Shown: positions 1-64,000 of the stretch, piece by piece
How positions within the stretch are numbered: position 1 is the first letter of the stretch
How the letters are laid out: each line of letters opens with the position of its first letter
Made by a program: the position numbers and the translations under genes
Source: a virus
Strand: one strand, 5' to 3'
DNA: 64,000 nucleotides
IMG/VR virus record: IMGVR_UViG_3300022902_000004
Location: 126,268-190,267 of that record
Notes under the pieces: model-generated
Database searches by the model: none
Told to the model about the DNA's origin: nothing
The model's input: only the letters and a program-made list of their open reading frames with translations

Positions 1-3000
1 AACGTCGATCGCCGCCCCGAAGGCATCAAATGTTGGCCCAATTATTTTCGATGTCCTCAATAACTCGTCAGCGTCTATGACCTTAGAAATGCCAATCAAC
101 GCAGACATCAGTGTTTGCATTGAAAAATCAATGTCCATCTGGAGTTTAACAATATCTATTGCCATCAATTTTTTCGTTGACTTAACAATCTTTTTTTCTA
201 AATCGGCGATAGAATCGATGATGCCGATCATCTTGTGTGCCGCAGCCATCTTCGTTATGCTCTTTTTCGCTTTGGCATCATCCTCTGCAGCGAGCATCGC
301 CTTCTCAATCTTGCTAATGTTCTTGCCCGCGGCCAATTTCGCCGACGCCAAAAAATGTTCGCGGTATGTCTGCTGCACGTCGCCCGACATTTTCGAAAAA
401 CCATCTTTGTCAGACGCGATTGCTTTTTGAAGTTGCATTTGGGCGTAGAGACCAATGGCACCTTGTTTGTCACCTTTTTTCAGCGCTTCTTTATACCAAG
501 TTTGCATGAGCTTTTCATTAGCACCTGCTTCTTTGATTACGGCGTTATTGAGCCTGACTGCCGTTGTTTTCACAGCGCCGTTTATGGTTTTCTCAATCTC
601 TCTGAGCTTCTTCATCCCTCCGCCTGTGATATAGTCAGATACGCCAAACGTCATCGCGGAGAGCATTGACTCAGCAAAAACAACTCCCCTGTGCACGCCT
701 AGTTTCGAGAGACGTTTATCTTGTGAATCACCTCCAAATGTGACTGCGTCATACAGCCCAAATGCTGCTGCGACGATTGTTCCCAAGAAAGGTATCGCTT
801 TTAGAGCTGCAGTAATTTTTGGTAAAAACTTGCCGAGACCCTTTACCATTCCTGCCATCCGACCGCCCATTCCTTTCATGAACCCCGAGCCTTTCAGCAT
901 TTTGCCGAACCCGGTGGCCAGGAGCGACCCACCGATGGTTATCATGCTTGATGTGATCGATGATAAAAAACCACTCATGAATGCAGCTCCGGCGACGGTG
1001 GCAACATCCTTAAGCATCGGCTTAATGATTGGCCACAGTGTTTTCCAAATCTTTTCCAGTTGTGGCTTCAGGCTTGTCCATGCATTTCCTAGCGCTGCGA
1101 TAACAGGTTCTAAAAAAGAGCCTGCGCTTGCTTTTGCAGCACCCCCGCCGCCCATGTTGAACAATATTTCAAATATGTTCATGCCATCGGCTCCTTTGCC
1201 CGCCTCTTTCTTGATAGCCGCCGTTAGCTTGTCAAGAAACCCTTGAATTGCTGGCAGTACTGTATCAAACAGCTTCGTTGCAGCCGTTTCAATCGTCAGT
1301 GCTACCCCTTTCATGATGAATCCGGCAAACTTATTAAATCCTGTCTTCAGCTTTGTGAGGATGCTTCCGCCAGGACCTGCTTGTTCTTCGAACACTTTTT
1401 CAATGTTTGTAAAAAACGCGCTCCATCCATTTTCAGACTTGAACAGCTTTTCGAATGCGCCCTTTATACCATCAGTGAAGTTTTTTATCTTTGCAGGATC
1501 AAACAATTCGCTGATAGCTGACAGCATAGTTTTCACGCCAGGGAAATATTTCACAAACATATACGCGACTTCTCGGCCTGCTTTGTGTACCTTCAGAAGT
1601 GCCTTCTGGATATCTTTCAGAGCACCTCGCATTCCGCCTGCCTTCATGAGACCGACACCGAAGCCTTTGATGAACGCGTCGAAGAAGCCGGCATATTTTT
1701 CGACGTTCATCAAGTGATTGAGTTTCTTGATTTGCTTACCAAGATCTTGCATCACTTTCTTTTGTGTAATCTGTTGCTTGCCGGCTTTTTTGGCTTGCTT
1801 CTCAATATTCTCATATGAGAGCCCCTGCTTTTCCAGCGAGAATGCTGCCTCAAGCGCCGTGCCCTCAAGACCGGTTGTTTGCTCGAGGTATTGTCGTTGC
1901 TGGTAGCTCATCTTCGAAATATCGTTTCCGGCATTGAAGAATGATTTCCTCAACATATCAATTTTCTTGGCAGGATTCTGCGCTGCCATCAGCTTCATAG
2001 CGTCGATGTTCATACCGAAACCCTGAGCCAATTCTGATGCAGCCTTTGCCGTGTCAGAAAATCCGGAGAACTTTTTCATCGTGCCGGCCAGTTGCTTCAC
2101 CTCGATACCCAATTTCTTTGCATACACAACCATCGGTGCAAATGCTTTCGGGCCCAGGTGACCAAACGTCGAGACATCTATGTTAAGCTCTGCCATTCCC
2201 TTGGCCATGGTTTTGACACCCATCCCAAACTCTTCAGCCGTTTGCAGCGTTATTTTTGAGAATTCCTCGATTGCCCGGCCGACATCCTTTCCGCGGAGCT
2301 CAGCAATATTCATCAACTGGCCCATGTTTTCAGCCGTGACGCCCAAACCTTTTTGCATCATCGTAAGCTGCAAGCCTGACTCTTGGAAAACCCCTTTCAA
2401 TCGCGTGAACGATTCACCTGTTCCTTGAGCCAATTCGTTTACAGCCTTGAGTGCCCCTGCAATTCCCTCAGCACCGAAACCGAAAACACGAGTAACACTC
2501 AATCCAGTTCCGGCCAGATCTCTTGCTGATTTGCTAATCGTGTTTAGCTGGCTTGCGACAGCTTTTCCTGGCCCTGTGGCAATATCACCGAAAATGTCTC
2601 TAATTTCTTCGAGTGCGTCGGCGATTGCGGTGTTTCTCGGCAGAGTTTGGGCTGTTTCAATAAACGCATCGAATATCTTAAACGGGGTCGATAGGATTGT
2701 GATTCCTAACTCGCCGATTGCGCCTGCGATATTAAGGATTGCACTTCCAACATTTGTCATTGTGCTAAGGCCAGCAGACATTGCATCAGCAAATGCCCCG
2801 AAAACCTTCTTGCCAGTGATCAGAGGCTTTTTTGCCTTCTCCATCTTTTGACCAGTTTCTGCGGCGGCGGTGCCTAGATCACGGTTACCTTCTGCAGCTT
2901 TTTCGCTAGCGATAACATTTGCGTCCAAAGATGTGGTGACATCGTCAATTGCCTTTTGTGCTTCTTTGAGGCCCTCACCTTTCAAAGCATTACGCATCTT

Positions 3001-3123
3001 GACAACCAAATCAAGTTGTGTCGACAAAATCTTAGTTTGAGTATTAAGCAAAGTAGAACGAGCTTTCAACGCTTCGTTCATTTGATTTTGTATTTGTAGT
3101 TGGACTGAACCTTCATCTGCCAT
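1..3123 (-). CDS. tail tape measure protein (partial; ORF runs off window start)
   Basis: Manual reverse-strand translation from ATG (rc of cat at 3121..3123; start MADEGSVQLQIQNQMNEALKAR...) gives >500 codons with no stop. Product is alpha-helical, Ala/Gly/Lys-rich with long low-complexity stretches typical of TMPs. SD GAGGT lies 6 nt upstream. Position downstream of tail tube and two small genes fits a TMP. Not in ORF track because no stop codon occurs inside the window. Confidence 0.6.
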   Translation of the reverse strand, partial: MADEGSVQLQIQNQMNEALKARSTLLNTQTKILSTQLDLVVKMRNALKGEGLKEAQKAIDDVTTSLDANVIASEKAAEGNRDLGTAAAETGQKMEKAKKPLITGKKVFGAFADAMSAGLSTMTNVGSAILNIAGAIGELGITILSTPFKIFDAFIETAQTLPRNTAIADALEEIRDIFGDIATGPGKAVASQLNTISKSARDLAGTGLSVTRVFGFGAEGIAGALKAVNELAQGTGESFTRLKGVFQESGLQLTMMQKGLGVTAENMGQLMNIAELRGKDVGRAIEEFSKITLQTAEEFGMGVKTMAKGMAELNIDVSTFGHLGPKAFAPMVVYAKKLGIEVKQLAGTMKKFSGFSDTAKAASELAQGFGMNIDAMKLMAAQNPAKKIDMLRKSFFNAGNDISKMSYQQRQYLEQTTGLEGTALEAAFSLEKQGLSYENIEKQAKKAGKQQITQKKVMQDLGKQIKKLNHLMNVEKYAGFFDAFIKGFGVGLMKAGGMRGALKDIQKALLKVHKAGREVAYMFVKYFPGVKTMLSAISELFDPAKIKNFTDGIKGAFEKLFKSENGWSAFFTNIEKVFEEQAGPGGSILTKLKTGFNKFAGFIMKGVALTIETAATKLFDTVLPAIQGFLDKLTAAIKKEAGKGADGMNIFEILFNMGGGGAAKASAGSFLEPVIAALGNAWTSLKPQLEKIWKTLWPIIKPMLKDVATVAGAAFMSGFLSSITSSMITIGGSLLATGFGKMLKGSGFMKGMGGRMAGMVKGLGKFLPKITAALKAIPFLGTIVAAAFGLYDAVTFGGDSQDKRLSKLGVHRGVVFAESMLSAMTFGVSDYITGGGMKKLREIEKTINGAVKTTAVRLNNAVIKEAGANEKLMQTWYKEALKKGDKQGAIGLYAQMQLQKAIASDKDGFSKMSGDVQQTYREHFLASAKLAAGKNISKIEKAMLAAEDDAKAKKSITKMAAAHKMIGIIDSIADLEKKIVKSTKKLMAIDIVKLQMDIDFSMQTLMSALIGISKVIDADELLRTSKIIGPTFDAFGAAIDV

Positions 3124-3393
3124 GCCATACCTCTATACTAAATATGACTTCGAAAAAGTTAGGTGAATCTACGTAACCTTGCCGGCACTTGTTCTCTCTG
3201 GCGTCCCATTAATGCTCTTTGGTCTGGAGTGTTGTCAGACGCACTTTTTGATGTGTTGCTTGAATCAATCTCAGTAACAAACCTTTGTACAAACCATTTG
3301 CGTTGCCAAATCGGCAAATTCATCGCGTCATGAAACGTAAAGCCCATGTAATACATCAATGCAAATATAGGCTCGAGGTAGACCTCTTTGTCA

Positions 3394-4248
3394 TTAGGCG
3401 TCAGGCCAAAAAAACGAAGTGCCGATGGGCAGGTCTACCTCCGAAGACTCATAGCAACTTTCACAAGTCATAACGCACTTCATCTCGATGCCCGGCTCAT
3501 TGTCATTCATGAACTTGCGAAGTGCCCGACTGTCTCGGGCTGGCATGTTATGCACAAACATTGCTAGCTTTGAACGGTCTTCGATGTTGTCAACGGCAAC
3601 AACGGCTGCCTGGAGCCGACTGGTCACCATGCTATCGAGATCACCCGACAACTTCTTCTTTCTTTTTCGCTCTGCCGTTAGTGCAATATTTTGCTCGTCG
3701 GCGCCCGTTAGGAACCTGAACGTTACAACCTTCTTGCTGACTGGCAAAGTAAAGGTGAATTTGTTCTCGCCTGGTTCTGACGGTTCAATTTCGAGTCGCT
3801 TGATAGGAAGTTCTGCAAGACTGAATGACTGCTTTTGAGACACATCGCATTCTGGGCAAGGAATTTCGACCTCGTAATCAGAGCCGTACCCTGTAATCCT
3901 GACGGCAACCATTAGCGCATTACGGTCTCCGGAGATAAGCTGATCAACCCGGACTGCTTTGTTTACCAGACATGAACGAAGAAGTGCCGTGATGACAGTG
4001 CCCTTCTTGAGGAGAGCGCGACTGGTTAGAATATCCTCGTCCTTTGCCGTCATGGCCCGGATTTCAAGCGTTTCACAATTGTGCGCCGCCGAACCCTCTG
4101 GGTAGATTTTCCCCTGTGATGGCAGTGGTGCGGCATCAACTGGAATTTCCATTCCAAAATCTTCCCTCATCACATTTCTTGTCTGCATTCCACTAGCTTG
4201 CGCTCGCTGGGCATCGAAAACATGGTTCCCTTCTCTTTTGTTGCTCAC
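3394..4248 (-). CDS. hypothetical protein with two CxxC pairs (zinc-ribbon-like), in tail assembly/baseplate-hub position
   Basis: 284-aa ORF with GTG start preceded by SD AGGAGTG. Motifs CPEC...CESC. Lies between tail tube and TMP genes. Confidence 0.45.
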   Translation of the reverse strand: MSNKREGNHVFDAQRAQASGMQTRNVMREDFGMEIPVDAAPLPSQGKIYPEGSAAHNCETLEIRAMTAKDEDILTSRALLKKGTVITALLRSCLVNKAVRVDQLISGDRNALMVAVRITGYGSDYEVEIPCPECDVSQKQSFSLAELPIKRLEIEPSEPGENKFTFTLPVSKKVVTFRFLTGADEQNIALTAERKRKKKLSGDLDSMVTSRLQAAVVAVDNIEDRSKLAMFVHNMPARDSRALRKFMNDNEPGIEMKCVMTCESCYESSEVDLPIGTSFFWPDA

Positions 4249-4335
4249 GTATCACTCCTGTAATTGTCACCTGCATACTGTAGTCCTGTATGCACGCTTG
4301 TAAACATAAGTATAAGTGTGTGAAAGTCGTAGGAG

Positions 4336-5118
4336 TTAGTTTTCTGTGTCGTGTTTTATGTTATAAAATTCGTCTGCTGCGTTCCACAAAATATCTTCAA
4401 GCTCATGACTTGGAATGCCCAACTTAACATCAATGTATTTTTCTAGTCTTTTAAATGATGAAATCATTGATTCAACGTCTGGTTTTTTGCCCGTAAGATG
4501 GTATGATGAATCCAAAAAATTACCGAAGTTTTCTTTTCCAGGATTGTGTACGCGGGCGTCATCAGATTTTTGTGGGGTTATGGGTTTCTTTTTGTTATCT
4601 AGCGGCGTAGATTCAACGTCAGCGCGCTTGTTTTTGTAATATTTCCAGACGCGCTGAGCTGACGGTGATACACCAGGCTGCCTGTCTGGCATTAATTCAC
4701 CTGTTTCCGCCATGGCTATATCATACATGAGCGGACCAAAATTTTTCGATGCGGCTGGGCCATGCACCATACTAGCACCATTGCTGTTACTTGACGCTTT
4801 TTCTATATCAATCGTCCCCATAATGAATGATTCTGCATGTCCAGCCATTCCATCTGGAAGTATCCCGGCATGGTCGTCAAAATCGGCGAGAATGTCGCTG
4901 ACTGACACTTTACTTGCGCGGGCCATATCCTTAATTTCCTGAATTAGAAAATGTATAAACATACTCCTGTCAAAAAGAATGTACAGGATGTCGCCAGGTC
5001 CATCGCGATCCTTGTATACGGCTAACGCTAAATTGTCATTCGACGCCATTTTGGCGGTACGTGCTTTTTCTTGTAGGAGAGTTGTGCGGACGAAGGTCCT
5101 GATTGATGAGATGTTCAT
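4336..5118 (-). CDS. hypothetical protein (tail assembly module position)
   Basis: 260-aa ORF on the dominant coding strand between tube gene and TMP. No recognizable motifs. Confidence 0.4.
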   Translation of the reverse strand: MNISSIRTFVRTTLLQEKARTAKMASNDNLALAVYKDRDGPGDILYILFDRSMFIHFLIQEIKDMARASKVSVSDILADFDDHAGILPDGMAGHAESFIMGTIDIEKASSNSNGASMVHGPAASKNFGPLMYDIAMAETGELMPDRQPGVSPSAQRVWKYYKNKRADVESTPLDNKKKPITPQKSDDARVHNPGKENFGNFLDSSYHLTGKKPDVESMISSFKRLEKYIDVKLGIPSHELEDILWNAADEFYNIKHDTEN

Positions 5119-5244
5119 ATTACTAATTATCGTGCAGGATGGGTTCTGGACGTATCAATCACCAATGTGTATGTAGTATGTATTGAAATGATTCGGGAAG
5201 CACACGGGATGAGGTGGGACTGTTAGGTGATTGACATGATTGAG

Positions 5245-6048
5245 CTAGTTGTCAAAGTTCAAAGATGGATGTTCGTGCCCGTGGCAAATCTTACATAGAA
5301 CGATTCCGGATACATTTTGTGACGTGTGGTAATCAATCACTTTTTCAACGATTATTCTATTTTGTTCTGGTGTCAAGACATGACAATCAACGTCACTGCG
5401 GAACTTCTTGATTATCGCTGCCATTTTTTCTTTATCATGATGGATGTGCAATTTTGTTGTGCTTGAGCATCTTTCACACTTGAATTTTGCTGCGGCGAGC
5501 TTTGGAAATTTCCATTCGCTGTATAGTCGGTTATTTGAATGGCAAAGAGCACCGATTGTTGACGTTCCGCCTTTCCATTGCGGGTGTTCTGATCCTGTCA
5601 AAGATGGAATAATACCGGCCAATCTATTTTTTGACATTATTTTGCTATACTTTTCTCGTTTTTCGGTTGTCCATGTTTTTGCGACCGATCTTCCGGCAAT
5701 GCGGAGTCTTTCATCATCATGCTTCGTTATCCCTTTATTCCAGACAATCATTTCTCCAGATTTCAACATTTCCCGCCGGGAAGCCTGGCTTTTCTTTTGT
5801 GCGTTTTCATTGTGGCCCCAGTTATTTTTGATACGCGCTTGATGACCTGGGCAAAACTTTGAATATCCTTTTGTGATTCCATGGAATTTTGTCTTTGACA
5901 TGCAACCACAAGCACACGTAGGCTGTTTATGCTTGACAACTGCAGCCAGATATATTGCCTCGCTTGAAAGCTTATGCGCTTTTTGTGCATGAATACGCAA
6001 TGAGTTAATTTTTTCAGTTTTGTAATTACAACTTGGACATAAAAACAT
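5245..6048 (-). CDS. freestanding homing endonuclease-like protein (HNH-like with NUMOD3-like repeats and N-terminal C2H2-type zinc finger)
   Basis: N-terminal CPSC...H...H. Repeats WNKGITKHDDE / EHPQWKGG resemble NUMOD3. C-terminal KLHIHHDKE...LTPEQNRII...CKICHGHEH is HNH-like. Inserted between tube gene and tail assembly genes. Confidence 0.5.
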   Translation of the reverse strand: MFLCPSCNYKTEKINSLRIHAQKAHKLSSEAIYLAAVVKHKQPTCACGCMSKTKFHGITKGYSKFCPGHQARIKNNWGHNENAQKKSQASRREMLKSGEMIVWNKGITKHDDERLRIAGRSVAKTWTTEKREKYSKIMSKNRLAGIIPSLTGSEHPQWKGGTSTIGALCHSNNRLYSEWKFPKLAAAKFKCERCSSTTKLHIHHDKEKMAAIIKKFRSDVDCHVLTPEQNRIIVEKVIDYHTSQNVSGIVLCKICHGHEHPSLNFDN

Positions 6049-6088
6049 AGTCCCTCCCTATGACACTAGTATATCAATGGGAGGGACT
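6049..6088 (-). promoter_or_regulatory. GC-rich hairpin (AGTCCCTCCC-loop20-GGGAGGGACT) sequestering the SD of the HNH-like HEG; doubles as terminator-like structure after tail tube gene
   Basis: The 3' arm GGGAGGGACT directly abuts the HEG ATG (6048) on the minus strand, followed by UUUUUAU. Confidence 0.55.
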
Positions 6089-6117
6089 ATGTAAAACCTC
6101 GTTATCGTAACGTTACA

Positions 6118-6606
6118 TCAAAATTGAAGCACGGCGTTGTCATACCTGACCGTGAGTGCAATCTCTGATGCGTCTGACGTGCTGTAATCTAGTGCACCGA
6201 AATCAGCCGCTGTCAAGAATGCACCACGGATATCCCACAATTCAACGACTGTACCGACCGGATCAAGCATCTTCAACTGAATGTCGCGCTTGTAGAAGTC
6301 TGCGTAGCCTGCTCGACCTGAGACCGACTCGAAGTGTGTTCGAATCCATTCCATAACCTGCTGAGCGCCGGATGGAGCAATTGGGTCGTGAAGCGTAATC
6401 GATAGTGTTTCGAATGTTGCCTTGCCTGCCACATATCGTTTGTGATTGATATACGGAATTTCCAGCTCTTCAATCGCAATGTTTGGTCGCGAGGCAGTCT
6501 TCACAATGAAGGCGTCGATGCCTTCAACAGCAAGGACCCACCTAAACTGACGTTTTGGCTCAAATTTATTCGGAAGCATGTCCGTTACTGATAGTGTTTC
6601 TGCCAT
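6118..6606 (-). CDS. tail tube protein (T4 gp19-like)
   Basis: 162 aa (T4 gp19 is 163 aa). N-terminal RQFRWVLAVEGI and C-terminal ELWDIRGAF...DYSTSDASEIALTVRYDNAVLQF resemble gp19 C-terminus (LWP..VG..LDW...TFEVTLALDYWE). Lies directly downstream of the sheath genes. Confidence 0.7.
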   Translation of the reverse strand: MAETLSVTDMLPNKFEPKRQFRWVLAVEGIDAFIVKTASRPNIAIEELEIPYINHKRYVAGKATFETLSITLHDPIAPSGAQQVMEWIRTHFESVSGRAGYADFYKRDIQLKMLDPVGTVVELWDIRGAFLTAADFGALDYSTSDASEIALTVRYDNAVLQF

Positions 6607-6660
6607 TTTAATCTCCTAAGACTGAGGCTTCGTTATGTTACAGGTCTAAGTATGGTAAAC

Positions 6661-7179
6661 CTAGAATCCCGACAACACAGCTTCCATTTTTTCTGCCATC
6701 TCGTCGTAATTGCTACTTCCGTTGGCACCCATGTTGACGACCTTTCTGCCGTTTACAATGATCCACCCGTTTCTGCCGTCAATTTTTATTTCTGCATCTG
6801 GGTATCGGCGCTTGAATTTTGCCCTCAACGATTTTGCAGCAGACATTGATGCGGGACCTGCTTGGTTATAGCTTCGTTTGCGGGGCTTTCTGCCTGTCGG
6901 TGAGTAACCATAATTCTGATCGCGACCATAATTTTGTTCATTGACCTGTTTCGAAGGTGCCAGTCGATTCGTCATGATCCCATAAACGTCTCCGTTTCCA
7001 AAATCTACGTCGGCCATGTCACCCATTTTGTGCATTTTCTTGACAGTGCCTTTCCTTGTTTTACCAAAGATCTCCGTTGTAACAATATCGCCTGGTTTTA
7101 CTACCTTTCCTACTGGTTTGGCACGCCATGGTGTGCTTTCTCGAATCAAGTTTCTAATTTGTCGTCGTGTGATTTTCAT
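6661..7179 (-). CDS. MKIT-tag family protein (basic; putative capsid-targeted internal protein)
   Basis: Starts MKITRRQIRNLIRE. 172 aa, Lys/Arg-rich. SD AAGGTGGA. Paralog of the 20.7-25.4 kb cluster. Confidence 0.6.
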   Translation of the reverse strand: MKITRRQIRNLIRESTPWRAKPVGKVVKPGDIVTTEIFGKTRKGTVKKMHKMGDMADVDFGNGDVYGIMTNRLAPSKQVNEQNYGRDQNYGYSPTGRKPRKRSYNQAGPASMSAAKSLRAKFKRRYPDAEIKIDGRNGWIIVNGRKVVNMGANGSSNYDEMAEKMEAVLSGF

Positions 7180-7182
7180 GGG

Positions 7183-7440
7183 TTACATCCACCTTTGTAC
7201 TTTTCTATTGAGTACCTTCATCGCCTGATATTTGATTCCTGGTGCTCTAAAACCGCCGCCGATACGTTCAGCCTCATCGTCGATATACCTGATCAGTGAG
7301 TCAATCTCTCTTTCAACGTTTGCCATAAGGTCGTCGCGCTCCTGGTCCTCATCATCAGAAACCGTGCCGTCCGCGTTCATCTCTGAGAGGATCTTCTCTT
7401 CATTGATAAGTCTTCGTAATTGTTTTTTTGTAATTTTCAC
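7183..7440 (-). CDS. MKIT-tag family protein (acidic; putative capsid-targeted internal protein)
   Basis: GTG start, MKITKKQLRRLINEE. SD AGGAA overlaps the sheath stop codon. 85 aa, acidic C-terminus. Confidence 0.55.
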   Translation of the reverse strand: MKITKKQLRRLINEEKILSEMNADGTVSDDEDQERDDLMANVEREIDSLIRYIDDEAERIGGGFRAPGIKYQAMKVLNRKVQRWM

Positions 7441-7449
7441 GTGCTATTC

Positions 7450-10400
7450 CTAGATATTGTTGCTTACCACGAAGTCAAGCGAGACGAACTCGATTGATTT
7501 TGTTGGCTGTAAGAAGATTTTACCGCGGATGGTGTTATTCTCAATGTCAGCCTGTGTCGTTGTCGACGCGTCAATCTTGACCTTGAATCTATCCAACCCA
7601 CCTTGTGACTGGACGGCTGCCAAGATCGGTTGTACCCTCGCTTCAAATGATGCGATTGTAGATGCCTGGTTTGGCTCAAACAAGAATGTTCGTGCCACAT
7701 CTCTGACCTTTCTACGAATGTCGATTAGCAAACGTCGTACGTTCACACGGTCGAGAGCGCTCTGTGCTGCAAGCAATGTTTTCTGGCCGAATACGGTTAC
7801 TCCGGAATTTGCCTGGACGTCACCGATGATTGGGTTGACATCAGCGCTGTAAAGTGCATCACGATTTGCCTGTAGAAGCTCAACCGTTGGATACAATGCA
7901 CTCTGCAAAGCACCTCGTGAGAAGCCTGCAGGTGCGAACCAAGGATGACCAATTGCATCATTCAGTGCCATGGCACCAAGAACAACAGCCGAAGACGGTG
8001 CTTTCACATTCGTCTTGGTTGCAACATCCTGAATTACCACGTCTGGGAAGTATGCTGCCGCAAACGATGAATCCAAAGCCCTCGATTGGAAAGCGTTGAC
8101 CGTGTTCGTCACGCTGATTACCTGAGCTGATGATGTCACGAACGTGTTAACTTCGTCCTTTTCCTCGATGTCCATGACATACAATGCATCAAATCGTCGT
8201 TCGACTGATTCGATTGCGTAGTCTGTAACAGATGAGTGACGAAGTCCAGGGATTGCCAACAACTGAATGTCAACATCCTGTTTTGCTTCCATCACGTCGA
8301 CTGCTTTTCGCAACGCTGCAACGGTTGGTCCGTTCTTGCCGCCCTGCAAAGTCGAGTCATCCATCTCACGACGAACAGCCGTATCGGTGAATTTCGATTT
8401 CTCAGAGTCAAATACGTTGGTTCCGTCATATCCGCCCTGGAGTGGGAATGTGAACTTCAAGTATTTCTGGCTTGGAATGTGCGCAAAATCCTTAGTTGAA
8501 TCCAAGAATCGAACGTTGGTCTTCGAAGTTCCGTCACGGTCATCAAGCGATGATGCCTGCGTTCCATTTCGGCGATACGAAGCAGCTGCCCACTGTTGTG
8601 GGTCTGGCCTGTCATTCGATCCAGTAATAACCTGCACCCTCTCAAGAGAGAAGAAGTTGTTGTTGAAACGGTCAGCGTCGAAAATCGTTCCGCCCACGTC
8701 AGCAGCTCCAGCATTATCACCGACTAGTGGGTTCTGCCAACTTGTGTGGAATTTCGGGTAATACCTTGTGAAGGATAGCAACGATGCATCCAGTTTTTCA
8801 TTCTTGTTAGGAAGTGAAACGCTTGTCTTCGTTTCGAATTGGATTCCCCATGTGAATGACTGCTGGACGTTTTTCTTTGGTGAAGCACCGGTAGAGATCG
8901 ACTCACGCATTGGGATAGGAGGCTGAACAACCCGTTTGAGCAGATCAGATGAAATGCTGGCTGACATCGAACCTCGCAATGTGGCAAAGCTTCCTGTTAG
9001 GATTGAGCCTGCTGTTCCTGCGATTGTTGTGCCTGACGTAATCAAGTGATGAATTCCACGGAAACCTGTTGGCAATGCCGTTGGGTCCAATCGATCATTC
9101 TTCAAGTCGCTACTCAACGTCACTCGGACGTAGTTTGAAACGCTTGGGTAATCACCTTCGACAACGATCTTCTGGTTTCCAGTTGCTGCTTCGAAGTCGA
9201 AGTATGTTCGCTGGTCACCGATTCGCTTTGCAATGTAGTTGTCAGACGACGGATCCAAACTCAAGCCTCTGAATGATTCCAGAACTGCTGGGTTCAAATC
9301 GTTGTCTGTGAAGCGTCGAATCAACACATCGAAAGTGCCGTACTTATTATTCGCCTTTGATGAAGCCGCGATGTTTTCAATCGTGACCTTGACTTCGCCT
9401 GCACCGATGAGACCGTCAGACAATGTTGTTAGTCTGAACAAATCCTTGTTTGCGCCACCGAATTTCTGTGATACGACGAATGGACTGAATGCCGCCTCAA
9501 ACCTGTCCTCGAAGTTCTCGAAGTTAGGTACACCAACGGTTGTTGCCGATGTTGCAGAACCTACGTCCCGGTTGAGTGTCGAAGTCAAAAGCAAAGCAAC
9601 TGGCTCAAGATTTGTGAACCAGACTGTTGGGTTGATCACGCTTGTACCGGTCGCAACAGCAAGTGCTGGATCGATATCGTAGTGCGTATATAGATAATGC
9701 CCAGCATCTTCGATTTTCAATGGGTCTGTGTTGAGCACGTTTACGAAGTAGTTTGGAACGCTGGGGTCGAATGATGCCGTAACAACATTCTTGTATGTTG
9801 CGTTATTTTTGTGACCGTTGAATAGGAGAACGAACTCCTGCTTCGAGTTACTAACATCGACGCTACCAATGTTTCCGCCAGCATTACCGACACCTGATCC
9901 GCCAAATGATGGATAAGCGGCTTCGTTTGCAGCCGGAGCCATGTTACCAGCAAGGTCAAGTGAGTGACTCAATGCCGGGATAACACCAGAAGGTGCCATT
10001 AGCATACCACGGAGAATCGGAGTTGCGTTGACGTTCTTCTGGATGCCAGCGTCGCTAAGGTATGTTGAACCGTTTGACTCAGACATGATAGCTGCCAGCA
10101 TGTATGAACGGCCGAGCGCTCCACCTGGTAAGTTTTCAGCACCTGAATATGAGTTATCGCCGACGAGCCCGTTTGACTGGACAAGCCTATCACCAACAAC
10201 AAATCCTGCGTTGGTTACCTTGCCCTGGTTGTTACCCGTCGAGAGCCTTGCAGAACCGTCACCGGCACCAAGAACACGAACGAATACACCCGAATCGGCG
10301 TTCCTCAACCATTCACGCATTGCAATCGGTCCAAATTTTGTGCCGTCGCTATTCCCGAACGTTGAAATAAAGTCTTGAAATGTTGCCATAGTCACTGGGA

Positions 10401-10533
10401 CGAAAGCAGGACCTCGTACTGACGTTCCTACAACACCTGCAGGAATTCCAGAGGGAGAAACCTGTGTGGGTCCTGAAAGGTCAATTTCATTCGCCACTAC
10501 GCCCGGACTAACTGGAAAAGTGAATTCTGCCAT
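7450..10533 (-). CDS. contractile tail sheath protein, paralog 1 (gp18-like, ~1027 aa)
   Basis: N-terminus SPGVVANEIDLSG...GVVGTS.RGPAFVPV and C-terminus FGQKTLLAAQSALDRVNVRRLLIDIRRKV match conserved sheath N- and C-domains. Roughly 50% identical to the adjacent paralog in those domains. Confidence 0.85.
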   Translation of the reverse strand: MAEFTFPVSPGVVANEIDLSGPTQVSPSGIPAGVVGTSVRGPAFVPVTMATFQDFISTFGNSDGTKFGPIAMREWLRNADSGVFVRVLGAGDGSARLSTGNNQGKVTNAGFVVGDRLVQSNGLVGDNSYSGAENLPGGALGRSYMLAAIMSESNGSTYLSDAGIQKNVNATPILRGMLMAPSGVIPALSHSLDLAGNMAPAANEAAYPSFGGSGVGNAGGNIGSVDVSNSKQEFVLLFNGHKNNATYKNVVTASFDPSVPNYFVNVLNTDPLKIEDAGHYLYTHYDIDPALAVATGTSVINPTVWFTNLEPVALLLTSTLNRDVGSATSATTVGVPNFENFEDRFEAAFSPFVVSQKFGGANKDLFRLTTLSDGLIGAGEVKVTIENIAASSKANNKYGTFDVLIRRFTDNDLNPAVLESFRGLSLDPSSDNYIAKRIGDQRTYFDFEAATGNQKIVVEGDYPSVSNYVRVTLSSDLKNDRLDPTALPTGFRGIHHLITSGTTIAGTAGSILTGSFATLRGSMSASISSDLLKRVVQPPIPMRESISTGASPKKNVQQSFTWGIQFETKTSVSLPNKNEKLDASLLSFTRYYPKFHTSWQNPLVGDNAGAADVGGTIFDADRFNNNFFSLERVQVITGSNDRPDPQQWAAASYRRNGTQASSLDDRDGTSKTNVRFLDSTKDFAHIPSQKYLKFTFPLQGGYDGTNVFDSEKSKFTDTAVRREMDDSTLQGGKNGPTVAALRKAVDVMEAKQDVDIQLLAIPGLRHSSVTDYAIESVERRFDALYVMDIEEKDEVNTFVTSSAQVISVTNTVNAFQSRALDSSFAAAYFPDVVIQDVATKTNVKAPSSAVVLGAMALNDAIGHPWFAPAGFSRGALQSALYPTVELLQANRDALYSADVNPIIGDVQANSGVTVFGQKTLLAAQSALDRVNVRRLLIDIRRKVRDVARTFLFEPNQASTIASFEARVQPILAAVQSQGGLDRFKVKIDASTTTQADIENNTIRGKIFLQPTKSIEFVSLDFVVSNNI

Positions 10534-10559
10534 TTTATCTCCTACCTTTACGTATCGTC

Positions 10560-13500
10560 TTATTCAAAACTTACGCCATTGTTTGTAATAATGAAGTCAA
10601 CCGAGATGAACTCAATCGCTCGGGTGGGCTTCACTTTGATTTGACCACGAAGTTTGTTCTGGTCAATTTCCGCCTTTGTGTTATTGCTTTCATCACAAAT
10701 AACCTGGAATGCTTCGATTCCCTGTCGGGCTTGAACGTATGTCAGCTCACGGATTGAATCAGCAGAGAACTTCTTTCGAGTTGTCGCATCATTCTGTTCG
10801 AATGCAAGACCTTGCGCGATAGAACGAATCCTTCGCTTTACGTCAATCAACATCCTTCTTGTGTTGATTCTGTTTAGTGCCGTTTGTGCAACCTGTAGCG
10901 TTTTCTGGCCGAAGATTACGTAGCCTGATCGTGGGAACGTTGCGATTGGGTTGATTTTAGCATCGTATAGAGAATCCCTATCCTTTGCTGACAACCTATT
11001 CTCAACGTTTTTCACGAAGCCTAGCGCTCCACGGTTGAAGCCTGCCGGAGCAAACCAAACCTGCTGGACACGGTCGTTGAAACCTAGTGCGCCCATTGCG
11101 GCAACAGACGGTGGAACCTGAACGACCCGGTTATTCACCTTGTCCTCGATTGTAACATCTGGGAAGTATGTCGCGACGTAGTTGTTATCAATCGCACGTG
11201 TTTCGAACTGGTCAATTGTCTTTGTGACATCAGAATTTGCTTCAGAGTCGTCGTACAATCGGTTCGAGCTCTTGTCGAATTCCACAGCATCCATAACATA
11301 CAATGCAAGACCGTATTTCTTGACCGCATCTGAAGCATGGTCGGTTACGAATGGCTCTCTCACACCAGGGATTGCCAACAGGTTGATCCTTGATGAGATT
11401 GGGTTTGTGATGATGTCCACAGCGGTTCGAATCGATGCAACATTGTTGTTGAGTCGTCCGCCGCCCGCCTGGTTAGCAGTTCCGATTAGTGCAAGACCAA
11501 TTCTGTCTGCGGCTCCGGGTGTTGGTTGTGCTTTACCGCCTGTGTCAGATGACAATGCTTTGTCACGGAAGTATCCTTGGTCTTCATCAAGGATGTTCGT
11601 TCCGTCAAATCCACCGTAGAACACGTTTGTGAACTTGTGGTACTCGGTGAAGCGATTGAACAGTGCCGATGATGTTGCGATCAACGACGCCATGGTGATT
11701 CGTCCTGTCCGTGCACCGTCAGTAACGGTGTATGTGGATGGGTTCGGACGACCATTTCGTACGTATGCAGCTTGGAGCATGTGCTCTCGGGCTGTGCCGG
11801 TGACTTGCGTCGTGACATCAGAAAGCTGTGTTGCGGCATTATATAGGGCCACTCGTGCCAAGGTGAATTTGTTATCGTTGAAGAAGTCTGCACCGGAACC
11901 GGTTACCAAACTGTCCATCTTCGAGATACCCTGGAACTTCGTGTATGTTCTAACAAGTGGGTTGATTCCTGCACCTTCATTTGAACGAAGGACCGCATCA
12001 GTGATACCGAGTGTCGAATCGTTGCTTGATGAAACAGGCAGCGGATCAGTTTTGACGCCCCAGTATAGTCGACCGTCAACACGTTCTGTGCTGCCAGGAT
12101 CGCCTAGGAATGTTGGGCTTATACCCTGGACTGCACCCTTCGTCACTTTCACTCGGAAAGGAAGAGGAGGTACGATAGAACCGGTGGTGGCCATAACTGA
12201 TGTGCCTGATGTATGGTAAACACCAAGGCGACGCCTTGTTACATCACCAATTGTTTCTCCGTTGAGACCTGTAAGTGCCGTTGAGCTATCAGTCAGCGTA
12301 TCAGTCGTCTTGATGACCGGAACTCCCCGGAAACCGAATGGCAACGAAGTTTTTGGAACCTTCTCCAACTCAACCTGCTCATTCATTACGATCCGAACAC
12401 GCTGCGAAACGTTCGGGTATTTTCCTGTTACAACTAGGCGGCGCTCATCTGGTGATTCCTGGTCCCAATCAAATCGAACCTTTTTGTCGCCAATGAGGCG
12501 TGCAACGTATCGCTCAGAGTTCGGGCCAAGTGAGCAGTTCGGGTACCTTTCCAGAATTGCTGAATTGCCGTCGCTGTCCTCGAATGATCTGATTTGCACC
12601 TCGAACAAACCGTATGGTTGTTTTTCGTTTGTGCTTGCTCGCAGACCTGCAATCGAAACCTTGAATTTTTCGTTGGCGTAAACACCATCGTCAATTGTTT
12701 CAAAACTGAACAAGTCATACTCAGCATCACCATATGGCTGTGAGATGAAATTCGTTGTTCGTGGAGTCTGGTATCGTGTATCATATCGACCGAATAGCTG
12801 CATAAACCCGACCGGAGTTCCGGCGGATGTGCTTTTGTTCGCTGAACCTGAAACCAACGCGACAGTTGGTACAACACTTGAAATCACAGGAGCAAGTGCA
12901 TGCTCGACTGCGAAATCGAGGTAAAGCAGATGCTCTTCCTCTTGGAACTTGAGTGGATCTGTGTTCAGGACCTTGCCGATGTAGTTCGCGTCGTGGGGAT
13001 CGAGTGAGGCGGTCAGAATTTTGATTCCGTCATAGCCTTCATCATACGCCCAGTCTTTTCCAGACGAAGAGCTAAGAATCAGTTTGAAATATTTGTTTTG
13101 TGTCAATGGGCTGGATGGAATTGAACCGACGAGTGCCGAGTTGTACCCGGGCGCAGACTGATCAGCGTAGGTTCCTGTATTGTCTAGCGCCATCATTCTT
13201 GTGCCAGTGGCGAGCAAAACTGCGCCCCGGACGAGGTTCATAGACGATGCATTGTTGATGCTGCTATTGTCAGTAAACATCGGGTAGCCATTTGTTTCAT
13301 CGTTTGCAACAGCATCATGCCGCGCGACGATGAACTGGACAAGCCCTTGACTGCCAGGCAAATCAGTATTCAACGAATCGCTGCCTGTAATTCTAAATCC
13401 TGCATTCTTGACAATTCCTGACCCGCGGGTGTTTGAAATATCGGTCGCAGTCTCATTTGCACCGGCACCGAGTAATCTCACATATGTAAGTGCTGTCCTA

Positions 13501-13727
13501 TTGTCAAGCCACTGCTTAACAGCATATGGACCAAACCGCTTTGCGTTGAGTGTTCCAAATTTTGTTTCGAAATCAGCGAAAGATCCGACAGTAACCGGAA
13601 CGAATGCCGGTCCTTTCTCAGATGTGCCGACAACACCGGCTGGCACACCCGTTGGCGCAACCTGCTGACCTGATAGGTCTATTTCCTGGTCGAAAAATCC
13701 AGGAGATCGAAATGTTTGCTCAGCCAT
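10560..13727 (-). CDS. contractile tail sheath protein, paralog 2 (gp18-like, ~1055 aa)
   Basis: N-terminus SPGFFDQEIDLSG...GVVGTSEKGPAFVPV, C-terminus FGQKTLQVAQTALNRINTRRMLIDVKRRIR. SD AAGGAGAAAAC. Collinear homology with paralog 1 throughout. Confidence 0.85.
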   Translation of the reverse strand: MAEQTFRSPGFFDQEIDLSGQQVAPTGVPAGVVGTSEKGPAFVPVTVGSFADFETKFGTLNAKRFGPYAVKQWLDNRTALTYVRLLGAGANETATDISNTRGSGIVKNAGFRITGSDSLNTDLPGSQGLVQFIVARHDAVANDETNGYPMFTDNSSINNASSMNLVRGAVLLATGTRMMALDNTGTYADQSAPGYNSALVGSIPSSPLTQNKYFKLILSSSSGKDWAYDEGYDGIKILTASLDPHDANYIGKVLNTDPLKFQEEEHLLYLDFAVEHALAPVISSVVPTVALVSGSANKSTSAGTPVGFMQLFGRYDTRYQTPRTTNFISQPYGDAEYDLFSFETIDDGVYANEKFKVSIAGLRASTNEKQPYGLFEVQIRSFEDSDGNSAILERYPNCSLGPNSERYVARLIGDKKVRFDWDQESPDERRLVVTGKYPNVSQRVRIVMNEQVELEKVPKTSLPFGFRGVPVIKTTDTLTDSSTALTGLNGETIGDVTRRRLGVYHTSGTSVMATTGSIVPPLPFRVKVTKGAVQGISPTFLGDPGSTERVDGRLYWGVKTDPLPVSSSNDSTLGITDAVLRSNEGAGINPLVRTYTKFQGISKMDSLVTGSGADFFNDNKFTLARVALYNAATQLSDVTTQVTGTAREHMLQAAYVRNGRPNPSTYTVTDGARTGRITMASLIATSSALFNRFTEYHKFTNVFYGGFDGTNILDEDQGYFRDKALSSDTGGKAQPTPGAADRIGLALIGTANQAGGGRLNNNVASIRTAVDIITNPISSRINLLAIPGVREPFVTDHASDAVKKYGLALYVMDAVEFDKSSNRLYDDSEANSDVTKTIDQFETRAIDNNYVATYFPDVTIEDKVNNRVVQVPPSVAAMGALGFNDRVQQVWFAPAGFNRGALGFVKNVENRLSAKDRDSLYDAKINPIATFPRSGYVIFGQKTLQVAQTALNRINTRRMLIDVKRRIRSIAQGLAFEQNDATTRKKFSADSIRELTYVQARQGIEAFQVICDESNNTKAEIDQNKLRGQIKVKPTRAIEFISVDFIITNNGVSFE

Positions 13728-13808
13728 GTTTTCTCCTTAGCTTCAAATGTTCAAGAAGCGTCCATTGTAAGTATCCTCGAGAATGCAAAAATCAAATATT
13801 TCATGCAA

Positions 13809-15086
13809 CTAAAAAATCTCGCGATAAATAGTTTCGCCACTTCTATTTGTCCTCGTTTTGACAACATTGTACCGGCGGGTTGTTTTCCCGGTGAACGGAT
13901 CAACAAATGACTCAACAGTACGCACGTTCACATCGTTCACGGCACCGCCGATCATCGCAGATTCATCTCTGTCATGTGACTTTGCATTCAGGTTTTTCGA
14001 ATTATTGTACGTCACCGACTCTTGGCCGGCAACAGCCCCACCTGGCAATGGCGCAAACAATTGCCGCGAGTCATCCAGCACATAGTCACCGGGATCACCA
14101 CTTGGTGAACCAACAACAACATCATCAACGATCTGTACGGATGTCATGTCCATTTCAAATGATATTTGAGGCTGCGACAGAATCGACCGAAGACGATTCG
14201 GGGCGCCGGGGTATGTTTCCCCTAGCAAAAAACCTGGCACTTTCATTGTGAACGACGTGCGAACAATCCGTTCGTCATCTGTGAAATCATCAAAATTGTT
14301 TGCTGGATCGAATGATGAATCCATGTAGGCGACGTATGAATATCCCTTTGCTGATTCAATTCTGAACGTCCTTTGCGCATAATTTTGTGCATTTGTCATG
14401 ATTGCCATTACAATGTCATTCATCTGTATCACATATTGCGCCCAAATTGTAATATCATATGTTGCAGTGATAAAAGTAGGAGGTGGCATCTCAATCACTT
14501 CAAAAATATTGTTGTCTAGTTTCGGGGTGAGCAGGTTTCCAGATCTTACGTTGTCTGATAGCTCGTATTCGCCCCGGCGAGAAGCAACACGACCCGGGCT
14601 CGCGCCTTTTAGTGGAGCTTCTGTTCCATCGTTCATGAATGCTTCGCCGGTTGCCAAATCATCAGAGTTCTTGAGACCTGTCTTGTTTAGTAAACGCTGA
14701 TACCTGGGATCTTTTTTCGATAGGCGTTTCTTAATGATATGCGGAACTGTGGTATTTGATGCCATACCCATTTCATTATCTTGCGTTACGTTTGTACGCA
14801 TTATTGAAATGATGGGCAATATCAGGGCGCCAGCTTTGTCGCGGAGGGGCTTCTTTCTGGCTATTAATGCAAACCTCTCGCCAGATGCAAACACAATCGG
14901 TATTTTTTTCGGTTCTTTTTTATATGAATATGTTAGTGGAAGATCTTTATCGAACAAATTGAACAACGCACGATCGATGTCCTCAATCGTGCTGCTTGGG
15001 AGCTCTAGGTTGATGCCTGACGTATTGTCGCCGGCTGCAGGTGGATTACCACCTCTGTTGGCTTCGAGTTGTTCGCGTGTTGACAT
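13809..15086 (-). CDS. hypothetical structural protein (neck/tail-completion module position upstream of sheath)
   Basis: 425-aa ORF immediately upstream of the sheath genes, tightly packed in the same operon. No diagnostic motifs. Confidence 0.5.
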   Translation of the reverse strand: MSTREQLEANRGGNPPAAGDNTSGINLELPSSTIEDIDRALFNLFDKDLPLTYSYKKEPKKIPIVFASGERFALIARKKPLRDKAGALILPIISIMRTNVTQDNEMGMASNTTVPHIIKKRLSKKDPRYQRLLNKTGLKNSDDLATGEAFMNDGTEAPLKGASPGRVASRRGEYELSDNVRSGNLLTPKLDNNIFEVIEMPPPTFITATYDITIWAQYVIQMNDIVMAIMTNAQNYAQRTFRIESAKGYSYVAYMDSSFDPANNFDDFTDDERIVRTSFTMKVPGFLLGETYPGAPNRLRSILSQPQISFEMDMTSVQIVDDVVVGSPSGDPGDYVLDDSRQLFAPLPGGAVAGQESVTYNNSKNLNAKSHDRDESAMIGGAVNDVNVRTVESFVDPFTGKTTRRYNVVKTRTNRSGETIYREIF

Positions 15087-15088
15087 AG

Positions 15089-15754
15089 TTAACTTTCGTC
15101 GTAAAATGAAGATCCTGCGTCTGTTTCATCGCCCTTCGATGAAACCTCGGCTGGTCCTGAAATTGGCGCTGTTAGAACACCTTTTTGTTGCAGCGATCGA
15201 ATATCATCTGTCGCCCCGAGTCTGTTCTCCTCGAAACCTCGTTGCTGGACAAATGTATCCTGCACTGCATCCGGATCGGTGTACTCTTCGAACGTTGGGC
15301 CGTGCGGTGTCTGTGACATCTGGCCTTTTCTTGCCTGACGACCCATCAATTTCACGCCCATGACATGTTCAATTTGCCCATAAATTGAGTTATCGTACTG
15401 GTGCTGTATTACCTCAAAGAACGTCACATCGTATGAAAAGTAATCGCCAATTTTCGTTTCAATCCCACGATCTAGTAAGTCCCTGTAATGCAGATATACC
15501 TCAATCGTATAAAACTCTTCGATTCCGTAGCGGTTGATTCTGTTCTCATCAGGTTTGTAGTCGACTCGCGCCTCGATCTCAATTGGCGGATCGAATACTT
15601 TGCTTGGAGATTCTTCATACACATCATGGATTTTCATGATGTCAGGTCTGACAGGATAATAATAAATCTTCTGCCCTACAACATCCTTGATAAGCTCTTT
15701 GTTCACATCGTTGATGTAATCTATTTCTCGCGGCGATAAAAATAACCTTGCCAT
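15089..15754 (-). CDS. hypothetical structural protein (tail completion module position)
   Basis: 221-aa ORF, 2-nt gap to the downstream gene. Same operon. Confidence 0.5.
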   Translation of the reverse strand: MARLFLSPREIDYINDVNKELIKDVVGQKIYYYPVRPDIMKIHDVYEESPSKVFDPPIEIEARVDYKPDENRINRYGIEEFYTIEVYLHYRDLLDRGIETKIGDYFSYDVTFFEVIQHQYDNSIYGQIEHVMGVKLMGRQARKGQMSQTPHGPTFEEYTDPDAVQDTFVQQRGFEENRLGATDDIRSLQQKGVLTAPISGPAEVSSKGDETDAGSSFYDES

Positions 15755-15758
15755 GATG

Positions 15759-16928
15759 TTATCCTATGAAAATCGCGCGCCCATTTGGAGTTGGGATGCT
15801 TCGTAATATTTTTTGTAGACTCTCGACCGCAGCAGCTTCTACTTCGACAAGTTTCTCGTATGTAGTTGACTCTAGCATTTCTCGCAATGATGTCACCAAT
15901 TTCTCTTTGTCTTCTCGGCCATGCGTCAGCAATTCCTGCCCATTGAGACTAAGATCGCCGCCTGGAATTGGGACAGATGCGAACTTTGTTCGAATCCAAC
16001 CGAGTAGCTCCATCGCAAGTGCCATGGCATATTGTCTGACCCACTGACGGCCGATGGAGTTGATTTTCGAGAATTGAATGTTTCCAAACGGAATGTTTGA
16101 CAGGTTTGAAACGCCGTAAATTGACGGATCATTAATGTCTGGATCCGTCGGATCAGGCTCAAACATTACCCTCATCCACAACTTCTGTGGATCGTATGAC
16201 GATGGCACTGGAAATATTCGAATGTTTTGGCCAACAATTTTGTACGTGTAGTTTGACCGCCTAACCCTGTTCGACAAATCAAGCATTCCGCCACGCAAGA
16301 TGTCCTCAAATACAGGTAGCACGTAAAAAACTGTTTCTGGTGTGAAAGACTCGAACGAGAACTCGTTTGCAAGATAATTCGTTGCAGATGACTGGTTGAA
16401 AAAACGATATGCAGCGTGAGGATTGAAATGAAACACTTCCATGATTTTCATTTTGCCTCCAGTTTTATTGAGGCTAGAATCGACGAGTGGGTCGCCGGCG
16501 GCATCGTTTAGCGTTTCATAGATGTTGTAGTCTTGTTGGCCTTTCACTAATGTGATTGAGCCTGAGGCTGCATTGTATGAGCCACCCAAACCCGCCTGCA
16601 TCGCATACGGCTCTGCTTTCCTGAGAAAGAACTCTAGAGTCTCGCGTGAATATTTCTGCTCTTGGCCTTCTAGCGATCCTGTAGCGACGCCCAAGAAGTT
16701 TGCCAGTTGGCTCTTGGCTTGGTACTCATTTACAATTTTTCCGTATTCGAAGAGCGACTCTTCAAGGCACATCCAAATCATCTTTTTCGTTAACTCGACG
16801 CTAAGAACATCATCGCCGAGCTTTCGCTTGACAAACAGAACGAGACTGTCTGCTTCACTTTGAAATGCTAAGTCAGAATCAAAAATGCCATACGGTGTTG
16901 GGTTTAGTGTATTTAGAAAACTCGCCAT
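15759..16928 (-). CDS. hypothetical structural protein (neck/tail module position)
   Basis: 389-aa ORF. SD AGGTGAGG before ATG. First gene of the long operon running through sheath and tube. Confidence 0.5.
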   Translation of the reverse strand: MASFLNTLNPTPYGIFDSDLAFQSEADSLVLFVKRKLGDDVLSVELTKKMIWMCLEESLFEYGKIVNEYQAKSQLANFLGVATGSLEGQEQKYSRETLEFFLRKAEPYAMQAGLGGSYNAASGSITLVKGQQDYNIYETLNDAAGDPLVDSSLNKTGGKMKIMEVFHFNPHAAYRFFNQSSATNYLANEFSFESFTPETVFYVLPVFEDILRGGMLDLSNRVRRSNYTYKIVGQNIRIFPVPSSYDPQKLWMRVMFEPDPTDPDINDPSIYGVSNLSNIPFGNIQFSKINSIGRQWVRQYAMALAMELLGWIRTKFASVPIPGGDLSLNGQELLTHGREDKEKLVTSLREMLESTTYEKLVEVEAAAVESLQKILRSIPTPNGRAIFIG

Positions 16929-16971
16929 AATTCGACCTCACCTATAAATATCAGTGAGGGGAGACGGCGAG

Positions 16972-17310
16972 CTAAAAAAGCTTCATTACTGCCATGGCTC
17001 CTGCCATTATAACTTGTATGACTGCGAAGGCAGTAACTGCTCTGACCATGAATATTTCGTGCTTATTTACTTTTTCGACGAGTGTCTTGAGTTGAGCTGG
17101 CGACGCGACTTCGTCGATCTTGTCTTTCCATGCCTTGAGTTCATCGATTTTCGATTCTCTGGCCGACAGTGTCGCAAAACTCAGTTTTAGCGCTTTCATT
17201 TCCTCAGACAGCCCGTCGATTCCAGTCGCTAAAGTTTCTAATTCCTTTAGCACAAGCTTAGAATATTCGTTCCAGTTACTTTGGTCTTTTTCTTCGGCCA
17301 TGTTACACAA
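16972..17310 (-). CDS. coiled-coil protein with C-terminal transmembrane anchor
   Basis: Probable start at MAEEKDQ. Heptad-like charged N-terminus. C-terminal hydrophobic stretch AVTAFAVIQVIMAGAMAVM. Confidence 0.4.
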   Translation of the reverse strand: MCNMAEEKDQSNWNEYSKLVLKELETLATGIDGLSEEMKALKLSFATLSARESKIDELKAWKDKIDEVASPAQLKTLVEKVNKHEIFMVRAVTAFAVIQVIMAGAMAVMKLF

Positions 17311-17548
17311 CCTGTTGTGTTGTGATCTGTTCTATTCTGTCTATTTTCTCTGTTGCTGTTTCAGCAAGCACTAAAACGTCCATGATCCTATCGTATAGCT
17401 TCGCTTTTTGCAGATATTGATTTTCAAGTTCCGTGATCGTATCAATCATTTTGCGAAGGTGAGTGAACTGTCGTGCTGCTTTGAACTCACACCTGGGTTT
17501 GACTATTTTTTCTTGCATTGAATTGACTCTTGTGTTTTCTTTCAGCAT
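17303..17548 (-). CDS. hypothetical protein
   Basis: 81-aa ORF. 8-nt overlap with the downstream gene. Dominant strand. Confidence 0.35.
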   Translation of the reverse strand: MLKENTRVNSMQEKIVKPRCEFKAARQFTHLRKMIDTITELENQYLQKAKLYDRIMDVLVLAETATEKIDRIEQITTQQVV

Positions 17549-17605
17549 TAACTATAAGTATTGAGGAATTCGTAAAATAGTCAAAACCGTATCCGGTGGT
17601 GGTAT

Positions 17606-18013
17606 CTATTTTGAGCGAGTGAGATTATGCTTTTGTGCTAGCTCATTGCATAGTTTTTCTCGTTCGTGGTATGAAAAGTATTTCACGACAGTTCGGAGGT
17701 GCTCAGCATTCTCATCGACCATTTTTATAGCGATTGGGTGTGCTTCCGCATGTGAAAGAACGAAAAACTCGTTTGCCATAATATCTTCGCAGACCTCATG
17801 AATTTTCTTGTTGCGGACTTTCGGATCTGGTGCTGCTGGGGTTACGACCTTGGGAGTCACAACTTTAGGAGCGACAACAACAGGTTTTGGTGTTTCCGCT
17901 TTTACTACGACAGGCTTCGGAGCTGCTGGCTTCGGAGCAACTGCTTTGGGCGTTGTCTTTGTCGTTGTTGTTGATTTTGGTTTTGTATCTTTAGCCATGT
18001 GTTTCTTCTCCAT
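17606..18013 (-). CDS. Pro/Lys/Val-repeat (histone H1 tail-like) protein with C-terminal globular domain
   Basis: N-terminal PKPxxPKPVVV / PKVVTPKVVTP repeats, then a globular C-domain. More likely start is the second ATG (17998), which has SD GGAGAAG 8 nt upstream. TATAAATA lies about 54 nt upstream on the coding strand. Confidence 0.5.
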   Translation of the reverse strand: MEKKHMAKDTKPKSTTTTKTTPKAVAPKPAAPKPVVVKAETPKPVVVAPKVVTPKVVTPAAPDPKVRNKKIHEVCEDIMANEFFVLSHAEAHPIAIKMVDENAEHLRTVVKYFSYHEREKLCNELAQKHNLTRSK

Positions 18014-18064
18014 TGAAGTTCAAAAATAAATATCTTGCTGAGAGCGAAACGTATATTTATATGC

Positions 18065-18784
18065 ATGTCACGTAGCGATCAACAATTTGAAACATTCGTC
18101 CGGTCAGTCCTCAAAGAGATCCGGGATGAAAGAAAAGGAAGTCGTGTGCTCTATCGCATTGATAAACGACCTGTCCAGGTTAGGCCTGAGCGTCGAGGTG
18201 AGGGATGGAGCAGAGACTGGTTAGCAGGTCGGGAAGACGGCGGAATCTTTATGTCGACCAATCCGCGAGGTATTCGAGCCAACCATCACATTGTTGGTCA
18301 CGTTTATGCTTATCGCGTTCCTGAGTGGGCTATCGCTAAGAGCGGTGGCTTACATCGTTTCGACTGGGGAACTGAGGTTCTTATCAAAAATGACATCTGG
18401 GAAAAAATCAAACACACCGGGGAACTCAAATTTTTGGGTAAATCAATGTCAGACGATAAACTTGACATGGATGCTTGGTATGGTGATGGTTCAGCATGGG
18501 AAAGAAGGGAAGCTGATGATTTCAGAAGAAGACAGAACAAAGATCCTGCCGTAAAATTTGAGGTAGAGTTACGGCGCATGTTGGGTTCTGCAAAGGCTGC
18601 ACACCAAGATCCGGAGCATAGCCTGCTAGGCGTCCAGATGTTATCGTTGCGTGACAGGAGGCATCGCTTTTCGATTGTCAATCAGGCGATCAAAACGGAT
18701 CACCGATTCATTATACCAACAGAGTTGCCGGCATGGAAAACATTACGGGACATACTTCGAGATTCAATCGCTGAAGATTCTTAG
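18065..18784 (+). CDS. hypothetical protein, plus-strand; possible ADP-ribosyltransferase-like motif order (YR ... STN ... E)
   Basis: Starts MSRSDQQFETF (ATG 18065). Divergent from the 17606..18013 gene. Motifs LYRID, FMSTNPRG, GTEVLI. Speculative. Confidence 0.45.
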   Translation: MSRSDQQFETFVRSVLKEIRDERKGSRVLYRIDKRPVQVRPERRGEGWSRDWLAGREDGGIFMSTNPRGIRANHHIVGHVYAYRVPEWAIAKSGGLHRFDWGTEVLIKNDIWEKIKHTGELKFLGKSMSDDKLDMDAWYGDGSAWERREADDFRRRQNKDPAVKFEVELRRMLGSAKAAHQDPEHSLLGVQMLSLRDRRHRFSIVNQAIKTDHRFIIPTELPAWKTLRDILRDSIAEDS

Positions 18785-19287
18785 ATGATCCTGTCCATTC
18801 CTTTAATTCTAATCTCCGCAGTGGCTTCAAGATCGCATTTATCGCAACCCGTCATAAACACAACAACCTTGTTTCCCACTTCATCGCTGGCATAAACAGG
18901 AATCCCGTCTAAAGTCCCGATCACTGGCCATTCTGTTTTCGCCGTGCAGCAACTGCAATGATGGTATATTCCGCGAAACCAATGCGTTGCCTCAAGGACA
19001 TTTTGAATATCACGTGAAACAATGATTCCCGATGTCATCCCTGTTATACCGTTGTCTGTTATTTTCCGCCATGCGTCGTGGACAGCCTCGGCCAAAATCG
19101 AATACCACTCTGTCACAGTTCCATAAAACAATGGGCGTGCCTCCTCGTCGGCGCAATCCTCACCTGTCTCTTTTAAGACATACCTTCCCGGCATTCGATG
19201 CCAATATGTCACGTAGTCAGGCGGTCGGCTTCCATCAAGAATTTTGCGCATAACTGCTGGGTCTGGTGTCGGATATGGTTTTATCAT
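18781..19287 (-). CDS. hypothetical protein (Cys-rich: HHCSCC, CDKCD)
   Basis: 168-aa ORF. -10-like TATAAT and SD AGAGGTAAAATAA precede the ATG. Confidence 0.5.
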   Translation of the reverse strand: MIKPYPTPDPAVMRKILDGSRPPDYVTYWHRMPGRYVLKETGEDCADEEARPLFYGTVTEWYSILAEAVHDAWRKITDNGITGMTSGIIVSRDIQNVLEATHWFRGIYHHCSCCTAKTEWPVIGTLDGIPVYASDEVGNKVVVFMTGCDKCDLEATAEIRIKGMDRII

Positions 19288-19341
19288 TTATTTTACCTCT
19301 GTATGAAAATATTATACTATGATTCAAGAGGAAATAAAATT

Positions 19342-19731
19342 ATGAAACACAAAACAAAACATAAGATAATCACGCCGGCGGATCTTCCTGATTACGAAGA
19401 AATGGGTGAACTGTACACTGATATGAATGACTTCCTGGGCAAAACACCGATGCTGGGGACACATATCATGCAATCTGAGTTGCCGTCCTGTCTTGTTTTT
19501 TATGTTGCTGGTGATTCCGTGCAAAGTGTTGCCGTAAGCGTTTCATCGCACAAAGACGAAATGCTATCGCTTGAAGAGCTTGTTGAAAGACAGAACGATG
19601 ATGATTTTTACGTTGTGTATAAAAACAGGGTTCCTAGCGCAACGTTCAGCCCGCGTGGTGCCCCGATCGTGGATCCAAGTAAATGTTATCGATTCAAGAA
19701 AGTCCCTGTCTACAGAGACTTTAGCATTTAG
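19342..19731 (+). CDS. hypothetical protein, plus-strand
   Basis: Starts MKHKTKHKIITPADL. SD GAGGAA 9 nt upstream. TATACT -10-like element upstream. Converges on and overlaps the ParB-like gene by 11 nt. Confidence 0.35.
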   Translation: MKHKTKHKIITPADLPDYEEMGELYTDMNDFLGKTPMLGTHIMQSELPSCLVFYVAGDSVQSVAVSVSSHKDEMLSLEELVERQNDDDFYVVYKNRVPSATFSPRGAPIVDPSKCYRFKKVPVYRDFSI

Positions 19732-20692
19732 CCAATTGGCACCAACGCTCTGTCAATAGATTCCCATCACGCTCAGCAGATTCTTTCTGTGGGCTTAATG
19801 GGCTTTTGATATTGATTTCAGCGTTCTGCAGCTTGTCATAAATCGCTGCCTTTCCAGCTTTACCGCCAATTGATTTGTCGTCAAGTTGGGGCATATCCTC
19901 TCGGGCGGGCGCTTTCGTGTTGCTTGGCACAGTTGCCAGGTTTGCCGAAATCTTCTTGATGATTTTCACGATCACTTCTTTAGGATCAGCACCTGGTTTG
20001 AAGCCTGCCCATTTTGCAATGGTCTTATCTTTTGATGAGTTCGAAACCATTTCATCGTTTAGCATTGGGCCGGGGGCTCGACGGTCTACCTGGCGTCCCA
20101 CATTTGCTGCCATCATCTTTTCAATTTCGCTCGATGACTTGCCCAGAATGTTGTTTGCGATCTTTCCTGATGCTGTTGGCATATCCTGGTTTGGATCTTT
20201 GTGTGCTGCGATGGCAAGTTGAGCTGCGGCGAGTTTCTGGGTTGTGTCTCCAGGAAGCTCTAAATCTTCGGCGCTGATTACACCATCCGGTCCACTGATT
20301 GCCCATACACCTGACCATCTATGGTGCCCATCGATCACATCATCGCCTGATACGGTAATTGAGCCGGGAGCGTCTGTTGTGTTTGAGGAGATTGCTTTTG
20401 CAAGAGCCTTTGCACTTCCCAATGGAAACGCCGCCGACTTCATCATGTCAATTTCTTTCTGTGTAGGTTTGAAATCCCGAATTTGTCTCATTGCTGGTTT
20501 TGACACTTTCGTCGTGTCGTCCGCTTTGACATTGTCGTGAGTGCCATGAAGGGCAGCCTTCAACTCATCCGGGTCAGGATGGTTGTCTACGAACGATCGT
20601 ACTGCACCGGGTCCACCCTTGGCAGCCTTGGCAATATCGTCAGTCACATCCTCAAAAAGGACATCAACAAGTTTTGGATAACGATATGCCAT
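19721..20692 (-). CDS. ParB/Srx-like nuclease-domain protein (putative)
   Basis: Motif VIDGHHRW after FKPTQKEID resembles the ParB N-terminal nuclease fold core (DGHHR). Confidence 0.4.
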   Translation of the reverse strand: MAYRYPKLVDVLFEDVTDDIAKAAKGGPGAVRSFVDNHPDPDELKAALHGTHDNVKADDTTKVSKPAMRQIRDFKPTQKEIDMMKSAAFPLGSAKALAKAISSNTTDAPGSITVSGDDVIDGHHRWSGVWAISGPDGVISAEDLELPGDTTQKLAAAQLAIAAHKDPNQDMPTASGKIANNILGKSSSEIEKMMAANVGRQVDRRAPGPMLNDEMVSNSSKDKTIAKWAGFKPGADPKEVIVKIIKKISANLATVPSNTKAPAREDMPQLDDKSIGGKAGKAAIYDKLQNAEINIKSPLSPQKESAERDGNLLTERWCQLAKC

Positions 20693-21006
20693 TAGTAATG
20701 CGAGTACCGTTTTGTTTCAATTGCCCTTAGCTCCCTGGCAAGGGTAAGATAACCTAGCGTATCTGCTGGCCCCGCGACTACTTCTAGCAAGGCAAGTTCA
20801 GCGAATTCGCCACCCTCATCATCACCCAACTCATCAGCCGCATCGGCCATTACAATTTCAAGAAAATTCTCAACCTGATATTCAAGTGCAGATCGTGTTT
20901 CAATGGGGGTGTGCATGGCTAGCGCTCGTTTGCCGACGCGTCCTTCGCTCATTTTTGATTTTTCTTTACGGATTGCTTTCCGTAATTGGTTTTCTGTTAT
21001 TTTCAT
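20692..21006 (-). CDS. MKIT-tag family protein (putative internal protein)
   Basis: Family-conserved start MKITENQLRKAIRKE at 21006 (SD AGGAAAGGA). The ORF-track 5' extension is unsupported by family conservation. Confidence 0.55.
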   Translation of the reverse strand: MKITENQLRKAIRKEKSKMSEGRVGKRALAMHTPIETRSALEYQVENFLEIVMADAADELGDDEGGEFAELALLEVVAGPADTLGYLTLARELRAIETKRYSHY

Positions 21007-21080
21007 GATACCTGTGTCCTTTCCTGTACGCCCTAAACACGCCATTGGTAGGTTACCTAAGCGTAATGTAAAGAAGCTGC

Positions 21081-21320
21081 CTAGTATGCATCGTGTGATT
21101 GCTCGTATCCATCATCCCGAACTTGCTGCAGGGCGTATCTGAATTCTTCTTCTATGTCGGAATATGACAGACCGGTCGACAGTCCGCCCGTAATCAATGT
21201 TTTTAGATCTTCCGCAAAGAAGTTGCTTGTTTGAAAACGACCATCTGGACTTTTCATTTCTGCCAGTTTTGATTTTTCGTGGCGGATAACATTACGTAGC
21301 TGGTTTTCTGTAATCTTCAT
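21081..21320 (-). CDS. MKIT-tag family protein (putative internal protein)
   Basis: MKITENQLRNVIRHE. SD GGAG. Preceded by a member of the conserved promoter family (21373..21400). Confidence 0.6.
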   Translation of the reverse strand: MKITENQLRNVIRHEKSKLAEMKSPDGRFQTSNFFAEDLKTLITGGLSTGLSYSDIEEEFRYALQQVRDDGYEQSHDAY

Positions 21321-21372
21321 TCTGATGCTCCGTTACGATCATAAATATCATGTCGGGTCGCTTTATGAATAT

Positions 21373-21400
21373 ATTTTATCACACCAGCACGAAACTTACA
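21373..21400 (-). promoter_or_regulatory. sigma70-like promoter family member (TGTAAG-N16-TAAAAT)
   Basis: Coding-strand sequence CGTGTAAG TTTCGTGCTGGTGTGA TAAAAT. Overlaps the stop codon of the upstream gene. Precedes MKIT genes 21320..20692. Confidence 0.5.
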
Positions 21401-22085
21401 CGGGCCCAACTTTCTTTGCAGGAACAGTTTTTCCGCGCCACATGGTGCCGTAGGTTTTGTTGCGCCTGTTCGGTGGGATACGGTCGCCATAAGAGTTGCT
21501 TGCAGCCAGGAATGGGGTGTGAATATGCCTCACCACCGGCCCATCATAATTCTTGTATTGTGCCATCGATGCTTTATCAACAAGCACGATGTTGTTGAAC
21601 TCTTCGATGAATTGGCCAACCATGATGTCAAACCAAACAGTAAGCCCGTCCATGCGACTGAATTCTTCAGATTGAACTCGGTGCTCATAATCAGTCAGAG
21701 AGAATTTTGTCCTCAACCTTGATGTTTCTGCGCAGCCCACACCTTCTTCATATGGGGTCTCCATTGCTTTCCATTCAAAATCGACGCCGTCAAAAACTCG
21801 CCTGATAAGCGGAAACACATTTTGTTGGGCCAGGTTGAACGCTTCCTGATTCCACGTTCTTGGACACGAACGATGTCGGGAATGCATATCTTCAATTTCG
21901 CGCAGAATTAGTTTCGATTGATTCTCAAAAAGGATTGCGTAATTGAGAGCTTTTTCCTGAGACAGGTTGTCCAGGATTTGGGTGTGACTCCACTTACTGA
22001 TGAGATGCTGGTGATGCTGACTTAACACGGCGGGTGTCACAGTAACATCGTCATTGTTAGATTCATTTAGCATGTTAGCTGACAT
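21396..22085 (-). CDS. hypothetical protein
   Basis: 229-aa ORF between MKIT family clusters. Overlaps the next gene by 19 nt. Confidence 0.5.
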   Translation of the reverse strand: MSANMLNESNNDDVTVTPAVLSQHHQHLISKWSHTQILDNLSQEKALNYAILFENQSKLILREIEDMHSRHRSCPRTWNQEAFNLAQQNVFPLIRRVFDGVDFEWKAMETPYEEGVGCAETSRLRTKFSLTDYEHRVQSEEFSRMDGLTVWFDIMVGQFIEEFNNIVLVDKASMAQYKNYDGPVVRHIHTPFLAASNSYGDRIPPNRRNKTYGTMWRGKTVPAKKVGPV

Positions 22086-22492
22086 TTTATTCCTGGGTCG
22101 ACATCGTATTTCCCGATCGGGGTTTTGAGCTGCGTATGAAGATCTGCAAGCGTCTTGTTTGCAAGTGCTTCACCATATGCCGACGCGACCTCTCCTATCG
22201 GTAATGTGCCTGCTTTCGTTAGCTTTAGTCCGGGTGGTCCACCGACAGATGAGCAAACCACGCGCTCATCTTTGAATGGGTATGGCATTGGGTCGATTAC
22301 TTTTCTTGCTGGTTGCCATGGTGGGTAATCGACTTTGGGCTCCCCTTTGAGCTCCTCCATTGTCGGTGTTACCTTTGTCAAGACCAACGCTAGGTGTGCC
22401 TTTATCATTCGTACCTGTTCTGGTTTTACGTCGTCCGTATCAGAGATTTCAAAGAATCCCTGGAGCCAGTATGCAAAATCTCTTGCTGTCAT
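22067..22492 (-). CDS. hypothetical protein
   Basis: 141-aa ORF on the dominant strand. Confidence 0.45.
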   Translation of the reverse strand: MTARDFAYWLQGFFEISDTDDVKPEQVRMIKAHLALVLTKVTPTMEELKGEPKVDYPPWQPARKVIDPMPYPFKDERVVCSSVGGPPGLKLTKAGTLPIGEVASAYGEALANKTLADLHTQLKTPIGKYDVDPGIKCQLTC

Positions 22493-22504
22493 TTCGTTCT
22501 CCTG

Positions 22505-22780
22505 TTATAGTCTTGGTTCGATTTGTTCTGCTGCCAATAACTCTACGGCTGTGTCGGCAAACTCAGCGAACCAAAGAACCTGATCCCAGCATTTTCGATG
22601 TACATCAGCCCGAAAGAATGCGATTGGTTTCAAAATGCTGGGTGAATGCTCAGCAATGATGATATTTGGTGTAATGTCAATATACGCCGCGAACTTTGTT
22701 GCATTGGTTAGGGGCTGGTACGATGCTACTTTGCGTACGATGTGAAAAGGAGCCAGGGCGAATTTTGTTAGGCGGTTCAT
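22505..22780 (-). CDS. hypothetical protein
   Basis: 91-aa ORF filling what would otherwise be a 284-nt gap. ATGA-type overlap with the upstream gene. Confidence 0.3.
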   Translation of the reverse strand: MNRLTKFALAPFHIVRKVASYQPLTNATKFAAYIDITPNIIIAEHSPSILKPIAFFRADVHRKCWDQVLWFAEFADTAVELLAAEQIEPRL

Positions 22781-23466
22781 TCGTCGTCCTCGTCAATGTA
22801 CTCTATTTTGTTCATCCCGAGACGTTCCATCATGCTGTCTATAAGTTCGTCGGCACCCTCTTCGATTGGAATCGCTGGGATGTGAAATTCTTGATATAAA
22901 AGGCTGTGAAATTCTTGATGCGTTTTGCATTCGGTGTATGGTTTTAAGTCTTTTCTTTCTATAACAACGCCGGGTGCATTGAGCCTACAATATTTTGTGG
23001 CTTCGTACGCTTCATCGCTTGTCGCATAACCCGCACCTAAAATATGACCAAACTCCCAAACGGCTGCGCGCAAATCCCACTCTGGATTCATTTCCCAGCG
23101 AGGCATGTCTCGTGAAACAACGAAAAAATTGCCTGTGGATGCGGCCGCATCTTGGTACGATATTTCGCTAGCATATACTTCTGCGCGTGTCTTGGACATA
23201 TCGCATTGAGAAGGCCAGGAATGACCCACCGGCCAGTGATTATTGCCTCCGAAAGCTTTTGCGTATTGTGTGTTCCATTCTTTGACGCACTCGTCGGCAC
23301 CACCACCGTGGTCCAAAGCGCCTTGGATAAACCCTTCCAAATTCATATTGCGGATTTCTTCAGCGATTGCTTTGACATTGCTAATCACCGGGCGTAACTT
23401 CGTCGAGAACGCAATATCCGTACCTACAACGCGAAGCGTCAACAAAAACATGGGCTTACTCATCAC
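22777..23466 (-). CDS. hypothetical protein with degenerate metzincin-like motif (WEFGHILGAGY)
   Basis: GTG-ATG start. -10 TATAAT and SD GGAGG upstream. Motif aligns to HEFGHxLGxxH with first and third His replaced. Confidence 0.45.
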   Translation of the reverse strand: MMSKPMFLLTLRVVGTDIAFSTKLRPVISNVKAIAEEIRNMNLEGFIQGALDHGGGADECVKEWNTQYAKAFGGNNHWPVGHSWPSQCDMSKTRAEVYASEISYQDAAASTGNFFVVSRDMPRWEMNPEWDLRAAVWEFGHILGAGYATSDEAYEATKYCRLNAPGVVIERKDLKPYTECKTHQEFHSLLYQEFHIPAIPIEEGADELIDSMMERLGMNKIEYIDEDDE

Positions 23467-23507
23467 AACCTCCGTTTAGAGATTATATGATGAATGAGCT
23501 GGATGTA

Positions 23508-23861
23508 TTATGTTACGAAATCTAAGTGGGTGTATTTCCTGGGTGCACGCTTATTTAGCATCCCCTTACCTGCGTTTGCTGCCATGAACTGAACGAATTC
23601 TTCTTTCGTTCCCGGGCTGTCATTGTGGCTAAAATCGATGTTCATTAAGCTTTCATCAGCGTAATCTTCTGATGGGAAACGGGCCGGCGGGGAAACCCTT
23701 ACATATGACTTGTATGGTTTGTAGCCCATCGTCTTCAAATCTTCCGGTGTCAGCGTTTCCATCCAGAGTTCACCAGACATAAACCTGAGCCAGGCCTCCG
23801 TTTTGTTTCCACCTAAGGATTCCCGAATGAGATGCCTGAGTTTGGATTCTGTGATTTTCAT
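23508..23861 (-). CDS. MKIT-tag family protein (putative internal protein)
   Basis: Family start MKITESKLRHLIRE at 23861. ATGA overlap with the upstream member. SD AGGA. Confidence 0.55.
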   Translation of the reverse strand: MKITESKLRHLIRESLGGNKTEAWLRFMSGELWMETLTPEDLKTMGYKPYKSYVRVSPPARFPSEDYADESLMNIDFSHNDSPGTKEEFVQFMAANAGKGMLNKRAPRKYTHLDFVT

Positions 23862-24100
23862 TCGTAATCCTGGTACACCGTGTTTTGGCTTTGTTGGCCG
23901 TCTCTTCGTCTGCCGGCCACAGATCGACGAACTGCTTGAATACATTTATCAACAATCGTCGCGGCCTGATAGTGTCCTGCTTCTTCTAGTTTCCATATTG
24001 CACTGCCGAGACTTTGTATCGCCTCACTAACTAGTCGAGCTTTTTCGTTTGAGGAGGTTTCTTTTACCAGCTTCCTGAGTTGAGATTCTGTGATTTTCAT
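23858..24100 (-). CDS. MKIT-tag family protein (putative internal protein)
   Basis: MKITESQLRKLVKE. SD AAGGTAGG. Translationally coupled (ATGA overlaps). Confidence 0.6.
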   Translation of the reverse strand: MKITESQLRKLVKETSSNEKARLVSEAIQSLGSAIWKLEEAGHYQAATIVDKCIQAVRRSVAGRRRDGQQSQNTVYQDYE

Positions 24101-24576
24101 TGATGCCTACCTTTGTATTTTCTTGTCGCTACAACCGGTTCTGCAAATGTAAGGACTGTCTCATACGTCGTTCTATTCCCAGAAAAGCGAGCCAATGACC
24201 AAGAATTGCCGGAGGAATCCGTCCATGTATGTTTCGATTTAGTCCAGTTTCCGGCGGGATGATGGTCATCCGAAGCACCTGAGTGTTTGAAACCTAACGC
24301 CTCCATCGCTTCCACCAGTTGCCAGTCAAAGAAATTCCGCAGTGTCTTCGACCATGAAACACGGGTCGCCATTCCAGGAACAGTGTCATCAACATCAGTC
24401 GATCGTCCGTTTCCTCCAGGGATTCCCGCTTTGATCGCAGCGAGCTGTTTTTCCGTTACTTCCAAACGCGTACGACTATTAAAACTGTCAGAAACAGTGA
24501 TGTACCTCTTTCGCGATGATTGCTCAGATAGCAGCTTCTTCACGACAATTTTTAGTTGTGATTCGGTGATTTTCAT
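24097..24576 (-). CDS. MKIT-tag family protein (putative internal protein, 159 aa)
   Basis: MKITESQLKIVVKKLLSE. SD AGGAAGG. Confidence 0.6.
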   Translation of the reverse strand: MKITESQLKIVVKKLLSEQSSRKRYITVSDSFNSRTRLEVTEKQLAAIKAGIPGGNGRSTDVDDTVPGMATRVSWSKTLRNFFDWQLVEAMEALGFKHSGASDDHHPAGNWTKSKHTWTDSSGNSWSLARFSGNRTTYETVLTFAEPVVATRKYKGRHQ

Positions 24577-24815
24577 TGTGACCTTCCTATCAGGGTCAGG
24601 GCAATCGCCCGAATGACAGGCAGCTTCCCAACTTGTTCACCGTGTGTCGCGAGCTCTTTCGCAATTGCTTGACAAAACTCTTTCTTTCCCAACAGGCTTT
24701 CGATGGCTTTTTGTTCGTCTGGGCCTAACTGATTGAATAGCTGTTCTGCCCGATCGGTTTTGCCTTCAGCTTGCTCTCGGATTAGTTTCCTGAGCTGTGT
24801 TTCTGTGATTTTCAT
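24573..24815 (-). CDS. MKIT-tag family protein (putative internal protein)
   Basis: MKITETQLRKLIRE. SD GGTGGAGAA. Confidence 0.6.
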   Translation of the reverse strand: MKITETQLRKLIREQAEGKTDRAEQLFNQLGPDEQKAIESLLGKKEFCQAIAKELATHGEQVGKLPVIRAIALTLIGRSQ

Positions 24816-25027
24816 TGGTTCTCCACCGCGGTGTCGATCGCACTACGAACAGCATCGGCTCCGATTTCATGACCGATGGAAGCCAGAATAACCTCGGCGC
24901 GCTTTAGGAACTCCAGTGCCCTGTCCATCTCATGATCCCAAGTGAAATCTGATGTTTCATTTTGGCCCCAGTCTGAGACGTGCGATTCTTTTATCAGTTT
25001 TCTGAGTTCTGATTCTGTGATTTTCAT
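24812..25027 (-). CDS. MKIT-tag family protein (putative internal protein)
   Basis: MKITESELRKLIKE. First gene after promoter 25083..25110. Confidence 0.6.
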   Translation of the reverse strand: MKITESELRKLIKESHVSDWGQNETSDFTWDHEMDRALEFLKRAEVILASIGHEIGADAVRSAIDTAVENQ

Positions 25028-25082
25028 TTGTGCCTCGTATATGTATCACTAAATATCTAATTGCACCCGAAATTACATAAAT

Positions 25083-25110
25083 ATTATACCACACATACAC
25101 GAATATTACA
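25083..25110 (-). promoter_or_regulatory. sigma70-like promoter (TGTAAT-N16-TATAAT with TGG extended -10), member of conserved family
   Basis: Coding-strand sequence ATGTAAT ATTCGTGTATGTGTGG TATAAT. Drives the coupled MKIT gene operon 25027..23508. Confidence 0.55.
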
Positions 25111-25112
25111 TG

Positions 25113-25149
25113 CCAAAGACGAAGGGCTCCCAGATTTCTCCAGGAGCCC
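25113..25149 (-). terminator. hairpin terminator after first MKIT-family gene
   Basis: Minus-strand RNA reads GAAGGGCUCC-loop12-GGAGCCCUUC followed by GUCUUUGG. Confidence 0.5.
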
Positions 25150-25180
25150 TTCAAACGTTTAGCTAACCGAAGCTAGCCAG

Positions 25181-25432
25181 TCACACAGACATTGGGTCAT
25201 CAAGATCGAGACCCTCAGCATTGTAGTCCATCCAGTACAAATCAGAATCGTCGGCCTCAGACTGAATGTAGTTCATTATCTCATCCTTGCTATGACCTGT
25301 TTCATGTTCCGCTTCGGCCCATGGGATTATGCCTGGTGATGGCGCGAGATTGTGGAGCGTTATCCAGAGATCACGACGCGAATGTTTTTGCTCTCTGATG
25401 AGTTTCCTGAGATTTGATTTTGTGATTTTCAT
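25181..25432 (-). CDS. MKIT-tag family protein (putative internal protein)
   Basis: MKITKSNLRKLIRE. Followed by a hairpin terminator. Confidence 0.6.
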   Translation of the reverse strand: MKITKSNLRKLIREQKHSRRDLWITLHNLAPSPGIIPWAEAEHETGHSKDEIMNYIQSEADDSDLYWMDYNAEGLDLDDPMSV

Positions 25433-25464
25433 TGATGTCCCCTATTGTATTTCTAATTATCTGC

Positions 25465-26460
25465 TTAGAATCGAATCACACAAAATTCCTTATCGTTCTG
25501 AAAGCTCCAATCGATTGCCGCTTGATATTTCAATGGGTCGTTGTCATTTTCCTGACCTTTGACTTCGTAAAGCATTGAACCTGAGAGTGATAGGAAGTCT
25601 GGGACATAGGTTCGCTCGACGCCGTTTGGGTCTTTGTATGGGATGCGGATGTCGTGTTTCTTGGTGACTGGCTCGCCCCGAGATACACATTCGTCCAGGA
25701 AACGGGACTCCCACCCGGAGTGCATGTATTCTTCTTGCTGTGTGAACGGGTTGAACTTCCACTCGGTCTTGAATGGCGCCTGCGGCCCGATGACGCCGTC
25801 CTCTAGCAACTGGATGGCACGTTCGCTGTATACTTTTTTCATTTCTGGATTGTTTTGCCACCAACGTTTTGATGCAACTGATTTCTTCTTCTTTACATCC
25901 TGCCTTGCGGCGGTTTTATGGCCGGCAAGTCTTTGCTTCTCACGGTACTCGTCAGTTCTTAGCACCTCAACCCTTTTATCATAATCCTCGTCCCACCTTT
26001 TTTGAGCCGCCTTACTGTAACGCTCTTTTTGCTCAGATGTTCTTACCTTTCCAAAGTTTGGACTGTCGGCTCCTCGTTTTCCATACATTCCATTATTTTT
26101 GCCTTTGTTACTGTGTCCACGAAGATATTCAGGAAACCCGCCCTTCGCCCATTTGAGTTTCGTATTGCAGCCGCACTTGCATACCGGCCAGATGTTGTTA
26201 TGTTCTGTACGAACTTGATATGCCGGCCATTCAATTTTATGCTCTTTTCTTACGTGACGAGCAAGAACATTGTTTGAATTTGCAACAAGCTCGTCGCAAA
26301 TCTTACACTTTATTGTGAACTCGACGACAGGTTTTGCATAAATCTCTTTTGCGATATCCTTATGCCAATAACCAACATGAGCACCGACGGATCTCGGCGT
26401 ATTTCTCAACATCTTGTCGCAGTACTTGCACTTTACTTTTTCTATTTGTTTTTCCATCAT
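25465..26460 (-). CDS. freestanding homing endonuclease-like protein (NUMOD3-like repeats + C-terminal PD-(D/E)xK nuclease motif)
   Basis: Probable start MMEKQIEKVKCKYC at 26460. NUMOD3-like MYGKRGADSPNFGKVRTSEQKERYSK. C-terminal YVPDF...YEVKG is PD-(D/E)xK-like. Inserted between MCP gene and MKIT cluster. Confidence 0.55.
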   Translation of the reverse strand: MMEKQIEKVKCKYCDKMLRNTPRSVGAHVGYWHKDIAKEIYAKPVVEFTIKCKICDELVANSNNVLARHVRKEHKIEWPAYQVRTEHNNIWPVCKCGCNTKLKWAKGGFPEYLRGHSNKGKNNGMYGKRGADSPNFGKVRTSEQKERYSKAAQKRWDEDYDKRVEVLRTDEYREKQRLAGHKTAARQDVKKKKSVASKRWWQNNPEMKKVYSERAIQLLEDGVIGPQAPFKTEWKFNPFTQQEEYMHSGWESRFLDECVSRGEPVTKKHDIRIPYKDPNGVERTYVPDFLSLSGSMLYEVKGQENDNDPLKYQAAIDWSFQNDKEFCVIRF

Positions 26461-26508
26461 ACAATAAATATATAGGAAATGAATGAATTGTATAGGAAAA
26501 AGATGGTT

Positions 26509-26546
26509 AAAAAGGAAAAGGCGCCCTTTGTGGGGGCGCCTTTCCA
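26509..26546 (-). terminator. intrinsic terminator downstream of major capsid gene (GC hairpin GGCGCCC/GGGCGCC + U-tract), palindromic and potentially bidirectional
   Basis: Minus-strand RNA reads GGCGCCCCCACAAAGGGCGCC UUUUCCUUUUU. Preceded by a second AU-rich 8-bp hairpin (26549..26568). Confidence 0.7.
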
Positions 26547-26574
26547 ATCATCTAGTGGTAACTAGATGGTCAAC

Positions 26575-28473
26575 CTAGATAACGTTCATGTCAAGACATG
26601 TCACAGTTCCGTAGAAATCGTTACGGACCATTTTCTTACCGTACCGAGTCATCACGCCCTTTCGAGGAGTGAAGTCTTCCGGTGCGAAGATGGTAGGAGT
26701 CACGATCAGCGGGACGTAAGGAGCGTAGACGTATCCTGTCTCCAGGTAGCTTCCGCCCTTGTATCCAACCAGAATCTGGTTGCGTGGGAAGTAAGGGTCC
26801 TTGTAAACCGAGAATCGATTCGACAGGGTACCAACCTTCTCAGCACCGATAACCATCGGGCCAACCTGTCCGTCAGCGTCAAGCGAGAAGCTTGGCTTGT
26901 ACAGGATTGAAGACTCGAAGATTGTTGCAACATCCGGGCCGACAACGATGAAGTTAGCCGAACCACGTAGCGTCTTACGATGAATCTCGTTAGCAACGTC
27001 GATGATGGTCTCGATAAGAGTCTCGTACCACTCTCGAACTGTACCGGTGAATGCCGGGCCAGGTGTCAACGAGTTTGTACGGTTGACTTCGATACCAGTC
27101 TGCTTGTTGAGGAACTTACCTGGGCTACGTGACCAGTAGAAGCGCGCAGCTCCAGCCTGTGTCAGCAAGTCATTCAAGATCTCTCGGTCAAGCTCCATTG
27201 CGATCTGCTCGGACAGGATGTGTGTCAGCTCAACCTCAGCGTCAAGGCTGTGGTAAGCGTTCAGGTCCTGTGCCATTTCTGGCGACCAGCGGGCACGCAA
27301 CTTACGAGTCTCAGCCACAACAGCGATTGACTCGATCTTGATGTCGATTTCTGGGATTGCAGGTGATGGGTCGACCGCGAAGTCAGACTCGAACGAAGGA
27401 ATGACCAACGTATCACCAGTGTTTGCAGCCGAATCGAGTGCAGCAGCCAATGGCTTAGCAAGCACGGTTGCAGGAGCAGCGAGGCCGCCCTGGTTAGCAC
27501 CAGACACAATCATCAAGAGCGCTGCGTTAGCATCGCCTGCCTTGACCAAGCCGTTAGGCGTGAAGTTTGTGCCGTCCCAGGTTCCCATCTGGTTCAATCG
27601 ACGGATGTTAGCTGTGCTACCACCCTGGATTGCGTTACCATTGGTGTCGTTTCCAACAACCTTGTATGGGGCCACTGGAGCCAACGAGAAGTCCTTAGAC
27701 AACGTAAGGTCAGCATCACCGAAGAGCGTACCACCTGAAGCCAACGAAACCACGAGTGCGTGATATACAGCAGAACCTGTAAGAGCACCCGGTCCGCCAC
27801 CAACTGGTGCCGCGTTGTTCTCGATTGCGTTTGTGATTTGCGGGTCGTACTGAAGCAACTTGCCGTCAGAACCTGTTGCAGCCAATGTTTTAGCATTGCT
27901 GAACACTGTTCCGGAACCGAAAGCACCTGATGCCGACAATGAAACTGCAGCAGTCACACCGTAAACTCGAGAGTAACCCGAGCCAGCAAGGTCGTACTGA
28001 CCACCAACGCCCTGCGAACCAGACTGAACGCCTTTACCCGCTGGGCTGTTGTAAATTGACGAACCTGAAGAATAAGGTGTCGCCGCGCCGACCGAACCTG
28101 CCATGTTTCCACCGTAGGTGTAGTCCATGTAGAAGAGCAGTCCGGAAGGAAGGCTCATTGGCTGGATCGAAACAAGGTCGTTCGCAATCAATCCACCGAA
28201 GACTCGGCGAACCAATGGGAATGCGATGTTTGTGAAACCACGAAGGTCACCAGACGAGGTTCCGTTAGCGCCACCGGTCGAAATCGATGATGCTTCCTTG
28301 ATAACCTGGCCAGCCTGACTTTCGAGCAAGCGCGCCATGTTCTCTCGTTTCGTGCCGTCAAGGCCGCGAAGAAGACCAGTACGGTTCCACTTCTCGATGA
28401 GTAGTTTGTTTTGCGAGCCGACGTGACGTTTTTGAATCCCCTCGGTTAGCATTTCTAGATTAAATGTAGACAT
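26575..28473 (-). CDS. major capsid protein (T4 gp23-like)
   Basis: 632 aa. IAFPLVRRVFGGLIANDLVSIQPMSLPSGLLF aligns with gp23 MVRRAIPNLIAFDICGVQPMNSPTGQVF. C-terminus YFPRNQILVGYKGG...GYVYAPYVPL...TRYG aligns with gp23 DYFTVGYKGP...GIYYAPYVAL...TRYG. Putative LLE|S processing site near residue 51. SD AAGGAG. Confidence 0.9.
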   Translation of the reverse strand: MSTFNLEMLTEGIQKRHVGSQNKLLIEKWNRTGLLRGLDGTKRENMARLLESQAGQVIKEASSISTGGANGTSSGDLRGFTNIAFPLVRRVFGGLIANDLVSIQPMSLPSGLLFYMDYTYGGNMAGSVGAATPYSSGSSIYNSPAGKGVQSGSQGVGGQYDLAGSGYSRVYGVTAAVSLSASGAFGSGTVFSNAKTLAATGSDGKLLQYDPQITNAIENNAAPVGGGPGALTGSAVYHALVVSLASGGTLFGDADLTLSKDFSLAPVAPYKVVGNDTNGNAIQGGSTANIRRLNQMGTWDGTNFTPNGLVKAGDANAALLMIVSGANQGGLAAPATVLAKPLAAALDSAANTGDTLVIPSFESDFAVDPSPAIPEIDIKIESIAVVAETRKLRARWSPEMAQDLNAYHSLDAEVELTHILSEQIAMELDREILNDLLTQAGAARFYWSRSPGKFLNKQTGIEVNRTNSLTPGPAFTGTVREWYETLIETIIDVANEIHRKTLRGSANFIVVGPDVATIFESSILYKPSFSLDADGQVGPMVIGAEKVGTLSNRFSVYKDPYFPRNQILVGYKGGSYLETGYVYAPYVPLIVTPTIFAPEDFTPRKGVMTRYGKKMVRNDFYGTVTCLDMNVI

Positions 28474-28516
28474 TATATGTTCTCCTTTGAACTTAAGTAT
28501 TGTTGTCTATGACTTT

Positions 28517-28534
28517 CGGCAAAATTATTTGCCG
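28517..28534 (-). promoter_or_regulatory. 7-bp stem / 4-nt loop hairpin (CGGCAAA-UAAU-UUUGCCG) whose loop contains the scaffold gene stop codon, 40 nt upstream of MCP start
   Basis: Perfect palindrome seen in sequence. Function unknown (possible RNA processing or stability element). Confidence 0.35.
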
Positions 28535-30267
28535 GGAAGACCTGCTAGGACTGCCCATCGACCTGCATCAACGCCACTTTTGGCAGGTTGTCCTGACCGG
28601 GTTGATCTGGAAGACGACCCGAGAGTCCTTTTTCCTTCACTCAGCATGTTGCCACCTTGGCCCCTACGAGTGAGTGACTCGGAGAGTGATTTGTAAAGCA
28701 GTTTTGCCTCACGGAGCGTCTTGGCATTATCGATCGCCTCAACAATTGCTCGCTGTTGTTTTACGGTTAGACCCTTGTTCTGGAGCAACTTGTTAGCAAA
28801 CAAGAGCTTCGCGTTGAACATGTTCATTTCAACCAGTTGTTTCTTCAACTTGGTTGCCGCTGTTTTGTATGTCTTTGCTTCTTTCATAGCACGTGAGTGG
28901 CCTCGCGATGGGCGAGCTGGACGTCGCCCTCGACCTTCAGCAACTCGACGACGACCAGCTCGTCGTCGACGACTTTCAGCAACACTACCAAGCTCATCCG
29001 CTAGGACGTTGATCAGTGTGTCTTCATCGATTTCAATCACGTCACCGAGAATCTTGCCATCACCAAACTGGTCGGCCTCATCTTCAGCGGCTTCGCGAAC
29101 CATTCGGCGTAGTTTTGAACGACCACGTGACTCTCGGATCTTGCGACCATTACCATTTCTCATGCGTGAAAGCTCCTTACGAAGAACCGACTCATCGATT
29201 TCGTATACTTCATCCAAGTCGTCAGACTCTTTCAGTCCGCTCCATGCAGACTCCTCAAGGTCAACGTCCAATTCTTCGACATCGTCGAACCCTTCTTCGC
29301 CACCTTCCTCATAGTCCATTTCGTCACCACCTTCGCCAGCAATCTCAAGGTCAAGACCAAGAGCAGAGCCTAGACTCTGTAGCGCAGCAGTTGCAGCGTC
29401 GACGTCAACATCGCCTGTTGGGACGCCTTCTTCTTCGACATCCAAATCAAGCTCTTCGCCCGAATCCTCGAGCCCACCATCAAGAACCTCAACGTCCTCT
29501 CCAGTTTCTTCCTGCTCGTTCACGGCGTCGTCCGCATCTTTCTTCTTCGATTCAGCGGCATCGCCCTCGAAAAGAAAGTCGAAAATGTTCTTTTTGTATT
29601 TACTTGACATTTCTCTCATCTCCTTAATGGTAGAATTCAGCTTTGCATGAAGGCGCCGATGACCCGTTCCACTCAATTTTACTTCATTCTGCAAGGACAC
29701 AGCGTCCTTAACACATGACATAAAACCCAGTTCTAATCGTTTTCTTTTAACGGTTGATAGTTTGCTCTCTCGGAGCACGCTCACCACATCGCCGAGTTTC
29801 TTAACTCGCTTCGATAGGGCGTCGATTTTTTCTTCAAGACGGCGTGGGGCGACGAAGTCCTTATTAATAAGGGAAGCAAGAACGTTTGCGCCGGCTTCAC
29901 CTAGCATCATTTCGTCGTGTGACTCTGATACGTTAATGTTTACGTCGCCTGCGGCGTGAACTGAAACAGAACCTGCCTGCGTGACTGCCTCTTGCGACGC
30001 AGCATCTTCGAAATCAACTCCGACATCTGGCATTCCGTCGAGCATGGATTCTAGATCGTAATCGTCTTCCATTCCGCCCATCGCGCCGTCGCCGTCTTCA
30101 TCAGAATCATCATCATCAACTTCGTCTTGTTCGAACAAGATTCTGTTGTTGATCATTTCCCTGATTTGCGGAGTTATCGTTTCCATAATTCGAGCCTGTG
30201 CAGCCTGTTCGGCTGCGTCTCGAATCTTTCGCGCGTCTAGCAATGCTTCGTCATATACTGTTGACAT
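28525..30267 (-). CDS. prohead scaffold protein (gp22-like, putative)
   Basis: 580 aa, strongly acidic (poly-D/E tracts), predicted helical/coiled coil. Immediately upstream of the MCP gene. Confidence 0.5.
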   Translation of the reverse strand: MSTVYDEALLDARKIRDAAEQAAQARIMETITPQIREMINNRILFEQDEVDDDDSDEDGDGAMGGMEDDYDLESMLDGMPDVGVDFEDAASQEAVTQAGSVSVHAAGDVNINVSESHDEMMLGEAGANVLASLINKDFVAPRRLEEKIDALSKRVKKLGDVVSVLRESKLSTVKRKRLELGFMSCVKDAVSLQNEVKLSGTGHRRLHAKLNSTIKEMREMSSKYKKNIFDFLFEGDAAESKKKDADDAVNEQEETGEDVEVLDGGLEDSGEELDLDVEEEGVPTGDVDVDAATAALQSLGSALGLDLEIAGEGGDEMDYEEGGEEGFDDVEELDVDLEESAWSGLKESDDLDEVYEIDESVLRKELSRMRNGNGRKIRESRGRSKLRRMVREAAEDEADQFGDGKILGDVIEIDEDTLINVLADELGSVAESRRRRAGRRRVAEGRGRRPARPSRGHSRAMKEAKTYKTAATKLKKQLVEMNMFNAKLLFANKLLQNKGLTVKQQRAIVEAIDNAKTLREAKLLYKSLSESLTRRGQGGNMLSEGKRTLGSSSRSTRSGQPAKSGVDAGRWAVLAGLPGK

Positions 30268-30308
30268 CCATAACCTCTTGCAACTAAGTATTCGGTAACT
30301 TTGGAAAA

Positions 30309-30827
30309 CTAACTTTCGTCTTCATTTTTTACCAAATCTTGCACTGAATAAATATGCTCTTCATTTTCAAAATCATCAGAATTTTCTTCTGCTGCAGGAA
30401 ATGATTCCGGTGGAGCTGATGCCCAACCCCTCAATGACCCTGTCCGTTTGTAATTAGAACCAGCCACACCGCCACTAGCACTCACGCCAGCATCATAGTT
30501 TGCCATCTCAATGATAACCTGTTCACAATCCCAGAAGCAGCCACACAAGCTATCTGTGCCTTCAGAAAAATAGTATGGATTCGGGCGGGAGCTGATGTGA
30601 AAACTGTCTGATGGGATAAACCCGGCACCCTTATTTGTAACAGCGTCGACGTCTAATTCGTCTGCGTCAGGTGCGTCTTTGTAAGGATCATCTTCAACGT
30701 ATGGAAATGATGAGCCAGATTCTTTCTCGTCATGAAATTGGGGTTCAAGCATGCCGAAGCCCAAGCCGGTTCTGGCGTCGGGTTTCGACATTGCTTCGTG
30801 GAGTTTGTCAATAATCATTTTTATCAA
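30309..30827 (-). CDS. hypothetical acidic head-module protein
   Basis: 172 aa within the head morphogenesis operon. N-terminal KLHE motif. Confidence 0.45.
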   Translation of the reverse strand: MIKMIIDKLHEAMSKPDARTGLGFGMLEPQFHDEKESGSSFPYVEDDPYKDAPDADELDVDAVTNKGAGFIPSDSFHISSRPNPYYFSEGTDSLCGCFWDCEQVIIEMANYDAGVSASGGVAGSNYKRTGSLRGWASAPPESFPAAEENSDDFENEEHIYSVQDLVKNEDES

Positions 30828-30840
30828 CTATTCCGATTGT

Positions 30841-31416
30841 CTATAGACGATCTTTTATCTGCTTAGCGGTGTTGGTTGGGTTTCGTGCAGGCTCAGCTTT
30901 CGTTCCATCAGATGGTAGCGAAACGCTAGCACCGGAGAATGGTGCACTTGGTGTCTGCTTGTTAACGAATCCTTCTGGGGCTGCGGCCATTGTAGATGGG
31001 TTGACACTTCCTTCACCAGGAGAAACAGGGTTGGGAACGAAAGGTGTTGCCGGAAGACCAGCGGCACCCGTCTTTACGCCATTCATGTCAGGAAGGTTTG
31101 TTGTCTTATCATTATAGTCAAGATGGAATTGTCCGAGACCGTAAGCCTCATCGTTGACATTTCCTTTCACGACGTTGTTGATGAACCACTTTCGGTATGC
31201 CGCAGCATCCGAAGTATCAATATCATCCTTCTCGCCGCCGACCTTGATTTTCGTTGGGGAGTAACCTGGAAGTGGAGAGCCCTTAAAAATAGATGTTAGA
31301 GCTGTAGCGTTTGCTTTGCCCATTGCACCTTCCGTGTTTAGGTTTCCACGATATCCCAACTTCTTGTCGGGCTCGATAGTAACCTGCTCTGATTTTTTAA
31401 TGACTTCAATCGCCAT
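30841..31416 (-). CDS. hypothetical head-module protein
   Basis: 191 aa, Pro/Gly-rich C-terminus. In head operon. Confidence 0.45.
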   Translation of the reverse strand: MAIEVIKKSEQVTIEPDKKLGYRGNLNTEGAMGKANATALTSIFKGSPLPGYSPTKIKVGGEKDDIDTSDAAAYRKWFINNVVKGNVNDEAYGLGQFHLDYNDKTTNLPDMNGVKTGAAGLPATPFVPNPVSPGEGSVNPSTMAAAPEGFVNKQTPSAPFSGASVSLPSDGTKAEPARNPTNTAKQIKDRL

Positions 31417-31445
31417 GATATTCCCCTTCTAGCTTAACCAAGTTC

Positions 31446-31724
31446 TTAGATTCGGCGACCAATTCGACGACGCAACTTTGATTTCTGCTCGCGCAATCGC
31501 TTGAGACCGCGAACCATCTTTGCTTCCTTGATCTTCAGTGCCTTGATAAAGTCAAGATCCTGCTCAAGCGTACCGGCCAGTGCGTCAGCATCAACTTCGT
31601 CAGCATTGACATCTTCTGCTTCCTTCTTGCCCTGCTCGATCGTTTCTAGTTTTAGTTTCCTAGCCTCTTGAATGATAATCTTCTTCAGGAAGCCAGGTGT
31701 AATTCGTCGTACTCTCTTTGCCAT
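31446..31724 (-). CDS. small charged prohead-core-like protein (gp67/gp68-like, putative)
   Basis: 92 aa, highly charged. N-terminal IIQE / KLE motifs resemble gp21 cleavage sites. SD AAGGAG. Confidence 0.4.
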   Translation of the reverse strand: MAKRVRRITPGFLKKIIIQEARKLKLETIEQGKKEAEDVNADEVDADALAGTLEQDLDFIKALKIKEAKMVRGLKRLREQKSKLRRRIGRRI

Positions 31725-31764
31725 AAAATTCTCCTTCGCCTTGTGGGCTCTTGTCTAAATATGC

Positions 31765-32337
31765 TTATGGAAGTTTTTTAGTCGTCGAACGCTCTAAAAC
31801 TTCGCTCCAATTCGCCGCGGCATCACCAAACAACGCATTGATGTCAAGACCGGCGGCAGCCTGGTGTTGAACAGGAGGTTGAGGCCGCCTTGTATACGCT
31901 GCCTCCGGCATGTTTTCCTGGACCATGCCATATGCATCTCGAGGGCCCGGCAAAGATGGTGCTGACATCCGAGGGACCGACGGCACATTTGTTTCGTGTT
32001 TCATTCGTTCGCGGTACGTTGTATTCGCCGTCTCATTCAAAATACTTTGAAGCATCACATCATCGGTTGCCATCGTTGCCAAGTTTGATGTGGTATCATT
32101 TCCACCAAAACGTTGCTGGAAAGACTCGTCCATTTGATCAAAAATGGATGTTCTTTTCTGCTGACGTTTTGGTTGACGCCGCTGTTGGCGTTGTGGGCGT
32201 CGCAATTCTTGCACAGGTTCTCGGCGACGTGAGCCCTCAGTTAGACTTTGCTGCGGAACGCCGAGCCCCTCACTTAGAAGTTCAACGAGGCATTCCTTGA
32301 TGAGACCCTTCAACGACGCCTTTGTCATTTTTGCCAT
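31765..32337 (-). CDS. prohead-core-like protein (putative)
   Basis: N-terminus MAKMTKASLKGLIKECLVELLSEGL has multiple (L/I)xE motifs. Gln/Arg-rich. Confidence 0.4.
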   Translation of the reverse strand: MAKMTKASLKGLIKECLVELLSEGLGVPQQSLTEGSRRREPVQELRRPQRQQRRQPKRQQKRTSIFDQMDESFQQRFGGNDTTSNLATMATDDVMLQSILNETANTTYRERMKHETNVPSVPRMSAPSLPGPRDAYGMVQENMPEAAYTRRPQPPVQHQAAAGLDINALFGDAAANWSEVLERSTTKKLP

Positions 32338-32741
32338 TATCCTACTCCTACGACACCGTTTGAACCTGACATTGTAAAGAAGTTCTTGCGGGGTATTGTT
32401 GTTAAACCGGCGACAATTGACACAATGTTTGGGTCTGTTCCGGCGTCTTTTCTTACGAAGACTTCATCGCACTTTAATTCAAGACGTGGTGTGTTACTCA
32501 TCGCCAAGACCAAAAAATAGTTTGATTCAGTTGGGTTTGCATTGACACCGTTTTCAGTAAACCCAACACGAACGGGTGTTGAACCCGAATTGAAAATCGT
32601 GACGTGCCTTGCCACGTATGGAAACGTGAACTTTTGTGGAGCTGTGTCCACCATAGATGCTGATGAGCTGACAAACGGTACTCCGGCTGCCTGATATTCG
32701 CTGACCATTCCGTGGCCAGGCGGTGCATATTGTTGACTCAT
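32337..32741 (-). CDS. hypothetical head-module protein
   Basis: 134 aa. ATGA overlap with the next gene. Confidence 0.45.
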   Translation of the reverse strand: MSQQYAPPGHGMVSEYQAAGVPFVSSSASMVDTAPQKFTFPYVARHVTIFNSGSTPVRVGFTENGVNANPTESNYFLVLAMSNTPRLELKCDEVFVRKDAGTDPNIVSIVAGLTTIPRKNFFTMSGSNGVVGVG

Positions 32742-33347
32742 TTACCACTCCAAAATGTCATTGAAGACTCTATCGATTCGGTCTGATTTCGTAAAGTGAC
32801 GGTTTAGATCCGCCCTTGTAAAGTCGCGGCCTTCTTTCATCATAAATGCGCCCGGTGTTGAGGGCTCACTAACGAAGTCCCAACAAATTAGTTGGAAGTC
32901 GTCCTGGACAACATCATAATCACCCTCTCTACTTGTTGATCCAACGCCGCGTGAAGAGATGCCTAATGTTACACCCGATTCTACAAGACTTTGCAGGATC
33001 TTTCCGCTTGGCGTGTCTAGCAATTCGACTAGACCGAAACATGTTTTGCCGTCCATCCACGCCTTACGAATGATATGCGACGAATTTTTTAGCTCTACAA
33101 CAGATGAATCAGGATGATCGCATTCGCCGAGGGCACGGTTCTCTTTAATAAACTTCTGATAGTTTCTCACCTCACGGGAAAGAATTGACTCTGGGTACAC
33201 GCGGCCGTTTTGGTTCAAGGTGTCTGCTTTTTGCAGAATACCCTTCATCACAATCTTACCGCCGTGCTGTTCACGGCTTTCCTTGATTTGATCTGCTGTA
33301 TAATCGAACTTCAGCCATTCTGTTAACAGGTTTCTACTTTTGCTCAT
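32742..33347 (-). CDS. prohead protease (T4 gp21-like)
   Basis: NGRVYPESILSREV...GRALGECDHPDSSVVEL..SH.I....G...GLVELLDTPSGKIL..L..GV.LGISSRGVGS matches the gp21 core. Start taken at MSKSRN (33347, SD GGAGA); ORF track extends to 33407. Confidence 0.85.
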   Translation of the reverse strand: MSKSRNLLTEWLKFDYTADQIKESREQHGGKIVMKGILQKADTLNQNGRVYPESILSREVRNYQKFIKENRALGECDHPDSSVVELKNSSHIIRKAWMDGKTCFGLVELLDTPSGKILQSLVESGVTLGISSRGVGSTSREGDYDVVQDDFQLICWDFVSEPSTPGAFMMKEGRDFTRADLNRHFTKSDRIDRVFNDILEW

Positions 33348-34176
33348 TTTTAATCTCCATTTCCTCGAGTAGGTGAACCAAGTGTAGTGTTTTCGCCACC
33401 GTATCATCAGATTTTGCCTCTGACAGCCTTTCGATTCTAGTTTTTACGTTATCGATTTTTTCGAGTAGGACGTTATTGTCACACGTTTTTTTGAACTCAT
33501 TGACAGTTATGAGAGCTTTCTTCTTAATCTCGCAAATGATTGTACTGAAATTGTTTTCGTCGCCAAGGATCGCTGATTCCAAAACGGCCTGCTGTTGTGT
33601 GCTCAGGTGCTCTTTATATTTTTCTTCGAATTTCTGGAACATCAGCTTACGAACAAGCGGGTCTGCTTCGAATGTTTCTTTCAAAACAGCAGTCGACGTG
33701 CGTGCCAGGTGCTCAACAATTTGTTCTTCGTATTTTGCCTTATTCGTCAATGAAAGAGAATCCATGCCTCGCCACTCATTGAGCATCGTCTGGACTGTTG
33801 CATACAATCTATAACTTTCGATCTTAATGTCGTAAAATCGTGCTGATTGTGAAAGGCCGTGGTTTATGTCCTTGATCAGATTTGATTTCTCTTTCCGAAG
33901 TTTTTGCGAGCTGTGAGTTATTGCTGATTTCTTGCTCTCGAGCAAAATACGTTCAGCCAAGCTCCGAGAGCCGACAGGGAGGTTCACCAACGCATTGAAG
34001 AGCCTAAACTCTCGGAAGAGCTCAGAGTCTTGCTTAAAATGCTTCGTAATAATCGCAATTGCTTTCTCTGCTGATTTCTTGTCGCGCGCTATTAGCGAGC
34101 TGGCAACGTATCTAATCAGCTGCTCGTGTATTAGACCGACATTGCGTTTTTTGTTGTGCTTTGTCATTATGATCAA
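33334..34176 (-). CDS. prohead core/scaffold-like protein (gp68-like position)
   Basis: 280 aa, helical/charged. N-terminal LIHE motif. Between portal and protease as in T4 (20-67-68-21). Confidence 0.4.
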   Translation of the reverse strand: MIIMTKHNKKRNVGLIHEQLIRYVASSLIARDKKSAEKAIAIITKHFKQDSELFREFRLFNALVNLPVGSRSLAERILLESKKSAITHSSQKLRKEKSNLIKDINHGLSQSARFYDIKIESYRLYATVQTMLNEWRGMDSLSLTNKAKYEEQIVEHLARTSTAVLKETFEADPLVRKLMFQKFEEKYKEHLSTQQQAVLESAILGDENNFSTIICEIKKKALITVNEFKKTCDNNVLLEKIDNVKTRIERLSEAKSDDTVAKTLHLVHLLEEMEIKNEQK

Positions 34177-36104
34177 TCCCCTGTGTTCAAATTCTCATTC
34201 AACAGATCTTCAGATAAAAGTTCCGTCCTATTACTACTTATCGAGTTTCCCATTGACGTGAACATTCTTTCTAAACTTCGTGTCATTTTTGGTGCCATAA
34301 TTGAATTTCTTCCTTCGGACTCGCCTAGGTTGAACAACGACTCTGCATCGAATGGTTTATTTAGCGAATCCTGTGAACGCCCTGCTTTACCTACACTCAC
34401 CATCTTTCCAAAATCGGGCATGTGTGTCTGCTCAGCACCACCTTTGACTTTTCTGTTTGGCTTGATCGGTCCACCAAAAGCATTTTTGATTTTCTTTGCG
34501 GCCTTTTCAGGGGCGTCGATGTCATCAATTGATAAATTCAGTCGGTCATCGTCTTCATCACTTTCAAGCTCAAACTCGTTTCCCGTCCCGGGAAGTGCAG
34601 TTAATAATGAACCGCCTGGCTTATCACCAGCGAATAGGTCGTCAGCGCTGTCTGCCGGACCGTCATCCATCATCTCATCACCGCCGGCGGCGGGTGCATC
34701 ATCGGCTGGTTCGCCAGCTGCTTCGACCTCCATATCCTCAAGTTTATCTGCAATCCGGCCCGCTTTGATTTCTGCAATTTGTGTTGGTGTCAAGCCGAAC
34801 ACATCACGCCTGACGTAATTCCTATCAACAACACTTTCTGGAGCGCTATTGGCGATATCAAATCGAGTTCGAATCAGCTCTAACTTCTGTTGTTGAGCAA
34901 CCGAGCTTGGGTTTGTCAATTTCAAATCGAAGTCGGCCAAATCTTCCTCGGCAAACCCGTGACAGTAAAGGTGAATCATTGCCAGGGTATTGAATTCGGC
35001 AATGATAGTCTTCTGGATTTTTGCAATTGTACGACTAAACCTGATGTCTTCCATTGCCAGTGTCGCTTTGGAGCCCACATCCTCATCATATCCAAGATAT
35101 GCTCTCGGGATTTTCAGTGCGGAAAACAGTTTCTTCTGGATGTATTCAACATCCTCAATTGCTGCTGCGTTGGAACCTCCGGCTAAGGTGTCGATCCTTG
35201 TTCCTGATTCTTGGCCTCGAACTGGCAGGAAATAATCCTCATCAACGCTGTATGGGTTGTAGCGGTAATCCATCTTGCCGTTATTCTTATCGATTGCAGG
35301 CTGGCGCTTCAGGCTCGAGACGGCGCCTTCCATGAAGTTCTCGATTTCATTCGGTGGAATGTTACCCACATCAATGTAGAAAACTCGGCGTTCAGGAGCA
35401 CGAATGATCCTGTAGACAAGCATGGCGTCTTCCATGAGAATCAGTTGACGCCAAATACGACGCGCTGACTCTAGGACAGACGAACCGTACGGCAAGAATG
35501 CATCATTACCAAGCAATCTAAAGTGAGAGACCTGCCATTTTTCGAGGATTTGATTCCCTTGTGTAATCCAGCGGAACCGGACAGCCATTGGATCTTCAGG
35601 ATCAAAGCCTTCCTCTCTTTCAATTTCGCTGATTGCAATTGGGTATGCATTTACAATGCCGAATTCTGGAGAAATGTCGTTGAAAATGAAAAAGTCGCCG
35701 TACTTGCAGAGATTGCGGACCCACATTGTCAAGTTGAAATCCACGTTCAGAATATCGTAGAAGAGCTCGCCAAGGATTTCCTGAATCCTGTTGTTCTCAG
35801 AATAGATGTGGAGGACCTTTCCCTTGTCGTCACAGCTCGCGGTTTCTTCAGCATAGATGTCGAGCGCGGAGCCAATCTCTGGTGTTGCCTCCATTTCTGA
35901 GAAATCGCTGTATCTGCTCATTCTGTCGTAGGAACCGTATGCCGACAACGTGCTGTTATAAACGTTGCTGTGTACTTTGCGGAAAGTTTCTAGCGATGTC
36001 GATGAACTCGGACCTGATACGTTCTTTACGCGGCGTCTAACGACCGGACCTGATCTGAACAATTTTGTTAGTCGGGTAAATAACGACCCTTTGATTTCAC
36101 TCAT
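34173..36104 (-). CDS. portal protein (T4 gp20-like)
   Basis: 643 aa. Motifs SALDIYAEET and LKIPRAYLGYDED resemble gp20. Acidic C-terminus. ATGA overlap downstream. Confidence 0.8.
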   Translation of the reverse strand: MSEIKGSLFTRLTKLFRSGPVVRRRVKNVSGPSSSTSLETFRKVHSNVYNSTLSAYGSYDRMSRYSDFSEMEATPEIGSALDIYAEETASCDDKGKVLHIYSENNRIQEILGELFYDILNVDFNLTMWVRNLCKYGDFFIFNDISPEFGIVNAYPIAISEIEREEGFDPEDPMAVRFRWITQGNQILEKWQVSHFRLLGNDAFLPYGSSVLESARRIWRQLILMEDAMLVYRIIRAPERRVFYIDVGNIPPNEIENFMEGAVSSLKRQPAIDKNNGKMDYRYNPYSVDEDYFLPVRGQESGTRIDTLAGGSNAAAIEDVEYIQKKLFSALKIPRAYLGYDEDVGSKATLAMEDIRFSRTIAKIQKTIIAEFNTLAMIHLYCHGFAEEDLADFDLKLTNPSSVAQQQKLELIRTRFDIANSAPESVVDRNYVRRDVFGLTPTQIAEIKAGRIADKLEDMEVEAAGEPADDAPAAGGDEMMDDGPADSADDLFAGDKPGGSLLTALPGTGNEFELESDEDDDRLNLSIDDIDAPEKAAKKIKNAFGGPIKPNRKVKGGAEQTHMPDFGKMVSVGKAGRSQDSLNKPFDAESLFNLGESEGRNSIMAPKMTRSLERMFTSMGNSISSNRTELLSEDLLNENLNTGD

Positions 36105-36156
36105 TTTTCTCCGTTCGTATGAATATCATCATATAATATGACAAAGTTCGCTTTTG

Positions 36157-37755
36157 TTATCCGAGCACCCACGAAAATTCGCTTGGGACATGTTCGGGTC
36201 GACCTCTGCTGCCATATGATCCATTCGGCATATTCATATATGGGTTCACGTTATTGACGTTTGTAACCTCACGTTGAGTGTCTTTATGCCTTTTGTTCAC
36301 GCCAAACCCTGCAAGCATGCCCTTTGCCGAGTCTTGACTTTTAACAGCACTTCCGGTGCCAGGCTCTACAAGCGAGTTTCCGATCGCCATAGCCATCACG
36401 ACATCATCGAATGAACCCTTCTTCGCGACGGGCTTATCACCCTTCATTACGAATGTTTTTAGCTCATCGACAAGCCTTGATGAACGAACCTTGATCGTGT
36501 TATTCCTTAACCGTTCTTCAAGCAATCTAAGGATTGGTCCACGTGTCTTGACACTCGTCACAAACCCGACTTTTCCTAAACTAACTTCAGTTGGGTCACC
36601 GTACATCAAATCGAATTTGTCTTTTAGCGATTTGAAATGAAGATTCTTATATCCAAGCTCAACGAGCTTTAGAATTGTCCCTTGCCCATACGTGTTATTT
36701 TCAGGACAAATTAAAGCGTTATTGAACTTCTTACCGACCTCGTCTAGCAGGACACCAAACTGATCGGGCCTTATTTTCCCTCGATATTCGCAAACCTGCT
36801 CAGCGGTGTTCTTGTTTATAACTTGGAATGATGAATAGTCATTTGCGTCGCCACGTGAAACGTCAGCCGACACTACGAATTCTTCTCCGACTTGTGGATA
36901 TGCCCATTGCCAAATTTCATTCTTGGCGCCCCATCTTTCGATCGGTGGCTCGATTTGCAGCCGTAGCCTTTCAATAATGTCGGCCGTGACGAACGTGTTA
37001 CCTGAACCTGCAAAGTCACACATCAGTTCCTGTGCAATTGCATGTGGTGTCATGTTCTTGACTTCTTTTTCCAGCCACACATCGTCTCTTTTCGGGTGAG
37101 CATGCCACATTAGCTTTGTAAGATTGAACTCACTAGTGCCTGCTTCAGCATCTTCGACTAGTTTATGATACATTCCTCCAGTACCATTCGGAGTGCTAAT
37201 AATAATAGCACGACCACCTTCTGCCAGCGTAAAATACAGACCAGTCCACAATGTATCAAAATCACGAATGAATGCAGCTTCGTCGACAATTAGTAACGAC
37301 AGTGCCTCAGAACGACCCGCATCTTCAGATGTTGGAATTGCTTTGATTTGCGAGCCATTACTGAATGCTACGAGCTGTTTTGTTCTTTCTGTCACAGACG
37401 GCAGAACAAGCCATTTTGGCAGTGCATTGAGGGCAACCTTCACCTTTTTGATAAAGTTCTGCGCAGTTGCTAACTTCGTAGCAATAACAAGAATGTTCTT
37501 GTCTCGATAAAAAATAGCCAGCCAAACTGCATAAATTGCAGTGACCGTTGAAAGGCCTAGCTGTCGAGCCTTGACGATGATGTTAAATCGATGGTCGATG
37601 AATGACTGGACACAATCATCCTGAAATTCGTATGTATCAAACTTGATCGTGCCTTTCATAGGCGTCTGGATCATCGCATACTTATTTATGAAATGAACAG
37701 GATCCTGGCCACAAAGAACAATCTCCTTTGCGTGTGTTGCAGTGGCGCGAGCCAT
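36157..37755 (-). CDS. terminase large subunit (T4 gp17-like)
   Basis: ARQLGLSTV (Walker A region, cf. gp17 SRQLGKT). LLIVDEAAFIRDF...AIIISTPNGTGGMYHKL aligns with gp17 MIYIEDCAFIPNF...KIIITTTPNGLNHFYDI. Confidence 0.9.
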   Translation of the reverse strand: MARATATHAKEIVLCGQDPVHFINKYAMIQTPMKGTIKFDTYEFQDDCVQSFIDHRFNIIVKARQLGLSTVTAIYAVWLAIFYRDKNILVIATKLATAQNFIKKVKVALNALPKWLVLPSVTERTKQLVAFSNGSQIKAIPTSEDAGRSEALSLLIVDEAAFIRDFDTLWTGLYFTLAEGGRAIIISTPNGTGGMYHKLVEDAEAGTSEFNLTKLMWHAHPKRDDVWLEKEVKNMTPHAIAQELMCDFAGSGNTFVTADIIERLRLQIEPPIERWGAKNEIWQWAYPQVGEEFVVSADVSRGDANDYSSFQVINKNTAEQVCEYRGKIRPDQFGVLLDEVGKKFNNALICPENNTYGQGTILKLVELGYKNLHFKSLKDKFDLMYGDPTEVSLGKVGFVTSVKTRGPILRLLEERLRNNTIKVRSSRLVDELKTFVMKGDKPVAKKGSFDDVVMAMAIGNSLVEPGTGSAVKSQDSAKGMLAGFGVNKRHKDTQREVTNVNNVNPYMNMPNGSYGSRGRPEHVPSEFSWVLG

Positions 37756-38130
37756 TTATGCAACCTTCAATACCCAGGTCATTCTGTAATACGCAATTTT
37801 TCTGGGTGAATTTGATGTCGCTGAAATCAGTTCGACATTGTCTGACGTCGAACTTTTCGTCGTACTTAGGGTGCTTCCGGCTTCGGCCTTGAACTCTTTT
37901 TTTAGCAAGGTCATGTACTCGGTGAGCCTTTGTGTTGCCTCATCTGTACATCGAATGACCTGCTCGCGAAGAGCATTCTCGGTTGCAAAGTGCACTATCA
38001 TCGTGTAATTTAGCACTAAGTTCTCGCCGGCCTGTTTGCATTTGATAGAATACGAACCATCTCGTGAAGATGACTTTCCAAATGTCGTATCAATCAAATT
38101 GCCCAGGACGTTCACGTCATTAAAGTTCAT
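37756..38130 (-). CDS. hypothetical protein (possible terminase small subunit by position)
   Basis: 124-aa ORF abutting the terminase large subunit start (TAAATG junction). No sequence signature. Confidence 0.3.
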   Translation of the reverse strand: MNFNDVNVLGNLIDTTFGKSSSRDGSYSIKCKQAGENLVLNYTMIVHFATENALREQVIRCTDEATQRLTEYMTLLKKEFKAEAGSTLSTTKSSTSDNVELISATSNSPRKIAYYRMTWVLKVA

Positions 38131-38374
38131 TTTTTCTTACCTCATTTCTGCATGGACGCCACCCGGTTTTCCACCGTTTGGCATTGATGTAGTAATAAGT
38201 ATCTACGCAATTGGTACATGCGTCTTTATCATGATATGATTCGAAATCTTTATCATCGCGAAGTAGGTGGTCGCAAACGGGACAAACATAAACTCTAACA
38301 ATGTCTGGCAGGACTAAACGATAACTGCCACGGAACACATTCTGCTTTTTCATTTTGTAAGTGTAAAACGACAT
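38120..38374 (-). CDS. small zinc-ribbon protein (CPVC...CTNC)
   Basis: 84-aa ORF with two Cys pairs. Start ambiguous. Confidence 0.35.
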   Translation of the reverse strand: MSFYTYKMKKQNVFRGSYRLVLPDIVRVYVCPVCDHLLRDDKDFESYHDKDACTNCVDTYYYINAKRWKTGWRPCRNEVRKNEL

Positions 38375-39192
38375 CCGCCGTTTGTAACACCTGGTGCTGA
38401 CAAAGCAACCGCCCTTGCGACTCTAGAACCGTACATCCTACTAATATCCTCGATGAACTTACCCACCGCCGGTGGAAGGGCTTTCTTGATTTCCGATACC
38501 CTTATCTTCGTTGAGATTGAATAACCCCATTGCTTATCTACATCGCTGAACCCGAGCTTTAGCATCTCTTCTTCAAATTTTTCTGCTGCCCAGAAGAAAA
38601 CATGACCGAGATTCTTTTCCTTCTCGACGTTGTGGAATTCACGATCTTCTGTGTTCATAGGCGACGAGATCAGAACCTTCCCACCTGGCTTCAACAAACG
38701 AAACGCCTCTTTGAAGAATAGCAGGTTTTGTTCGTATGAAAGATGTTCCACAGTCTCGCTCAGGACGACTGCGGAAATTGTTCCTGCCTTGATTGGAAGT
38801 GGCTTGGTGATGTCTGCACAAAGTGCCAACACATTTTTTCTGTTTTTGAACTTAGATGAAATGAGATAGTCTCGCCTAATGTCCACTCCGATGTAGTTCG
38901 GGTATGTTCGCTGCATTTTGTATGCGTTTTAGATTGGAATTTCCGCGCAGCCCATTTCTAGAATCACATCATTCTTATGATCTTCCATGGCGTTGAAACT
39001 ATGTAGCGCTCCCCAGGTACGCTCAAATGCCCCGAACAACCCATCATAGATTCCTTCCTGATCTGCCTGTCGTTTGGCAACGCTGTGCTTCATCAGCCCG
39101 GCGTTGTAGAATGCAACCCCTTCATCAAACTCAAGTGGTGCTGTAATGATGTCGGTGATTGCTTCTTTTTTGTTTGCTAGATTTTGTTGCAT
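38350..39192 (-). pseudogene. class I SAM-dependent methyltransferase interrupted by in-frame TAA (38929..38931)
   Basis: Upstream ORF ends ...DVILEMGCAEIPI* (start of motif I). Downstream ORF starts 12 nt later in the same frame with IGVDI (post-I), ADITKLP, VVLSETVEHL, LLKPGGKVLIS. A single MTase fold is split by one stop codon. Confidence 0.45.
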
Positions 39193-39199
39193 TATTTTC

Positions 39200-42100
39200 C
39201 TATAAAAATTTGACCTGGGCATCATGGCCCTTGGTTGTTGAAATCTCAATGATGTTGTCGACGACGTCTTTCACCGTGTCGACGTGTGATATTATTAAAA
39301 TCAGCCTGAACGTCTTTGTTAAACTCCTGAGCAGAGTTGTACAGGCTTCTACATTTGTCGCGTCGAGAGCACCAAACCCTTCATCAATAATCAGGACATC
39401 AGCTTTTGGAAGACTCGAAACTCGAACCAAAGCCGTACGAATTGCCAAGGATGACATCATTTTTTCCATGCCGCTACAGCACTCGATCACTCGTTTGGAG
39501 TCGCCGTAGTTTAGGATGATGTCCATACCTGCCGAATCGTCCACGGTCAGCTCAACAGTGAAACCGGTAATCCCCTGGAGGATGTTTGCAATCTCGACAT
39601 TGATTACCGGCAACTTACGCTTGACAATCTGGAGCGGGATTCCATTACGACTCAGTGCCTTGCCCAAGAGCGTCAATATTTGAACCTGTTGGTTGTTTTT
39701 CTCGAATTGGATTTTATCTGTTCGAAGGCGCTTCACCTCTGATGTCAACAGGCCGATTCGTTCACTCAGGGTTTGGATTCGTAACTTTGCCTCTTGCAGT
39801 TTTTCAGTTGCAAGCTTCTTCTTAGCCACCAGAATCTTGCGTTCCTTGGCACTTTCAGTTGAGCATAGATTGATTTTCATTCGTGACAACATTGAATTGT
39901 CAACGGCTAAATCTCGCTCGACGTTTGAAATACGACTCTCCAACCCGAGTATTTTCATGCTCAGTTTTGACTTGCTTTGTGCCAATAAGAACAGTTTTTC
40001 ATCATGCTCTTGTTTCTGGGCCAATTTCTCATCGACGTTTTCTTTGAGTAATTTCTTTAGAGATGACTTCAATGCGGCGACTCGTTTCTTCGATGCTAGC
40101 AAATCATCTTTTTTCTCGAGCATGTTCTTTTCGGCTTTCTTGGCGCTGATTATGTACTTGCATTGCGGAAAAGTGTCAGCACAGGGCACATCGCTTAGCT
40201 TTTTTACAGCTCGTTTGTCTGCCCGAAGCTTGGACGACTTTGTTTCAATTTCGCCTGTTGCCACAATGATCCCGTGCTCAGAATCAACAATCGCAACCTT
40301 TTTCTTTTTGAGTTTGGCAAAATCGATGTCCTGAATCTTGGTTTTCATCTCAGTAATTGTGGCATTGATTACGTCACGCTCGAGTGAAGCGACAGACATG
40401 GTTTCCATAAACTCGTCACGATCTTCATTTGCCTTTCTGATTTTCTCAGCCTGATCGTCAATTTCAGTCTGGACATACATTTCTTTTGTTTGTGAGTCCA
40501 ATGCAGAGTTTATGTTGTTCAAAATCCTCGTGATCTTTCCAAGGGAGTCAGATTCGGCAGTACGCTCCGCGATTCTCGCTTTTACCTTTGCCGTCTTATC
40601 AACAATCTTTGCATCGAACTGTTGTTCAGGTGCAGATTTGAGCATTTTCTTTGCGATGGACAAATCTTGCTTGACCAATTCAAATAGCGTGTCAAGGATA
40701 TCGAGCCTCAGGAATTTAGCCAGGATTGATTTTCTTGTTGCAGAACCTTGGTCCACAAAACGATTGATGTCGCCTTGGGATGCCAACGTCGTCAAAAGGA
40801 AGTCGTCCAAGGTTCCAACCAGCCCACGCAATATCTTTTCGGTTTCTCTGCGTTGCTCCTCAGAAATATCCTTCAGGGGTGTTCCTGTTTCATCGGATTC
40901 AAAAAGGTTCAGGTGGGTCACTGCATGGTGATCTCCTTTTTTCGTCGTCTTTTTTACAGTCTGACGCTCTACAAGGTAGTTTTTTCCCTTCTTTGAGATG
41001 AGAGCCTTGGCAACACAATATCCTTTTCTTGCATTCACAATGTGCATGTTCTTCATTGCGCCACGATCTGTACCGTTGAATAATGCGTAAGTTGCTGCAC
41101 CACACAAAGATGATTTTCCTGACCGATTCTTACCAAAAATGCCCGTAATACCGCTTGCGGACTCAAAGTTTACAATGTTTCCTTCACCGTACCCGAATAT
41201 ATTATCAAACTCCATTCGACGGAGAGACCACCGACCGGACGTTGAGTTATCAGCGAGTTTTGCAGACTTCCAAACGCCTGATAAGGTCTTCGCCATCTCA
41301 TTTATTGTTTCATCGTCCAATTTTGCGTTGGCATAGAACTCTTTGATTAGATTGTTTACCGCGTCGAAGCTGTCGAGTTTTATTGTTTCATCAAGGAGTT
41401 CATCTGAAAGTTCTAATGTTGCAGCATCTACCTCTCGTTTGAAAACAATTTCGGTTGGACCGGAGACGCTTTTTATTGCTGCGCGAATTTGTGACATGTC
41501 GGCTTGGGTTGCGGCACTCTGAATCTTGACTCTCACGTGCGCTGACGATGGATAGTCTTCCATTTCAGATTGCAGCTTGTCTAGATCATCGTCGTAATCC
41601 AAAGTCACGAATGGATGCTCATGTTTGATCTCGACATGCTTCACATCAAAATCATCTTTCGATTTGATGTCCCACATTAGGAAACCCTTTCCAGGGGTCT
41701 CGGCGTAGTTTTGTTGAATTGCGCTGCCGCTAAATCTGATCCGACCGGCCTTGTCAAGAATCTGTTGCTTGTGAATGTCACCTAGCATGACGAAATCATA
41801 CCCTTCAAAGAACTTCAAATTGACATCACTTTCAAGAGCCCAGGCGGCATCTGTTTCCGAATTGTGGACGACGCCATGGAACGTCGCAATGTTGATCTTT
41901 CCTTCTTCAGGCTTCACATCCGGCCATCCGGCTTCATCGAAACATGAAAAAACACAAATGTTGCACTCATCATTCATAGGATATGTGCCGGACTTTTTGT
42001 ATAGCTTGATTCTGGGATTGTCGATTGCAGCGAGGATCGGTGAGATTGCATCCTCTCTGTCTGGATTCAAAATAAGGCCGTCATGGTTGCCAAGGGTCAC

Positions 42101-42352
42101 GTGGACCTCTGCTATTTCAGCCAAACCGTTGAACCACCATGTCAAATTTGAAATCAGTTCAGGGGAAATGCCTTGGGTTTTTGAGTGAACGATGTCACCG
42201 GCGATGAAAATAATGTCTGGTTTCAAAGTATGCAACTTTGAAAATGCGTCTTCAAACGCTGTGCGATATTCATCGTGCCTAGAAAGAGAGCGCCAGTGTA
42301 TATCGCTTAAATGACAGATCTTAGTAATGTGACACCTCGAGGTTATTTTCAA
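39200..42352 (-). CDS. fused Mre11-Rad50 (SbcD-SbcC; T4 gp47-gp46 equivalent) recombination nuclease/ATPase
   Basis: N-terminal calcineurin-like phosphoesterase motifs (HLSDIHW, GDIVH, GNHD, TFHG). Then Rad50 Walker A FGKNRSGKSSL, long coiled coils, C-terminal signature/Walker B LIIDEGFGALD and ILIISHVDTV. Confidence 0.8.
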   Translation of the reverse strand: MKITSRCHITKICHLSDIHWRSLSRHDEYRTAFEDAFSKLHTLKPDIIFIAGDIVHSKTQGISPELISNLTWWFNGLAEIAEVHVTLGNHDGLILNPDREDAISPILAAIDNPRIKLYKKSGTYPMNDECNICVFSCFDEAGWPDVKPEEGKINIATFHGVVHNSETDAAWALESDVNLKFFEGYDFVMLGDIHKQQILDKAGRIRFSGSAIQQNYAETPGKGFLMWDIKSKDDFDVKHVEIKHEHPFVTLDYDDDLDKLQSEMEDYPSSAHVRVKIQSAATQADMSQIRAAIKSVSGPTEIVFKREVDAATLELSDELLDETIKLDSFDAVNNLIKEFYANAKLDDETINEMAKTLSGVWKSAKLADNSTSGRWSLRRMEFDNIFGYGEGNIVNFESASGITGIFGKNRSGKSSLCGAATYALFNGTDRGAMKNMHIVNARKGYCVAKALISKKGKNYLVERQTVKKTTKKGDHHAVTHLNLFESDETGTPLKDISEEQRRETEKILRGLVGTLDDFLLTTLASQGDINRFVDQGSATRKSILAKFLRLDILDTLFELVKQDLSIAKKMLKSAPEQQFDAKIVDKTAKVKARIAERTAESDSLGKITRILNNINSALDSQTKEMYVQTEIDDQAEKIRKANEDRDEFMETMSVASLERDVINATITEMKTKIQDIDFAKLKKKKVAIVDSEHGIIVATGEIETKSSKLRADKRAVKKLSDVPCADTFPQCKYIISAKKAEKNMLEKKDDLLASKKRVAALKSSLKKLLKENVDEKLAQKQEHDEKLFLLAQSKSKLSMKILGLESRISNVERDLAVDNSMLSRMKINLCSTESAKERKILVAKKKLATEKLQEAKLRIQTLSERIGLLTSEVKRLRTDKIQFEKNNQQVQILTLLGKALSRNGIPLQIVKRKLPVINVEIANILQGITGFTVELTVDDSAGMDIILNYGDSKRVIECCSGMEKMMSSLAIRTALVRVSSLPKADVLIIDEGFGALDATNVEACTTLLRSLTKTFRLILIISHVDTVKDVVDNIIEISTTKGHDAQVKFL

Positions 42353-43130
42353 AAATCATAACATACGTCCAATTCTTGTTATTACAAAAACCTATTGCAG
42401 CTCTTTTTTTTGCATCTACTTTTTCTGGGTCCCTTATAAACCCTTTGATTTCTTCAATGCATGTACTTCCGGAACAGCTTTCTACTAGTATATCCGGTAT
42501 GTATATATGTTCGGATCCGTCATGACTATATTTTATTTTTATGCCGTGCGACGTTGTAAACTTAACAACTTCATCACATGATTCAAGAAATCGCAATCTG
42601 CGCAGTTCGTATGACGACATATAATACATTCGTTCACCAGCTTTCTTCGAATAAAACCAGCCTCTTGCTGTGTTTTTCATTTGACCGGATTTTATAAAAA
42701 TCTTCTCAATTATTTCATCAAATTCTTTTTCGCTCTTTTTTGACCAATGGTTTTCTTTTATTAGTTGCCTTGTTTTATTCGAAACTGTTTTCCCGGTGCA
42801 GGCACTGCTATGCTTGTCTTTTCTGTCGTCAGTCCAGTACTCTTTTGCGTGTTTTTTTGTCCACCTAAACGCCTTACCGGTTTCATTGATTTGTTTCATG
42901 ACCCGACTGCCATTACTCGAAATAGCTTTTCGAATTTTCTTAGTTTCTTCTTTTGGTTTTTTTGACCAGTGATTTTCTTTAATTTTTTTGCTCACTTCTT
43001 TCTTCTTTTCACTTGTCATGACATCACCATACAATCGCCGATATTCGGCAACCCCCATATTATGTTTAAACTTCAAGTGAGAAGGAGAAATAATTCCAAA
43101 TTTTTTGTGGCATAGCTGACATTCTATCAT
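42321..43130 (-). CDS. freestanding homing endonuclease-like protein (zinc finger + ENHWSKK repeats + PD-(D/E)xK-like C-domain)
   Basis: Probable start MIECQLCHKKFG at 43130 (SD GAGGT). C-terminal YIPDILVE...CIEEIKG. 3' end overlaps the sbcCD-like start. Inserted between primase and Mre11-Rad50 genes. Confidence 0.5.
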   Translation of the reverse strand: MIECQLCHKKFGIISPSHLKFKHNMGVAEYRRLYGDVMTSEKKKEVSKKIKENHWSKKPKEETKKIRKAISSNGSRVMKQINETGKAFRWTKKHAKEYWTDDRKDKHSSACTGKTVSNKTRQLIKENHWSKKSEKEFDEIIEKIFIKSGQMKNTARGWFYSKKAGERMYYMSSYELRRLRFLESCDEVVKFTTSHGIKIKYSHDGSEHIYIPDILVESCSGSTCIEEIKGFIRDPEKVDAKKRAAIGFCNNKNWTYVMIFENNLEVSHY

Positions 43131-43185
43131 TTTAGATACCTCGCAGATATAAGTATCTTGACATCGGCCATGTGGCAAATTTTTG

Positions 43186-44145
43186 TCATAGTATAGAACC
43201 GCTCTTGATTTTTGAAATCTTGTGATTGAGAAAAGAAACTGGAGTCCACCGTGCCGTCGTCGCCAAAATGTCACGAACATCGCTTTTCGTTCTGCTGCCT
43301 AGGTCGTTACCCTTGATCGTTAAGTTATAAACGGAACAACCGGCAAGAGATAAACGGCGACATACGTCATGAATTCTGCTTTCTGCATCTTCATCAAACG
43401 CCACGATAACCGTACTTTCATGTTGCTTCAACCTCATAAATAAATTACTGCCTGATGCTAGCGAAGAACCTAACACAGGAACTGTATTCTCCGGACATTT
43501 TACTGCATCGAACACACCTTCCACAAGAATGATCGGTTCATCCCAGTTGATGTCGAACTCGTTAAAAATGACCGTTCGTTTCGGCACGTCAGCATTTTTG
43601 TATTTGAATTTTGTTTCATCGATGCACCTCGCCGTGTAGTAGTTGAGCTGGCCTGAGGCTGTAAATGACGGGAAGATTGCCTTGCGGCGAAACTTGAACT
43701 CATTTGACACACATATGCGCCATCTATACATATCCATTTTCGTCAGGCCACGGGCTTTTAGGTATCTTTTTACATCATTTGCGTCGGGATCATTTTTCGC
43801 GGACATTAACAAAACTGAATCTTCCGGCAGTTCCGGCGGCAGAATGATCTCTTCGAGAGCCTGCTGGTCTGTATATGACCGGTCTTCATGAAATAATTGT
43901 GCGCATCGAGGGGCATAATTTTTAGCGAACTTGCGAAACAAAAAGTTGATGTTTTTGCCAGAGGTGCCGCATACCCAACAATGATACCAGCCGGTTGCCA
44001 GCTCAATATATAGCTTTTTCTTATTTTTTCGGCCATCTTTGCAACTTGGACAGGAAACGTGGAAGTTTACCTTCCCAGTTTCCATGTAACCAGATCCAAA
44101 CGCAGCTTCAAATAAAGCAGTCTTTTTTGATATTTCTAAGCCCAC
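43186..44145 (-). CDS. DNA primase (DnaG/T4 gp61-like)
   Basis: Zinc-binding CPSCKDGRKNKKKLYIE...WYHCWVCGTSGKNINFL. Toprim motifs ILVEGVFDA and VIVAFDEDAES. Confidence 0.8.
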   Translation of the reverse strand: MGLEISKKTALFEAAFGSGYMETGKVNFHVSCPSCKDGRKNKKKLYIELATGWYHCWVCGTSGKNINFLFRKFAKNYAPRCAQLFHEDRSYTDQQALEEIILPPELPEDSVLLMSAKNDPDANDVKRYLKARGLTKMDMYRWRICVSNEFKFRRKAIFPSFTASGQLNYYTARCIDETKFKYKNADVPKRTVIFNEFDINWDEPIILVEGVFDAVKCPENTVPVLGSSLASGSNLFMRLKQHESTVIVAFDEDAESRIHDVCRRLSLAGCSVYNLTIKGNDLGSRTKSDVRDILATTARWTPVSFLNHKISKIKSGSIL

Positions 44146-44735
44146 TATACATTTGTATCACTAATGTCTGTGGTTTTCAAAACATCGGCGCCAAAACGAG
44201 CAACAACATATGCATCGGCGATGTCAAAACAAACTGCCTCATTACGTGTGATACCCTTATTCTTCCCGCTTTTGAGTACTTTTGTGGGCCATGGGTATGA
44301 AATCATGTCTGGTTGAACCTTCACCCACTCAAAAACTTGGTCTTTCGTGTTGAGGGGTAGTTTCCTGTTGACGAAGCACCCGACGGCTTTCCTCGTGGAA
44401 ATCACATTGGCCAGGTATAATGGGCAATCAAAAATTGAACGAGCGAGGTAACTAGCAATACCGTTGAACCGGTTTAGCTTCGCCAACGTCCCAGCAGAAG
44501 ACATCCTGCTTCTAAACGCCTGGAGAGCCTCCTCAACAACAATCACGTCAATCTCGTGATCGTACGCCACATCGGAAAGATGTTCCCTCAACATGCACGA
44601 CTTCGTATAGAGACCTTTTGTTTTTGTCATCGAAATACCGTCGGCAATGACAACACGATCTTCCATTGGTAACGATGTGTCAATTACACAAACACCCACG
44701 TTTGACGTTGAAACGTCCAATCCTAAAACTTTCAT
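44145..44735 (-). CDS. RuvC-like Holliday junction resolvase
   Basis: MKVLGLDVSTSNVGVCVID (Asp7 equivalent), VIVVEEAL (Glu66 equivalent), FDIADAY (DxxD). Confidence 0.65.
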   Translation of the reverse strand: MKVLGLDVSTSNVGVCVIDTSLPMEDRVVIADGISMTKTKGLYTKSCMLREHLSDVAYDHEIDVIVVEEALQAFRSRMSSAGTLAKLNRFNGIASYLARSIFDCPLYLANVISTRKAVGCFVNRKLPLNTKDQVFEWVKVQPDMISYPWPTKVLKSGKNKGITRNEAVCFDIADAYVVARFGADVLKTTDISDTNV

Positions 44736-44742
44736 ACACGTA

Positions 44743-45741
44743 TTATGACATAATTTTTAGTTCGCGTAAATCGTGTTCTGTTATGAATCGATATTCGTTG
44801 ATCCCTTCAGACTCACAGAATTTTCGGGATGCTAATGCTTTTTGTTGAACTTTTTCTGTGTTTATAAACATTGACGGTTTCACTTCCCATATTTGTCTTG
44901 TTCCGTCACTAAATTCAACCAAAAAATCAGGAATATACCACCTTTTTTCCCCATTGTAACGATATGGAATTTTAATTGTTTCATATCCATATGATGCTAC
45001 ATTATCATCATTGTCGAGAAAGTTCATTGTTATTAGTTCCCAACCGGAACGATAGAACATTTTCTTGCCTGTTTTTGGTGAAACGTGTTCACCGGCTTGG
45101 CGATTTTTTCCGTACGGCTTTATTTTGCCAGCTAACATCATTTCTGCACGTTTTAGCGACATAATTGCCTTAGATTCAACAGTATGGCACTTTCCATACA
45201 TCGGATTGTTTTTTCCCTTCGAGCGATTTGAATTACGTTGCTCGGCGCTCATTTTCTTTTTTGATTCTTCGCTATGCTTTCGACCTGTCCATGGGTGAAC
45301 ATATGTCCCTTCTTTTTGCTTTTTACGAATTGTACGACTAATATTTGCACGGGCTTCTGGCGTCATACTTTTCTCATGCCAAATCGCATAAGTTTCTGGG
45401 TTTTTTGATTTCCATGATCCGTAACATTGAGGTTTGCAAAAGCTTCCATGAATTTCATTTGGGGCAGCCTGAGACGTCCATCGCTCAATTAGTTTTCCGC
45501 AATCTCTGCAGTTTGCTTTTGTTATTGCTGCACCGTGACCGCCGAAGCCGTCAGACTTACGATGACCGTATGTACATTTTTTTGAACATCGATGTATTTT
45601 TGCTCTTACGTATGCAGTTCTATATTTTCCAGCACGCTCAAACGTCGAACCACAAATATCACATTTGATGACTACAACCGTTGGTGGATTACCAGGAGCG
45701 CCCGGTCTTTTTCTTGGAAGTTGTTTTATTTCTATGATCAT
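44743..45741 (-). CDS. freestanding homing endonuclease-like protein (NUMOD3-like repeats + PD-(D/E)xK)
   Basis: HPWTGRKHSEESKKKMSAEQR and NNPMYGKCHTVESKAIMS are NUMOD3-like. C-terminal WYIPDFLVEF...IWEVKP. Paralogous architecture to 25465..26460. Confidence 0.55.
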   Translation of the reverse strand: MIIEIKQLPRKRPGAPGNPPTVVVIKCDICGSTFERAGKYRTAYVRAKIHRCSKKCTYGHRKSDGFGGHGAAITKANCRDCGKLIERWTSQAAPNEIHGSFCKPQCYGSWKSKNPETYAIWHEKSMTPEARANISRTIRKKQKEGTYVHPWTGRKHSEESKKKMSAEQRNSNRSKGKNNPMYGKCHTVESKAIMSLKRAEMMLAGKIKPYGKNRQAGEHVSPKTGKKMFYRSGWELITMNFLDNDDNVASYGYETIKIPYRYNGEKRWYIPDFLVEFSDGTRQIWEVKPSMFINTEKVQQKALASRKFCESEGINEYRFITEHDLRELKIMS

Positions 45742-45781
45742 GTTTCTAAGTATAGCGTCATCTCAGAAAATGTATAGGAAA

Positions 45782-48277
45782 TTAATAATCGAGGCGGACT
45801 CTTACCACGTATCGGTCGCCGTCTCGCTTAATTGCAGGTTGTGCGAAGTTGGCACGACCTACAACGTTTAGGTTCTCATCATGGAATTGCATTCCCGTCA
45901 GGTATACAAATGACTTCGCCGTTTCATTGGGGTAATCACTTGGAACCATGTCCTGGTATGTCGGGTTCGGCGATGAGTTGACGAAACCCTTGTCGACAGG
46001 GACGTTGACTTCAAGGACGTGGATATTTCGCTGGCCTTCAAATGAGATTTCCCAGGCATCAGAACCAAACATAGGAAGATTCGGAGATTTGACAACGAGG
46101 ATTCCCTCTTCATAAATCACATTTCCAACCGACGCCCAGGTTGCATGTGAGCCCTCCGAATCAGCTCGGTACAGGTTACCATACCCATCGTCTTTCAGGG
46201 TTATCTGGACCCTCCCGTTCGACCCTGTTACAGCCAAATCCTTCAACACAATCGATTTTGGTTTCAATTGGTCGCCATAGAACATGTTTGACACATCAAA
46301 GAACACAACTTCATTCGAACTCGGGTCCTTTGTTCGCTGGAGAATTGTCAGAATGTTCGCGGGAGAAACAGCAGGATCCTCAGGGGTCGGACCGATTAGC
46401 GGAGCAACAATAGATCCAGAGATAAGTTTTGCCGTCCCTTGCTGGTCATCAAATTTTGGAAGAAATTCTGTGCTGACCAGATTTTCCAACGTAATCAATG
46501 ACAGGTCAATATTTCCAAAATCATTTCTAAATTTGTCCAGAATCGAACCGCTGGTAGCTTTGTCCAAGTTTCCTGAAAGCAACATTTTGAAATTCGGTGT
46601 GAACCTTCCGTTATCGCATGGAAGAATCGACAAGTTTCGTTTTCTATGGCTGCCGGATTCGTAGATCCAGTAGTTTGCAGATTTCGGTGTGATCGTCGTC
46701 GAATCAATTTGTGATGTTTCAAGACCGAGGTGCCGCGGTGTGGTTCCACGAACAAACTCACGAGTGAAGTTTTGAATGTTTAGCTCATGACCTCCAACAC
46801 CAAATGACATCGCTACGTTGAATGGATCGTTTGTCGTTCCAGTCGTATAGAAGAATGGAGTTTGATTCACATATCGAGGTTGGACTGCTTTGACGAAGAA
46901 TGGTGGCACATAGAATAACAACCCATCATTCGCAGAGCTTCCAGACAATTTTTGATCCGTGCCGGTCACATTACCATGAATGTAGTAATCACTAAATTCG
47001 GCACCTTTCATCGATGATGTCAGTATTTGTTGGTTGCTTCGGTAATTGTCGTAAATCTTGAGATCGTGAACCTCAGCATTCAACGGGTGACTGAACGATG
47101 AATCCGTCGGGTCTGTAGCACCATCATCGTCGTTGAAGTTCAGAACTCCGAATTGCCTGTGAGCTGTTGGGTTGAAATATCCTGCGATCGGTTTTGTGTC
47201 GTAGTTGCTTCCATCATAGAAGTTGCCGATGAACAAAGCATCAGCATCATGGTACTCATTCGATGTTACAATCGGTTGCATGACTGAAGCGCTTGTGATT
47301 GGGAATGTTCCCTTTTCCTGGCCGTCGATTACAAACGATCCGGTGCCACGAGCAACATTCTCACCTCCCCAACGGACAGCAATATGGTGCCACTTGTTGA
47401 AGGATAATGAGTTGTCGTCTGACATGAATAAGAAGCCCGGGTCAGCAGTCGCTCCTGGTGCAGTAACTGAATCGCCTGAGATTGTTATTTCGCTGGGTTT
47501 GATTTCTGCCGACTGGCTCAATTGGAGCAACAAACGGAAACCATCAGGCTTCGCCGTCTTCGATGAAATAGATGAACCGGTCACCAAACTAATCGCGTAT
47601 GACGACGACATATGGAAAATCGTGCCGGGTCGGTACTCATCCCCTACGTTCTCAGTTGTGTATCTCGGGTTGACATAGAAATCAAATGTGAAACTGGAAC
47701 TTGGGGCGTAAACATTTGTATCCTCAAGCGCGACCGTTCCAGTTCCTGCCGGGTAAATCAGGCATGTGTTCTCGGGAAGGTATGAGGATGTCACGAAATT
47801 CAGCGAATGATAGTTTGAATATGCCCATTGCAAAGTTGGGTATGCATGCCTGTAGAATGGAAACAATGATGTCTTCGTTACTCGTTTGCGCTGGAAATTC
47901 TTATCAATCTTGATTCCAGGCTCAAATCGTATGACATTTTGCTTCTTGTCGAATTGTGATGAACTTACAAGTCCGTGTACCTTGGAAATATATGCATCGA
48001 TAGCGCCGAAAGCGTTTATAGAGTTAGAAGCAGCCTCGACTGCGGCAGCTCTCAGGTTTTCTACTTGTTCATCATTTGCTGGATCAGCATTCAACCCAAC
48101 GTCAGAAAACACATCCTTGAACGCAGATGAGCCATCGGCGAATAAAGGAAGGGCACCGGTGATTCCAGAAGGGGTGACATGTACCATTGCCAGCGACGCA
48201 GATTTGTAGGTGCGCGCAGGTTCGGCTCGTAACGAATACCTTTCTACATTTTCTTTCGTGATCTTGATAATTGACAT
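45782..48277 (-). CDS. large structural protein (baseplate/tail fiber module, 831 aa)
   Basis: Long ORF, Ser/Thr/Gly/Asn-rich beta-type composition typical of baseplate wedge or fiber proteins. Confidence 0.5.
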   Translation of the reverse strand: MSIIKITKENVERYSLRAEPARTYKSASLAMVHVTPSGITGALPLFADGSSAFKDVFSDVGLNADPANDEQVENLRAAAVEAASNSINAFGAIDAYISKVHGLVSSSQFDKKQNVIRFEPGIKIDKNFQRKRVTKTSLFPFYRHAYPTLQWAYSNYHSLNFVTSSYLPENTCLIYPAGTGTVALEDTNVYAPSSSFTFDFYVNPRYTTENVGDEYRPGTIFHMSSSYAISLVTGSSISSKTAKPDGFRLLLQLSQSAEIKPSEITISGDSVTAPGATADPGFLFMSDDNSLSFNKWHHIAVRWGGENVARGTGSFVIDGQEKGTFPITSASVMQPIVTSNEYHDADALFIGNFYDGSNYDTKPIAGYFNPTAHRQFGVLNFNDDDGATDPTDSSFSHPLNAEVHDLKIYDNYRSNQQILTSSMKGAEFSDYYIHGNVTGTDQKLSGSSANDGLLFYVPPFFVKAVQPRYVNQTPFFYTTGTTNDPFNVAMSFGVGGHELNIQNFTREFVRGTTPRHLGLETSQIDSTTITPKSANYWIYESGSHRKRNLSILPCDNGRFTPNFKMLLSGNLDKATSGSILDKFRNDFGNIDLSLITLENLVSTEFLPKFDDQQGTAKLISGSIVAPLIGPTPEDPAVSPANILTILQRTKDPSSNEVVFFDVSNMFYGDQLKPKSIVLKDLAVTGSNGRVQITLKDDGYGNLYRADSEGSHATWASVGNVIYEEGILVVKSPNLPMFGSDAWEISFEGQRNIHVLEVNVPVDKGFVNSSPNPTYQDMVPSDYPNETAKSFVYLTGMQFHDENLNVVGRANFAQPAIKRDGDRYVVRVRLDY

Positions 48278-48343
48278 ATACAGTTCCGTCGGTCAGGCAC
48301 ACTACAACGTGTAATCCTAATTATCGACGGGCGCAAAGTAAAC

Positions 48344-48589
48344 TCAATCTACATCACCAACCAATTGTTTTCGTTGTGCATGTGACAAGAAAAGAATCCG
48401 ATTTGCTAGAATATAGCACTCGGTGCAACCCTCGCCTAGGGCGAATGTAATGCAGTGCATGATGTCGTCGTCGTTGACATTGAAGTCATCTAAGACGATA
48501 TGTAAGCAACACCCGGCAGCGTTACGGTTGTATGCAGCTTCAACGCCGGCATATATTTTGTGATCAATTACAAGCTTATTTTCGTTCAT
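48344..48589 (-). CDS. hypothetical Cys-rich small protein
   Basis: Probable start MNENKLVIDH (48589, SD GGAG). Part of the early-gene island. Confidence 0.3.
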   Translation of the reverse strand: MNENKLVIDHKIYAGVEAAYNRNAAGCCLHIVLDDFNVNDDDIMHCITFALGEGCTECYILANRILFLSHAQRKQLVGDVD

Positions 48590-48857
48590 CGAGGAACTCC
48601 GACACTTTCTTGTTCCATACAACAACTGCTGGCCACCAATTATAGCCTGGATCGGGTACGTGGTAAACGACCTGCCCAATAGCGACAGTCCAACCGTCGG
48701 GTACACGCATAACATGAGGCGGCGTCGGTCCTGCGGAGATGCGGAAATTCCTGGCACCGACCCATTTCTCTTCAGCTAACGCTGCCCAGGTCATGCCGTC
48801 TAGATACTCACGTCTTCCGAGATCGCGGGTTTCAAGAGCTTCCATTTTATCTTTCAT
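48576..48857 (-). CDS. hypothetical protein
   Basis: Probable start MKDKMEALETRD at 48857. Trp-rich. Confidence 0.3.
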   Translation of the reverse strand: MKDKMEALETRDLGRREYLDGMTWAALAEEKWVGARNFRISAGPTPPHVMRVPDGWTVAIGQVVYHVPDPGYNWWPAVVVWNKKVSEFLDERK

Positions 48858-49752
48858 GCTGATCCTCATCCCACATGTATCGCGGGTCATCAGCGAAATT
48901 CTTGTACAATGTGGCGCCACCGGCGACCAACCCAAATACGTCCAGATCGAACTCAGCCTTTCCCTTTGTCATGGAAAACTGGCCAGGCTTCCCTTTCTCA
49001 TAGTCGGCGACCTTGCGATAAATGTCAACCGGAGGAACCCATTTGAACGGAATGTGTGTGGTGCAGTGCTCGCCTGCATTGTAATACGGCACTCGCTGGA
49101 TCGGATCATCAGGATCATCCAAAATGATGTCAGGATGGGCAGCCAAAATCTCCGCTGCTTTCTTGAGATCATATCGACCTTCGGTGAATGAACCATTCAT
49201 GTAGTCGTAGTGACGACCTGCCGGTAATGGTAAACCCTTTGCATCAAAAATGAGGTGATTGTAATTGTATTCCTCGATCAAAATCAACTTTTTGCCTTTC
49301 TCAATCGCAGCAAACGGTTTCTCACACTCACAAGCACTCAATTTGTCATAAACGTCCATGTACCCATAGCCGACTGACTGAACGATATCGAGATATTCCT
49401 GGGTGACAAGCTTGAAAATAGTATGGTTACCGTCACGCGTGGTGAAGTAGCTGCGCGACATTCGGAGCTGACCTTGACCTCGCAGGATTGCATCGAGCTC
49501 TGATTTCAAACAGATCCCTTCTGACATTTCAACATCATACTTCTTGCGCTGGGATTCATCCTGTAGGTTCACCAGAGATTCATCTTCGGCTCGTGATGCC
49601 ATTCGACACACAACGAAACCCAGATCGTTGTCTGGAAGAGGCAGAAATTCAATGTTGCGGGATGTGACCCTTGTAACCTTACTCCAGTTTCGTTGTGCGT
49701 TTTTCATCCTAACCCTCCCTGGCACCCAATGATTTCCTTGAGCACAGCCCAC
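48847..49752 (-). CDS. hypothetical protein (301 aa)
   Basis: Dominant-strand ORF in the early-gene island. No motif recognized. Confidence 0.45.
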   Translation of the reverse strand: MGCAQGNHWVPGRVRMKNAQRNWSKVTRVTSRNIEFLPLPDNDLGFVVCRMASRAEDESLVNLQDESQRKKYDVEMSEGICLKSELDAILRGQGQLRMSRSYFTTRDGNHTIFKLVTQEYLDIVQSVGYGYMDVYDKLSACECEKPFAAIEKGKKLILIEEYNYNHLIFDAKGLPLPAGRHYDYMNGSFTEGRYDLKKAAEILAAHPDIILDDPDDPIQRVPYYNAGEHCTTHIPFKWVPPVDIYRKVADYEKGKPGQFSMTKGKAEFDLDVFGLVAGGATLYKNFADDPRYMWDEDQHER

Positions 49753-49970
49753 GGGATTTCTGCTGTTACCGCCTGGAATCCGGCGTAACCTTGTCCGCTC
49801 GTCTCACCTAAAGCGCTAAGGCCGAGGTCACCACACCAGACTTCGATGTTCTCTGGTCCTTCAATGTCGAAGCCAGGCTGACCTGACCGGATCGTGATCT
49901 CCCAGCCCTGACAATGCCAGCGGGAAATTCCGTACTCGTCAGTTTTCCAAGTTTTTTCTTCGTGTGTCAT
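49704..49970 (-). CDS. hypothetical protein
   Basis: 88-aa ORF directly downstream of promoter 49992..50019. SD GGGGGTGA. Confidence 0.4.
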   Translation of the reverse strand: MTHEEKTWKTDEYGISRWHCQGWEITIRSGQPGFDIEGPENIEVWCGDLGLSALGETSGQGYAGFQAVTAEIPWAVLKEIIGCQGGLG

Positions 49971-49991
49971 GCTTCACCCCCGTACACATCA

Positions 49992-50019
49992 ATTATACCA
50001 CGATATGATGACTCTTACA
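49992..50019 (-). promoter_or_regulatory. sigma70-like promoter family member (TGTAAG-N16-TATAAT)
   Basis: Coding-strand sequence CGTGTAAG AGTCATCATATCGTGG TATAAT, 20 nt before the SD of 49704..49970. Confidence 0.55.
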
Positions 50020-50491
50020 CGATTCGGCTGGAGTTATTTGTCTCCATTTTGTCTGGTTCGAAACCTGGGATGCGAATCTTATATGTTGATGCCTGCCATG
50101 CTGACTCGTCATGACCGTACCACATCCATCCTGCCCTGGCATTATGCGGCGCTACATTGGCACGCTGATAAACAAGACCTTCACGGTTCAGTCGCATCAA
50201 TGCCTTGTGAACATCTTTTTCATATGCTTCAAGCTTGATCGCTAGCCCCTCTTTCGTCACACGGGGCATAAAATGATGGACTTCGAATGGGTCATCCTTC
50301 GTTTTGCTTTTGACAACCCATTCTCGAATTTTTGCTTGTACTACTTCCTTGACCTCTTCGTAGCAATCTCGTTTCTTTCGCCGGATGTGAACCTTTTTAC
50401 GCTTATGGTTTCCGCCACCTGAGAGTCTCCCGGCGGGATGCATTGGGAGCTCACGCCTATCCGGACTATTACTTGAATACTTTCCGTGCAT
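50015..50491 (-). CDS. hypothetical basic protein, possible winged-helix DNA-binding (LMRLNREGLV)
   Basis: 158 aa with a K/R-rich N-terminus. ATGA overlap with the upstream gene. Confidence 0.4.
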   Translation of the reverse strand: MHGKYSSNSPDRRELPMHPAGRLSGGGNHKRKKVHIRRKKRDCYEEVKEVVQAKIREWVVKSKTKDDPFEVHHFMPRVTKEGLAIKLEAYEKDVHKALMRLNREGLVYQRANVAPHNARAGWMWYGHDESAWQASTYKIRIPGFEPDKMETNNSSRIV

Positions 50492-50829
50492 TACACATTC
50501 TCCTTGACATATGCGAACACAAGTTCCTTCTCGTCTGGCGTCAGTTTCTTCAGCGCTTGCGACAAGGCAACATGTTTTAGTTGTCCCGAGTCCAGGACTC
50601 CTTTTAGATATGTCGCCGGGACGTTTTGGTCAGTGATGCACTGAATCGCAGTGCTGTACACCTTCACTTCCCTAATCGCAAAAGAGGCTTCGTAAGGGCC
50701 ACCCATCGCTTCATGCTTCCAGCCAGATTTGCGGATAACATCGGCGTCCTCGTAGTTTAGAAAATAACCTACTGTTTTGCTGCTTCGCCCTTCACAATCG
50801 GCGGCGGCCTTTAGCTCGAAAACTTTCAT
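50491..50829 (-). CDS. hypothetical protein
   Basis: 112-aa ORF, translationally coupled to its neighbours. Confidence 0.4.
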   Translation of the reverse strand: MKVFELKAAADCEGRSSKTVGYFLNYEDADVIRKSGWKHEAMGGPYEASFAIREVKVYSTAIQCITDQNVPATYLKGVLDSGQLKHVALSQALKKLTPDEKELVFAYVKENV

Positions 50830-51533
50830 TTCTTACCTTCCTGGACGTGAATTAACACATCAAGCAATCCGCGCTGGTTGCGGAGGATGATTTTGAGGTT
50901 CTCATACGCCGGGTATTGACGTGGGAACTTTCGGCGGGCATGCCGAATCATTGGGAAGAACCACGTGTCCAGCTCACCGACGTACTTTTTCTGCTTGGGA
51001 ACGTCGAAAACGCCCTGCATCGTTTGGAGATTGTGGGCACGGTCAGCCAATTTCACCAGGCTGGCGATTGGATCCTCACTCATCTCACTGAAATACGAAT
51101 CGTATGTCTTGACAAGACCGGCTGATTTCTTCGAAAGGTGCCAGACTGCAGTAGCAACTCGCTCGCCGAACTTTGTCTCAAGATCGTTTCGAGTGAAACG
51201 TTCGGAGTGATCTTCCAGCACGTCATGAAGAATCGCCGCTGCCAGCGTATCCTCAGGGAACATAAAATTCGCCTCGAGGGTTGTTAATAGCCGGGTCACC
51301 GAAAGCTGGTGATGAAACTTAGGAGTCAGTCCATCCTTACGGGTTCCGCATTCAAGGGCACGGACCAGCTCCAACGCCTCGAGTGCCTTGTAATAACCCT
51401 TACCGTCAAGCCAGCCTCGCATGGTGGAAAGCTGCTTACGATGACGAACCTCAATCTCTGACGGTTCATGACATGCTGGTAACTGTTCAATGGTTTTCAT
51501 AGGCACCTCTAGTCGTTCAAAACGTGCAAGCAA
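50826..51533 (-). CDS. RelA/SpoT-type HD-domain hydrolase (small alarmone hydrolase-like, putative (p)ppGpp/ppApp pyrophosphohydrolase)
   Basis: FHHQLSVTRL ... AAILHDVLEDHSERFTRNDLETKFGERVATAVWHLSKK ... KLADRAHNLQTM match the Rel/SpoT hydrolase signature (H..H, HDxxED, FG..VA.LV, KLADRLHNMRT). Confidence 0.75.
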   Translation of the reverse strand: MLARFERLEVPMKTIEQLPACHEPSEIEVRHRKQLSTMRGWLDGKGYYKALEALELVRALECGTRKDGLTPKFHHQLSVTRLLTTLEANFMFPEDTLAAAILHDVLEDHSERFTRNDLETKFGERVATAVWHLSKKSAGLVKTYDSYFSEMSEDPIASLVKLADRAHNLQTMQGVFDVPKQKKYVGELDTWFFPMIRHARRKFPRQYPAYENLKIILRNQRGLLDVLIHVQEGKK

Positions 51534-51763
51534 ATGCCAGTTTCCTCGTTCTTGTATTTCGTTCCGCGGATTTCATTCATGTGCTCGACATATCCGGTGA
51601 ATTGGAACATCTTCTTTTCACCAGTGTGATGACTCACAACAATCGGCTCGTTGGTCCATGAGTAGAAATTGCCTGGCCAACGAAGATCAGATGCCTCAGC
51701 GACCAACAGCTTATCTGCTGAGTGCCAGCTCATGGTATGTGTGCTAATCTCTTCAAGAAACAT
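51509..51763 (-). CDS. hypothetical protein
   Basis: 84-aa ORF. Start ambiguous (M1 or M11). Confidence 0.3.
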   Translation of the reverse strand: MFLEEISTHTMSWHSADKLLVAEASDLRWPGNFYSWTNEPIVVSHHTGEKKMFQFTGYVEHMNEIRGTKYKNEETGICLHVLND

Positions 51764-51896
51764 GGTGTTGTCCCTGGTCGTATGTTGTGCTGCCTGGTAC
51801 CTTAGTATGCATTGAAATCATTCGGAGCGTACACAGGTCATTCTGGGGTCCTTCATGTTCATTCGTAAGCATCTGGTTTCCCCTGGTTACATAAGA

Positions 51897-51924
51897 ATTA
51901 TATCACGTTTTTCGGACTCTTACA
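51897..51924 (-). promoter_or_regulatory. sigma70-like promoter family member (TGTAAG-N16-TATAAT)
   Basis: Coding-strand sequence CGTGTAAG AGTCCGAAAAACGTGA TATAAT. Confidence 0.5.
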
Positions 51925-52141
51925 CGTTATACACGACATATTTCCAAGACGGGAAACAAACATATCCTGAGTCGCATAGCACCTGGGCCGTGGTTGTTTC
52001 ATAACTGTACCCGCCATGACTAGACAGCCTTGTCCCAGTCTTATGAACTGCAATGAAAAGGCCGAACCCACAATGCTCTGCGGTGCTGCGTGTCATGACA
52101 GCAACCAAATCACCCTTCTTCATGCTCACCTTTCGATTCAT
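51920..52141 (-). CDS. small hypothetical protein
   Basis: Likely start MKKGDLVAVM (SD AAGGTGA). Directly downstream of promoter 52152..52179. Confidence 0.3.
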   Translation of the reverse strand: MNRKVSMKKGDLVAVMTRSTAEHCGFGLFIAVHKTGTRLSSHGGYSYETTTAQVLCDSGYVCFPSWKYVVYNV

Positions 52142-52151
52142 GGTACAATAG

Positions 52152-52179
52152 TACTATATCACGACGGAAGGAAGATTAC
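52152..52179 (-). promoter_or_regulatory. sigma70-like promoter family member (TGTAAT-N16-TATAGT)
   Basis: Coding-strand sequence CGTGTAAT CTTCCTTCCGTCGTGA TATAGT. First promoter after structural gene 52191..53480. Confidence 0.5.
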
Positions 52180-52190
52180 ACGAAAATACC

Positions 52191-53480
52191 CTAGAAGTCC
52201 ATACGAATTCTGAACGTCACGTCTTTCTCATCATTCTTCTCGATGGGACGTGAAACCTTCGCAACGGCAAGTAGATTACCGAACTCGTCGTGAAGACCAA
52301 CCGTCGTCGGCATTGTAAATGTTCGCTGGACGTCTTCCTGCCCACTGTCGACAACGCGGATTCGACCGGTTGAGTCTGCGAAGGTTGGGTTCGTTGAGTA
52401 ATTGAACTCATCCGCGGTTGCACGACAGAAAACCAGTGTGCTGTTGATGTTAGTGCTATTCTGGAACGTTGCTGCCGTCAGGGTTCCGGATTGGAAACGA
52501 GCGTTGGCAACGTGATCAACAATATCGTCAATTGAGGCTGATACAAGGAAGTCCGGGATGAACTTTGCCAAGTCGTTGCCAGCTCCTGAGCCTGTCGTTC
52601 CTAGGACGATTTTACCGGCGGCAACGGATGCACCGTTGATTGTCGCTGCTGTGGACATGGCGTCAATTGTGCCAGACATTTTTTGTGAGCCTGAGAACAC
52701 CTTCGCCATGTCCAGTACAATCATTCCTGCGTCGTAGAAGATCAAACCGGCGTTGATGTTGGTGTTGGCTGCGTTCTTGATAGCGCCGACGCCACCGCCG
52801 AATGTTCGACGTTGGTTTGTACTAGCACCAATGTCGGTGAAGATACCGGAGCCTGAAACTGACGTGTGATTGATGTTGTCGCGGCCGTACCCGATCAGAG
52901 ATGTGTCTTCGCCATGGTCAGCAACCGACGCACTCTGGAACAATCGTACCGCAAAGGTTTCTCGCTTGATTCCATCTCGAGTGAAGAGTCGCTTGAAGTT
53001 GAGGAATAGTGCATTGTCGATGCGATTGCCGGTCGTATCGGTGCCCGGGGTCGTCTTGATTTGGAATGGCGAGAAGAATGCTTGGTCGGCGTCGCCGAGC
53101 AATGACGCCGCAAACTGCCTATAAACGTCCACCTTCTCGCGCATCATCAAACTTTGTGATTGAAACAGCAACTTTCCAGCCGAATCCTCACCGGTTTTTG
53201 CGTCCTGCACTGTAGAACCGCTATACCATAAACCAACGGTCATGTCCATAACCGGGTTGGCAGTTTGCAACGTAAAGTCTTGGTCGTAAACTGTTTGGAA
53301 TAACGAACTTGTCACTCCCGGGCCGATGCCTCCCGTTACAAAAATCTGGTACGCACGGCGAGTGGTGCTTCCTGATACGTCTTCCTGGATTACATCAACG
53401 AGTTGATGCAAAACAGACCGAGAGACCTTGATGTCCTCAGGTGAAATTCTTTTGAAGCTTCCGCCAACTACTTTTGCCAT
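52191..53480 (-). CDS. structural protein (baseplate/tail fiber module, 429 aa)
   Basis: Gly/Ser/Thr/Asn-rich. SD GAGAGA. Same operon as the large structural genes. Confidence 0.5.
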   Translation of the reverse strand: MAKVVGGSFKRISPEDIKVSRSVLHQLVDVIQEDVSGSTTRRAYQIFVTGGIGPGVTSSLFQTVYDQDFTLQTANPVMDMTVGLWYSGSTVQDAKTGEDSAGKLLFQSQSLMMREKVDVYRQFAASLLGDADQAFFSPFQIKTTPGTDTTGNRIDNALFLNFKRLFTRDGIKRETFAVRLFQSASVADHGEDTSLIGYGRDNINHTSVSGSGIFTDIGASTNQRRTFGGGVGAIKNAANTNINAGLIFYDAGMIVLDMAKVFSGSQKMSGTIDAMSTAATINGASVAAGKIVLGTTGSGAGNDLAKFIPDFLVSASIDDIVDHVANARFQSGTLTAATFQNSTNINSTLVFCRATADEFNYSTNPTFADSTGRIRVVDSGQEDVQRTFTMPTTVGLHDEFGNLLAVAKVSRPIEKNDEKDVTFRIRMDF

Positions 53481-53495
53481 GGTTTATATCTCTCG

Positions 53496-54185
53496 TTATT
53501 TGGTAATCGTAACACTAAATTCTTTTCGAAGACCTGATTGGTCGCCGACCACCGCTACGACTGTGTTGATTGTTGTACCGTCGCCATAAACACTGAACAT
53601 TGTGTCATCCAGTGACGTCCGGGTTTGTAAGTCGAAACTTGTTTGCGCGCCATTCTTACTTGACGTTGACTTCCTAACAAGGTTGTAACTTGCGATTCTT
53701 GTGATTGCTTCAATCTGCAGCGGGCTCGAACCTGGTATAGTCAGGAACCGATCTGGCACGAAGACGGAGAACGTCACGTCCGATGTTCCATCTGGAATCT
53801 TCGTCTCAGAATCGATTCGTTGTTCGACCTTTACGTTTCTCGTTTTGTCGTTGTTTCTTGTGAATGCAATCGTATTGTCTGTTAGTCCGGTGGAACCTGC
53901 AATCGACAGTGTTGGAAGGCGGATAATCGTTGGGTCAGGAAGTGTCAGTAGGCGATTTTTTAGTGCCAAATTACCTTGCGTTTGTGCTTCGAAGATAGGC
54001 GTGTTCTTGGTGATTTTCTCTTTGCCCACCGTTCTTCCAAACTTTTGAATGACTGTGTAGTCGACTTCATCGTCCGCTAGCGAAAAGAAAGCGATTTTGA
54101 AACTGCCGTTGTTGTCGGCTAATTTCCGGCGACCCGTGTCCGTTAGAACCGCGTCGATGATTATGTTGTTTGTAGAATTGTCCAA
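53496..54185 (-). CDS. structural protein (baseplate module, 229 aa)
   Basis: TTG start 10 nt after the GIY-YIG HEG stop. Beta-rich composition. Confidence 0.45.
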   Translation of the reverse strand: MDNSTNNIIIDAVLTDTGRRKLADNNGSFKIAFFSLADDEVDYTVIQKFGRTVGKEKITKNTPIFEAQTQGNLALKNRLLTLPDPTIIRLPTLSIAGSTGLTDNTIAFTRNNDKTRNVKVEQRIDSETKIPDGTSDVTFSVFVPDRFLTIPGSSPLQIEAITRIASYNLVRKSTSSKNGAQTSFDLQTRTSLDDTMFSVYGDGTTINTVVAVVGDQSGLRKEFSVTITK

Positions 54186-54195
54186 AAAACCGATA

Positions 54196-54870
54196 TCACA
54201 CCTCCAGTGACGTATAACGCCACATGCACTTTTTATGCGTTGCTCTGTAACCTTTACAACATGCTAAAATGTTGTGGTCTTGACCACCAACGTGTTTTGC
54301 AGCATGTTGTGCCGATTCAAACCTTTGAATCTCTTTACCGGCCAAATCGAGTTGAGTTACCGGAGTTACCTTTCTTATTCTTTTTCGTAATGCAGCCGAT
54401 ATCTTCGCTCGGGCAGCCTGTGATTGCGGAGTCCCAAATGGTCGGCCACCATTACCAGGCAGGTCTGCGGCAAACAATCCTTTTGAAATTGCAGCGCAGT
54501 GTGCCTTTGATAGTTTCTTCCCCATTCGCGATTCGCTCATCTTCTTTTTTGTTTCTTCAGTGTGACGATATCCAAGCAGTCCGTCGCCGGCCAGCGTCAT
54601 GTTGTACCCACCATGATCAAGGTGTGTTTTTTCTTTTGCAATCCAAAACTTCTCTCGTTCGCGAAGAAGAGCTGTTTCACAAATCTCCAGGCACTCAACA
54701 TCAAAACTTGCTTCCCCGTATTTCCGGATTGCCTTTGATAAGACCGCTGTTGATTTCTTCCTTCGTGACGCTACAATATGCAATTTCCACCGGTCTTCGA
54801 TAGTCATCGTCGTCAACCCTACATATTGCCGATTGTTTTTGCAATTGGTAATTTTGTAGATGTTTCCCAC
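54196..54870 (-). CDS. GIY-YIG homing endonuclease (Seg-like) with NUMOD3 and NUMOD1 modules
   Basis: GNIYKITNCKNNRQYVGLTT (GIY-X10-YVG), R/E catalytic positions. NUMOD3-like GYRHTEETKKKMSESR. C-terminal NUMOD1-like FESAQHAAKHVGGQDHNILACCKGYRATHKKCMWRY. GTG start with SD AGGAGA. Confidence 0.8.
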   Translation of the reverse strand: MGNIYKITNCKNNRQYVGLTTMTIEDRWKLHIVASRRKKSTAVLSKAIRKYGEASFDVECLEICETALLREREKFWIAKEKTHLDHGGYNMTLAGDGLLGYRHTEETKKKMSESRMGKKLSKAHCAAISKGLFAADLPGNGGRPFGTPQSQAARAKISAALRKRIRKVTPVTQLDLAGKEIQRFESAQHAAKHVGGQDHNILACCKGYRATHKKCMWRYTSLEV

Positions 54871-54930
54871 GGTTTCTCCTATAATGATTGCCGGATAATG
54901 AGGTCCCGCACATAACTAAATATCACATAC

Positions 54931-56709
54931 TCACAAATTTTGTAAATCATCGACCTTGAGCTCGACAGTCGTCGATTTTTGTAAGTCGAGATTCAAAACG
55001 TGCACTTTATATTTGCCCTGGTCGTTATCAGTAGAGACAATGTTCGAAATTTTTCCGGCGGTGGTCTCAATTGTCTTTGCATCCGGCGTGAAATACACAT
55101 CCATTTTCATATGGCCGCTGTCAAAAATTGCGTCCTGTGAGAAACTGTCTACCGCGAGGTTGTCATCCAAATCTGGATCAATGAAAAAGTTGGGATATTG
55201 TTTTGGGGCGTCCGGTTTCGAGATGTTCTTCAACGTCAGTACGTTCTTCGTTTTGTCGAACCCGACCAACGTTTGTGCCGAATATCCTGATGTCATGCCA
55301 TGAGCATCAATTGCGCAAACAGAATAAATCGCCGGTGGGCTCTCTCGTGAAAAGGACATGTCTTCAAATGATGTGGCAGCGCCGGGTGTTCTGATTACCA
55401 TATCCGGGCGTACCATTTCCGGGCGTAAGGTTCGGACCTCGGAATCATCGAAATTCAGTTCGGCAATGCACTTGAACGGTTCATAGATTGATCTACGCTT
55501 GAAAACCTGGAAGAATTTCACATCCCTCGAGGAACCCGGTGGAATCTGCCAATTTAGAATAAGACCTTTTGCAGCGCCATAATTGAAATGATAGAACAAT
55601 CCATCTGGTGCCAATGGCGGCTCATATTCCTCGGTTTTCACAGTCGCAAATGATGTTGGTCTGGATGCAATGTATGTTGAGATTCGAAACTTTCTAGTCT
55701 TATCGCCATCTGGGGCTGCAACAATTGCGTCGAGTTGATATATCGCTTTCACAGCATATGCATATTTCGATCCGTATATGATGTTGTCGTCGAGGTATCT
55801 TGTGTTGTCGCGACCTGAAATCGTAAAGTAGCTCGGGTTCAATATGTTGCCGTCAGGTGACATTTGATAACGAATGATGCGGTACCCGAGAATGTTTACG
55901 CCTAGGATTTTCGAATCCTCAGTCGGCATTACCTCAATCGGTGCTATCCTAGGAAGAATCGATGCCTCAATATCATCTTCTGTCAAACTAAATTCATTTG
56001 CTGTCACCAAGAATTCTTTCGAAACTTTCTGTGCCTCCGCTTGCAACTTCAGTCTGCTCAGTGGCGAAACATCATCGCCGCCGAGCGACGAAATACCAAT
56101 AAATCGTTTGCTTACCAATGAGTTCAGTGAAAGTTGCGTCGCGGTGTCATACATCGTTGCTACTGATGCCAATGGCTTTGTATTGACACCCATCGACGAT
56201 TTGTCTCCATACGGCGAAATCAGCGTCTGGACTTTGTCCTTTGACACACCTAGCATATCAGACAGGATTTCAGACTGGAACGGATCCGAGAAATCAAGCC
56301 CGCTTATGTTCGACAGCGCCTTCATTTTTTCAGCGATCCTGGAACTTGCAACTGGATCACTTTCACGAACCGCAACAAACGCCGCATTGGTGATTTCTTC
56401 CTCGCCGGAGATGTCATTATATTCCTTATCCTCGAGATTGACGGTGTTCTTGGCATCACCGAAATTCCCGAACTCAACGATCGTTGGGGGCTTGAAGTTT
56501 ATGTTGATATACCTGGGAATTTCAGAACGCAAAACCCCATTGTTGATCATACTTTGGGTCGCACCGGCATGTGCCGCTCCAGGCACACGCAGATCACCGG
56601 AATCATTCAGGCGCTCATCTGGCACAAAAAAATTGTAAACAAATTCTGCCTTTATTTCTAATGGATCTGGAAGGTCTACAAGCGTGAATCGTCTACTTTG
56701 CTTTGTCAT
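54931..56709 (-). CDS. structural protein (592 aa, baseplate/fiber module)
   Basis: Long ORF. 1-nt overlap with the upstream giant gene. Confidence 0.5.
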   Translation of the reverse strand: MTKQSRRFTLVDLPDPLEIKAEFVYNFFVPDERLNDSGDLRVPGAAHAGATQSMINNGVLRSEIPRYININFKPPTIVEFGNFGDAKNTVNLEDKEYNDISGEEEITNAAFVAVRESDPVASSRIAEKMKALSNISGLDFSDPFQSEILSDMLGVSKDKVQTLISPYGDKSSMGVNTKPLASVATMYDTATQLSLNSLVSKRFIGISSLGGDDVSPLSRLKLQAEAQKVSKEFLVTANEFSLTEDDIEASILPRIAPIEVMPTEDSKILGVNILGYRIIRYQMSPDGNILNPSYFTISGRDNTRYLDDNIIYGSKYAYAVKAIYQLDAIVAAPDGDKTRKFRISTYIASRPTSFATVKTEEYEPPLAPDGLFYHFNYGAAKGLILNWQIPPGSSRDVKFFQVFKRRSIYEPFKCIAELNFDDSEVRTLRPEMVRPDMVIRTPGAATSFEDMSFSRESPPAIYSVCAIDAHGMTSGYSAQTLVGFDKTKNVLTLKNISKPDAPKQYPNFFIDPDLDDNLAVDSFSQDAIFDSGHMKMDVYFTPDAKTIETTAGKISNIVSTDNDQGKYKVHVLNLDLQKSTTVELKVDDLQNL

Positions 56710-59700
56710 TATTTGAGCACCATTGGTGGAGCAGGAACTGCATTTGAAGAATATGTCATGACAGAAACTGTTGATTGTGATGCATCCGAACCTGCCAAGC
56801 TTAGTTTTGCTTTATCATTCGCATCTATTGTTTTCCCGCCCTTCACCTTTGTTTCTGGTCCGGTTGAAAGCGTCGCAAATTCGCCTGCATAAAAAAGGAC
56901 ACCGATTGTCTTATCGAAGTATGATGGTGCAAAGACATATTCATTGATGATTCCATCATAAAAATAGACGGAACCGAATATATCGTAAAAAAGTTCTGCA
57001 TCACCTAAATTGAGTAACTGCGGTTTTATTTTTTGTCCTGTTGCTGTTTTTTTGACCTTCGAAGTCGTGTGAGCCAGCAATGCGTCCTCAGATAATTGTG
57101 TTACATCAGATTCTTGATTCAAAAATACATCTTCGAATATCTTTTCGTCATGCCCTAATGTTTTTGCAACAGTCTTCGCCAGCGACGAAGATCCAGGGCC
57201 GCGGCGAGAAAAATCGAATTTCACCAAATTCTTCTCAGATGTGTCAGACACGGACAAAATTGAGAAAGCTTTTTTCAGTAGAAACGAATACACTTCATTT
57301 TTTAACAGCACCCGAGCCCGAGACGGGACAGCATATTTGTTGATGAATTGCTTACCGTTTTCTCCTGATGTCAGCAATACCCTGGAAACAATGTCATCCA
57401 TTGTCGTAGGCTTTGATTTGACGAACGGTGAAAAACTGTTCTCATCAATAAGTCGCAGAACAGAGAATTCCCGGGTGAGCGGTTGATAATCGATTTCGTC
57501 GAGTACACCGTCCTGCAATACATTTAATGTCAGAACAGTTTCCATTGGGCTGGCCTCAAACCCTGTGGAGAGCCTGAACTTTGGGAGCAAATTTCCTGAT
57601 AAGAAGTCACCAGGTAACCCAAACATCCCAAAAACCAAATTGTCTGTCGGGAGTGATGATATTTCCTTGAATAGCTTTTTCATACAGAATACCTCGCCAA
57701 GGGTTATCTTGGGCACCTTTTTGCTAGATCCTGCCATGCCGTTCTTGAAAACGTTAAGACGATCTTGCGAGATGTCAAGCGAGTAATCAGTGACAGATAG
57801 CAGGAATGTTTTTCCTAGGAATGTCTTTGAGAACGCTGATAGAGCTGCCGACAATTGCGATTGTTCTTTTTCTCCGCGTAATTCCGCAGCAAGGTTCGAA
57901 ATGTTTCTTGTTTGCTGGAATGTGTGTTGTAGCATTGCAGAAACGCCTGCCAGTGCAGCTAACGGAATGTCTCTTTCCTTTGCCAAATCAATAAACATGT
58001 CTTCGAATGACAACCACGACAATTGTTGCTGGTAACTTGGTGTTGTTAATGGATCATTCTTTGAAATATTGTCAATGTCAGGAATGGTTCCCGCAGCGGA
58101 TATTGCATTCGAAAAGTTGTTATTTTTTGATGCTGCGACTAGCATATTTATTGCTTTCCTTGATTTTTCATTCGTGCTATCCGGGCCGACCGGCATGACA
58201 GCTTTCAGCTTAAACTTCGTTGAGCCCTTTCGAATTTCGGCATCAACAAAAATAGAAATCAAATCGAGCATTGCTTCAAATAGCATTGATATTGCCAGTG
58301 AGCCGTCGAGTTGCGAATTTCTTGTAAGTCGCCCGGGTGCGAGCCAGGTTGACATATCATTTTCTGTTTTTGCAGCCGCTTTTGCCTCATCATGCAATTC
58401 GATGAAGACACTTGCCAAGCGACTTATAAGTGACTTATTTGACGATTGAATGTCCTTTAGGAGGTTCGCCATTGAGCTGTTGAACACACCAAAATTTTTC
58501 GGCAGGTCATGCAATCCGGCCTTGGCACCGAGCTTATATAAATGACTATACACAATAGAATTGTTTGGAATCCAGACTAAACCTGCCGCATAAGAATCAG
58601 TTGGCGAAAAACGAATCATGTCATCAGGAAATTCAACATTTTTTGCCGCTGGTGAAGATGCTTCATTTTGTGTCGTGTCAATTGTAAATGTGTCGCCGGT
58701 CTTTGCTTTTCCCTTTTTTATTGTCACCGTTGTTGAAGTCGATGGCGATTTCTTTTCAGCTTGAGCATTTGTTTCAGGCTGGCTTTTATCACTTTCTAAA
58801 AGTGAAAGCATTGACTTATGTGCTATCATACCAAGAAAAAACTGCTTAATTACAGTTGTGTGACCGAACGGCGTAACAACGTTTCTAGACTGTATAGCCA
58901 AATCACGGAGAACAGTTAGCTCCATAATCACCGTCGAATCTCCTAAGCCTTTCGGTGCCGCGCATTGCTCAAGCGCTTTTGACAATTCGTCGAGCAGCCT
59001 TGTGTACAATCCACGTGGGGTAAGAAGTGTTGGTTCTTTATCTCGCAAATGAAGCTTCTTATAGAACTGCAAGCCGTCATCAAACGACGAGTTCGCAGCA
59101 ATGAGGGCATCATCAAATCTTTTCACCTTATTATTTTGCGGGCTCCTAGCAATAGATTTTAGAAACGAGCTGAATGCATTTTGCATCGCCTGATTGCCTT
59201 TAACGTTGTCACCATCGAGAAGCACGACGCGCTGTTTTTTGTATGCCGATGCCGATCCGTCGGTTGCAACCACAAAACTATCGACCAAACTGTTGACATG
59301 CGCTGTCTCTTTTGAAGCGTTTGATATTCCGGCTGTTCCCAAAAATGATGCAATGAAATCAGATGAATCGGATCCAAAACGATTGCCCAACGGTGTCCCT
59401 GATAATCTTCCTAAACCGGCAGACACTGCAAATTCATTTGCTATCATCGTTGACAACATCAGGGCTCTTCTATGGGCCGGAACCTTCAGATTTTTGTAGA
59501 ACGGATGAGTCGTATACATAATTCCCGGTGAACCGAAACCGAATGCAAAGCTTGATGCTGGTGAATTGTGTGCAGACAACAGCTTTAGACTGACCGGATA
59601 TTTTTCATCATGTGTTCCCTTCTTGAAAAGATTTTGTGCCACCCGCATTTGTCCTTTTGGGATATTCACGACTGCGTCGTTCAGTATTGCTGGTGTGTAT

Positions 59701-60680
59701 CCTCTTCCTATGGATTGTGCAGCCACTTGAAGGGCCTGGGTCGCCAATGCAGTCCTCGATTTTGTATCAAGGTTCTGTGCAGTCAAATGATAACCGAAAC
59801 GATTCAAAAATGATTTCGGGCCAGTTGATAATCGATTCTTTATCAGTAGCTGTTCAGGTTTGCACAGCGCTGTAGCCGTCTTCAGGGCAATCGATGAAAT
59901 ACTTTCGTGCCCCTGGGACGCGTCCATTGACATATTTGTGACTTTCAGTAAATCAAACACTAAAAATAACTGGTCTATCGAGTTTTGAGTCAATGCCAAT
60001 TGTTGGTTTATTCGAGACTCAATTTGTGATAGGTCATCACCCCCGGCGTTGATTTTTGAAAATGTTGTCGACAGATATTTTTGTGAAATTCTATCTTCAA
60101 GATATGTCTGCTCGATCGCTGCAAGCATTGGTGAATACGGCTTACCTTTGAAATCTATTGCTCTAATGTTTGAAATAACGAATGGTTCGATTCTTGATTT
60201 GTTGATTGCCACATCTTTGTTTGTCGACGGCGTATTTTCATCTTGATCGTCATCGTCTTCATACGCGATTGTTTTTATTGATGCGTTTGCGTTTACGTAT
60301 GCTTGCAAATGTAACTGTGCGATCTTTATCGATGCCTTTGGCGAAACAGGAACCAAAATTGCTGCAATTTTCTGTGTTTCGCCGGTCATCTCACCGACTG
60401 AGTTTCCCTTCTTTTTCGGGTCCGATAGCAATAACGGTGGCTCGCCTGGTAATGTGAATTCTGGGGCTGTCCCTTTCGAATTTGATTTCGATTCAAACTC
60501 AGTCTTTTTCTGTGCCCCGCCGTCTCGCCCACGTGGCGCTGGGCTTGAGGTCCTTCCGCCGTTGGTTGGACCTTGTCTAGGCGCAGGAGTCTTTTTTGAC
60601 GTAACAACAGCCAGTCCATTGTCTGCTGAAATTGGACTTACTGCTTGCGATGAAATTGTTGCTGTTAGTGTCTTAATCAT
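56709..60680 (-). CDS. giant structural protein (1323 aa) with disordered Pro/Gly/Ser-rich N-terminal region
   Basis: Long ORF abutting the upstream gene (60680/60681). Confidence 0.5.
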   Translation of the reverse strand: MIKTLTATISSQAVSPISADNGLAVVTSKKTPAPRQGPTNGGRTSSPAPRGRDGGAQKKTEFESKSNSKGTAPEFTLPGEPPLLLSDPKKKGNSVGEMTGETQKIAAILVPVSPKASIKIAQLHLQAYVNANASIKTIAYEDDDDQDENTPSTNKDVAINKSRIEPFVISNIRAIDFKGKPYSPMLAAIEQTYLEDRISQKYLSTTFSKINAGGDDLSQIESRINQQLALTQNSIDQLFLVFDLLKVTNMSMDASQGHESISSIALKTATALCKPEQLLIKNRLSTGPKSFLNRFGYHLTAQNLDTKSRTALATQALQVAAQSIGRGYTPAILNDAVVNIPKGQMRVAQNLFKKGTHDEKYPVSLKLLSAHNSPASSFAFGFGSPGIMYTTHPFYKNLKVPAHRRALMLSTMIANEFAVSAGLGRLSGTPLGNRFGSDSSDFIASFLGTAGISNASKETAHVNSLVDSFVVATDGSASAYKKQRVVLLDGDNVKGNQAMQNAFSSFLKSIARSPQNNKVKRFDDALIAANSSFDDGLQFYKKLHLRDKEPTLLTPRGLYTRLLDELSKALEQCAAPKGLGDSTVIMELTVLRDLAIQSRNVVTPFGHTTVIKQFFLGMIAHKSMLSLLESDKSQPETNAQAEKKSPSTSTTVTIKKGKAKTGDTFTIDTTQNEASSPAAKNVEFPDDMIRFSPTDSYAAGLVWIPNNSIVYSHLYKLGAKAGLHDLPKNFGVFNSSMANLLKDIQSSNKSLISRLASVFIELHDEAKAAAKTENDMSTWLAPGRLTRNSQLDGSLAISMLFEAMLDLISIFVDAEIRKGSTKFKLKAVMPVGPDSTNEKSRKAINMLVAASKNNNFSNAISAAGTIPDIDNISKNDPLTTPSYQQQLSWLSFEDMFIDLAKERDIPLAALAGVSAMLQHTFQQTRNISNLAAELRGEKEQSQLSAALSAFSKTFLGKTFLLSVTDYSLDISQDRLNVFKNGMAGSSKKVPKITLGEVFCMKKLFKEISSLPTDNLVFGMFGLPGDFLSGNLLPKFRLSTGFEASPMETVLTLNVLQDGVLDEIDYQPLTREFSVLRLIDENSFSPFVKSKPTTMDDIVSRVLLTSGENGKQFINKYAVPSRARVLLKNEVYSFLLKKAFSILSVSDTSEKNLVKFDFSRRGPGSSSLAKTVAKTLGHDEKIFEDVFLNQESDVTQLSEDALLAHTTSKVKKTATGQKIKPQLLNLGDAELFYDIFGSVYFYDGIINEYVFAPSYFDKTIGVLFYAGEFATLSTGPETKVKGGKTIDANDKAKLSLAGSDASQSTVSVMTYSSNAVPAPPMVLK

Positions 60681-63449
60681 TTAGTTGCCGTCCATCGTTA
60701 AATCATTTATATTTGCAATCAATGATCCATATTTTTGTGGGCGATCTTGACTTGTCCCACCAGCATATTTTTTCGGTATCGGTTTTGGTTGAATTTTTGT
60801 CGTGCGATATTCACCTAAGAGAGATCCGATCGTCGGTGAATCCGCCTCATCGACGTCCAGCGGTTTAATAAAACTTCCATTTTTTTGCCGAGAATAAAAT
60901 GATGCAGGTTCGACATTCATAATTTTTGGTTTGCCGGCAACCGTTAATAGCACAACGCCATCGAACATATTTTCTGGCACAGAAAAATTCCTATTTGTTT
61001 TCGCAAGTGGCGAAGTCATAATCTCGTCATCATCAAAGTTTATGACCTTCACGCTGTACGTCTTTTCACCAACTTCGTCGAAAAACCTGTCGTCACGGAA
61101 CCTGTACACTGATGCAGACTCCGTTGCCGCCGTTGCACCAAGTAGTTGCTCATGCCCATCGATGTTGCAATATACCAGAAAATAGCTGACCTCTGCTGTG
61201 TTCCCGGTGACACGCCACGTCAAAAAATTGTATGCCACCTTATTAATTATGTCTATGTGCTCAACAATTGGGTTTGCCGCTGGCAAACTTATCCTGACTG
61301 CCTGTTCCTGCCCGATTTGTGACTCAAGCACAAGACTTTCGATCGATTTTCCATTCAAAATATCTGATTCTGGTGGTAAGATGCCCAACTTATCATATAT
61401 TAGCCTACCGAATCTTGCTGCCGATTTCGAGAACTCTTTATTTTCACGATTGATAACACCAATATTTGAAGACTGCAGAAAAACAGATGGCTGTTGCAAG
61501 CACGTTTTTATGATATACTCGTATCTTTTGCCTGCGATTGGAGACGGAATCCCACGAGGTAAACGTGACTTTGGTGAATCTACGAACTTTCCTGGTGGAA
61601 CTAACCCGAATGACGCCCGAATACCCGTCGCAACTTCAAAACGTTCAACGAGAAACATTGTGAATAGTTTTGTTTTTGTTTCATCGTTTTGAAGCTTTGA
61701 AATGAATTCATCAGCGATTCCTGCTTCTCGTAATGAGTGAATCACGGTGCTAAATAAATCAGCAGTTGCCTCGACAACAATCTCAAACGAGACAGATATG
61801 TTATTGTTAGTATCAGTTTCCACGGTGTCAGACGTCACATCAATCGCGAAGGGCAACTCACCCAAGAAAAACTTACGAATGATTACTTCATCCTCATCAG
61901 ATATTATTTCCTGGGATCTTGATGCATCGCCCGGTTGACCGATTCGGAGTGCGGTAAAGTATCGGTATTTTCTTCCTAAAATCGTAGTGTCATCATGGAA
62001 CTCGATTTCTGTTTTTGAACCGTTGAGCACAGTTGTCGTTTCGTTGTCTGTTGATTGCAAAGTAACTATACCTTCACTAAAGTTCCCTGTTTTTTCTAAT
62101 TCTTGTCGCAGGAGACGCAACGTCAAAATGTCTCGTGACAGAGGGACAACGTTGATGCTTATCCTGTCTTGCGTATTGATTGCACGAATTGAAACAGGTG
62201 TGCCGGCGGAATTCAGCGGGTCAGACACTTTTTTGAATGACGGGATCACAATACTCGAGAAGTCACCGACTGATCCATCACCGTTTATGACAACAACACG
62301 ATACACGACATGGTTTGGTTTGATGTTGTCAACCCGGTCGTCGAATTTTATGACAGACTCTTTTCCAAACGAAACGTCAGAAACGTCAGTTACCTGTGTG
62401 CGATTCATATTCGGGTTTGTAACAATCCTTACGATTCTCACGTTTTTCAGCGTTGGATCATCTTTTTGAATTCGAATCGAGACATGTGATTGTGACGCGC
62501 CCAACAAAGAAACATCTGGCGCCTCAGGGTTTGCTAAGAACTCAAACAGTTCCCGTCCATGGTTGACCTCGACGTTCTTTTTTCCAAATGTATTTCTTGA
62601 GTCGCTTTTTGTGATTGCGGTAATCGCCACAAACAACCTCTCAGCACCTTGCATTTCATCTTTTTTGATGTTGATGCTTCTAATATATTCTTTTTTCGCA
62701 GGTATTAATGTCACGCAAGCTACAGGAGCTCTTCGTGTTGGACGAGGCGGTGATAATGCCGCTGCTACTTCGTTGTCTTGGTTCGACCGAGTCGCCCGAC
62801 GTGAGACCGATCTTGTCGCAGACAGACTCTCTCGTGACTCAATACGTGTTGAAGTCGAACGGATATCCTCGTGGCGGTTGCCCGCTCGTTGGTTTGTTGA
62901 GTCTCGTGAAGTGGCCGCTCTCGATGTTGCTGCAGAAAAGTTTCCTGATCGAGCCAACGCCGCGGGATCACGATTGTTACCACGGGCCGCCTTTGATGTA
63001 TGCCTCAATGTGTTTGCTCTCGGTGGCGTTCTTCCAGGCAAAATCATCCCAGCAGGAAGTGCTGCCGGTAGTTGCTTCGAAACAAAAACCTCATGCTGAT
63101 CATTTTGCCAAGAACCTTGTTGGCGACCGGTCGTTGTTTCTAAGATCTTTTTCGTTTCGTGGAACCTTATTTCCATCGTCTTTATTGCATCAACTGACTG
63201 CAATGTTTCATTTACTGGATCACGGATGAACACGTCAAGTTTTACACCGATCACTCCCAGCTTCTTGGCCATGGTTTGATCAAGCAAAAAATGGGTACGA
63301 TATGAATACTCACCGGGGGCAACATCAAACGCAAGGCCGGACTGCTGCATACGATCATTTATGATGTCCACCAATTCAAACGGATCCGAACCCTCCGCAA
63401 ATTCGAAAAAGCTATCAATGGAAAACTTTCTTGTTGTTAATCTTACCAT
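60681..63449 (-). CDS. large structural protein (922 aa) with Arg/Ser/Thr-rich low-complexity segment
   Basis: Long ORF. Residues ~130-250 are R/S/T/A-rich and disordered. Confidence 0.5.
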   Translation of the reverse strand: MVRLTTRKFSIDSFFEFAEGSDPFELVDIINDRMQQSGLAFDVAPGEYSYRTHFLLDQTMAKKLGVIGVKLDVFIRDPVNETLQSVDAIKTMEIRFHETKKILETTTGRQQGSWQNDQHEVFVSKQLPAALPAGMILPGRTPPRANTLRHTSKAARGNNRDPAALARSGNFSAATSRAATSRDSTNQRAGNRHEDIRSTSTRIESRESLSATRSVSRRATRSNQDNEVAAALSPPRPTRRAPVACVTLIPAKKEYIRSINIKKDEMQGAERLFVAITAITKSDSRNTFGKKNVEVNHGRELFEFLANPEAPDVSLLGASQSHVSIRIQKDDPTLKNVRIVRIVTNPNMNRTQVTDVSDVSFGKESVIKFDDRVDNIKPNHVVYRVVVINGDGSVGDFSSIVIPSFKKVSDPLNSAGTPVSIRAINTQDRISINVVPLSRDILTLRLLRQELEKTGNFSEGIVTLQSTDNETTTVLNGSKTEIEFHDDTTILGRKYRYFTALRIGQPGDASRSQEIISDEDEVIIRKFFLGELPFAIDVTSDTVETDTNNNISVSFEIVVEATADLFSTVIHSLREAGIADEFISKLQNDETKTKLFTMFLVERFEVATGIRASFGLVPPGKFVDSPKSRLPRGIPSPIAGKRYEYIIKTCLQQPSVFLQSSNIGVINRENKEFSKSAARFGRLIYDKLGILPPESDILNGKSIESLVLESQIGQEQAVRISLPAANPIVEHIDIINKVAYNFLTWRVTGNTAEVSYFLVYCNIDGHEQLLGATAATESASVYRFRDDRFFDEVGEKTYSVKVINFDDDEIMTSPLAKTNRNFSVPENMFDGVVLLTVAGKPKIMNVEPASFYSRQKNGSFIKPLDVDEADSPTIGSLLGEYRTTKIQPKPIPKKYAGGTSQDRPQKYGSLIANINDLTMDGN

Positions 63450-63455
63450 TTCGTT

Positions 63456-63923
63456 CTACCTGAATATGACTGTAAATAGACACATAAATGTTTCTGATCC
63501 AAAGGCATCATGCAACATTTTTCCAACAAAGACAACTCGCGACTGCTTCGTATCTGTTTCATCGTCAATGAACATACCAAAATCGACCGCTGCCAATTTT
63601 TCTACGCCTGACTTGCCTTGTTCGAAAAACTGAATCACGTTGTTGTTTGCCCTGCTGGTTTTCGAAAAAGAAAATGCTTGCTTTTGCTTGCCTTTCAATG
63701 AATGAACCATATCCTCTAGCGTTGAGATTTCACGTTCATTGAATCTTGGATAATTGCCAAGTAGCGTTCCATTCGCTGCTCCCGGGAGGGGGACATTTTC
63801 AGGAGGCAAATATTTGAAGTTCGGGAAGTCACCAAACCTTGCATCGCTAAAGACACTCGGGACATTGTCGATGTTTACAGTTTCATTTTGACCGGAGCGT
63901 AAATACATTGTCTCATCGCCCAC
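63456..63923 (-). CDS. hypothetical structural protein (may extend 5' beyond window end)
   Basis: ORF-track GTG start at 63923, but the frame stays open to position 64000 on the reverse strand, so the true start may lie outside the window. Confidence 0.4.
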   Translation of the reverse strand: MGDETMYLRSGQNETVNIDNVPSVFSDARFGDFPNFKYLPPENVPLPGAANGTLLGNYPRFNEREISTLEDMVHSLKGKQKQAFSFSKTSRANNNVIQFFEQGKSGVEKLAAVDFGMFIDDETDTKQSRVVFVGKMLHDAFGSETFMCLFTVIFR

Positions 63924-64000
63924 TGAGAATGAGCCTGTTGAAGGCGAGATTTCAATGTTTTGATGAGCTGAGAACTCGTCAATTGAACCTATTATTTTCT

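Follow-up and report, generated by a model that had tools for sequence, protein, structure and literature searches.

A common N-terminal tag on variable gene cassettes of an uncultured T4-like phage: a probable capsid-targeting sequence

The tagged genes and their surroundings

The myovirus to which the window (the whole stretch of 64,000 nt analysed here) belongs is marine, uncultured and T4-like, of the Far-T4 type, and its genome measures about 185 kb. Ten small genes whose products share an N-terminal tag had been predicted in it from sequence inspection, and they are real: all ten ORFs are present where they were placed, on the minus strand, co-oriented with the virion genes and each with a Shine-Dalgarno sequence of its own upstream, and tag-profile scores (see below) separate them from background. 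They and their neighbours are listed here, a slash marking the putative cleavage point.

6661..7179, minus: tagged gene, 172 aa, basic, pI 10.3; tag MKITRRQIRNLIRE/S
7183..7440, minus: tagged gene, 85 aa, GTG start; tag (M)KITKKQLRRLINE/E
19721..20692, minus: 323-aa gene at the locus end, with DGHHRW motif, untagged in the window
20692..21006, minus: tagged gene, 104 aa; tag MKITENQLRKAIRKE, without canonical site; longest ORF to 21045
21081..21320, minus: tagged gene, 79 aa; tag MKITENQLRNVIRHE, its end without canonical (L/I)xE
21396..23466, minus: four untagged genes inside the locus
23508..23861, minus: tagged gene, 117 aa; tag MKITESKLRHLIRE/S; closes the coupled operon
23858..24100, minus: tagged gene, 80 aa; tag MKITESQLRKLVKE/T, V at P3
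24097..24576, minus: tagged gene, 159 aa, basic; extended tag MKITESQLKIVVKKLLSE/Q, site at E18
24573..24815, minus: tagged gene, 80 aa; tag MKITETQLRKLIRE/Q
24812..25027, minus: tagged gene, 71 aa; tag MKITESELRKLIKE/S; opens the five-gene ATGA-coupled operon
25050..25084, minus: ATATTTA motif in two copies, ahead of the operon of five tagged genes
25181..25432, minus: tagged gene, 83 aa; tag MKITKSNLRKLIRE/Q; acidic cargo
25465..26547, minus: homing-endonuclease-like gene between the array and the major capsid protein (MCP) gene

The main array had been described as eight genes in tandem directly downstream of the MCP gene, and neither point stands: six tagged genes are followed by the four untagged ones and then by two more tagged genes, and the homing-endonuclease-like gene and a terminator hairpin (26545-26515) intervene before the MCP gene. 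The coupling proposed for five members is present, as four 4-nt overlaps in the genes from 25027 down to 23508; the last of these has a longest ORF extending to 23945, and its Shine-Dalgarno sequence is specific to the tag Met. The second tagged site of the window lies between the tail sheath and tail tube genes, and another homing-endonuclease-like gene is found close to it (5245-6048). One of the untagged genes within the array (229 aa, 21396-22085) is a paralog of the MCP propeptide, aligned to MCP residues 18-95 with its LILRE/I opposite the VIKE/A of the MCP; the other three have no homologs in 80 MCP-related loci. The L205 ortholog of the 323-aa gene starts MKITERRLRKH.

The motif ATAYTTA, a candidate late promoter, is found upstream of the MCP, scaffold, sheath, tube, hub and neck genes and of two tagged operons; the tagged gene at 21081..21320 has an ATATTTA copy 21 nt upstream. 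It occurs 22 times against 9.45 expected, a count reached in none of 100 shuffles, and 19 of the 22 copies are on the coding strand. Since these two operons share it with virion genes such as those for MCP, scaffold, sheath and tube, the tagged proteins are probably made during prohead assembly.

Comparison with the sister genomes L205 and L208 gives dN/dS values of 0.06-0.18 for the tagged genes, which are thus real genes under purifying selection. The 24812..25027 gene has an L205 ortholog (identity 73% by BLASTP, 0.78 in the global alignment used for dN/dS) at another array position; the 25181..25432 gene has no counterpart in L205, and an unrelated cargo takes the place of the 23508..23861 product. 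As had been proposed, the parts that follow the tag are mutually unrelated in the ten proteins, and Pfam and PHROG searches yielded no match for any of the ten cargos; the 159-aa protein has only two homologs among 5.8 billion proteins. In the AF2 model of the 172-aa protein the tag is a helix (residues 5-14); behind it come a disordered linker (13-24), a Tudor/SH3-like barrel (32-69) and, after another linker, an alpha/beta domain (109-170). Shorter homologs consist of the tag and the last domain only, evidence of modularity; the model of the 159-aa protein, with a helix at 5-17, is of low confidence.

A protease-site motif at the end of the tag

The ten tags conform to MKIT-x3-L-[RK]-x-[LVA]-[IV]-x-E, the consensus being MKITESQLRKLIRE for the window tags and MKITK(R/S)QL(R/K)xII(K/R)EE(L/I) for the lineage. 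To call the tag invariant, as the original prediction did, was an overstatement: M1, K2, I3 and T4 alone never vary, and conservation reaches 90% or more at L8 and R9. With a profile derived from the window tags, the members score 32-42 bits and the next best start codon in the six frames of the 64 kb scores 5.5 bits. One built from the tags of other phages only, and run along the window's proteins, 18,577 positions in all, gives the ten members 14.7-39.2 bits, the 7183..7440 product leading this independent, lineage-wide profile with 39 bits; the next scores are 19.0 and then -1.0. The best-scoring non-members include the following head-module proteins, whose gene neighbours are listed with them.

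26575..28473, minus: MCP, Gp23 family (PF07068 Gp23)
28525..30267, minus: acidic scaffold-like protein, 580 aa, at the gp22 position, with 28 [LIV]xE sites
31446..31724, minus: small head-module protein p92, 92 aa, tag-like N-terminus ...RITPGFLKKIIIQE/A
31765..32337, minus: conserved head-module protein, 190 aa, N-terminus MAKMTKASLKGLIKE/CLVE/LLSE/G
32742..33347, minus: prohead protease, T4 gp21 family (PF03420 Peptidase_S77; phrog_207 at 2.8e-50)

The 19-bit match is the 190-aa protein, encoded two genes downstream of the protease with a 134-aa gene (32337-32741) in between; about 25 of its orthologs keep the tag-like start, which in L063/L064 reads exactly MKITKTQLKNLVKE. Among the next-best positions are scaffold residue 380, the N-termini of p92 and p280, and the MCP cleavage region. 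The head module also contains a PF07230 Portal_T4 match.

The gp21-like protease claimed for the window is confirmed by the family matches above and by its alignment to the T4 gp21 structure 5JBL, and it is presumably the enzyme that removes the tag. T4 gp21 cuts after L/I-X-E, and the propeptides of T4 capsid-targeting sequences (CTS) are 10-19 residues long (PMC9026906, PMC5694885). In a set of 262 unique tags drawn from 200 loci, chosen by positions 2-4, 8 and 9 alone and not by the site residues, I11 is present in 77%, I12 in 93%, K/R13 in 85%, E14 in 94% and E15 in 69%; the conserved I12-x-E14 corresponds to the T4 gp21 site. The claim that the window tags end in such a site holds for most of them: six of the ten have canonical (L/I)-x-E ending at residue 14 and one has LLSE at residue 18, but another ends in LVKE, with V at P3, and two (AIRKE, VIRHE) lack a canonical site, which counts against a capsid-targeting role.

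The maturation site predicted for the MCP, QVIKE60/A61, shares the [IV]-[KR]-E ending of the tag. In the alignment T66 of the window MCP is the counterpart of residue 12 in mature T4 gp23*, so that homologous cleavage would fall at about residues 55-61, and VIKE60/A61 is at most 6 residues from the position homologous to T4 gp23 cleavage; relatives have VLKE/A, VLRE/A or VLKE/Q there. Within the cargos [LI]xE is relatively depleted, a modest signal: observed/expected is 1.09, compared with 1.29 and 1.22 for the untagged ORFs of those loci (greedy ORF calls, which may include spurious ORFs and site-rich scaffold proteins); for [LI]xD it is 1.22 in the cargos and 1.11 and 1.05 in the untagged ORFs.

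Cassette turnover in related phages

Uncultured relatives of the phage carry shuffled gene cassettes that begin with the tag, hundreds of them in all. Arrays lie beside the protease gene (L099, L108, L142), after the MCP gene (L164), between tube and hub (L156, L132) or upstream of the terminase gene (L121, L155), and with 14-17 tagged genes in tandem in relatives, and at least 28 on one contig, that of the window is not unusually large, contrary to what had been supposed. Homologs of non-tag window genes are found in 73 of 120 tag loci; the other 47 have none within the stretch fetched, so that the tag may not be restricted to phages with an S77 protease. The locus is as hyperplastic as predicted: sister genomes differ in which cassettes they carry and in what order, cassettes having been gained, lost, replaced or moved, and the breakpoints lie within the tag DNA itself. 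Tagged genes turn over between genomes whose MCPs are 93% identical. The amino-acid pattern of the tag persists across lineages with MCPs 43-60% identical and with differing G+C contents.

The tag was not found in cultured phages: nothing scored in the whole RM378 genome or in a 41-kb stretch from each of immuto and Mel-JY01, and tblastn over 50,697 phage records gave no matches. We found no paper that prints its sequence. No similarity to the T4 CTS is detectable in the sequence of the tag, a point against the capsid-targeting reading.

Cargos of the wider family, 22-356 aa long, include a TseH-like hydrolase (55 bits, cutoff 27), a pentapeptide-repeat protein, and LysM, AAA_33 and FliG_C domains. 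T4 IPII and IPIII are basic, DNA-associated proteins; the tagged cargos, in contrast, are mostly acidic, with a pI below 5 in 146 of 273. Acidic proteins would sit awkwardly beside packed DNA, a point against injection, and with such a bias many cargos may be core accessories and not injected effectors.

Possible functions of the tag

We consider it probable, with room for doubt, that the tag is a CTS from which the prohead protease frees the cargo for injection, its DNA serving as a portable homology block, in the manner of a T4 internal-protein/CTS system. The core idea, a CTS propeptide on variable cargos, agrees with all computational tests run, and the original proposal as a whole is partly supported. 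The protease, I12-x-E14, the MCP site and the plasticity of the locus speak for it; the two aberrant tags do not, nor do the array size, invariance and MCP adjacency it assumed. Helical amphipathicity of the tag, moreover, is marginal (p about 0.05-0.07), which counts against this interpretation.

An alternative that we regard as unlikely is that the tag does direct proteins to the prohead core for processing, but that most cargos are assembly accessories comparable with T4 gp67 and gp68 (core fillers, size or stability factors), degraded or expelled before packaging and not injected. Small acidic cargos do resemble scaffold or core proteins, the best non-member tag matches are core and scaffold proteins, and some arrays adjoin the protease gene as T4 genes 67 and 68 do; T4 gp22, gp67 and gp68 are themselves cleaved and their fragments exit the head (PMC9026906). 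Essential factors would be expected to be conserved, however, yet the cargos turn over between genomes with 93% identical MCPs; they are relatively depleted of [LI]xE, against 28 sites in the scaffold, and some have domains of enzymes or effectors (TseH-like, LysM, pentapeptide repeats).

Quite unlikely, in our estimation, is an interaction helix unrelated to the capsid, engaging a cytoplasmic partner of phage or host (e.g. a chaperone, hub protein or polymerase) or mediating hetero-oligomerisation, with a coincidental I-x-E ending. In favour of this, the tag forms a short helix whose positions 3, 8, 11, 12 and 16 are hydrophobic, its link to the capsid is indirect, and the stretches fetched for the 47 loci mentioned above contain no structural gene. 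Coincidence would nevertheless have to account for an exact gp21 site in which E14 and I12 are so strongly conserved, for the identical ending at the predicted MCP cleavage site, for tag-like N-termini on head-module proteins, and for arrays within structural modules that share their candidate promoter motif; the modelled disordered linker behind the tag likewise suits a removable propeptide.

We think it very improbable that the first ~45 nt are conserved mainly as nucleic acid, a recombination site or a translation-initiation or regulatory element encoding a functionless peptide. Rearrangement breakpoints between sister genomes do fall inside this DNA, A-rich codons follow the start codon, and identity of same-residue codons, at 0.50 against 0.35 expected, is somewhat high; but half of such codon pairs among window tags differ, identity is 0.47 at third codon positions against 0.73 at positions 1+2, Arg and Leu residues are kept despite many different codons, the amino-acid pattern outlasts divergence in MCP and G+C content, and a tag-like peptide also opens the products of conserved head genes, which are present in single copy and are no cassettes. 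Selection on the tag acts at the protein level.

A secretion, membrane-insertion or RiPP-type leader, which the conserved N-terminus and hypervariable C-terminus in tandem arrays superficially recall, is scarcely credible and already contradicted by tag composition: a net charge of +1 to +4 and hydrophobic runs of at most 3 residues leave no h-region or transmembrane segment, the cargos, by their length and, in some, by several folded domains or an enzyme domain, are not short core peptides, and no modifying enzymes are adjacent.

If the tag is indeed a CTS, then, being basic, helical and short, it would dock the protein on the acidic scaffolding core, its partner presumably the 580-aa scaffold-like protein; core proteins encoded next to the protease may dock likewise through their own N-termini. 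The S77 protease, to judge from the motif and from T4 homology, would cut after E14 of I/L-x-E, and this cut, at the same type of site as the predicted one in the MCP, would release the cargo within the head. For the steps after that, T4 IPI*, IPII, IPIII and Alt offer an analogy: the cargo would remain with the DNA and enter the host, where at least some cargos would act early; anti-defence, cell-wall hydrolysis and DNA mimicry are candidate roles. The 42-48 nt of tag DNA evidently double as a portable homology block for cassette exchange, and exchange there keeps the cargo repertoire of these phages fluid.

Ten small genes with a common start

Ten small ORFs of the window begin alike, with MKIT-x3-[LI]-[RK]-x-[LVA]-[IV]-x-E: eight in a main locus (20692-25432; 83, 71, 80, 159, 80, 117, 79 and 104 aa) and two at a second site (6661-7440; 85 and 172 aa). 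That ten genes carry such a tag, as the original prediction had it, was borne out: with a profile of the ten tags the members reach 32-42 bits and the next best start codon in the window 5.5 bits, and a profile made from the tags of other phages only recovers them at 14.7-39.2 bits (18,577 protein positions). The tag had been described as invariant, which is true of only four of its residues, and as ending in (L/I)xE, which holds for seven members, six with the glutamate at position 14 and one at 18; an eighth has V at P3, and two (AIRKE, VIRHE) do not fit.

A Shine-Dalgarno sequence lies 6-12 nt upstream of every member, and five are coupled by ATGA overlaps, as had been noted. The main locus does contain eight tagged genes, though not in an unbroken tandem, since four untagged genes interrupt them; nor does it directly follow the major capsid protein (MCP) gene, a homing-endonuclease-like gene and a terminator hairpin intervening. 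Past the tag the member sequences (the cargos) do not align to each other; similarity that ends at the tag, with unrelated cargos beyond it, rules out recent tandem duplication.

The cargos had been judged unrecognizable, and no Pfam or PHROG match was found for any of the ten members. In the AF2 model of the 172-aa member a helix formed by the tag (residues 5-14) leads through a disordered linker to a Tudor/SH3-like barrel and then an alpha/beta domain; Foldseek returned for this model solely the generic barrel (E of at least 1.8e-3), with no match for the C-terminal domain. For the 159-aa member the AF2 model was too poor to use (pLDDT 43). Protein database searches with 40-aa inputs yielded two proteins only, and full-length searches five homologs for the 172-aa member and two for the 159-aa member; short homologs of the former consist of the tag and the last domain only.

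The window has a G+C content of 45.9%, with nearly every gene on the minus strand. It encodes a gp21-family (S77) protease and a gp22/gp23-type set of scaffold and shell genes (PF03420, PF07068, PF07230); the gp21-like protease had been predicted, and its identity is confirmed by domain, PHROG and structural alignment.

Genes and sites of the window
36157-37755, terminase
34173-36104, portal (PF07230)
32742-33347, prohead protease (PF03420 Peptidase_S77; phrog_207, 2.8e-50; alignment to T4 gp21 structure 5JBL)
run of small head genes in the virion module
31765-32337, 190-aa head-module protein
31446-31724, 92-aa head-module protein
28525-30267, acidic 580-aa scaffold-like gene, in the gp22 position
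26575-28473, MCP (PF07068 Gp23)
26515-26545 (-), strong terminator-like hairpin: 12 pairs, 8 of them G-C, then a T run
25465-26547 (-), homing-endonuclease-like gene (phrog_15427, endonuclease; phrog_655, homing endonuclease)
21396-22085 (-), 229-aa MCP-derived gene
19721-20692 (-), 323-aa gene with a DGHHRW motif
18781-19287 (-), 168-aa MCP-derived gene
10560-13727 and 7450-10533 (-), tandem tail-sheath paralogs of ~1,030-1,055 aa with common N-terminus MAE(F/Q)TF...
5245-6048 (-), homing-endonuclease-like or zinc-finger gene (only a weak zinc-finger PHROG match)
neck genes, tube and baseplate hub in the virion module, with the two sheath paralogs
28494, 30285, 13768, 6647, 4307, 16945, 17555, 18027, 31756, 25050, 25078, 21342 and others (minus strand), ATAYTTA

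The tandem arrangement of the sheath paralogs is kept across the lineage. The 229-aa gene aligns to MCP residues 18-95, propeptide and cleavage site included (LILRE/I against VIKE/A; slash, cleavage site), and the 168-aa gene to residues 446-526; their dN/dS against a sister genome, ~0.08-0.09, indicates that both are functional and not decaying. In some relatives (L028, L059) a tandem pair of full-length MCP paralogs is present.

For the motif ATAYTTA the window has 22 copies where 9.45 are expected, a count reached in none of 100 shuffles. Of these, 19 lie on the coding strand, most of them 5-58 nt before the starts of MCP, scaffold, sheath, tube, hub and neck genes. Copies also stand ahead of the five-gene tagged operon (at 25050 and 25078) and of the 79-aa member (at 21342), and we regard the motif as a candidate late promoter of this phage. 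No enrichment is seen for the T4 late promoter TATAAATA in the window (2 copies, 0.95 expected), nor for sigma-70-like promoters or terminators in the tagged locus. The terminator-like hairpin directly follows the MCP stop codon and overlaps the TTG that mechanical calling gave as the start of the following ORF (25465-26547), whose true start is probably the Met of MEKQ... near 26457.

The window sequence is also present at 100% identity on an ENA contig (184.5 kb) and a JGI metagenome contig (136 kb). Two of the loci fetched, L083 and L084, are identical to it throughout, so that microdiversity is not readable from them. Homologs of window members are present in ENA, JGI, Logan and Tara assemblies. 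By MCP identity, Flavobacterium phage immuto (48%) is the nearest cultured phage, followed by Microcystis phage Mel-JY01 (44%) and Rhodothermus phage RM378 (39%), with cyanophage MCPs below these at 33-35%, and this order suggests a phage of Far-T4 type (Roux et al. 2015; context in PMC4360716 and PMC7198788). Bacteroidetes have been proposed as hosts of marine Far-T4 viruses (PMC7198788). A partial NCBI protein (P0159, HOE73_00465) 100% identical to the 159-aa member comes from a MAG labelled 'Bacteroidetes Order II incertae sedis'; the placement, consistent with the proposed hosts, is only a hint to the host or else a binning artefact.

Spread of the tag and exchange of cargos

A degenerate DNA pattern of the tag matched at least 120 IMG/VR stretches, and 27 stretches of GTDB genomes, nearly all on MAG contigs resembling mis-binned phages. 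From about 200 loci we extracted 277 unique tagged ORFs with a median length of 110 aa (range 22-356 aa). Homologs of untagged window genes were present, among the matches listed, in 73 of 120 IMG/VR loci. Since the MCPs adjoining tagged arrays are 43-60% identical to that of the window, the tag must be old within this branch. Arrays are frequent and occupy diverse positions, and the two largest are on contigs that are probably phage genomes mis-binned into bacterial MAGs.

Tagged arrays and multi-tag ORFs in related loci
L156, nine tagged genes between tube and hub
L164, five tagged genes after MCP
L099, L108 and L142, two to four tagged genes beside the protease
L121 and L155, three to four tagged genes upstream of the terminase region
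L226 (with L217; PBIO01000025.1, 101 kb, labelled Halobacteriovorax MAG), 14 tagged genes in 8 kb
L233 (with L227, L216 and L236; NHDW01000006.1, 306 kb, labelled Methylococcaceae MAG TMED69), 17 back-to-back tagged genes in 8 kb, at least 28 on the contig
Protein matches P0003-P0152; L090, 10337-11053; L140, 3082-3729 region; L163, 365-955: multi-tag ORFs

Searched with a tag profile, 1.84 billion protein representatives yielded 459 matches at E <= 1e-3. ORFs with two or three tags make up 117 of the best 150 of these 459, and 3 of 190 ORFs from IMG/VR loci; they dominate the profile matches because a single tag scores too low for significance. The first residue of the internal tag copy is M in 77% and V in 7% of cases, and the residues before that copy (E-G-K, for example) resemble a translated ribosome-binding site. 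Such ORFs look like adjacent cistrons joined in frame, and could be genuine fusions or polyproteins, or else frameshift artefacts. We dropped the idea that [LIV]xE-(G/S)-K before internal tags provides extra protease sites, the simpler explanation being the translated Shine-Dalgarno sequence and spacer of a formerly separate gene.

Consensus tags and a double-tag protein gave no tblastn match among 50,697 cultured phage records, which probably reflects the limit of sensitivity for a 15-residue motif; the tag profile found nothing in the whole RM378 genome or in 41 kb each of immuto and Mel-JY01. A de novo screen did pick up repeated pseudo-N-termini in Mel-JY01 (L002, 37000-38800), where ~130-400-nt tandem repeats lie within a very large ORF; these are unrelated to the tag. 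No paper in the literature collection searched prints the tag, and the two Far-T4 papers (PMC4360716, PMC7198788) do not mention internal proteins or the tag.

The prediction of a hypervariable locus stood up, with gain, loss, replacement and permutation all seen between sister genomes. Across 80 loci centred on related MCPs no homolog of any of the ten tagged genes was found, whereas the flanking virion genes match in 16-80 of them; the MCP-to-neck distance is 9.3 kb in the window and ~1 kb in the loci with the closest MCP relatives (L004 and L005, 77-78%). We compared the window with two sister genomes, L205 (MCP 93% identical) and L208 (sheath 97% identical). L205 lacks the 83-aa gene, has an additional untagged 202-aa gene and an additional tagged 160-aa gene, has the 117-aa gene replaced by one with an unrelated cargo, and reverses the order 71-80-159 to 158-80-67; the second site comprises four tagged genes in L208 and two in the window.

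In blastn of the window against L205, every homology block begins and ends inside the ~25-45 nt tag: the upstream intergenic region and the first 23 nt of the tag are conserved, and different cargos follow. Blocks bounded in this way argue that the tag DNA serves as a homology block for cassette exchange. Tagged orthologs in L205 and L208 have dN/dS of 0.06-0.18, resembling that of MCP (0.10); dS of several of them is 1.6-2.9 or saturated, far above the backbone value of ~0.5, indicating that those alleles were imported by recombination and did not evolve in place.

The tag can also be gained or lost on a conserved protein: the 323-aa protein is untagged in the window, its L205 ortholog (12784-13779) starts MKITERRLRKH and its L020 ortholog (3933-4976) MKLDHSTIRRLVLEE. 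We take its DGHHRW motif to be ParB/Srx-like; a Pfam scan that included this protein, the other untagged genes of the locus and the neighbouring head proteins returned nothing. One homing-endonuclease-like or zinc-finger gene (25465-26547, 5245-6048) lies near each tagged site, and both are 87-88% conserved in the sister genomes.

What the tag may be for

Cleavage by T4 gp21 follows L/I-X-E, and the propeptides of T4 capsid targeting sequences (CTS), 10-19 residues long (PMC9026906, PMC5694885), are used by all T4 internal head proteins (PMC5694885). Among 262 unique tags, chosen by positions 2-4, 8 and 9 only, the residues in and around such a putative site are I11 in 77%, I12 in 93%, K/R13 in 85%, E14 in 94%, E15 in 69% and a hydrophobic residue at 16 in 77%, conservation across the family declining beyond residue 16. 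The window's own MCP carries VIKE60/A61; residue 12 of mature T4 gp23* aligns to its T66, placing the homologous cut at about residues 55-61, and the MCPs of relatives have V-L-[KR]-E/[AQ] at the predicted cut.

Head proteins of the window resemble the tag as well. On the independent tag profile the top non-member among 18,577 positions, at 19 bits, is the 190-aa protein, encoded two genes downstream of the protease gene, whose N-terminus reads MAKMTKASLKGLIKE/CLVE/LLSE/G; its orthologs in about 25 loci keep the tag-like start, which in L063 and L064 is MKITKTQLKNLVKE. Next come scaffold residue 380, the N-terminus of the 92-aa protein, the MCP cleavage region and the N-terminus of a 280-aa head protein. 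Tagged arrays lie within late structural modules, some adjoining the protease gene. The cargos themselves show an observed/expected ratio of 1.09 for [LI]xE, where untagged ORFs from their loci give 1.29 and 1.22, and of 1.22 for the non-cleavable analogue [LI]xD, where those ORFs give 1.11 and 1.05, a modest effect measured with crude controls; Asp at P1 stops processing in T4 (PMC9026906).

Together with the ATAYTTA motif shared with structural genes, the helix and linker modelled for the 172-aa member and the gain or loss of the tag on the 323-aa protein, these features favour, without making it secure, the reading of the tag as a capsid-targeting sequence, which would account together for motif, context, tag-like head proteins and portability. 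Its weak points are the two non-conforming tags and the predominantly acidic cargos. The second of these makes plausible a sub-variant of capsid targeting in which many cargos would be transient core accessories and not injected effectors, which we nevertheless consider unlikely. Other members of the tagged family comprise a TseH-like hydrolase (55 bits, cutoff 27), a pentapeptide-repeat protein and proteins with LysM, AAA_33 and FliG_C domains, and one fused ORF (P0016) looks to have a NUDIX motif; the only hints of ejection or an early function of tagged proteins come from the TseH-like, pentapeptide-repeat and LysM domains.

An interaction helix unrelated to the capsid explains less than capsid targeting does, and we give it a lower chance still. 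Conservation at the nucleic-acid level likewise explains less and is very improbable: codon positions 1 and 2 of the tag show an identity of 0.73 and position 3 one of 0.47, so that the variability of position 3 and the differing codons for kept residues make a purely DNA- or RNA-level explanation insufficient, and the codon-position identities rule it out as the sole cause. Same-residue codon pairs in the tag are identical in half of cases, against 0.35 expected from codon usage, and a mild nucleotide-level component exists. A secretion or membrane signal, the alternative named in the original prediction, and a RiPP leader are contradicted by tag composition and cargo size: with a longest hydrophobic run of 2-3 residues and a net charge of +1 to +4, the tag lacks the h-region of at least seven residues of a Sec/Tat signal peptide or membrane anchor, and the cargos (22-356 aa, median 110), some with folded domains and with virion genes as neighbours, rule out a RiPP leader.

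Relation to known systems, and significance

Capsid targeting of the internal proteins IPI, IPII, IPIII and Alt of T4 (Mullaney & Black 1996; PMC3012670, PMC9026906) offers the closest parallel: unrelated proteins share a short N-terminal propeptide ending in a hydrophobic-x-Glu site of a gp21-family protease, and their genes occupy plastic regions whose content differs between close relatives. The idea has been worded there as 'only a conserved CTS to encapsidate' for a varied set of defence proteins. The differences are several. Ten residues suffice in T4, and 14-16 are conserved in the tag; the tag is mostly on acidic cargos, and its carriers are uncultured, marine and apparently Far-T4-like. 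The T4 CTS reads MKTYQEFIAE. The tag shows no sequence similarity to it, only the initial MK and the hydrophobic-x-E ending being common by eye, so the relation is one of functional analogy and not of demonstrable homology; tag sequence homology excepted, the two systems match on every feature accessible in silico.

The scale differs too. The original prediction spoke of an unusually large arsenal, which is justified against T4, where three IPs and Alt compare with ten genes in the 64 kb of the window; it does not apply within the window's own lineage, where arrays reach 14-17 genes in tandem, at least 28 per contig, and dozens of genes per genome stand in tandem arrays within late modules.

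T4 gp67, gp68 and gp22 are small core-associated proteins encoded beside the protease gene and cut at L/I-x-E, and the 190-aa and 92-aa head proteins, with their tag-like, multi-site N-termini, recall them; there is, however, no detectable homology (no Pfam or PHROG match), and the tagged genes are dispensable cassettes, not a conserved core. The inner-body and ejection proteins of phiKZ, 201phi2-1 and SPN3US (S80 protease) are also numerous, head-internal and cut after Glu at a short motif, paralogous N-termini are conserved among them (SPN3US gp53 and gp54), and their propeptides have been proposed to be CTS-like (PMC5694885); these propeptides, in contrast, are of 80-130 residues with the motif S/A-x-E, and the proteins are large and mostly group-conserved, not tandem cassettes with a 14-residue tag.

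As regards shuffling, the effect is comparable to that of PeSL elements in hyperplastic regions of T4-type genomes (Arbiol et al. 2010, PMC2839356), short repeats beside ORFans that give rise to insertion, deletion, replacement and reordering among close relatives; PeSLs are intergenic promoter/stem-loop cassettes in early regions, whereas the tag block is coding, the first ~45 nt of the gene, and lies in late structural modules. By analogy only, encapsulin cargo-loading peptides and the delivery domains of polymorphic toxins and T6SS effectors pair one short address with many interchangeable payloads, and one tagged cargo is TseH-like; the machinery and sequences are unrelated, and we claim no membership. 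Encapsulin signals are usually C-terminal.

Proteins injected from the phage head act before phage gene expression, and include proven anti-restriction factors such as T4 IPI*. To our knowledge, they are not recognisable from sequence outside a few model phages. If the tag is a capsid-targeting signal, it labels head-injected proteins directly in metagenomes, and a large set of candidate early effectors would follow for a widespread group of aquatic phages that lacks a close cultured tag carrier. It would also be a concrete case of one short sequence acting both as protein address and as homology block for cassette shuffling.

Tentatively, and allowing that it may well prove otherwise, we propose that in a large, uncultured, mostly marine branch of T4-like phages a 16-residue address, MKITK(R/S)QL(R/K)xII(K/R)EE(L/I), loads dozens of swappable proteins per genome into the head for injection, with its 45-nt coding block as recombination site. 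The window illustrates well what exists on a larger scale elsewhere. Should this modular delivery hold true, the tag would be a sequence-level marker of the 'injectome' of uncultured phages, pointing to thousands of unannotated early-acting effectors, candidate anti-defence proteins among them, and would offer a ready-made packaging signal for engineering.

What the first reader, a model, noticed from the sequence alone, without database searches (positions are those of the whole stretch)
25465..26460. Five freestanding homing-endonuclease genes at gene junctions, three sharing an unusual NUMOD3 + PD-(D/E)xK architecture
HEGs sit at 5245..6048 (HNH-like), 25465..26460, 42321..43130, 44743..45741 (all with NUMOD3-like DNA-binding repeats plus a C-terminal (I/V)PDF/I...E(V/I)K(G/P) PD-(D/E)xK-like motif) and 54196..54870 (GIY-YIG with NUMOD3 and NUMOD1). 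Each lies precisely between conserved genes: tube|assembly, MCP|IP locus, primase|sbcCD, wedge|ruvC, baseplate|baseplate. Several overlap or abut the neighbouring start or stop. The two PD-(D/E)xK HEGs downstream of major structural genes share an 11-nt upstream element TTTCCTATACA (plus strand tgtataggaaa at 26491 and 45768). This may be a common promoter or a remnant of the mobile cassette.
Basis: partly seen in the sequence, partly recalled or inferred. Interest (0 to 1): 0.55.

Follow-up and report, generated by a model that had tools for sequence, protein, structure and literature searches.

The report
Five selfish nuclease genes in phage
A marine T4-like phage carries five inserted, homing-endonuclease-like genes in its structural and replication modules. 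Three use a TnsA/gp4-type restriction-fold nuclease that has not been characterised experimentally as a homing enzyme, so the kind of element is familiar but the nuclease type and one insertion are new details.

Summary
All five ORFs exist at the stated coordinates, and each is an insertion when compared with related phages.

- **HEG1 (25465-26460):** two C2H2-type zinc fingers, a Cys-rich knuckle, weak NUMOD3-like repeats and a C-terminal PD-(D/E)xK nuclease. E251, D288, E299 and K301 are invariant in 53 homologues. The AF2 model (pLDDT 91) matches TnsA best. Its family always sits 100-140 nt after the gp23 capsid gene. It is present in only about 9 of roughly 60 IMG/VR relatives with enough downstream sequence, is under purifying selection (dN/dS 0.16), and shows chimeras and one capsid/HEG identity inversion.
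- **HEG2 (42321-43130):** absent from relatives with 94-96% identical primase. It sits inside codon 10 of sbcCD. A 27-nt wild-type copy of the gene start lies upstream, and a copy changed in each of its first seven codons lies at the HEG's 3' end.
- **HEG3 (44743-45741):** NUMOD3 and TnsA-like hits both pass Pfam thresholds. A relative with a 94% identical upstream protein keeps only its last 37 codons. Its nuclease domain is a full-length homologue of the T4 gp4 head-completion nuclease.
- **The 11-mer:** real, and part of a shared promoter-like arrangement.

Cleavage and homing are inferred. The architecture is common in metagenomes, so it is a new variant of a known kind.

The parts
25465..26460 (-). 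HEG1: 331-aa freestanding endonuclease-like ORF. It has two C2H2-type zinc fingers (about aa 11-33 and 52-74), a CxCGC...GH knuckle (aa 94-116), NUMOD3-like repeats (about aa 118-150), a helical linker and a C-terminal nuclease.
   Evidence: dN/dS is 0.16 against the L001 copy.
25468..25785 (-). TnsA/gp4-like PD-(D/E)xK nuclease domain of HEG1 (aa 226-331), with catalytic E251, D288, E299 and K301.
   Evidence: The four residues are invariant in 53 sequences. Foldseek's best PDB hits are TnsA 1t0f/1f1z at probability 1.0. This stretch is 82% identical in nucleotides in L108, while the rest of that HEG cannot be aligned.
26515..26545 (-). Intrinsic terminator hairpin of the gp23 capsid gene. 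The HEG1 cassette starts just downstream of it.
   Evidence: 12-bp stem, 8 GC pairs, T tail. An equivalent hairpin follows gp23 in the related loci displayed, whether or not they carry the HEG.
26467..26499 (-). HEG1 promoter-like region: TTTCCTATACA (26489-26499), 16 nt, TATATT (26467-26472), 6 nt, ATG. A second one-mismatch copy, TTTCCTATATA, lies at 26469-26479. There is no Shine-Dalgarno sequence.
   Evidence: A 10-nt core, TTCCTATACA, is conserved upstream of the 88%-identical HEG in L001/L002.
42321..43130 (-). HEG2: 269-aa ORF with an N-terminal CxxC...H finger, loose K-rich repeats and a C-terminal TnsA-like nuclease.
   Evidence: Absent in L092, L101 and L102.
43163..43189 (-). Upstream, wild-type-like copy of the first 9 codons of sbcCD (ATGACAAAAATTTGCCACATGGCCGAT). 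It now heads a 20-codon remnant ORF (43127-43189) whose stop overlaps the HEG2 ATG.
   Evidence: It matches the HEG-less allele L092 at 25 of 27 nt.
42302..42328 (-). Downstream copy of the same 9 codons (ATTACTAAGATCTGTCATTTAAGCGAT, encoding ITKICHLSD), embedded in the HEG2 3' end. It restores the sbcCD N-terminus. The new in-frame start candidate is the TTG at 42352.
   Evidence: There are 8 substitutions in the first 21 nt, then 20 identical bases, and the next roughly 100 nt are about 89% identical.
43150..43156 (-). ATACTTA motif at the left edge of the HEG2 cassette, a candidate late-promoter core.
   Evidence: 9 of 10 copies are on the coding strand and 8 lie in intergenic or cassette sequence just upstream of gene starts (including capsid, sheath and tube); expected 3.2.
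44743..45741 (-). HEG3: 332-aa ORF with Cys-rich N-terminal fingers, two NUMOD3 repeats and a gp4/TnsA-like nuclease (aa about 201-328).
44855..45783 (-). Segment missing in the close relative L102. It covers the HEG3 promoter region and codons 1 to about 295. Only the last 37 codons survive in L102, directly after the stop of the upstream 831-aa gene.
45742..45781 (-). HEG3 promoter-like region: TTTCCTATACA (45771-45781), 16 nt, TATACT (overlapping ATACTTA at 45747-45753), 7 nt, ATG. There is no Shine-Dalgarno sequence.
5245..6048 (-). HNH-like freestanding ORF (267 aa). Its N-terminal C2H2 plus CxCGC module is homologous to that of HEG1. The C-terminal part carries CxxC..HH..H..CxxCH.
   Evidence: Sporadic after the tube gene. 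dN/dS 0.11.
6045..6092 (-). RNA hairpin that pairs the Shine-Dalgarno sequence and the AUG of the HNH-like ORF. The loop contains TATACTA.
   Evidence: -32.8 kcal/mol, z -7.2. Conserved in L111, with changes on both arms that keep the stem paired.
54196..54870 (-). GIY-YIG / NUMOD3 / NUMOD1 freestanding endonuclease ORF (224 aa, GTG start after AGGAG).
   Evidence: Absent in L191, where the flanking genes are 75 nt apart.

Best explanation
**What it is.** The ORF at 25465-26460 and its four companions are freestanding homing-endonuclease genes, that is, selfish site-specific DNA nucleases. They sit in a T4-like marine phage.

**Architecture.** HEG1, HEG2 and HEG3 have an N-terminal modular DNA-binding region (zinc fingers, with or without NUMOD3 repeats). 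It tethers a C-terminal TnsA/gp4-type PD-(D/E)xK nuclease with an E...D...ExK active site.

**Proposed mechanism.** In a mixed infection with a relative that lacks the gene, the enzyme cuts a site in or beside the conserved gene next to its own insertion point:
- HEG1: the gp23 3' end or its terminator region.
- HEG2: the start of sbcCD.
- HEG3: the junction between the 831-aa structural gene and the RuvC-like gene.

Recombinational repair from the HEG-carrying genome then copies the cassette and flanking markers into the cut genome. The carrier is immune because the site is split or changed.

**HEG2 in detail.** The cassette sits inside codon 10 of sbcCD. It leaves a truncated wild-type copy of the gene start upstream. 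Its own 3' end carries a copy changed in each of the first seven codons, which restores the protein.

**Expression.** Each cassette appears to bring its own weak signals. HEG1 and HEG3 have TTTCCTATACA-N16-TATAYT directly before an ATG with no Shine-Dalgarno sequence. HEG2 and HEG3 have an ATACTTA late-promoter-like motif.

**Shown here:** ORFs, domains, conserved catalytic residues, fold, sporadic and site-faithful distribution, exact insertion/deletion boundaries, purifying selection, and chimeric or incongruent HEGs.

**Inferred:** DNA cleavage, the target sites, gene conversion and the promoter function.
For: - **Domains and fold:**. Invariant E251/D288/E299/K301 and zinc ligands in 53 sequences. 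AF2 pLDDT 91, with TnsA as best PDB match.
- **Site fidelity with patchiness:** every examined HEG1 homologue, down to 33% identity, starts 92-147 nt after the gp23 stop. Most gp23 loci lack it, including the closest IMG/VR relatives at 77-78%.
- **Degenerate copies:** L057 keeps the N-terminal half only. L102 keeps the last 37 codons of HEG3.
- **Clean absence of HEG2** in genomes with 94-96% identical primase, and the duplicated, altered target segment.
- **HEG3 homologues** at 40-42% identity occupy the same junction in L195-L197.
- **Horizontal signal:** L040 against L059 has capsid 70% but HEG 82% identity. The L108 HEG is a chimera: its N-half is 62% identical to the L040 type and its nuclease 85% to the window type, while its capsid is 92% identical to the window.
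- **Selection:** dN/dS is 0.16 for HEG1 and 0.11 for the HNH-like ORF.
- **Module sharing:** the HEG1 and HNH-like ORFs share the zinc-finger module, E 6e-7.
- **Precedents:** T4 seg and mob genes, segD next to gene 23, hairpin and late-promoter control (PMC2988022). HEGs cluster at capsid and terminase genes and shuffle domains (PMC10448857).
Against: - No biochemical evidence exists for cleavage or specificity in any member of this nuclease/DNA-binding combination.
- No close HEG1-less relative was found, so its insertion boundaries and target remain undefined.
- The last 60 nt of gp23 show no position that separates HEG+ from HEG- loci.
- dS of HEG1 (0.59) is close to that of gp23 (0.51) against L001, so recent history there is vertical.
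- Site fidelity with sporadic loss could also arise by vertical descent with deletion.
- Classical double-strand-break repair homing does not create target duplications, so the 27-nt duplication at HEG2 needs an extra, unknown step.
- NUMOD3 is weak in HEG1 and absent in HEG2.
Confidence: 0.75

Rival explanations
1. Vertically inherited accessory nucleases, not currently mobile. These would be old lineage-specific genes that are repeatedly lost. They could serve the phage itself, for example by excluding co-infecting relatives, degrading host or satellite DNA, or acting as DNA-binding regulators, without copying themselves.
For: - HEG1 and gp23 have similar dS against L001.
- Purifying selection (dN/dS 0.11-0.16) shows maintained function.
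- Position is conserved down to 33% identity.
- Domestication of HEG domains in phage-satellite conflict is documented (PMC10448857).
Against: - One pair has HEG identity above capsid identity, and L108 carries a chimeric HEG.
- Three different nuclease types with shared DNA-binding modules sit at five separate junctions of one genome.
- HEG2 has a precise insertion with an altered copy of the target segment.
- Marker exclusion is itself the homing mechanism seen from the host's side.
Confidence: 0.15
2. HEG3 is the phage's own gp4 head-completion nuclease carrying an N-terminal DNA-binding extension. On this reading it is a morphogenetic gene rather than a selfish one.
For: - The HEG3 C-terminal domain aligns with full-length T4-type gp4 (33% identity, E 1e-17), including the C-terminal ITEH-L motif.
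- The window has no stand-alone gp4-like ORF.
- In L195/L197 a stand-alone 133- or 96-aa gp4-like gene lies at this same junction.
Against: - L102, whose upstream 831-aa protein is 94% identical, has deleted all but 37 codons of HEG3 and carries no gp4-like gene at that junction.
- Nine more distant fetched relatives covering the junction have the two flanking genes adjacent with nothing between them.
- L195/L197 carry both the HEG3 homologue and a separate gp4-like gene.
- Only 64 kb of a genome that may reach about 318 kb was seen, so a true gp4 may lie elsewhere.
Confidence: 0.07
3. TnsA-type transposon components: the three ORFs are the endonuclease subunit of Tn7-like elements.
For: The best Pfam, NCBIfam and PDB matches are to TnsA.
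Against: - No TnsA C-terminal domain was detected in the three ORFs.
- No TnsB, TnsC or transposase hit was found in the flanking genes that were scanned. The flanks are conserved phage genes and no element-end repeats were seen in the junction sequences read; no repeat search was run.
- NCBIfam scores are far below the cut-off (28-43 bits against 110).
- The cassettes are single genes of 0.8-1.0 kb.
Confidence: 0.01

Closest known systems
T4 freestanding homing endonucleases (seg and mob genes; for example segD between genes 23 and 24, SegF and SegG 'intronless homing')
   Same: - Single-gene cassettes wedged between or into conserved phage genes.
- Sporadic among relatives.
- N- or C-terminal NUMOD-type DNA-binding modules.
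- Weak or late expression signals and RBS-sequestering hairpins.
- One sits next to the major capsid gene.

Source: PMC2988022.
   Different: The T4 enzymes use GIY-YIG or HNH nucleases. Three of the five here use a TnsA/gp4-type PD-(D/E)xK nuclease placed C-terminal to the DNA-binding region.
EDxHD family (I-Bth0305I, phage Hef; Vsr-like nuclease)
   Same: - Same domain order: N-terminal NUMOD-type DNA-binding region, C-terminal restriction-fold-superfamily nuclease.
- Found in phages and marine metagenomes, intron-borne or freestanding.

Sources: PMC3239194, PMC2677866.
   Different: - The catalytic motif there is EDxHD on a Vsr-like core. Here it is the canonical E...PD...ExK on a TnsA-like core.
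- NUMOD2/HTH there; zinc fingers and NUMOD3 here.
- Only 2 of 53 family members give even a weak DUF559/Vsr-type hit.
I-Ssp6803I (PD-(D/E)xK homing endonuclease, PF11645)
   Same: It is the recognised precedent that the restriction fold can serve as a homing endonuclease (PMC3424549, PMC6083498).
   Different: - It is a small, intron-encoded tetramer without separate DNA-binding modules.
- No PF11645 hit was found for any of the three ORFs.
T4 gp4 head-completion nuclease and Tn7 TnsA N-terminal domain (PF08722)
   Same: Same nuclease domain family. HEG3 aligns with full-length gp4 at 33% identity. TnsA is the best structural match for HEG1.
   Different: - gp4 is a protein of about 150 aa with a single domain and a role in morphogenesis.
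- TnsA works with TnsB and TnsC and has its own C-terminal domain.
- The ORFs here add a 150-225 aa DNA-binding region and are dispensable insertions.
Annotated but uncharacterised 'endonuclease' genes of cultured phages: Yersinia phage phiR1-RT g167 (and the TG1, HY03 and SG1 group) and Bacillus phage Moonbeam gp26
   Same: - The TnsA-like nuclease passes Pfam thresholds in both.
- In phiR1-RT the gene splits the terminase large-subunit gene. This is another insertion into an essential gene.

Source.
   Different: - They are shorter (199-253 aa) and sit at different insertion sites.
- Only Moonbeam gp26 gives a Pfam NUMOD3 hit; phiR1-RT g167 does not.
- No published cleavage data were found in the searches made here.

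Membership tests
Homing endonuclease gene (functional class) | Encodes a nuclease domain with intact catalytic residues | tested here: met
Homing endonuclease gene (functional class) | Sporadic presence or absence at one conserved genomic site among related genomes | tested here: met
Homing endonuclease gene (functional class) | Evidence of horizontal spread (incongruence with flanking genes) | tested here: inconclusive
   There is one clear inversion (L040/L059: capsid 70%, HEG 82%) and one chimeric HEG (L108). The window/L001 pair looks vertical. No full phylogeny was made.
Homing endonuclease gene (functional class) | Cleaves the HEG-less allele and is copied into it by repair | not testable with these tools
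   This needs enzyme assays or phage crosses.
PD-(D/E)xK superfamily, TnsA-like N-terminal domain (PF08722) | Sequence match above the Pfam gathering score | tested here: inconclusive
   HEG3 scores 47.5 bits against a cut-off of 26.5 (met). HEG2 scores 22.8 and HEG1 19.7 bits (below). 44 of 53 members of the HEG1 alignment match at E<=0.01.
PD-(D/E)xK superfamily, TnsA-like N-terminal domain (PF08722) | Restriction-endonuclease fold with the E...D...ExK catalytic constellation | tested here: met
Tn7-type TnsA transposase subunit | TnsA C-terminal domain and partner genes tnsB and tnsC in an element with terminal repeats | tested here: not met
   No such domains in the ORFs or in the flanking genes that were scanned. 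NCBIfam scores are far below the cut-off. No dedicated repeat search was run.
NUMOD3-containing nucleases (PF07460) | NUMOD3 repeat above the gathering score | tested here: inconclusive
   HEG3 scores 48.7 bits with 2 repeats, and the GIY-YIG ORF 36.6 bits (both met). HEG1 has E 0.6 only, although 20 of 53 family members match. HEG2 has none.
T4 gp4 head-completion nuclease (orthologue) | Single-domain protein of about 150 aa, conserved in T4-like phages and required for head-tail joining | tested here: not met
   The domain is homologous. But HEG3 has a 200-aa extension, is deleted in L102, and coexists with a separate gp4-like gene in L195/L197. Essentiality is not testable here.
EDxHD (I-Bth0305I) and I-Ssp6803I homing endonuclease families | EDxHD motif on a Vsr-like core, or a PF11645 match | tested here: not met
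   No PF11645 hit and no EDxHD motif. There are weak DUF559 hits in 2 of 53 members only.
GIY-YIG homing endonucleases (I-TevI-like, TIGR01453) | GIY-YIG domain plus NUMOD DNA-binding tail, above the curated cut-off | tested here: met
   54196-54870 scores 109.8 bits against 56.05 on TIGR01453, with GIY-YIG, NUMOD3 and NUMOD1 Pfam hits.
HNH / His-Me finger endonucleases | Beta-beta-alpha-metal core with the CxxC...HH...(N/H)...CxxCH pattern | tested here: met

The most novel reading that the evidence does not exclude
The zinc-finger/NUMOD3 plus TnsA/gp4-type nucleases are an active homing-endonuclease family that has not been characterised experimentally. It is distinct from the six recognised families and was built from the same nuclease that T4-like phages use for head completion (gp4).

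HEG2 shows a new insertion strategy. The cassette lands inside the first codons of an essential gene. It carries its own altered copy of those codons, which both rebuilds the gene and makes the carrier allele uncuttable.
Probability: 0.4. Interest if true: 0.65.

Novelty: new variant of a known kind. Interest (0 to 1): 0.45.

Why it matters
- **Density.** Freestanding homing endonucleases shape recombination boundaries and marker exclusion in phages. Five of them in 64 kb is a density comparable with T4.
- **A possible new family.** If the TnsA/gp4-type enzymes cut specifically, they add a modular nuclease family to the six known homing-endonuclease families. They also link a selfish nuclease to a core morphogenetic one.
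- **A testable target.** The HEG2 junction gives an unusually explicit prediction: the HEG-less sbcCD start sequence should be cut, and the changes in the carrier's copy should give immunity.
- **Annotation.** Otherwise the finding is useful mainly for annotating a large group of uncultured marine T4-like phages. Hundreds of such ORFs are currently unnamed.

Tried and rejected
- **GenBank phages.** Nucleotide and protein searches with the HEG1 region found no close relative, only an uncultured 484-kb phage. Context therefore had to come from metagenomes.
- **Target-site signature in gp23.** I compared the last 60 nt of gp23 and the downstream hairpins in HEG+ and HEG- loci. No discriminating position was found.
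- **Small hairpin after the gp23 stop.** I considered it HEG-specific, but it also occurs in HEG- loci.
- **The 11-mer as a general promoter.** There are only two exact copies in the window, and among the fetched loci its 10-nt core occurs only in L001/L002. It is therefore specific to these cassettes.
- **RNA structure upstream of the GIY-YIG ORF.** Folding showed nothing (z +1.4).
- **L092/L101 and the HEG3 site.** These loci start only 47 nt upstream of the RuvC-like gene. That stretch matches neither the upstream gene's end nor HEG3, so they say nothing about HEG3.
- **dN/dS for the L108 nuclease domain.** One computation was out of frame and is disregarded (last line).
- **Tn7-like transposon reading.** Rejected for lack of partner genes.
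Full report
**Setting**

The window is the structural and replication module of an uncultured marine T4-like phage. Nearly all genes are on the minus strand. Identified genes include:
- the gp23 capsid protein at 26575-28473
- the tail tube (phrog_4542)
- a baseplate hub
- a primase (phrog_47)
- a RuvC-like resolvase (phrog_159)
- a fused Mre11/Rad50-type sbcCD ORF

No close relative exists among GenBank phages. All comparative evidence therefore comes from metagenomic contigs.

**Observation**

The five ORFs exist as described.

*The three PD-(D/E)xK candidates*
- They share a C-terminal domain with S-x-(W/Y)-E, (I/V)PD(F/I) and E-(V/I)-K. Pairwise E values for the nuclease domains range from 1e-6 to 5e-16.
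- Pfam places HEG3 (44743-45741) in NUMOD3 and Tn7_TnsA-like_N above threshold.
- HEG2 (42321-43130) and HEG1 (25465-26460) hit TnsA-like below threshold. HEG1 hits NUMOD3 only at E 0.6, and HEG2 not at all.
- PHROG 15427, 'endonuclease', covers all three.

*The HEG1 family*
- There are 72 clusters, all metagenomic and unnamed.
- In a 53-sequence alignment (HEG1, 50 of its homologues, plus HEG2 and HEG3), E251, D288, E299, K301 and the first zinc-finger cysteines are invariant.
- 44/53 members hit TnsA-like, 20/53 NUMOD3 and 13/53 C2H2 fingers.
- The AlphaFold model (pLDDT 91.4) has TnsA (1t0f, 1f1z) as its best PDB matches at probability 1.0. Other restriction-fold nucleases follow with weaker scores, and CTCF-type zinc fingers match the N-terminus.

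*The other two ORFs*
- The GIY-YIG ORF is an unambiguous I-TevI-like protein.
- Its N-terminal zinc module is homologous to that of HEG1 (E 6e-7). One DNA-binding module is therefore combined with two different nucleases.

**Are they insertions or core genes?**

*HEG1*
- Every homologue whose context I read, down to 33% identity, starts 92-147 nt after the gp23 stop, just beyond its terminator. The next gene downstream varies.
- Among 80 IMG/VR loci with gp23 relatives, only about 9 of the roughly 60 with enough downstream sequence carry a homologue. The closest (77-78% capsid identity) do not.
- One copy, in L057, retains only the N-terminal half.
- In 48 HEG1-less loci the first downstream ORF includes five other NUMOD3 proteins and one restriction-fold protein, as well as sulfotransferases, Mom-like proteins and capsid paralogues. 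The site is a hypervariable hot spot.

*HEG2*
- L092, L101 and L102 have 94-96% identical primase and 89-91% identical sbcCD. In them the primase stop overlaps the sbcCD start, with no HEG.

*HEG3*
- L102 keeps only the last 37 codons, about 88% identical in nucleotides, directly after the stop of the upstream 831-aa gene. This is a deletion of about 0.93 kb.
- The nine more distant fetched relatives that cover this junction have the two flanking genes adjacent.
- HEG3 homologues at 40-42% identity occupy the same junction in L195-L197.

*The other two*
- The HNH-like ORF follows the tube gene as a full-length homologue in 2 of about 70 loci, with N-terminal-only matches in 2 more.
- The GIY-YIG ORF is absent in L191.

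None of the five is a core gene.

**The HEG2 junction**

Compared with the HEG-less allele, the window has two copies of the first 27 nt of sbcCD.
- The upstream copy (43163-43189) is wild-type-like, matching at 25 of 27 nt. It now heads a 20-codon remnant ORF whose stop overlaps the HEG2 ATG.
- The downstream copy (42302-42328) lies in the HEG2 3' end. It differs in each of its first seven codons, with 8 changes in 21 nt. It still encodes TKICH(L)SD. After it, 20 bases are identical to the HEG-less allele.
- With about 11% background divergence, 8 or more changes in 21 nt has a binomial probability of about 1e-3. This is my own calculation, made after seeing the pattern.
- sbcCD must now start at an in-frame TTG (42352) inside HEG2.

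This is the pattern expected if the recognition site spans the sbcCD start. The carrier allele would then be protected both by interruption and by the changed bases. The duplication itself is not explained by simple double-strand-break repair.

**Mobility and selection**

- Against L001 (capsid 93%, HEG1 88%), dN/dS is 0.10 for the capsid and 0.16 for HEG1, with similar dS. The gene is functional and recently co-inherited.
- The HNH-like ORF gives 0.11.
- Across the family there is incongruence. L040 and L059 have 70% identical capsids but 82% identical HEGs.
- L108's capsid is 92% identical to the window. Its HEG has a nuclease domain 85% identical to HEG1. Its N-terminal half resembles the L040 type (62%) and is essentially unrelated to HEG1.

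This indicates exchange and domain shuffling at the same site. Barth et al. describe the same behaviour for other phage HEGs (PMC10448857).

**Expression signals**

*Terminator and the shared 11-mer*
- The gp23 terminator (26515-26545) precedes HEG1.
- The 11-mer TTTCCTATACA occurs exactly twice. In both cases it is followed by 16 nt, a TATAYT hexamer and 6-7 nt before an ATG that lacks a Shine-Dalgarno sequence.
- This reads as a shared promoter-like arrangement that would give near-leaderless mRNAs.
- It belongs to the cassettes. A 10-nt core is retained upstream of HEG1 in L001/L002, and it is lost together with HEG3 in L102.

*ATACTTA*
- The motif is enriched: 10 copies against 3.2 expected. 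Nine are on the coding strand.
- Eight lie just upstream of gene starts, in intergenic or cassette sequence. These include the capsid, sheath and tube genes, HEG2 and HEG3.
- I take it as the candidate late-promoter core.

*Hairpin at the HNH-like ORF*
- A 14-bp hairpin (-32.8 kcal/mol, z -7.2) buries the start codon and Shine-Dalgarno sequence of the HNH-like ORF. Its loop holds TATACTA.
- It is conserved in L111, with changes on both arms that keep the stem paired.
- This mirrors the T4 arrangement in which late transcripts that start inside such a structure free the ribosome-binding site (PMC2988022).

All promoter functions are inferred.

**Comparison with known systems**

- The behaviour matches T4 seg and mob genes. 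T4 itself has segD beside gene 23 (PMC2988022).
- The nuclease type does not match. [quoted passage not shown]
- The present proteins share domain order with the EDxHD family, that is, N-terminal NUMOD region and C-terminal restriction-superfamily nuclease (PMC3239194). They use a canonical E...PD...ExK TnsA-like core instead. They give no I-Ssp6803I hit.
- The HEG3 nuclease domain is a full-length homologue of the T4-type gp4 head-completion nuclease (33% identity, E 1e-17). In L195/L197 a stand-alone gp4-like gene lies immediately after the HEG3 homologue.
- The same nuclease, joined to an N-terminal region that gives a Pfam NUMOD3 hit in Moonbeam only, exists in cultured phages. phiR1-RT g167 splits the terminase large-subunit gene, and Moonbeam gp26 is another example.
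- An exhaustive search gives 3392 representative clusters at E<=1e-3 and 41 at E<=1e-30. Many are 200-400 aa proteins that match the NUMOD3-plus-nuclease part.
- The architecture is therefore common but, as far as my searches show, uncharacterised experimentally.

**Verdict**

Refinements:
- NUMOD3 is solid in only one of the three ORFs.
- HEG2 is inserted within a gene.
- The nuclease is gp4/TnsA-type.
- The architecture is not rare.

Cleavage, target sites and homing remain inferred. I rate it a new variant of a known kind, with moderate interest.

Noticed in passing
window 20692-25432 and 6661-7179 (also about 7183-7449), minus strand: At least eight small ORFs begin with a near-identical leader, MKIT(E/K/R)(S/T/N/R)(Q/E/N)(L/I)R(K/N)(L/V)(I/V)(R/K)E. 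Five of them form a tandem run downstream of HEG1. This resembles the shared capsid-targeting leader of T4 internal proteins. The copy number differs between the window, L001 and L108.
   Followed up: partly
window 4307, 6647, 13768, 17555, 28494, 30285, 43150, 45747 (minus strand): ATACTTA lies 10-50 nt upstream of the capsid, sheath, tube and other structural gene starts. There are 10 copies against 3.2 expected, and 9 are on the coding strand. It is probably this phage group's late-promoter core, differing from T4's TATAAATA.
   Followed up: partly
window 6045-6092, minus strand: A very stable hairpin (-32.8 kcal/mol, z -7.2) pairs the Shine-Dalgarno sequence and the AUG of the HNH-like ORF. 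A TATACTA sits in the loop. It is conserved in L111, with changes on both arms that keep the stem paired. This is the design known for T4 I-TevI, segB and mobE.
   Followed up: partly
L195 6011-6412; L197 1621-1911: A stand-alone 133-aa (or truncated 96-aa) TnsA-like, gp4-like gene sits immediately downstream of the HEG3 homologue. It is about 41% identical to the HEG3 nuclease domain. This hints that the HEG nuclease was recruited from, or targets the neighbourhood of, the head-completion nuclease gene.
   Followed up: partly
window 39200-42352, minus strand: The Mre11-like (Metallophos) and Rad50/SbcC-like parts form one 1050-aa ORF here and in L092/L102. In L195/L197 they are separate genes: 228 and 861 aa in L195, and 216 and 858 aa with an extra 193-aa ORF between them in L197.
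   Followed up: no
window 4336-5118, minus strand: A 260-aa ORF with no Pfam or PHROG hit lies next to the HNH-like ORF. Among the 80 tube-gene loci it is found only in the close relative L111. It is a second sporadic insert between the tube and baseplate-hub genes.
   Followed up: no
L192 (Yersinia phage phiR1-RT) 1477-4326: The terminase large-subunit gene is annotated as two pieces (g166, g168). They are separated by g167, a 199-aa TnsA-like 'endonuclease' whose ends overlap both pieces.
   Followed up: partly
L057 7032-7586: A 184-aa ORF after gp23 matches only residues 6-189 of HEG1 (62% identity). It is a copy that has lost the nuclease domain, possibly a decaying HEG or a domesticated DNA-binding protein.
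   Followed up: no
window 48344-52141, minus strand: A block of small ORFs, including an HD-domain protein (50826-51500), sits between large conserved structural-module genes. It looks like another accessory island.
   Followed up: no
window 18065-19731, plus strand: This is the only sizeable plus-strand stretch in the window. It lies at the far end of the variable region that starts with HEG1. In the HEG-less relative L014 the capsid gene is followed by the neck genes within about 1.3 kb, against about 8.5 kb here.
   Followed up: no
proteins P0073 and P0193 (identical to window 5245-6048 and 44743-45741): Both identical proteins are recorded on 13-14 contigs, the longest 318,267 bp. The source phage may therefore be a jumbo phage, or the contig may be a chimera.
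   Followed up: no

What the first reader, a model, noticed from the sequence alone, without database searches (positions are those of the whole stretch)
39200..42352. Mre11 (SbcD) and Rad50 (SbcC) fused into one 1050-aa polypeptide
In T4 and most systems the nuclease (gp47/SbcD/Mre11) and the ABC ATPase (gp46/SbcC/Rad50) are separate genes. Here the calcineurin-like phosphoesterase motifs (D-x-H, GDxxH, GNHD, H) are followed in the same frame by the Rad50 Walker A (GKNRSGKSS), coiled coils, and the C-terminal signature, D-loop and H-loop. A canonical CxxC zinc hook is not obvious (only CADTFPQC).
Basis: seen in the sequence. Interest (0 to 1): 0.5.

Follow-up and report, generated by a model that had tools for sequence, protein, structure and literature searches.

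The report
Single-chain Mre11–Rad50 nuclease of marine phage
A marine T4-like giant phage encodes its DNA-end-processing nuclease (Mre11) and its ATPase partner (Rad50) as one real, widely conserved protein, but natural fusions of this kind were already described in 2011, so this is a new member of a known family, not a new kind of system.

Summary
ORF 39200..42352 (minus strand, 1050 aa) is a complete Mre11/SbcD followed in frame by a complete Rad50/SbcC. The Mre11 part has the nuclease, cap and Rad50-binding helix-loop-helix. The Rad50 part has Walker A, Q-loop, coiled coil, apex, signature, Walker B, D-loop and H-loop.

It is not an artefact. A query spanning the junction finds 1,516 clusters (50% identity) at E<=1e-30. 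Nearly all of the best 150 cover the junction in one stretch in proteins of about 1,040 aa. Gene order (RuvC, primase, fusion, TerL, T4-type portal) is kept at 43% identity on a 322-kb contig.

The kind is known. Yoshida, Claverie & Ogata 2011 described Mre11/Rad50 fusions (Mimivirus R555) and abundant aquatic, probably phage, homologues with the same motif peculiarities and the same neighbours.

Three points are new here:
- The coiled-coil apex carries a conserved, co-varying Cys pair, mostly C-x6-C, instead of CxxC.
- An 857-bp homing-endonuclease cassette sits at the motif I Asp codon. It strands the original start and supplies a replacement N-terminus.
- Relatives carry inteins at other catalytic motifs.

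Interest is modest.

The parts
39200..42352 (-). Whole fused Mre11-Rad50 (SbcDC-like) ORF, 1050 aa, TTG start. Stop codon at 39200-39202.
41432..42325 (-). Mre11/SbcD nuclease and capping domains (aa 10-307). Motifs: I D17-x-H19; II GDIVH56; III GNHD91; IV H159; V GD192-I-H194.
   Evidence: Pfam Metallophos. NCBIfam sbcd, 11-91 and 181-302. phmmer alignments to T. maritima Mre11 and S. aureus SbcD. Motifs invariant. AF2 strands and helices 10-307. Fold hits 6s6v_A and 7dog_A.
41369..41431 (-). Flexible linker (aa 308-328). Residues 311-320 have pLDDT below 50.
41264..41368 (-). Helix-loop-helix (aa 329-363), homologous to the Rad50-binding domain at the C-terminus of Mre11.
   Evidence: AF2 helices 329-339 and 347-363. 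phmmer alignment runs to T. maritima Mre11 residues 335-375.
41234..41263 (-). 10-residue connector AKLADNSTSG (aa 364-373) joining the Mre11 C-terminus to Rad50 strand 1.
   Evidence: Matches the 9-12-residue linker predicted for such fusions in PMC3175470.
40703..41233 (-). Rad50 N-terminal ATPase lobe (aa 374-550): Walker A GKNRSGKSS (407-415) and Q-loop S525-Q526-G527.
40190..40702 (-). Ascending coiled-coil arm (aa 551-721).
   Evidence: AF2 helices 551-572, 579-619, 628-674 and 678-721
40160..40189 (-). Coiled-coil apex VPCADTFPQC (aa 722-731), a candidate non-canonical zinc hook (C724-x6-C731).
   Evidence: Non-helical apex in AF2. P723 and C724 invariant. Perfect co-variation of the second Cys: (F/Y728, C731) in 89 sequences and (C728, N/H731) in 12 of 101. 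At least 2 apex Cys in 135 of 135 diverse representatives.
39653..40159 (-). Descending coiled-coil arm (aa 732-900).
   Evidence: AF2 helices 732-770, 773-827 and 834-900
39203..39652 (-). Rad50 C-terminal ATPase lobe (aa 901-1050): signature SGMEK (960-964), Walker B D990-E991, D-loop GFGALD, H-loop S1022-H1023.
42306..43162 (-). 857-bp insertion relative to the 92%-identical relative, flanked by CGAT on both sides. It carries a NUMOD/TnsA-like endonuclease ORF (probable start Met at 43130, stop at 42321). Its 3' end supplies the present TTG start and a diverged replacement N-terminus (MKITSRCH-ITKICHLS).
   Evidence: blastn against L003. Pfam Tn7_TnsA-like_N. PHROG 15427, endonuclease. No group I intron.
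43163..43189 (-). Orphan original 5' end of the fused gene, ATGACAAAAATTTGCCACATGGCCGAT (MTKICHMAD). It overlaps the primase stop (ATGA) and now opens only a 20-codon ORF.
43186..44145 (-). DnaG/Toprim-type DNA primase, a conserved upstream neighbour.
   Evidence: PHROG 47, E 1e-35. Synteny in L001, L002, L003 and LR756508.
44145..44735 (-). RuvC-like Holliday-junction resolvase, a conserved neighbour.
   Evidence: PHROG 159, E 4e-13. Synteny.

Best explanation
The gene encodes a functional single-chain Mre11-Rad50 (SbcD-SbcC) enzyme of an uncultured marine T4-like jumbo myovirus.

Shown:
- One ORF contains a complete Mre11 (phosphoesterase domain with all metal-ligand motifs, capping domain, C-terminal helix-loop-helix) and a complete Rad50 (both ATPase lobes, antiparallel coiled coil, Cys-bearing apex).
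- The architecture is conserved in a very large viral family.
- The gene sits in a conserved replication/recombination block next to a primase and a RuvC-like resolvase.

Inferred, from established knowledge of Mre11-Rad50/SbcCD and T4 gp46/gp47:
- Two chains form a homodimer equivalent to the M2R2 heterotetramer. Mre11 domains would dimerise, each helix-loop-helix would dock on the base of a Rad50 coiled coil, ATP would engage the two Rad50 heads, and the two apices would be joined by a metal ion held by two Cys from each chain.
- ATP binding and hydrolysis would gate the Mn-dependent nuclease, so that DNA ends and hairpins are recognised and resected.
- This would feed recombination-dependent replication and repair, and probably host-DNA breakdown, as gp46/gp47 do in T4.
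- Fusion fixes 1:1 stoichiometry and co-expression, and lets the machine move between genomes as one gene.

It belongs to the non-canonical fused Mre11/Rad50 group first described for Mimivirus R555 and its aquatic viral homologues.
For: Domains and motifs:
- Profile and PDB hits to both halves.
- Catalytic residues are invariant in 101 sequences and nearly invariant in a further 135 diverse ones.
- The AF2 model (mean pLDDT 83) shows nuclease and cap, linker, helix-loop-helix, a 10-residue connector, then a Rad50 head with a folded-back coiled coil.
- Fold hits are to Rad50/SbcC and SbcD.

The fusion is real:
- 2,629 homologues were found. Of the 120 listed, all but two (an 886-aa fragment and a 1,006-aa protein covering 96%) are about 1,040 aa long and cover at least 98% of the query.
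- 1,516 clusters at 50% identity match the junction-spanning query at E<=1e-30, and nearly all of the best 150 span residues 11-565 in one stretch.

Context:
- RuvC, primase, fusion, TerL, T4-type portal and prohead protease are syntenic at 43% identity on a 322-kb contig, and also at 92% and 67% identity.
- Primase directly upstream also in the 484-kb phage LR756508.
- The window is a T4-like myovirus (Gp23 capsid protein, sheath, portal, TerL).
- There is no second Mre11/Rad50 copy in the window.

Link to the known family:
- The same GDxxH, and the same Asp in place of P. furiosus Mre11 His206, as R555.
- The 9-12-residue linker predicted in the paper.
- The same phage-type primase, RuvC and T4-like neighbours on the GOS scaffolds.
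- The best viral structural matches are fused mimivirid proteins, E 4e-59.
Against: - No biochemistry exists for any member of the family.
- Three hallmark motifs deviate from the canonical form: motif V is GDIH instead of GHxH, the signature is SGMEK instead of SGGE/Q, and the apex is C-x6-C instead of CxxC.
- Dimerisation, zinc binding and docking of the helix-loop-helix on the coiled coil are inferred.
- In this genome the ancestral ATG has been displaced by an inserted cassette. Translation must start at a TTG without an obvious Shine-Dalgarno sequence, or at an ATT preceded by GAGG.
- Only 64 kb of a genome of probably about 300 kb is visible, so a separate gp46/gp47 pair elsewhere cannot be excluded.
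- Relatedness to R555 rests on shared motif states, structural ranking (only about 19% identity) and matching neighbours, not on a phylogeny.
Confidence: 0.85

Rival explanations
1. The fusion is an assembly or sequencing artefact: a missed stop or frameshift between adjacent sbcD-like and sbcC-like genes.
For: None was found. Only the general point that the two are separate genes in T4, bacteria and archaea.
Against: The uninterrupted junction is conserved in hundreds of independent assemblies from ENA, JGI, NCBI, Logan and Tara, at 35-92% identity and with the same total length. The junction region is structured and conserved.
Confidence: 0.01
2. In this particular genome the gene is decaying or poorly expressed. 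A homing-endonuclease cassette landed at codon 9 (motif I), removed the native ATG and its translational coupling to the primase, and left only a TTG or ATT start.
For: An 857-bp insertion sits exactly at the Asp codon of D-x-H. The orphan ATG fragment lies at 43163-43189. ATT occupies the position of the homologues' ATG. No clear Shine-Dalgarno sequence precedes the TTG.
Against: All 1050 codons are open, and every catalytic residue is intact at 92% identity to an uninterrupted relative. The cassette's 3' end re-encodes the lost N-terminal strand (ITKICHLSD versus MTKICHMAD) in frame, with GAGG 6 nt before the ATT and the endonuclease stop overlapping it. That looks like preserved function and re-coupled translation.
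Confidence: 0.07
3. The protein is mainly a conflict-system component and not a recombination enzyme: an SMC/ABC-type defence or superinfection-exclusion nuclease of the Lamassu, Pbe or MADS kind.
For: Weak PADLOC hits to mad3 (E 2e-12), PbeC (3e-7) and LmuB (7e-7). Rad50-like ATPases have been recruited to defence (papers listed).
Against: These hits are generic ABC/SMC similarity, about 35 orders of magnitude weaker than the hit to the phage SbcC-like PHROG. No partner genes of those systems are adjacent. The gene is a conserved core gene in a primase/RuvC/packaging block across very divergent phages. SbcC and SbcD are near-universal core recombination genes of jumbo myoviruses (PMC7824862).
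Confidence: 0.05

Closest known systems
Mre11/Rad50 fusion proteins of Yoshida, Claverie & Ogata 2011 (Mimivirus R555 and its GOS/BIOME aquatic viral homologues)
   Same: - N-terminal Mre11 and C-terminal Rad50 in one ORF.
- GDxxH in motif II and Asp replacing P. furiosus Mre11 His206 in motif V.
- Cap and helix-loop-helix retained, with a connector of about 10 residues to Rad50.
- Abundant in marine viral metagenomes.
- Neighbours are Herelleviridae-like primases, RuvC and T4-like phage genes.
- Mimivirid fused proteins are the top structural matches.
   Different: - R555 is 1351 aa with a much longer coiled coil. Identity to the mimivirid proteins is only about 15-20% in structure-based alignment.
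- The window protein comes from a tailed T4-like phage.
- The paper could confirm the fusion for only five partial GOS sequences, and it did not analyse the hook.
- Monophyly with R555 was not tested here.
T4 gp47/gp46 (phage Mre11/Rad50)
   Same: The genome type is the same: T4-like capsid, portal, terminase and sheath. The expected role is the same: end resection for recombination-dependent replication. The coiled coil is short compared with cellular Rad50.
   Different: In T4 the two proteins are separate, and gene 46 (Rad50) lies upstream of gene 47 (Mre11) (my own knowledge). Here there is one chain in the order Mre11 then Rad50. The T4 Rad50 hook is taken to be the canonical CxxC (literature), whereas here it is C-x6-C.
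Bacterial SbcCD (E. coli, PDB 6s6v/7yzo/7yzp) and T. maritima Mre11-Rad50 (3qg5/3qf7)
   Same: The domain order matches the sbcD-sbcC operon order. Sequence and fold matches cover both subunits, including the cap and the Rad50-binding helix-loop-helix. Motif II GDxxHS is as in T. maritima.
   Different: Those are two polypeptides. Motif V is GHxH, the signature is SGGE/Q and the hook is CxxC. Sequence similarity to them is low (E 1e-13 to 1e-3).
Fused homologues in huge uncultured phages (LR756508, 484 kb; LR756501/LR756503, 735 kb) and in Tenacibaculum phages pT24/PTm1
   Same: The fusion junction is covered in a single tblastn piece at 26-27% identity. Primase is immediately upstream in LR756508. 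The Tenacibaculum phage proteins give full-length structural matches.
   Different: They are much more divergent. The LR756508 copy spans 4.1 kb in two pieces, so it probably carries an insertion.

Membership tests
Mre11/SbcD nuclease (calcineurin-like phosphoesterase, COG0420) | Motifs I-IV: D-x-H, GDxx[D/H], GNH[D/E], and the motif IV His | tested here: met
   D17/H19, G52-D53...H56, G88-N89-H90-D91 and H159 are invariant in 101 sequences. D, H and H159 are kept in 135 of 135 diverse representatives and GNHD in 133 of 135. Pfam Metallophos E 2.6e-11, above the gathering score.
Mre11/SbcD nuclease (calcineurin-like phosphoesterase, COG0420) | Motif V G-H-x-H (both His are metal ligands) | tested here: not met
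   The sequence is G191-D192-I193-H194. D192 aligns with the first His of T. maritima LGHIH and S. aureus LGHLH. The Asp is universal in the family and is also found in Mimivirus R555. Asp can bind metal, so activity is plausible but untested.
Mre11/SbcD nuclease (calcineurin-like phosphoesterase, COG0420) | Capping domain and C-terminal Rad50-binding helix-loop-helix | tested here: met
   NCBIfam SbcD profile positions 217-341 match residues 181-302. Fold hits 7dog_A and 6s6v_A. AF2 helices 329-339 and 347-363, and a phmmer alignment reaching T. maritima Mre11 335-375. Actual binding to the coiled coil was not tested.
Rad50/SbcC ABC ATPase | Walker A, Q-loop, Walker B, D-loop and H-loop, split between two lobes | tested here: met
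   G407-x-N-x-x-G-K-S-S415, Q526, D990-E991, G992-F-G-A-L-D997 and S1022-H1023 are conserved. Both lobes align to T. maritima and P. furiosus Rad50.
Rad50/SbcC ABC ATPase | ABC signature motif S-G-G-[E/Q] | tested here: inconclusive
   The sequence is S960-G-M-E-K964. Ser, the first Gly and Glu are kept, and the second Gly is Met (Ala or Ser in some relatives). In the alignment to T. maritima Rad50 it pairs with SGGER.
Rad50/SbcC ABC ATPase | Long antiparallel coiled coil inserted between the two lobes | tested here: met
   AF2 gives helices 551-721 and 732-900, with matching interruptions at 620-627/828-833 and 675-677/771-772.
Rad50/SbcC ABC ATPase | CxxC zinc hook at the coiled-coil apex | tested here: not met
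   The apex is VPC724-ADTFPQ-C731, that is C-x6-C. In the family, x6 occurs in 114 of 135 sequences, with others at x4, x7 or x8 or with a third Cys; a minority in the 101-sequence set has x3; only 2 have CxxC. Two Cys are always present and co-vary, so a metal-mediated hook is plausible. Zinc binding cannot be tested here.
Fused Mre11/Rad50 proteins (R555-like; Yoshida et al. 2011) | Mre11-like N-terminus and Rad50-like C-terminus in one ORF, with a short linker after the helix-loop-helix | tested here: met
   The 10-residue connector (364-373) falls within the 9-12 residues predicted in the paper.
Fused Mre11/Rad50 proteins (R555-like; Yoshida et al. 2011) | Same clade as Mimivirus R555 and its GOS homologues | tested here: inconclusive
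   Shared GDxxH and His-to-Asp states. Top BFVD hits are mimivirid fused proteins, E 4e-59 but about 19% identity. The neighbours match. No R555 sequence was available for a phylogeny.
SMC/ABC-type anti-phage defence systems (Lamassu LmuB, PbeC, MADS mad3) | Strong match to the system's ATPase model, plus the system's partner genes adjacent | tested here: not met
   Only weak hits, E 2e-12 to 7e-7. The neighbours are a primase, a RuvC-like resolvase, endonuclease ORFs and packaging genes.
Group I intron interrupting the gene at motif I | Group I ribozyme core; the 5' exon ends in U and the intron ends in G | tested here: not met
   No Rfam hit at E<=1 in 42100-43400. The CGAT-flanked junctions cannot satisfy both splice-site rules. 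The cassette carries its own in-frame replacement N-terminus.

The most novel reading that the evidence does not exclude
The family-wide apex motif VPC-x-D-x-[FY]-P-x-C-K-[YF]-I (C-x6-C, with a co-varying C-x3-C-P subtype) may be a structurally distinct zinc hook, or another Cys-based dimerisation device. It would replace the supposedly universal Rad50 CxxC hook in a very large clade of single-chain Mre11-Rad50 enzymes.

Separately, homing elements that hit this gene's catalytic motifs include a free-standing endonuclease cassette that carries its own replacement N-terminus for the gene it interrupts.
Probability: 0.45. Interest if true: 0.4.

Novelty: new member of a known kind. Interest (0 to 1): 0.27.

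Why it matters
The fusion itself is ordinary, because it was described in 2011 and is now seen to be very common. The window's value lies in four modest points.

- **Placement.** It puts a full-length member in an unambiguous tailed-phage genome (T4-like capsid, portal, terminase and sheath). This supports the 2011 suspicion that the abundant marine "R555 homologues" belong to phages and not to giant viruses.
- **A compact test system.** A 1,050-aa protein that should form a homodimer is a naturally stoichiometric Mre11-Rad50 with short coiled coils. That could be convenient for structural and single-molecule work.
- **The hook.** The conserved non-CxxC apex bears on what a Rad50 hook minimally needs.
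- **Homing elements.** The cassette at motif I, together with inteins at motif III and Walker A in relatives, is a clean example of homing elements targeting the catalytic motifs of one essential phage gene.

Tried and rejected
- **Nearest DNA relatives:** megablast of 12 kb around the gene against 50,697 phage records gave no match.
- **Plasmid fusions:** the plasmid collection gave only C-terminal ABC-lobe hits, with no junction-spanning relatives. The plasmid-borne fusions of the 2011 paper are therefore not close kin.
- **Group I intron or split gene at the 5' insertion:** rejected. There is no Rfam hit, the splice rules fail, and the orphan ATG opens only 20 codons.
- **Defence-system reading:** rejected on weak PADLOC hits and on context.
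- **Second Mre11/Rad50 copy in the window:** none was found with a family HMM run against all six-frame ORFs.
- **Direct comparison with the R555 sequence:** not possible, because no tool returned the sequence and the paper's supplements hold only tables.
- **AFDB50 fold search:** the library was unavailable.
- **Geometric checks on the AF2 model** (active site, helix-loop-helix docking, Cys-Cys distance): not possible, because coordinates are not exposed.
- **Literature:** searches for later work on this phage family, or for non-CxxC hooks, found nothing specific.
Full report
**1. The observation**

The window has an ORF at exactly 39200..42352 on the minus strand, 1050 aa long, starting with TTG.

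Profile searches support both halves:
- Pfam Metallophos covers residues 11-195 (E 2.6e-11, above the gathering score), with SMC_N, SbcC_Walker_B and AAA_23/27/29 further along.
- NCBIfam sbcd matches 11-91 and 181-302, and sbcc matches 590-1040.
- PHROG 77 (SbcC-like) scores E 5e-47.
- In the PDB, both ATPase lobes match T. maritima and P. furiosus Rad50, and the N-terminus matches T. maritima Mre11 and S. aureus and E. coli SbcD.

So is CADTFPQC at 724-731, with no CxxC nearby.

**2. The fusion is real**

- The large protein database holds 2,629 homologues. Of the 120 listed, all but two (an 886-aa fragment and a 1,006-aa protein at 96% coverage) are about 1,040 aa long, 43-92% identical, cover at least 98% of the query, and almost all carry Metallophos together with Rad50-type domains.
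- I also searched with only the first 571 residues (Mre11, linker and the Rad50 N-lobe). A full-length hit to this query must itself be fused. The search found 4,267 clusters at 50% identity, 1,516 of them at E<=1e-30. Nearly all of the best 150 cover residues ~11-565 in one stretch within proteins of about 1,040 aa.
- The sequences come from ENA, JGI, NCBI, Logan and Tara assemblies, on contigs of up to 322 kb.

A hidden stop or frameshift is therefore excluded.

**3. Anatomy**

Conservation in 22, 101 and 135 sequences:

| Region | Motif | State |
|---|---|---|
| Mre11 | I | D17-x-H19 |
| Mre11 | II | G52-D53-x-x-H56 |
| Mre11 | III | G88-N89-H90-D91 |
| Mre11 | IV | H159 |
| Mre11 | V | G191-D192-I193-H194 |
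| Rad50 | Walker A | G407...G412-K-S-S415 |
| Rad50 | Q-loop | Q526 |
| Rad50 | signature | S960-G-M-E-K964 |
| Rad50 | Walker B | D990-E991 |
| Rad50 | D-loop | G992-F-G-A-L-D997 |
| Rad50 | H-loop | S1022-H1023 |

Pairwise alignments show LGDIH opposite T. maritima LGHIH and S. aureus LGHLH. The first His of motif V is therefore an Asp here. GDIVHS lies opposite T. maritima GDLLHS. The similarity to T. maritima Mre11 continues into its C-terminal Rad50-binding helix-loop-helix.

AlphaFold2 with the 101-sequence alignment gives mean pLDDT 83 and pTM 0.50:
- nuclease and cap: 10-307
- low-confidence linker: 311-320
- helix-loop-helix: 329-339 and 347-363
- connector: 364-373 (10 residues)
- Rad50 strand 1 from 374
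- coiled-coil arms: 551-721 and 732-900, with a non-helical apex at 722-731
- C-lobe: 901-1050
- the first 7-8 residues are disordered

Foldseek against the PDB returns Rad50, SbcC and SbcD/Mre11.

**4. The apex**

P723 and C724 are invariant. The second Cys co-varies perfectly. Residues 728 and 731 are (F/Y, C) in 89 sequences and (C, N/H) in 12 of 101. They are never both Cys and never both non-Cys.

Among 135 more diverse representatives, every sequence has at least two apex Cys. The spacing is x6 in 114, and only two have a canonical CxxC.

The literature treats CxxC as the conserved Rad50 hook, and describes the hook's essential role as stable dimerisation. A zinc-binding hook with a wider loop is the most economical reading, but it is an inference.

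**5. Genome and context**

The window is a T4-like myovirus:
- Gp23-type capsid protein (26575-28473)
- two sheath paralogues (7450-13727)
- gp20-type portal (34173-36104)
- TerL (36157-37755)
- baseplate hub (3394-4248) and head-tail adaptor (15759-16928)

Upstream of the fused gene lie a DnaG/Toprim primase (43186-44145) and a RuvC-like resolvase (44145-44735).

The order RuvC, primase, fusion, two small ORFs, TerL, T4-type portal, prohead protease is kept in a relative at 43% identity on a 322-kb contig, and in relatives at 92% and 67% identity. Primase also directly precedes the fused gene in the 484-kb phage LR756508.

No second Mre11- or Rad50-like ORF exists in the window. PADLOC gives only weak, generic ABC similarity.

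The gene is therefore a core replication/recombination gene. This agrees with SbcC and SbcD being near-universal in jumbo myoviruses (PMC7824862).

**6. Mechanism**

The following is inferred from established Mre11-Rad50, SbcCD and T4 gp46/gp47 knowledge. Two chains should form the equivalent of M2R2, held together in three ways:
- dimerisation of the Mre11 domains
- ATP-driven engagement of the Rad50 heads
- the Cys apex

Each helix-loop-helix would dock on a coiled-coil base. ATP turnover would gate end and hairpin cleavage and resection, feeding recombination-dependent replication.

The order Mre11 then Rad50 is the only one compatible with the T. maritima complex. There the Mre11 C-terminus lies about 28 Å from the Rad50 N-terminus (PMC3175470). 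The 10-residue connector fits that distance.

**7. What is already known**

Yoshida, Claverie & Ogata (Virol J 2011; PMC3175470) showed that Mimivirus R555 is an Mre11/Rad50 fusion. They found twelve more in bacteria, plasmids, eukaryotes and one phage. R555 homologues were the most abundant Mimivirus-like sequences in GOS and BIOME, with 93% in viral fractions. They lay on scaffolds with phage primases and endonucleases, and the authors suspected phages.

The match to the window is close:
- R555 has the same GDxxH and the same Asp in place of P. furiosus Mre11 His206.
- The paper's supplementary table lists neighbours hitting SPO1, Twort, G1, LP65 and A511 primases, a RuvC, and T4-like phages (S-PM2, syn9, RM378).
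- The window's primase hits Staphylococcus, Brochothrix, Enterococcus and Lactobacillus myovirus primases of the same type.
- The best matches in the viral structure library are full-length fused proteins of Tupanvirus, Yasminevirus, Harvfovirus, Catovirus, Tetraselmis virus and others, plus Tenacibaculum phages pT24 and PTm1. E-values reach 4e-59, but identity is only 15-20%.

I conclude that the window carries a full-length phage member of this known fused group. I could not run a phylogeny with R555. The paper does not mention the hook.

**8. An unexpected detail at the 5' end**

In the 92%-identical relative L003, the primase stop overlaps the fused gene's ATG (ATGA). In the window the arrangement differs:
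- Homology to L003 runs through the primase and the first 27 nt of the fused gene (ATGACAAAAATTTGCCACATGGCCGAT = MTKICHMAD, at 43189-43163), and then breaks.
- It resumes at 42305, exactly at the Asp codon of motif I.
- The intervening 857 bp (43162-42306) is flanked by CGAT on both sides.

The inserted block encodes a NUMOD/TnsA-like PD-(D/E)xK endonuclease, with a probable start at 43130. Paralogues lie at 44743-45741 and 25465-26547.

The 3' end of the block re-encodes the lost N-terminus in frame with diverged codons (TTG...ATT ACT AAG ATC TGT CAT TTA AGC GAT = MKITSRCH-ITKICHLSD). GAGG lies 6 nt before the ATT, and the endonuclease stop overlaps it.

No group I intron is detectable. The gene therefore remains open, but its start has been remodelled.

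Relatives of 1,400-1,780 aa carry inteins just after motif III and at Walker A. This gene is thus a recurrent target of homing elements at its catalytic motifs.

**9. Verdict**

- Novelty: a new member of a known kind.
- Interest is modest (about 0.27).
- The non-CxxC apex and the motif I cassette are the only points that go beyond the 2011 description.

Noticed in passing
window 42306-43189 (minus strand): An 857-bp endonuclease cassette, flanked by CGAT, is inserted at codon 9 of the fused gene (the Asp of motif I D-x-H). A 27-nt orphan copy of the original 5' end (MTKICHMAD) is left abutting the primase. The cassette's 3' end provides a diverged in-frame replacement N-terminus (ITKICHLSD), with ATT where homologues have ATG, GAGG 6 nt upstream, and the endonuclease stop overlapping. 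There is no group I intron signal.
   Followed up: partly
window 25465-26547, 42321-43280 and 44743-45741 (all minus strand): Three paralogous NUMOD3 / TnsA-like-N (PD-(D/E)xK) endonuclease ORFs (PHROG 15427) lie next to the capsid gene, the fused gene and the RuvC gene. The 44743-45741 copy is also present in the 92% relative L003. The 43% relative L001 has neither of the two copies in this block (the capsid-side copy lies outside the locus fetched). They are probably free-standing homing endonucleases.
   Followed up: partly
P0227, P0233, P0239, P0267 (family members of 1400-1779 aa); also LR756508.1 122577-126709: Some homologues of the fused protein carry inteins: an intein splicing domain right after motif III (about residue 93) and a LAGLIDADG/Hom_end domain near the Walker A region. 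The copy in the 484-kb phage spans 4.1 kb in two tblastn pieces, so it probably also has an insertion.
   Followed up: partly
window 7450-10533 and 10560-13727 (minus strand): Two tandem, very large tail-sheath paralogues (1027 and 1055 aa). Only the C-terminal ~300 residues match the sheath Pfam domains, and the long N-terminal parts have no match.
   Followed up: no
window 26575-28473 (minus strand): The Gp23-type major capsid protein is 632 aa. The best Pfam stretch covers only residues 368-623, so there may be a large N-terminal region not covered by the T4 Gp23 model.
   Followed up: no
window 38350-38916 (minus strand): A SAM-dependent methyltransferase lies between the fused gene and TerL. 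It is present in the window and in L003 (92% relative). No ORF of that size or annotation occupies this position in the 67% and 43% relatives. It gives a weak PADLOC hit to mad2.
   Followed up: no
P0078 (MBR52352.1) and P0108 (MBK23591.1): Family members deposited as proteins of 'Candidatus Poribacteria bacterium' and 'Halobacteriovorax sp.' MAGs sit on contigs of about 105-109 kb. Given the family's phage context, these contigs are probably mis-binned phage sequence.
   Followed up: no
window 45782-48277 (minus strand); L001 5205-8408: A large conserved protein (831 aa here, 1067 aa in L001) with a weak Laminin_G_3 / concanavalin-like lectin domain lies upstream of the RuvC/primase/fusion block (directly upstream of RuvC in L001; here the endonuclease ORF 44743-45741 lies in between). 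It has no PHROG match and its function is unknown.
   Followed up: no
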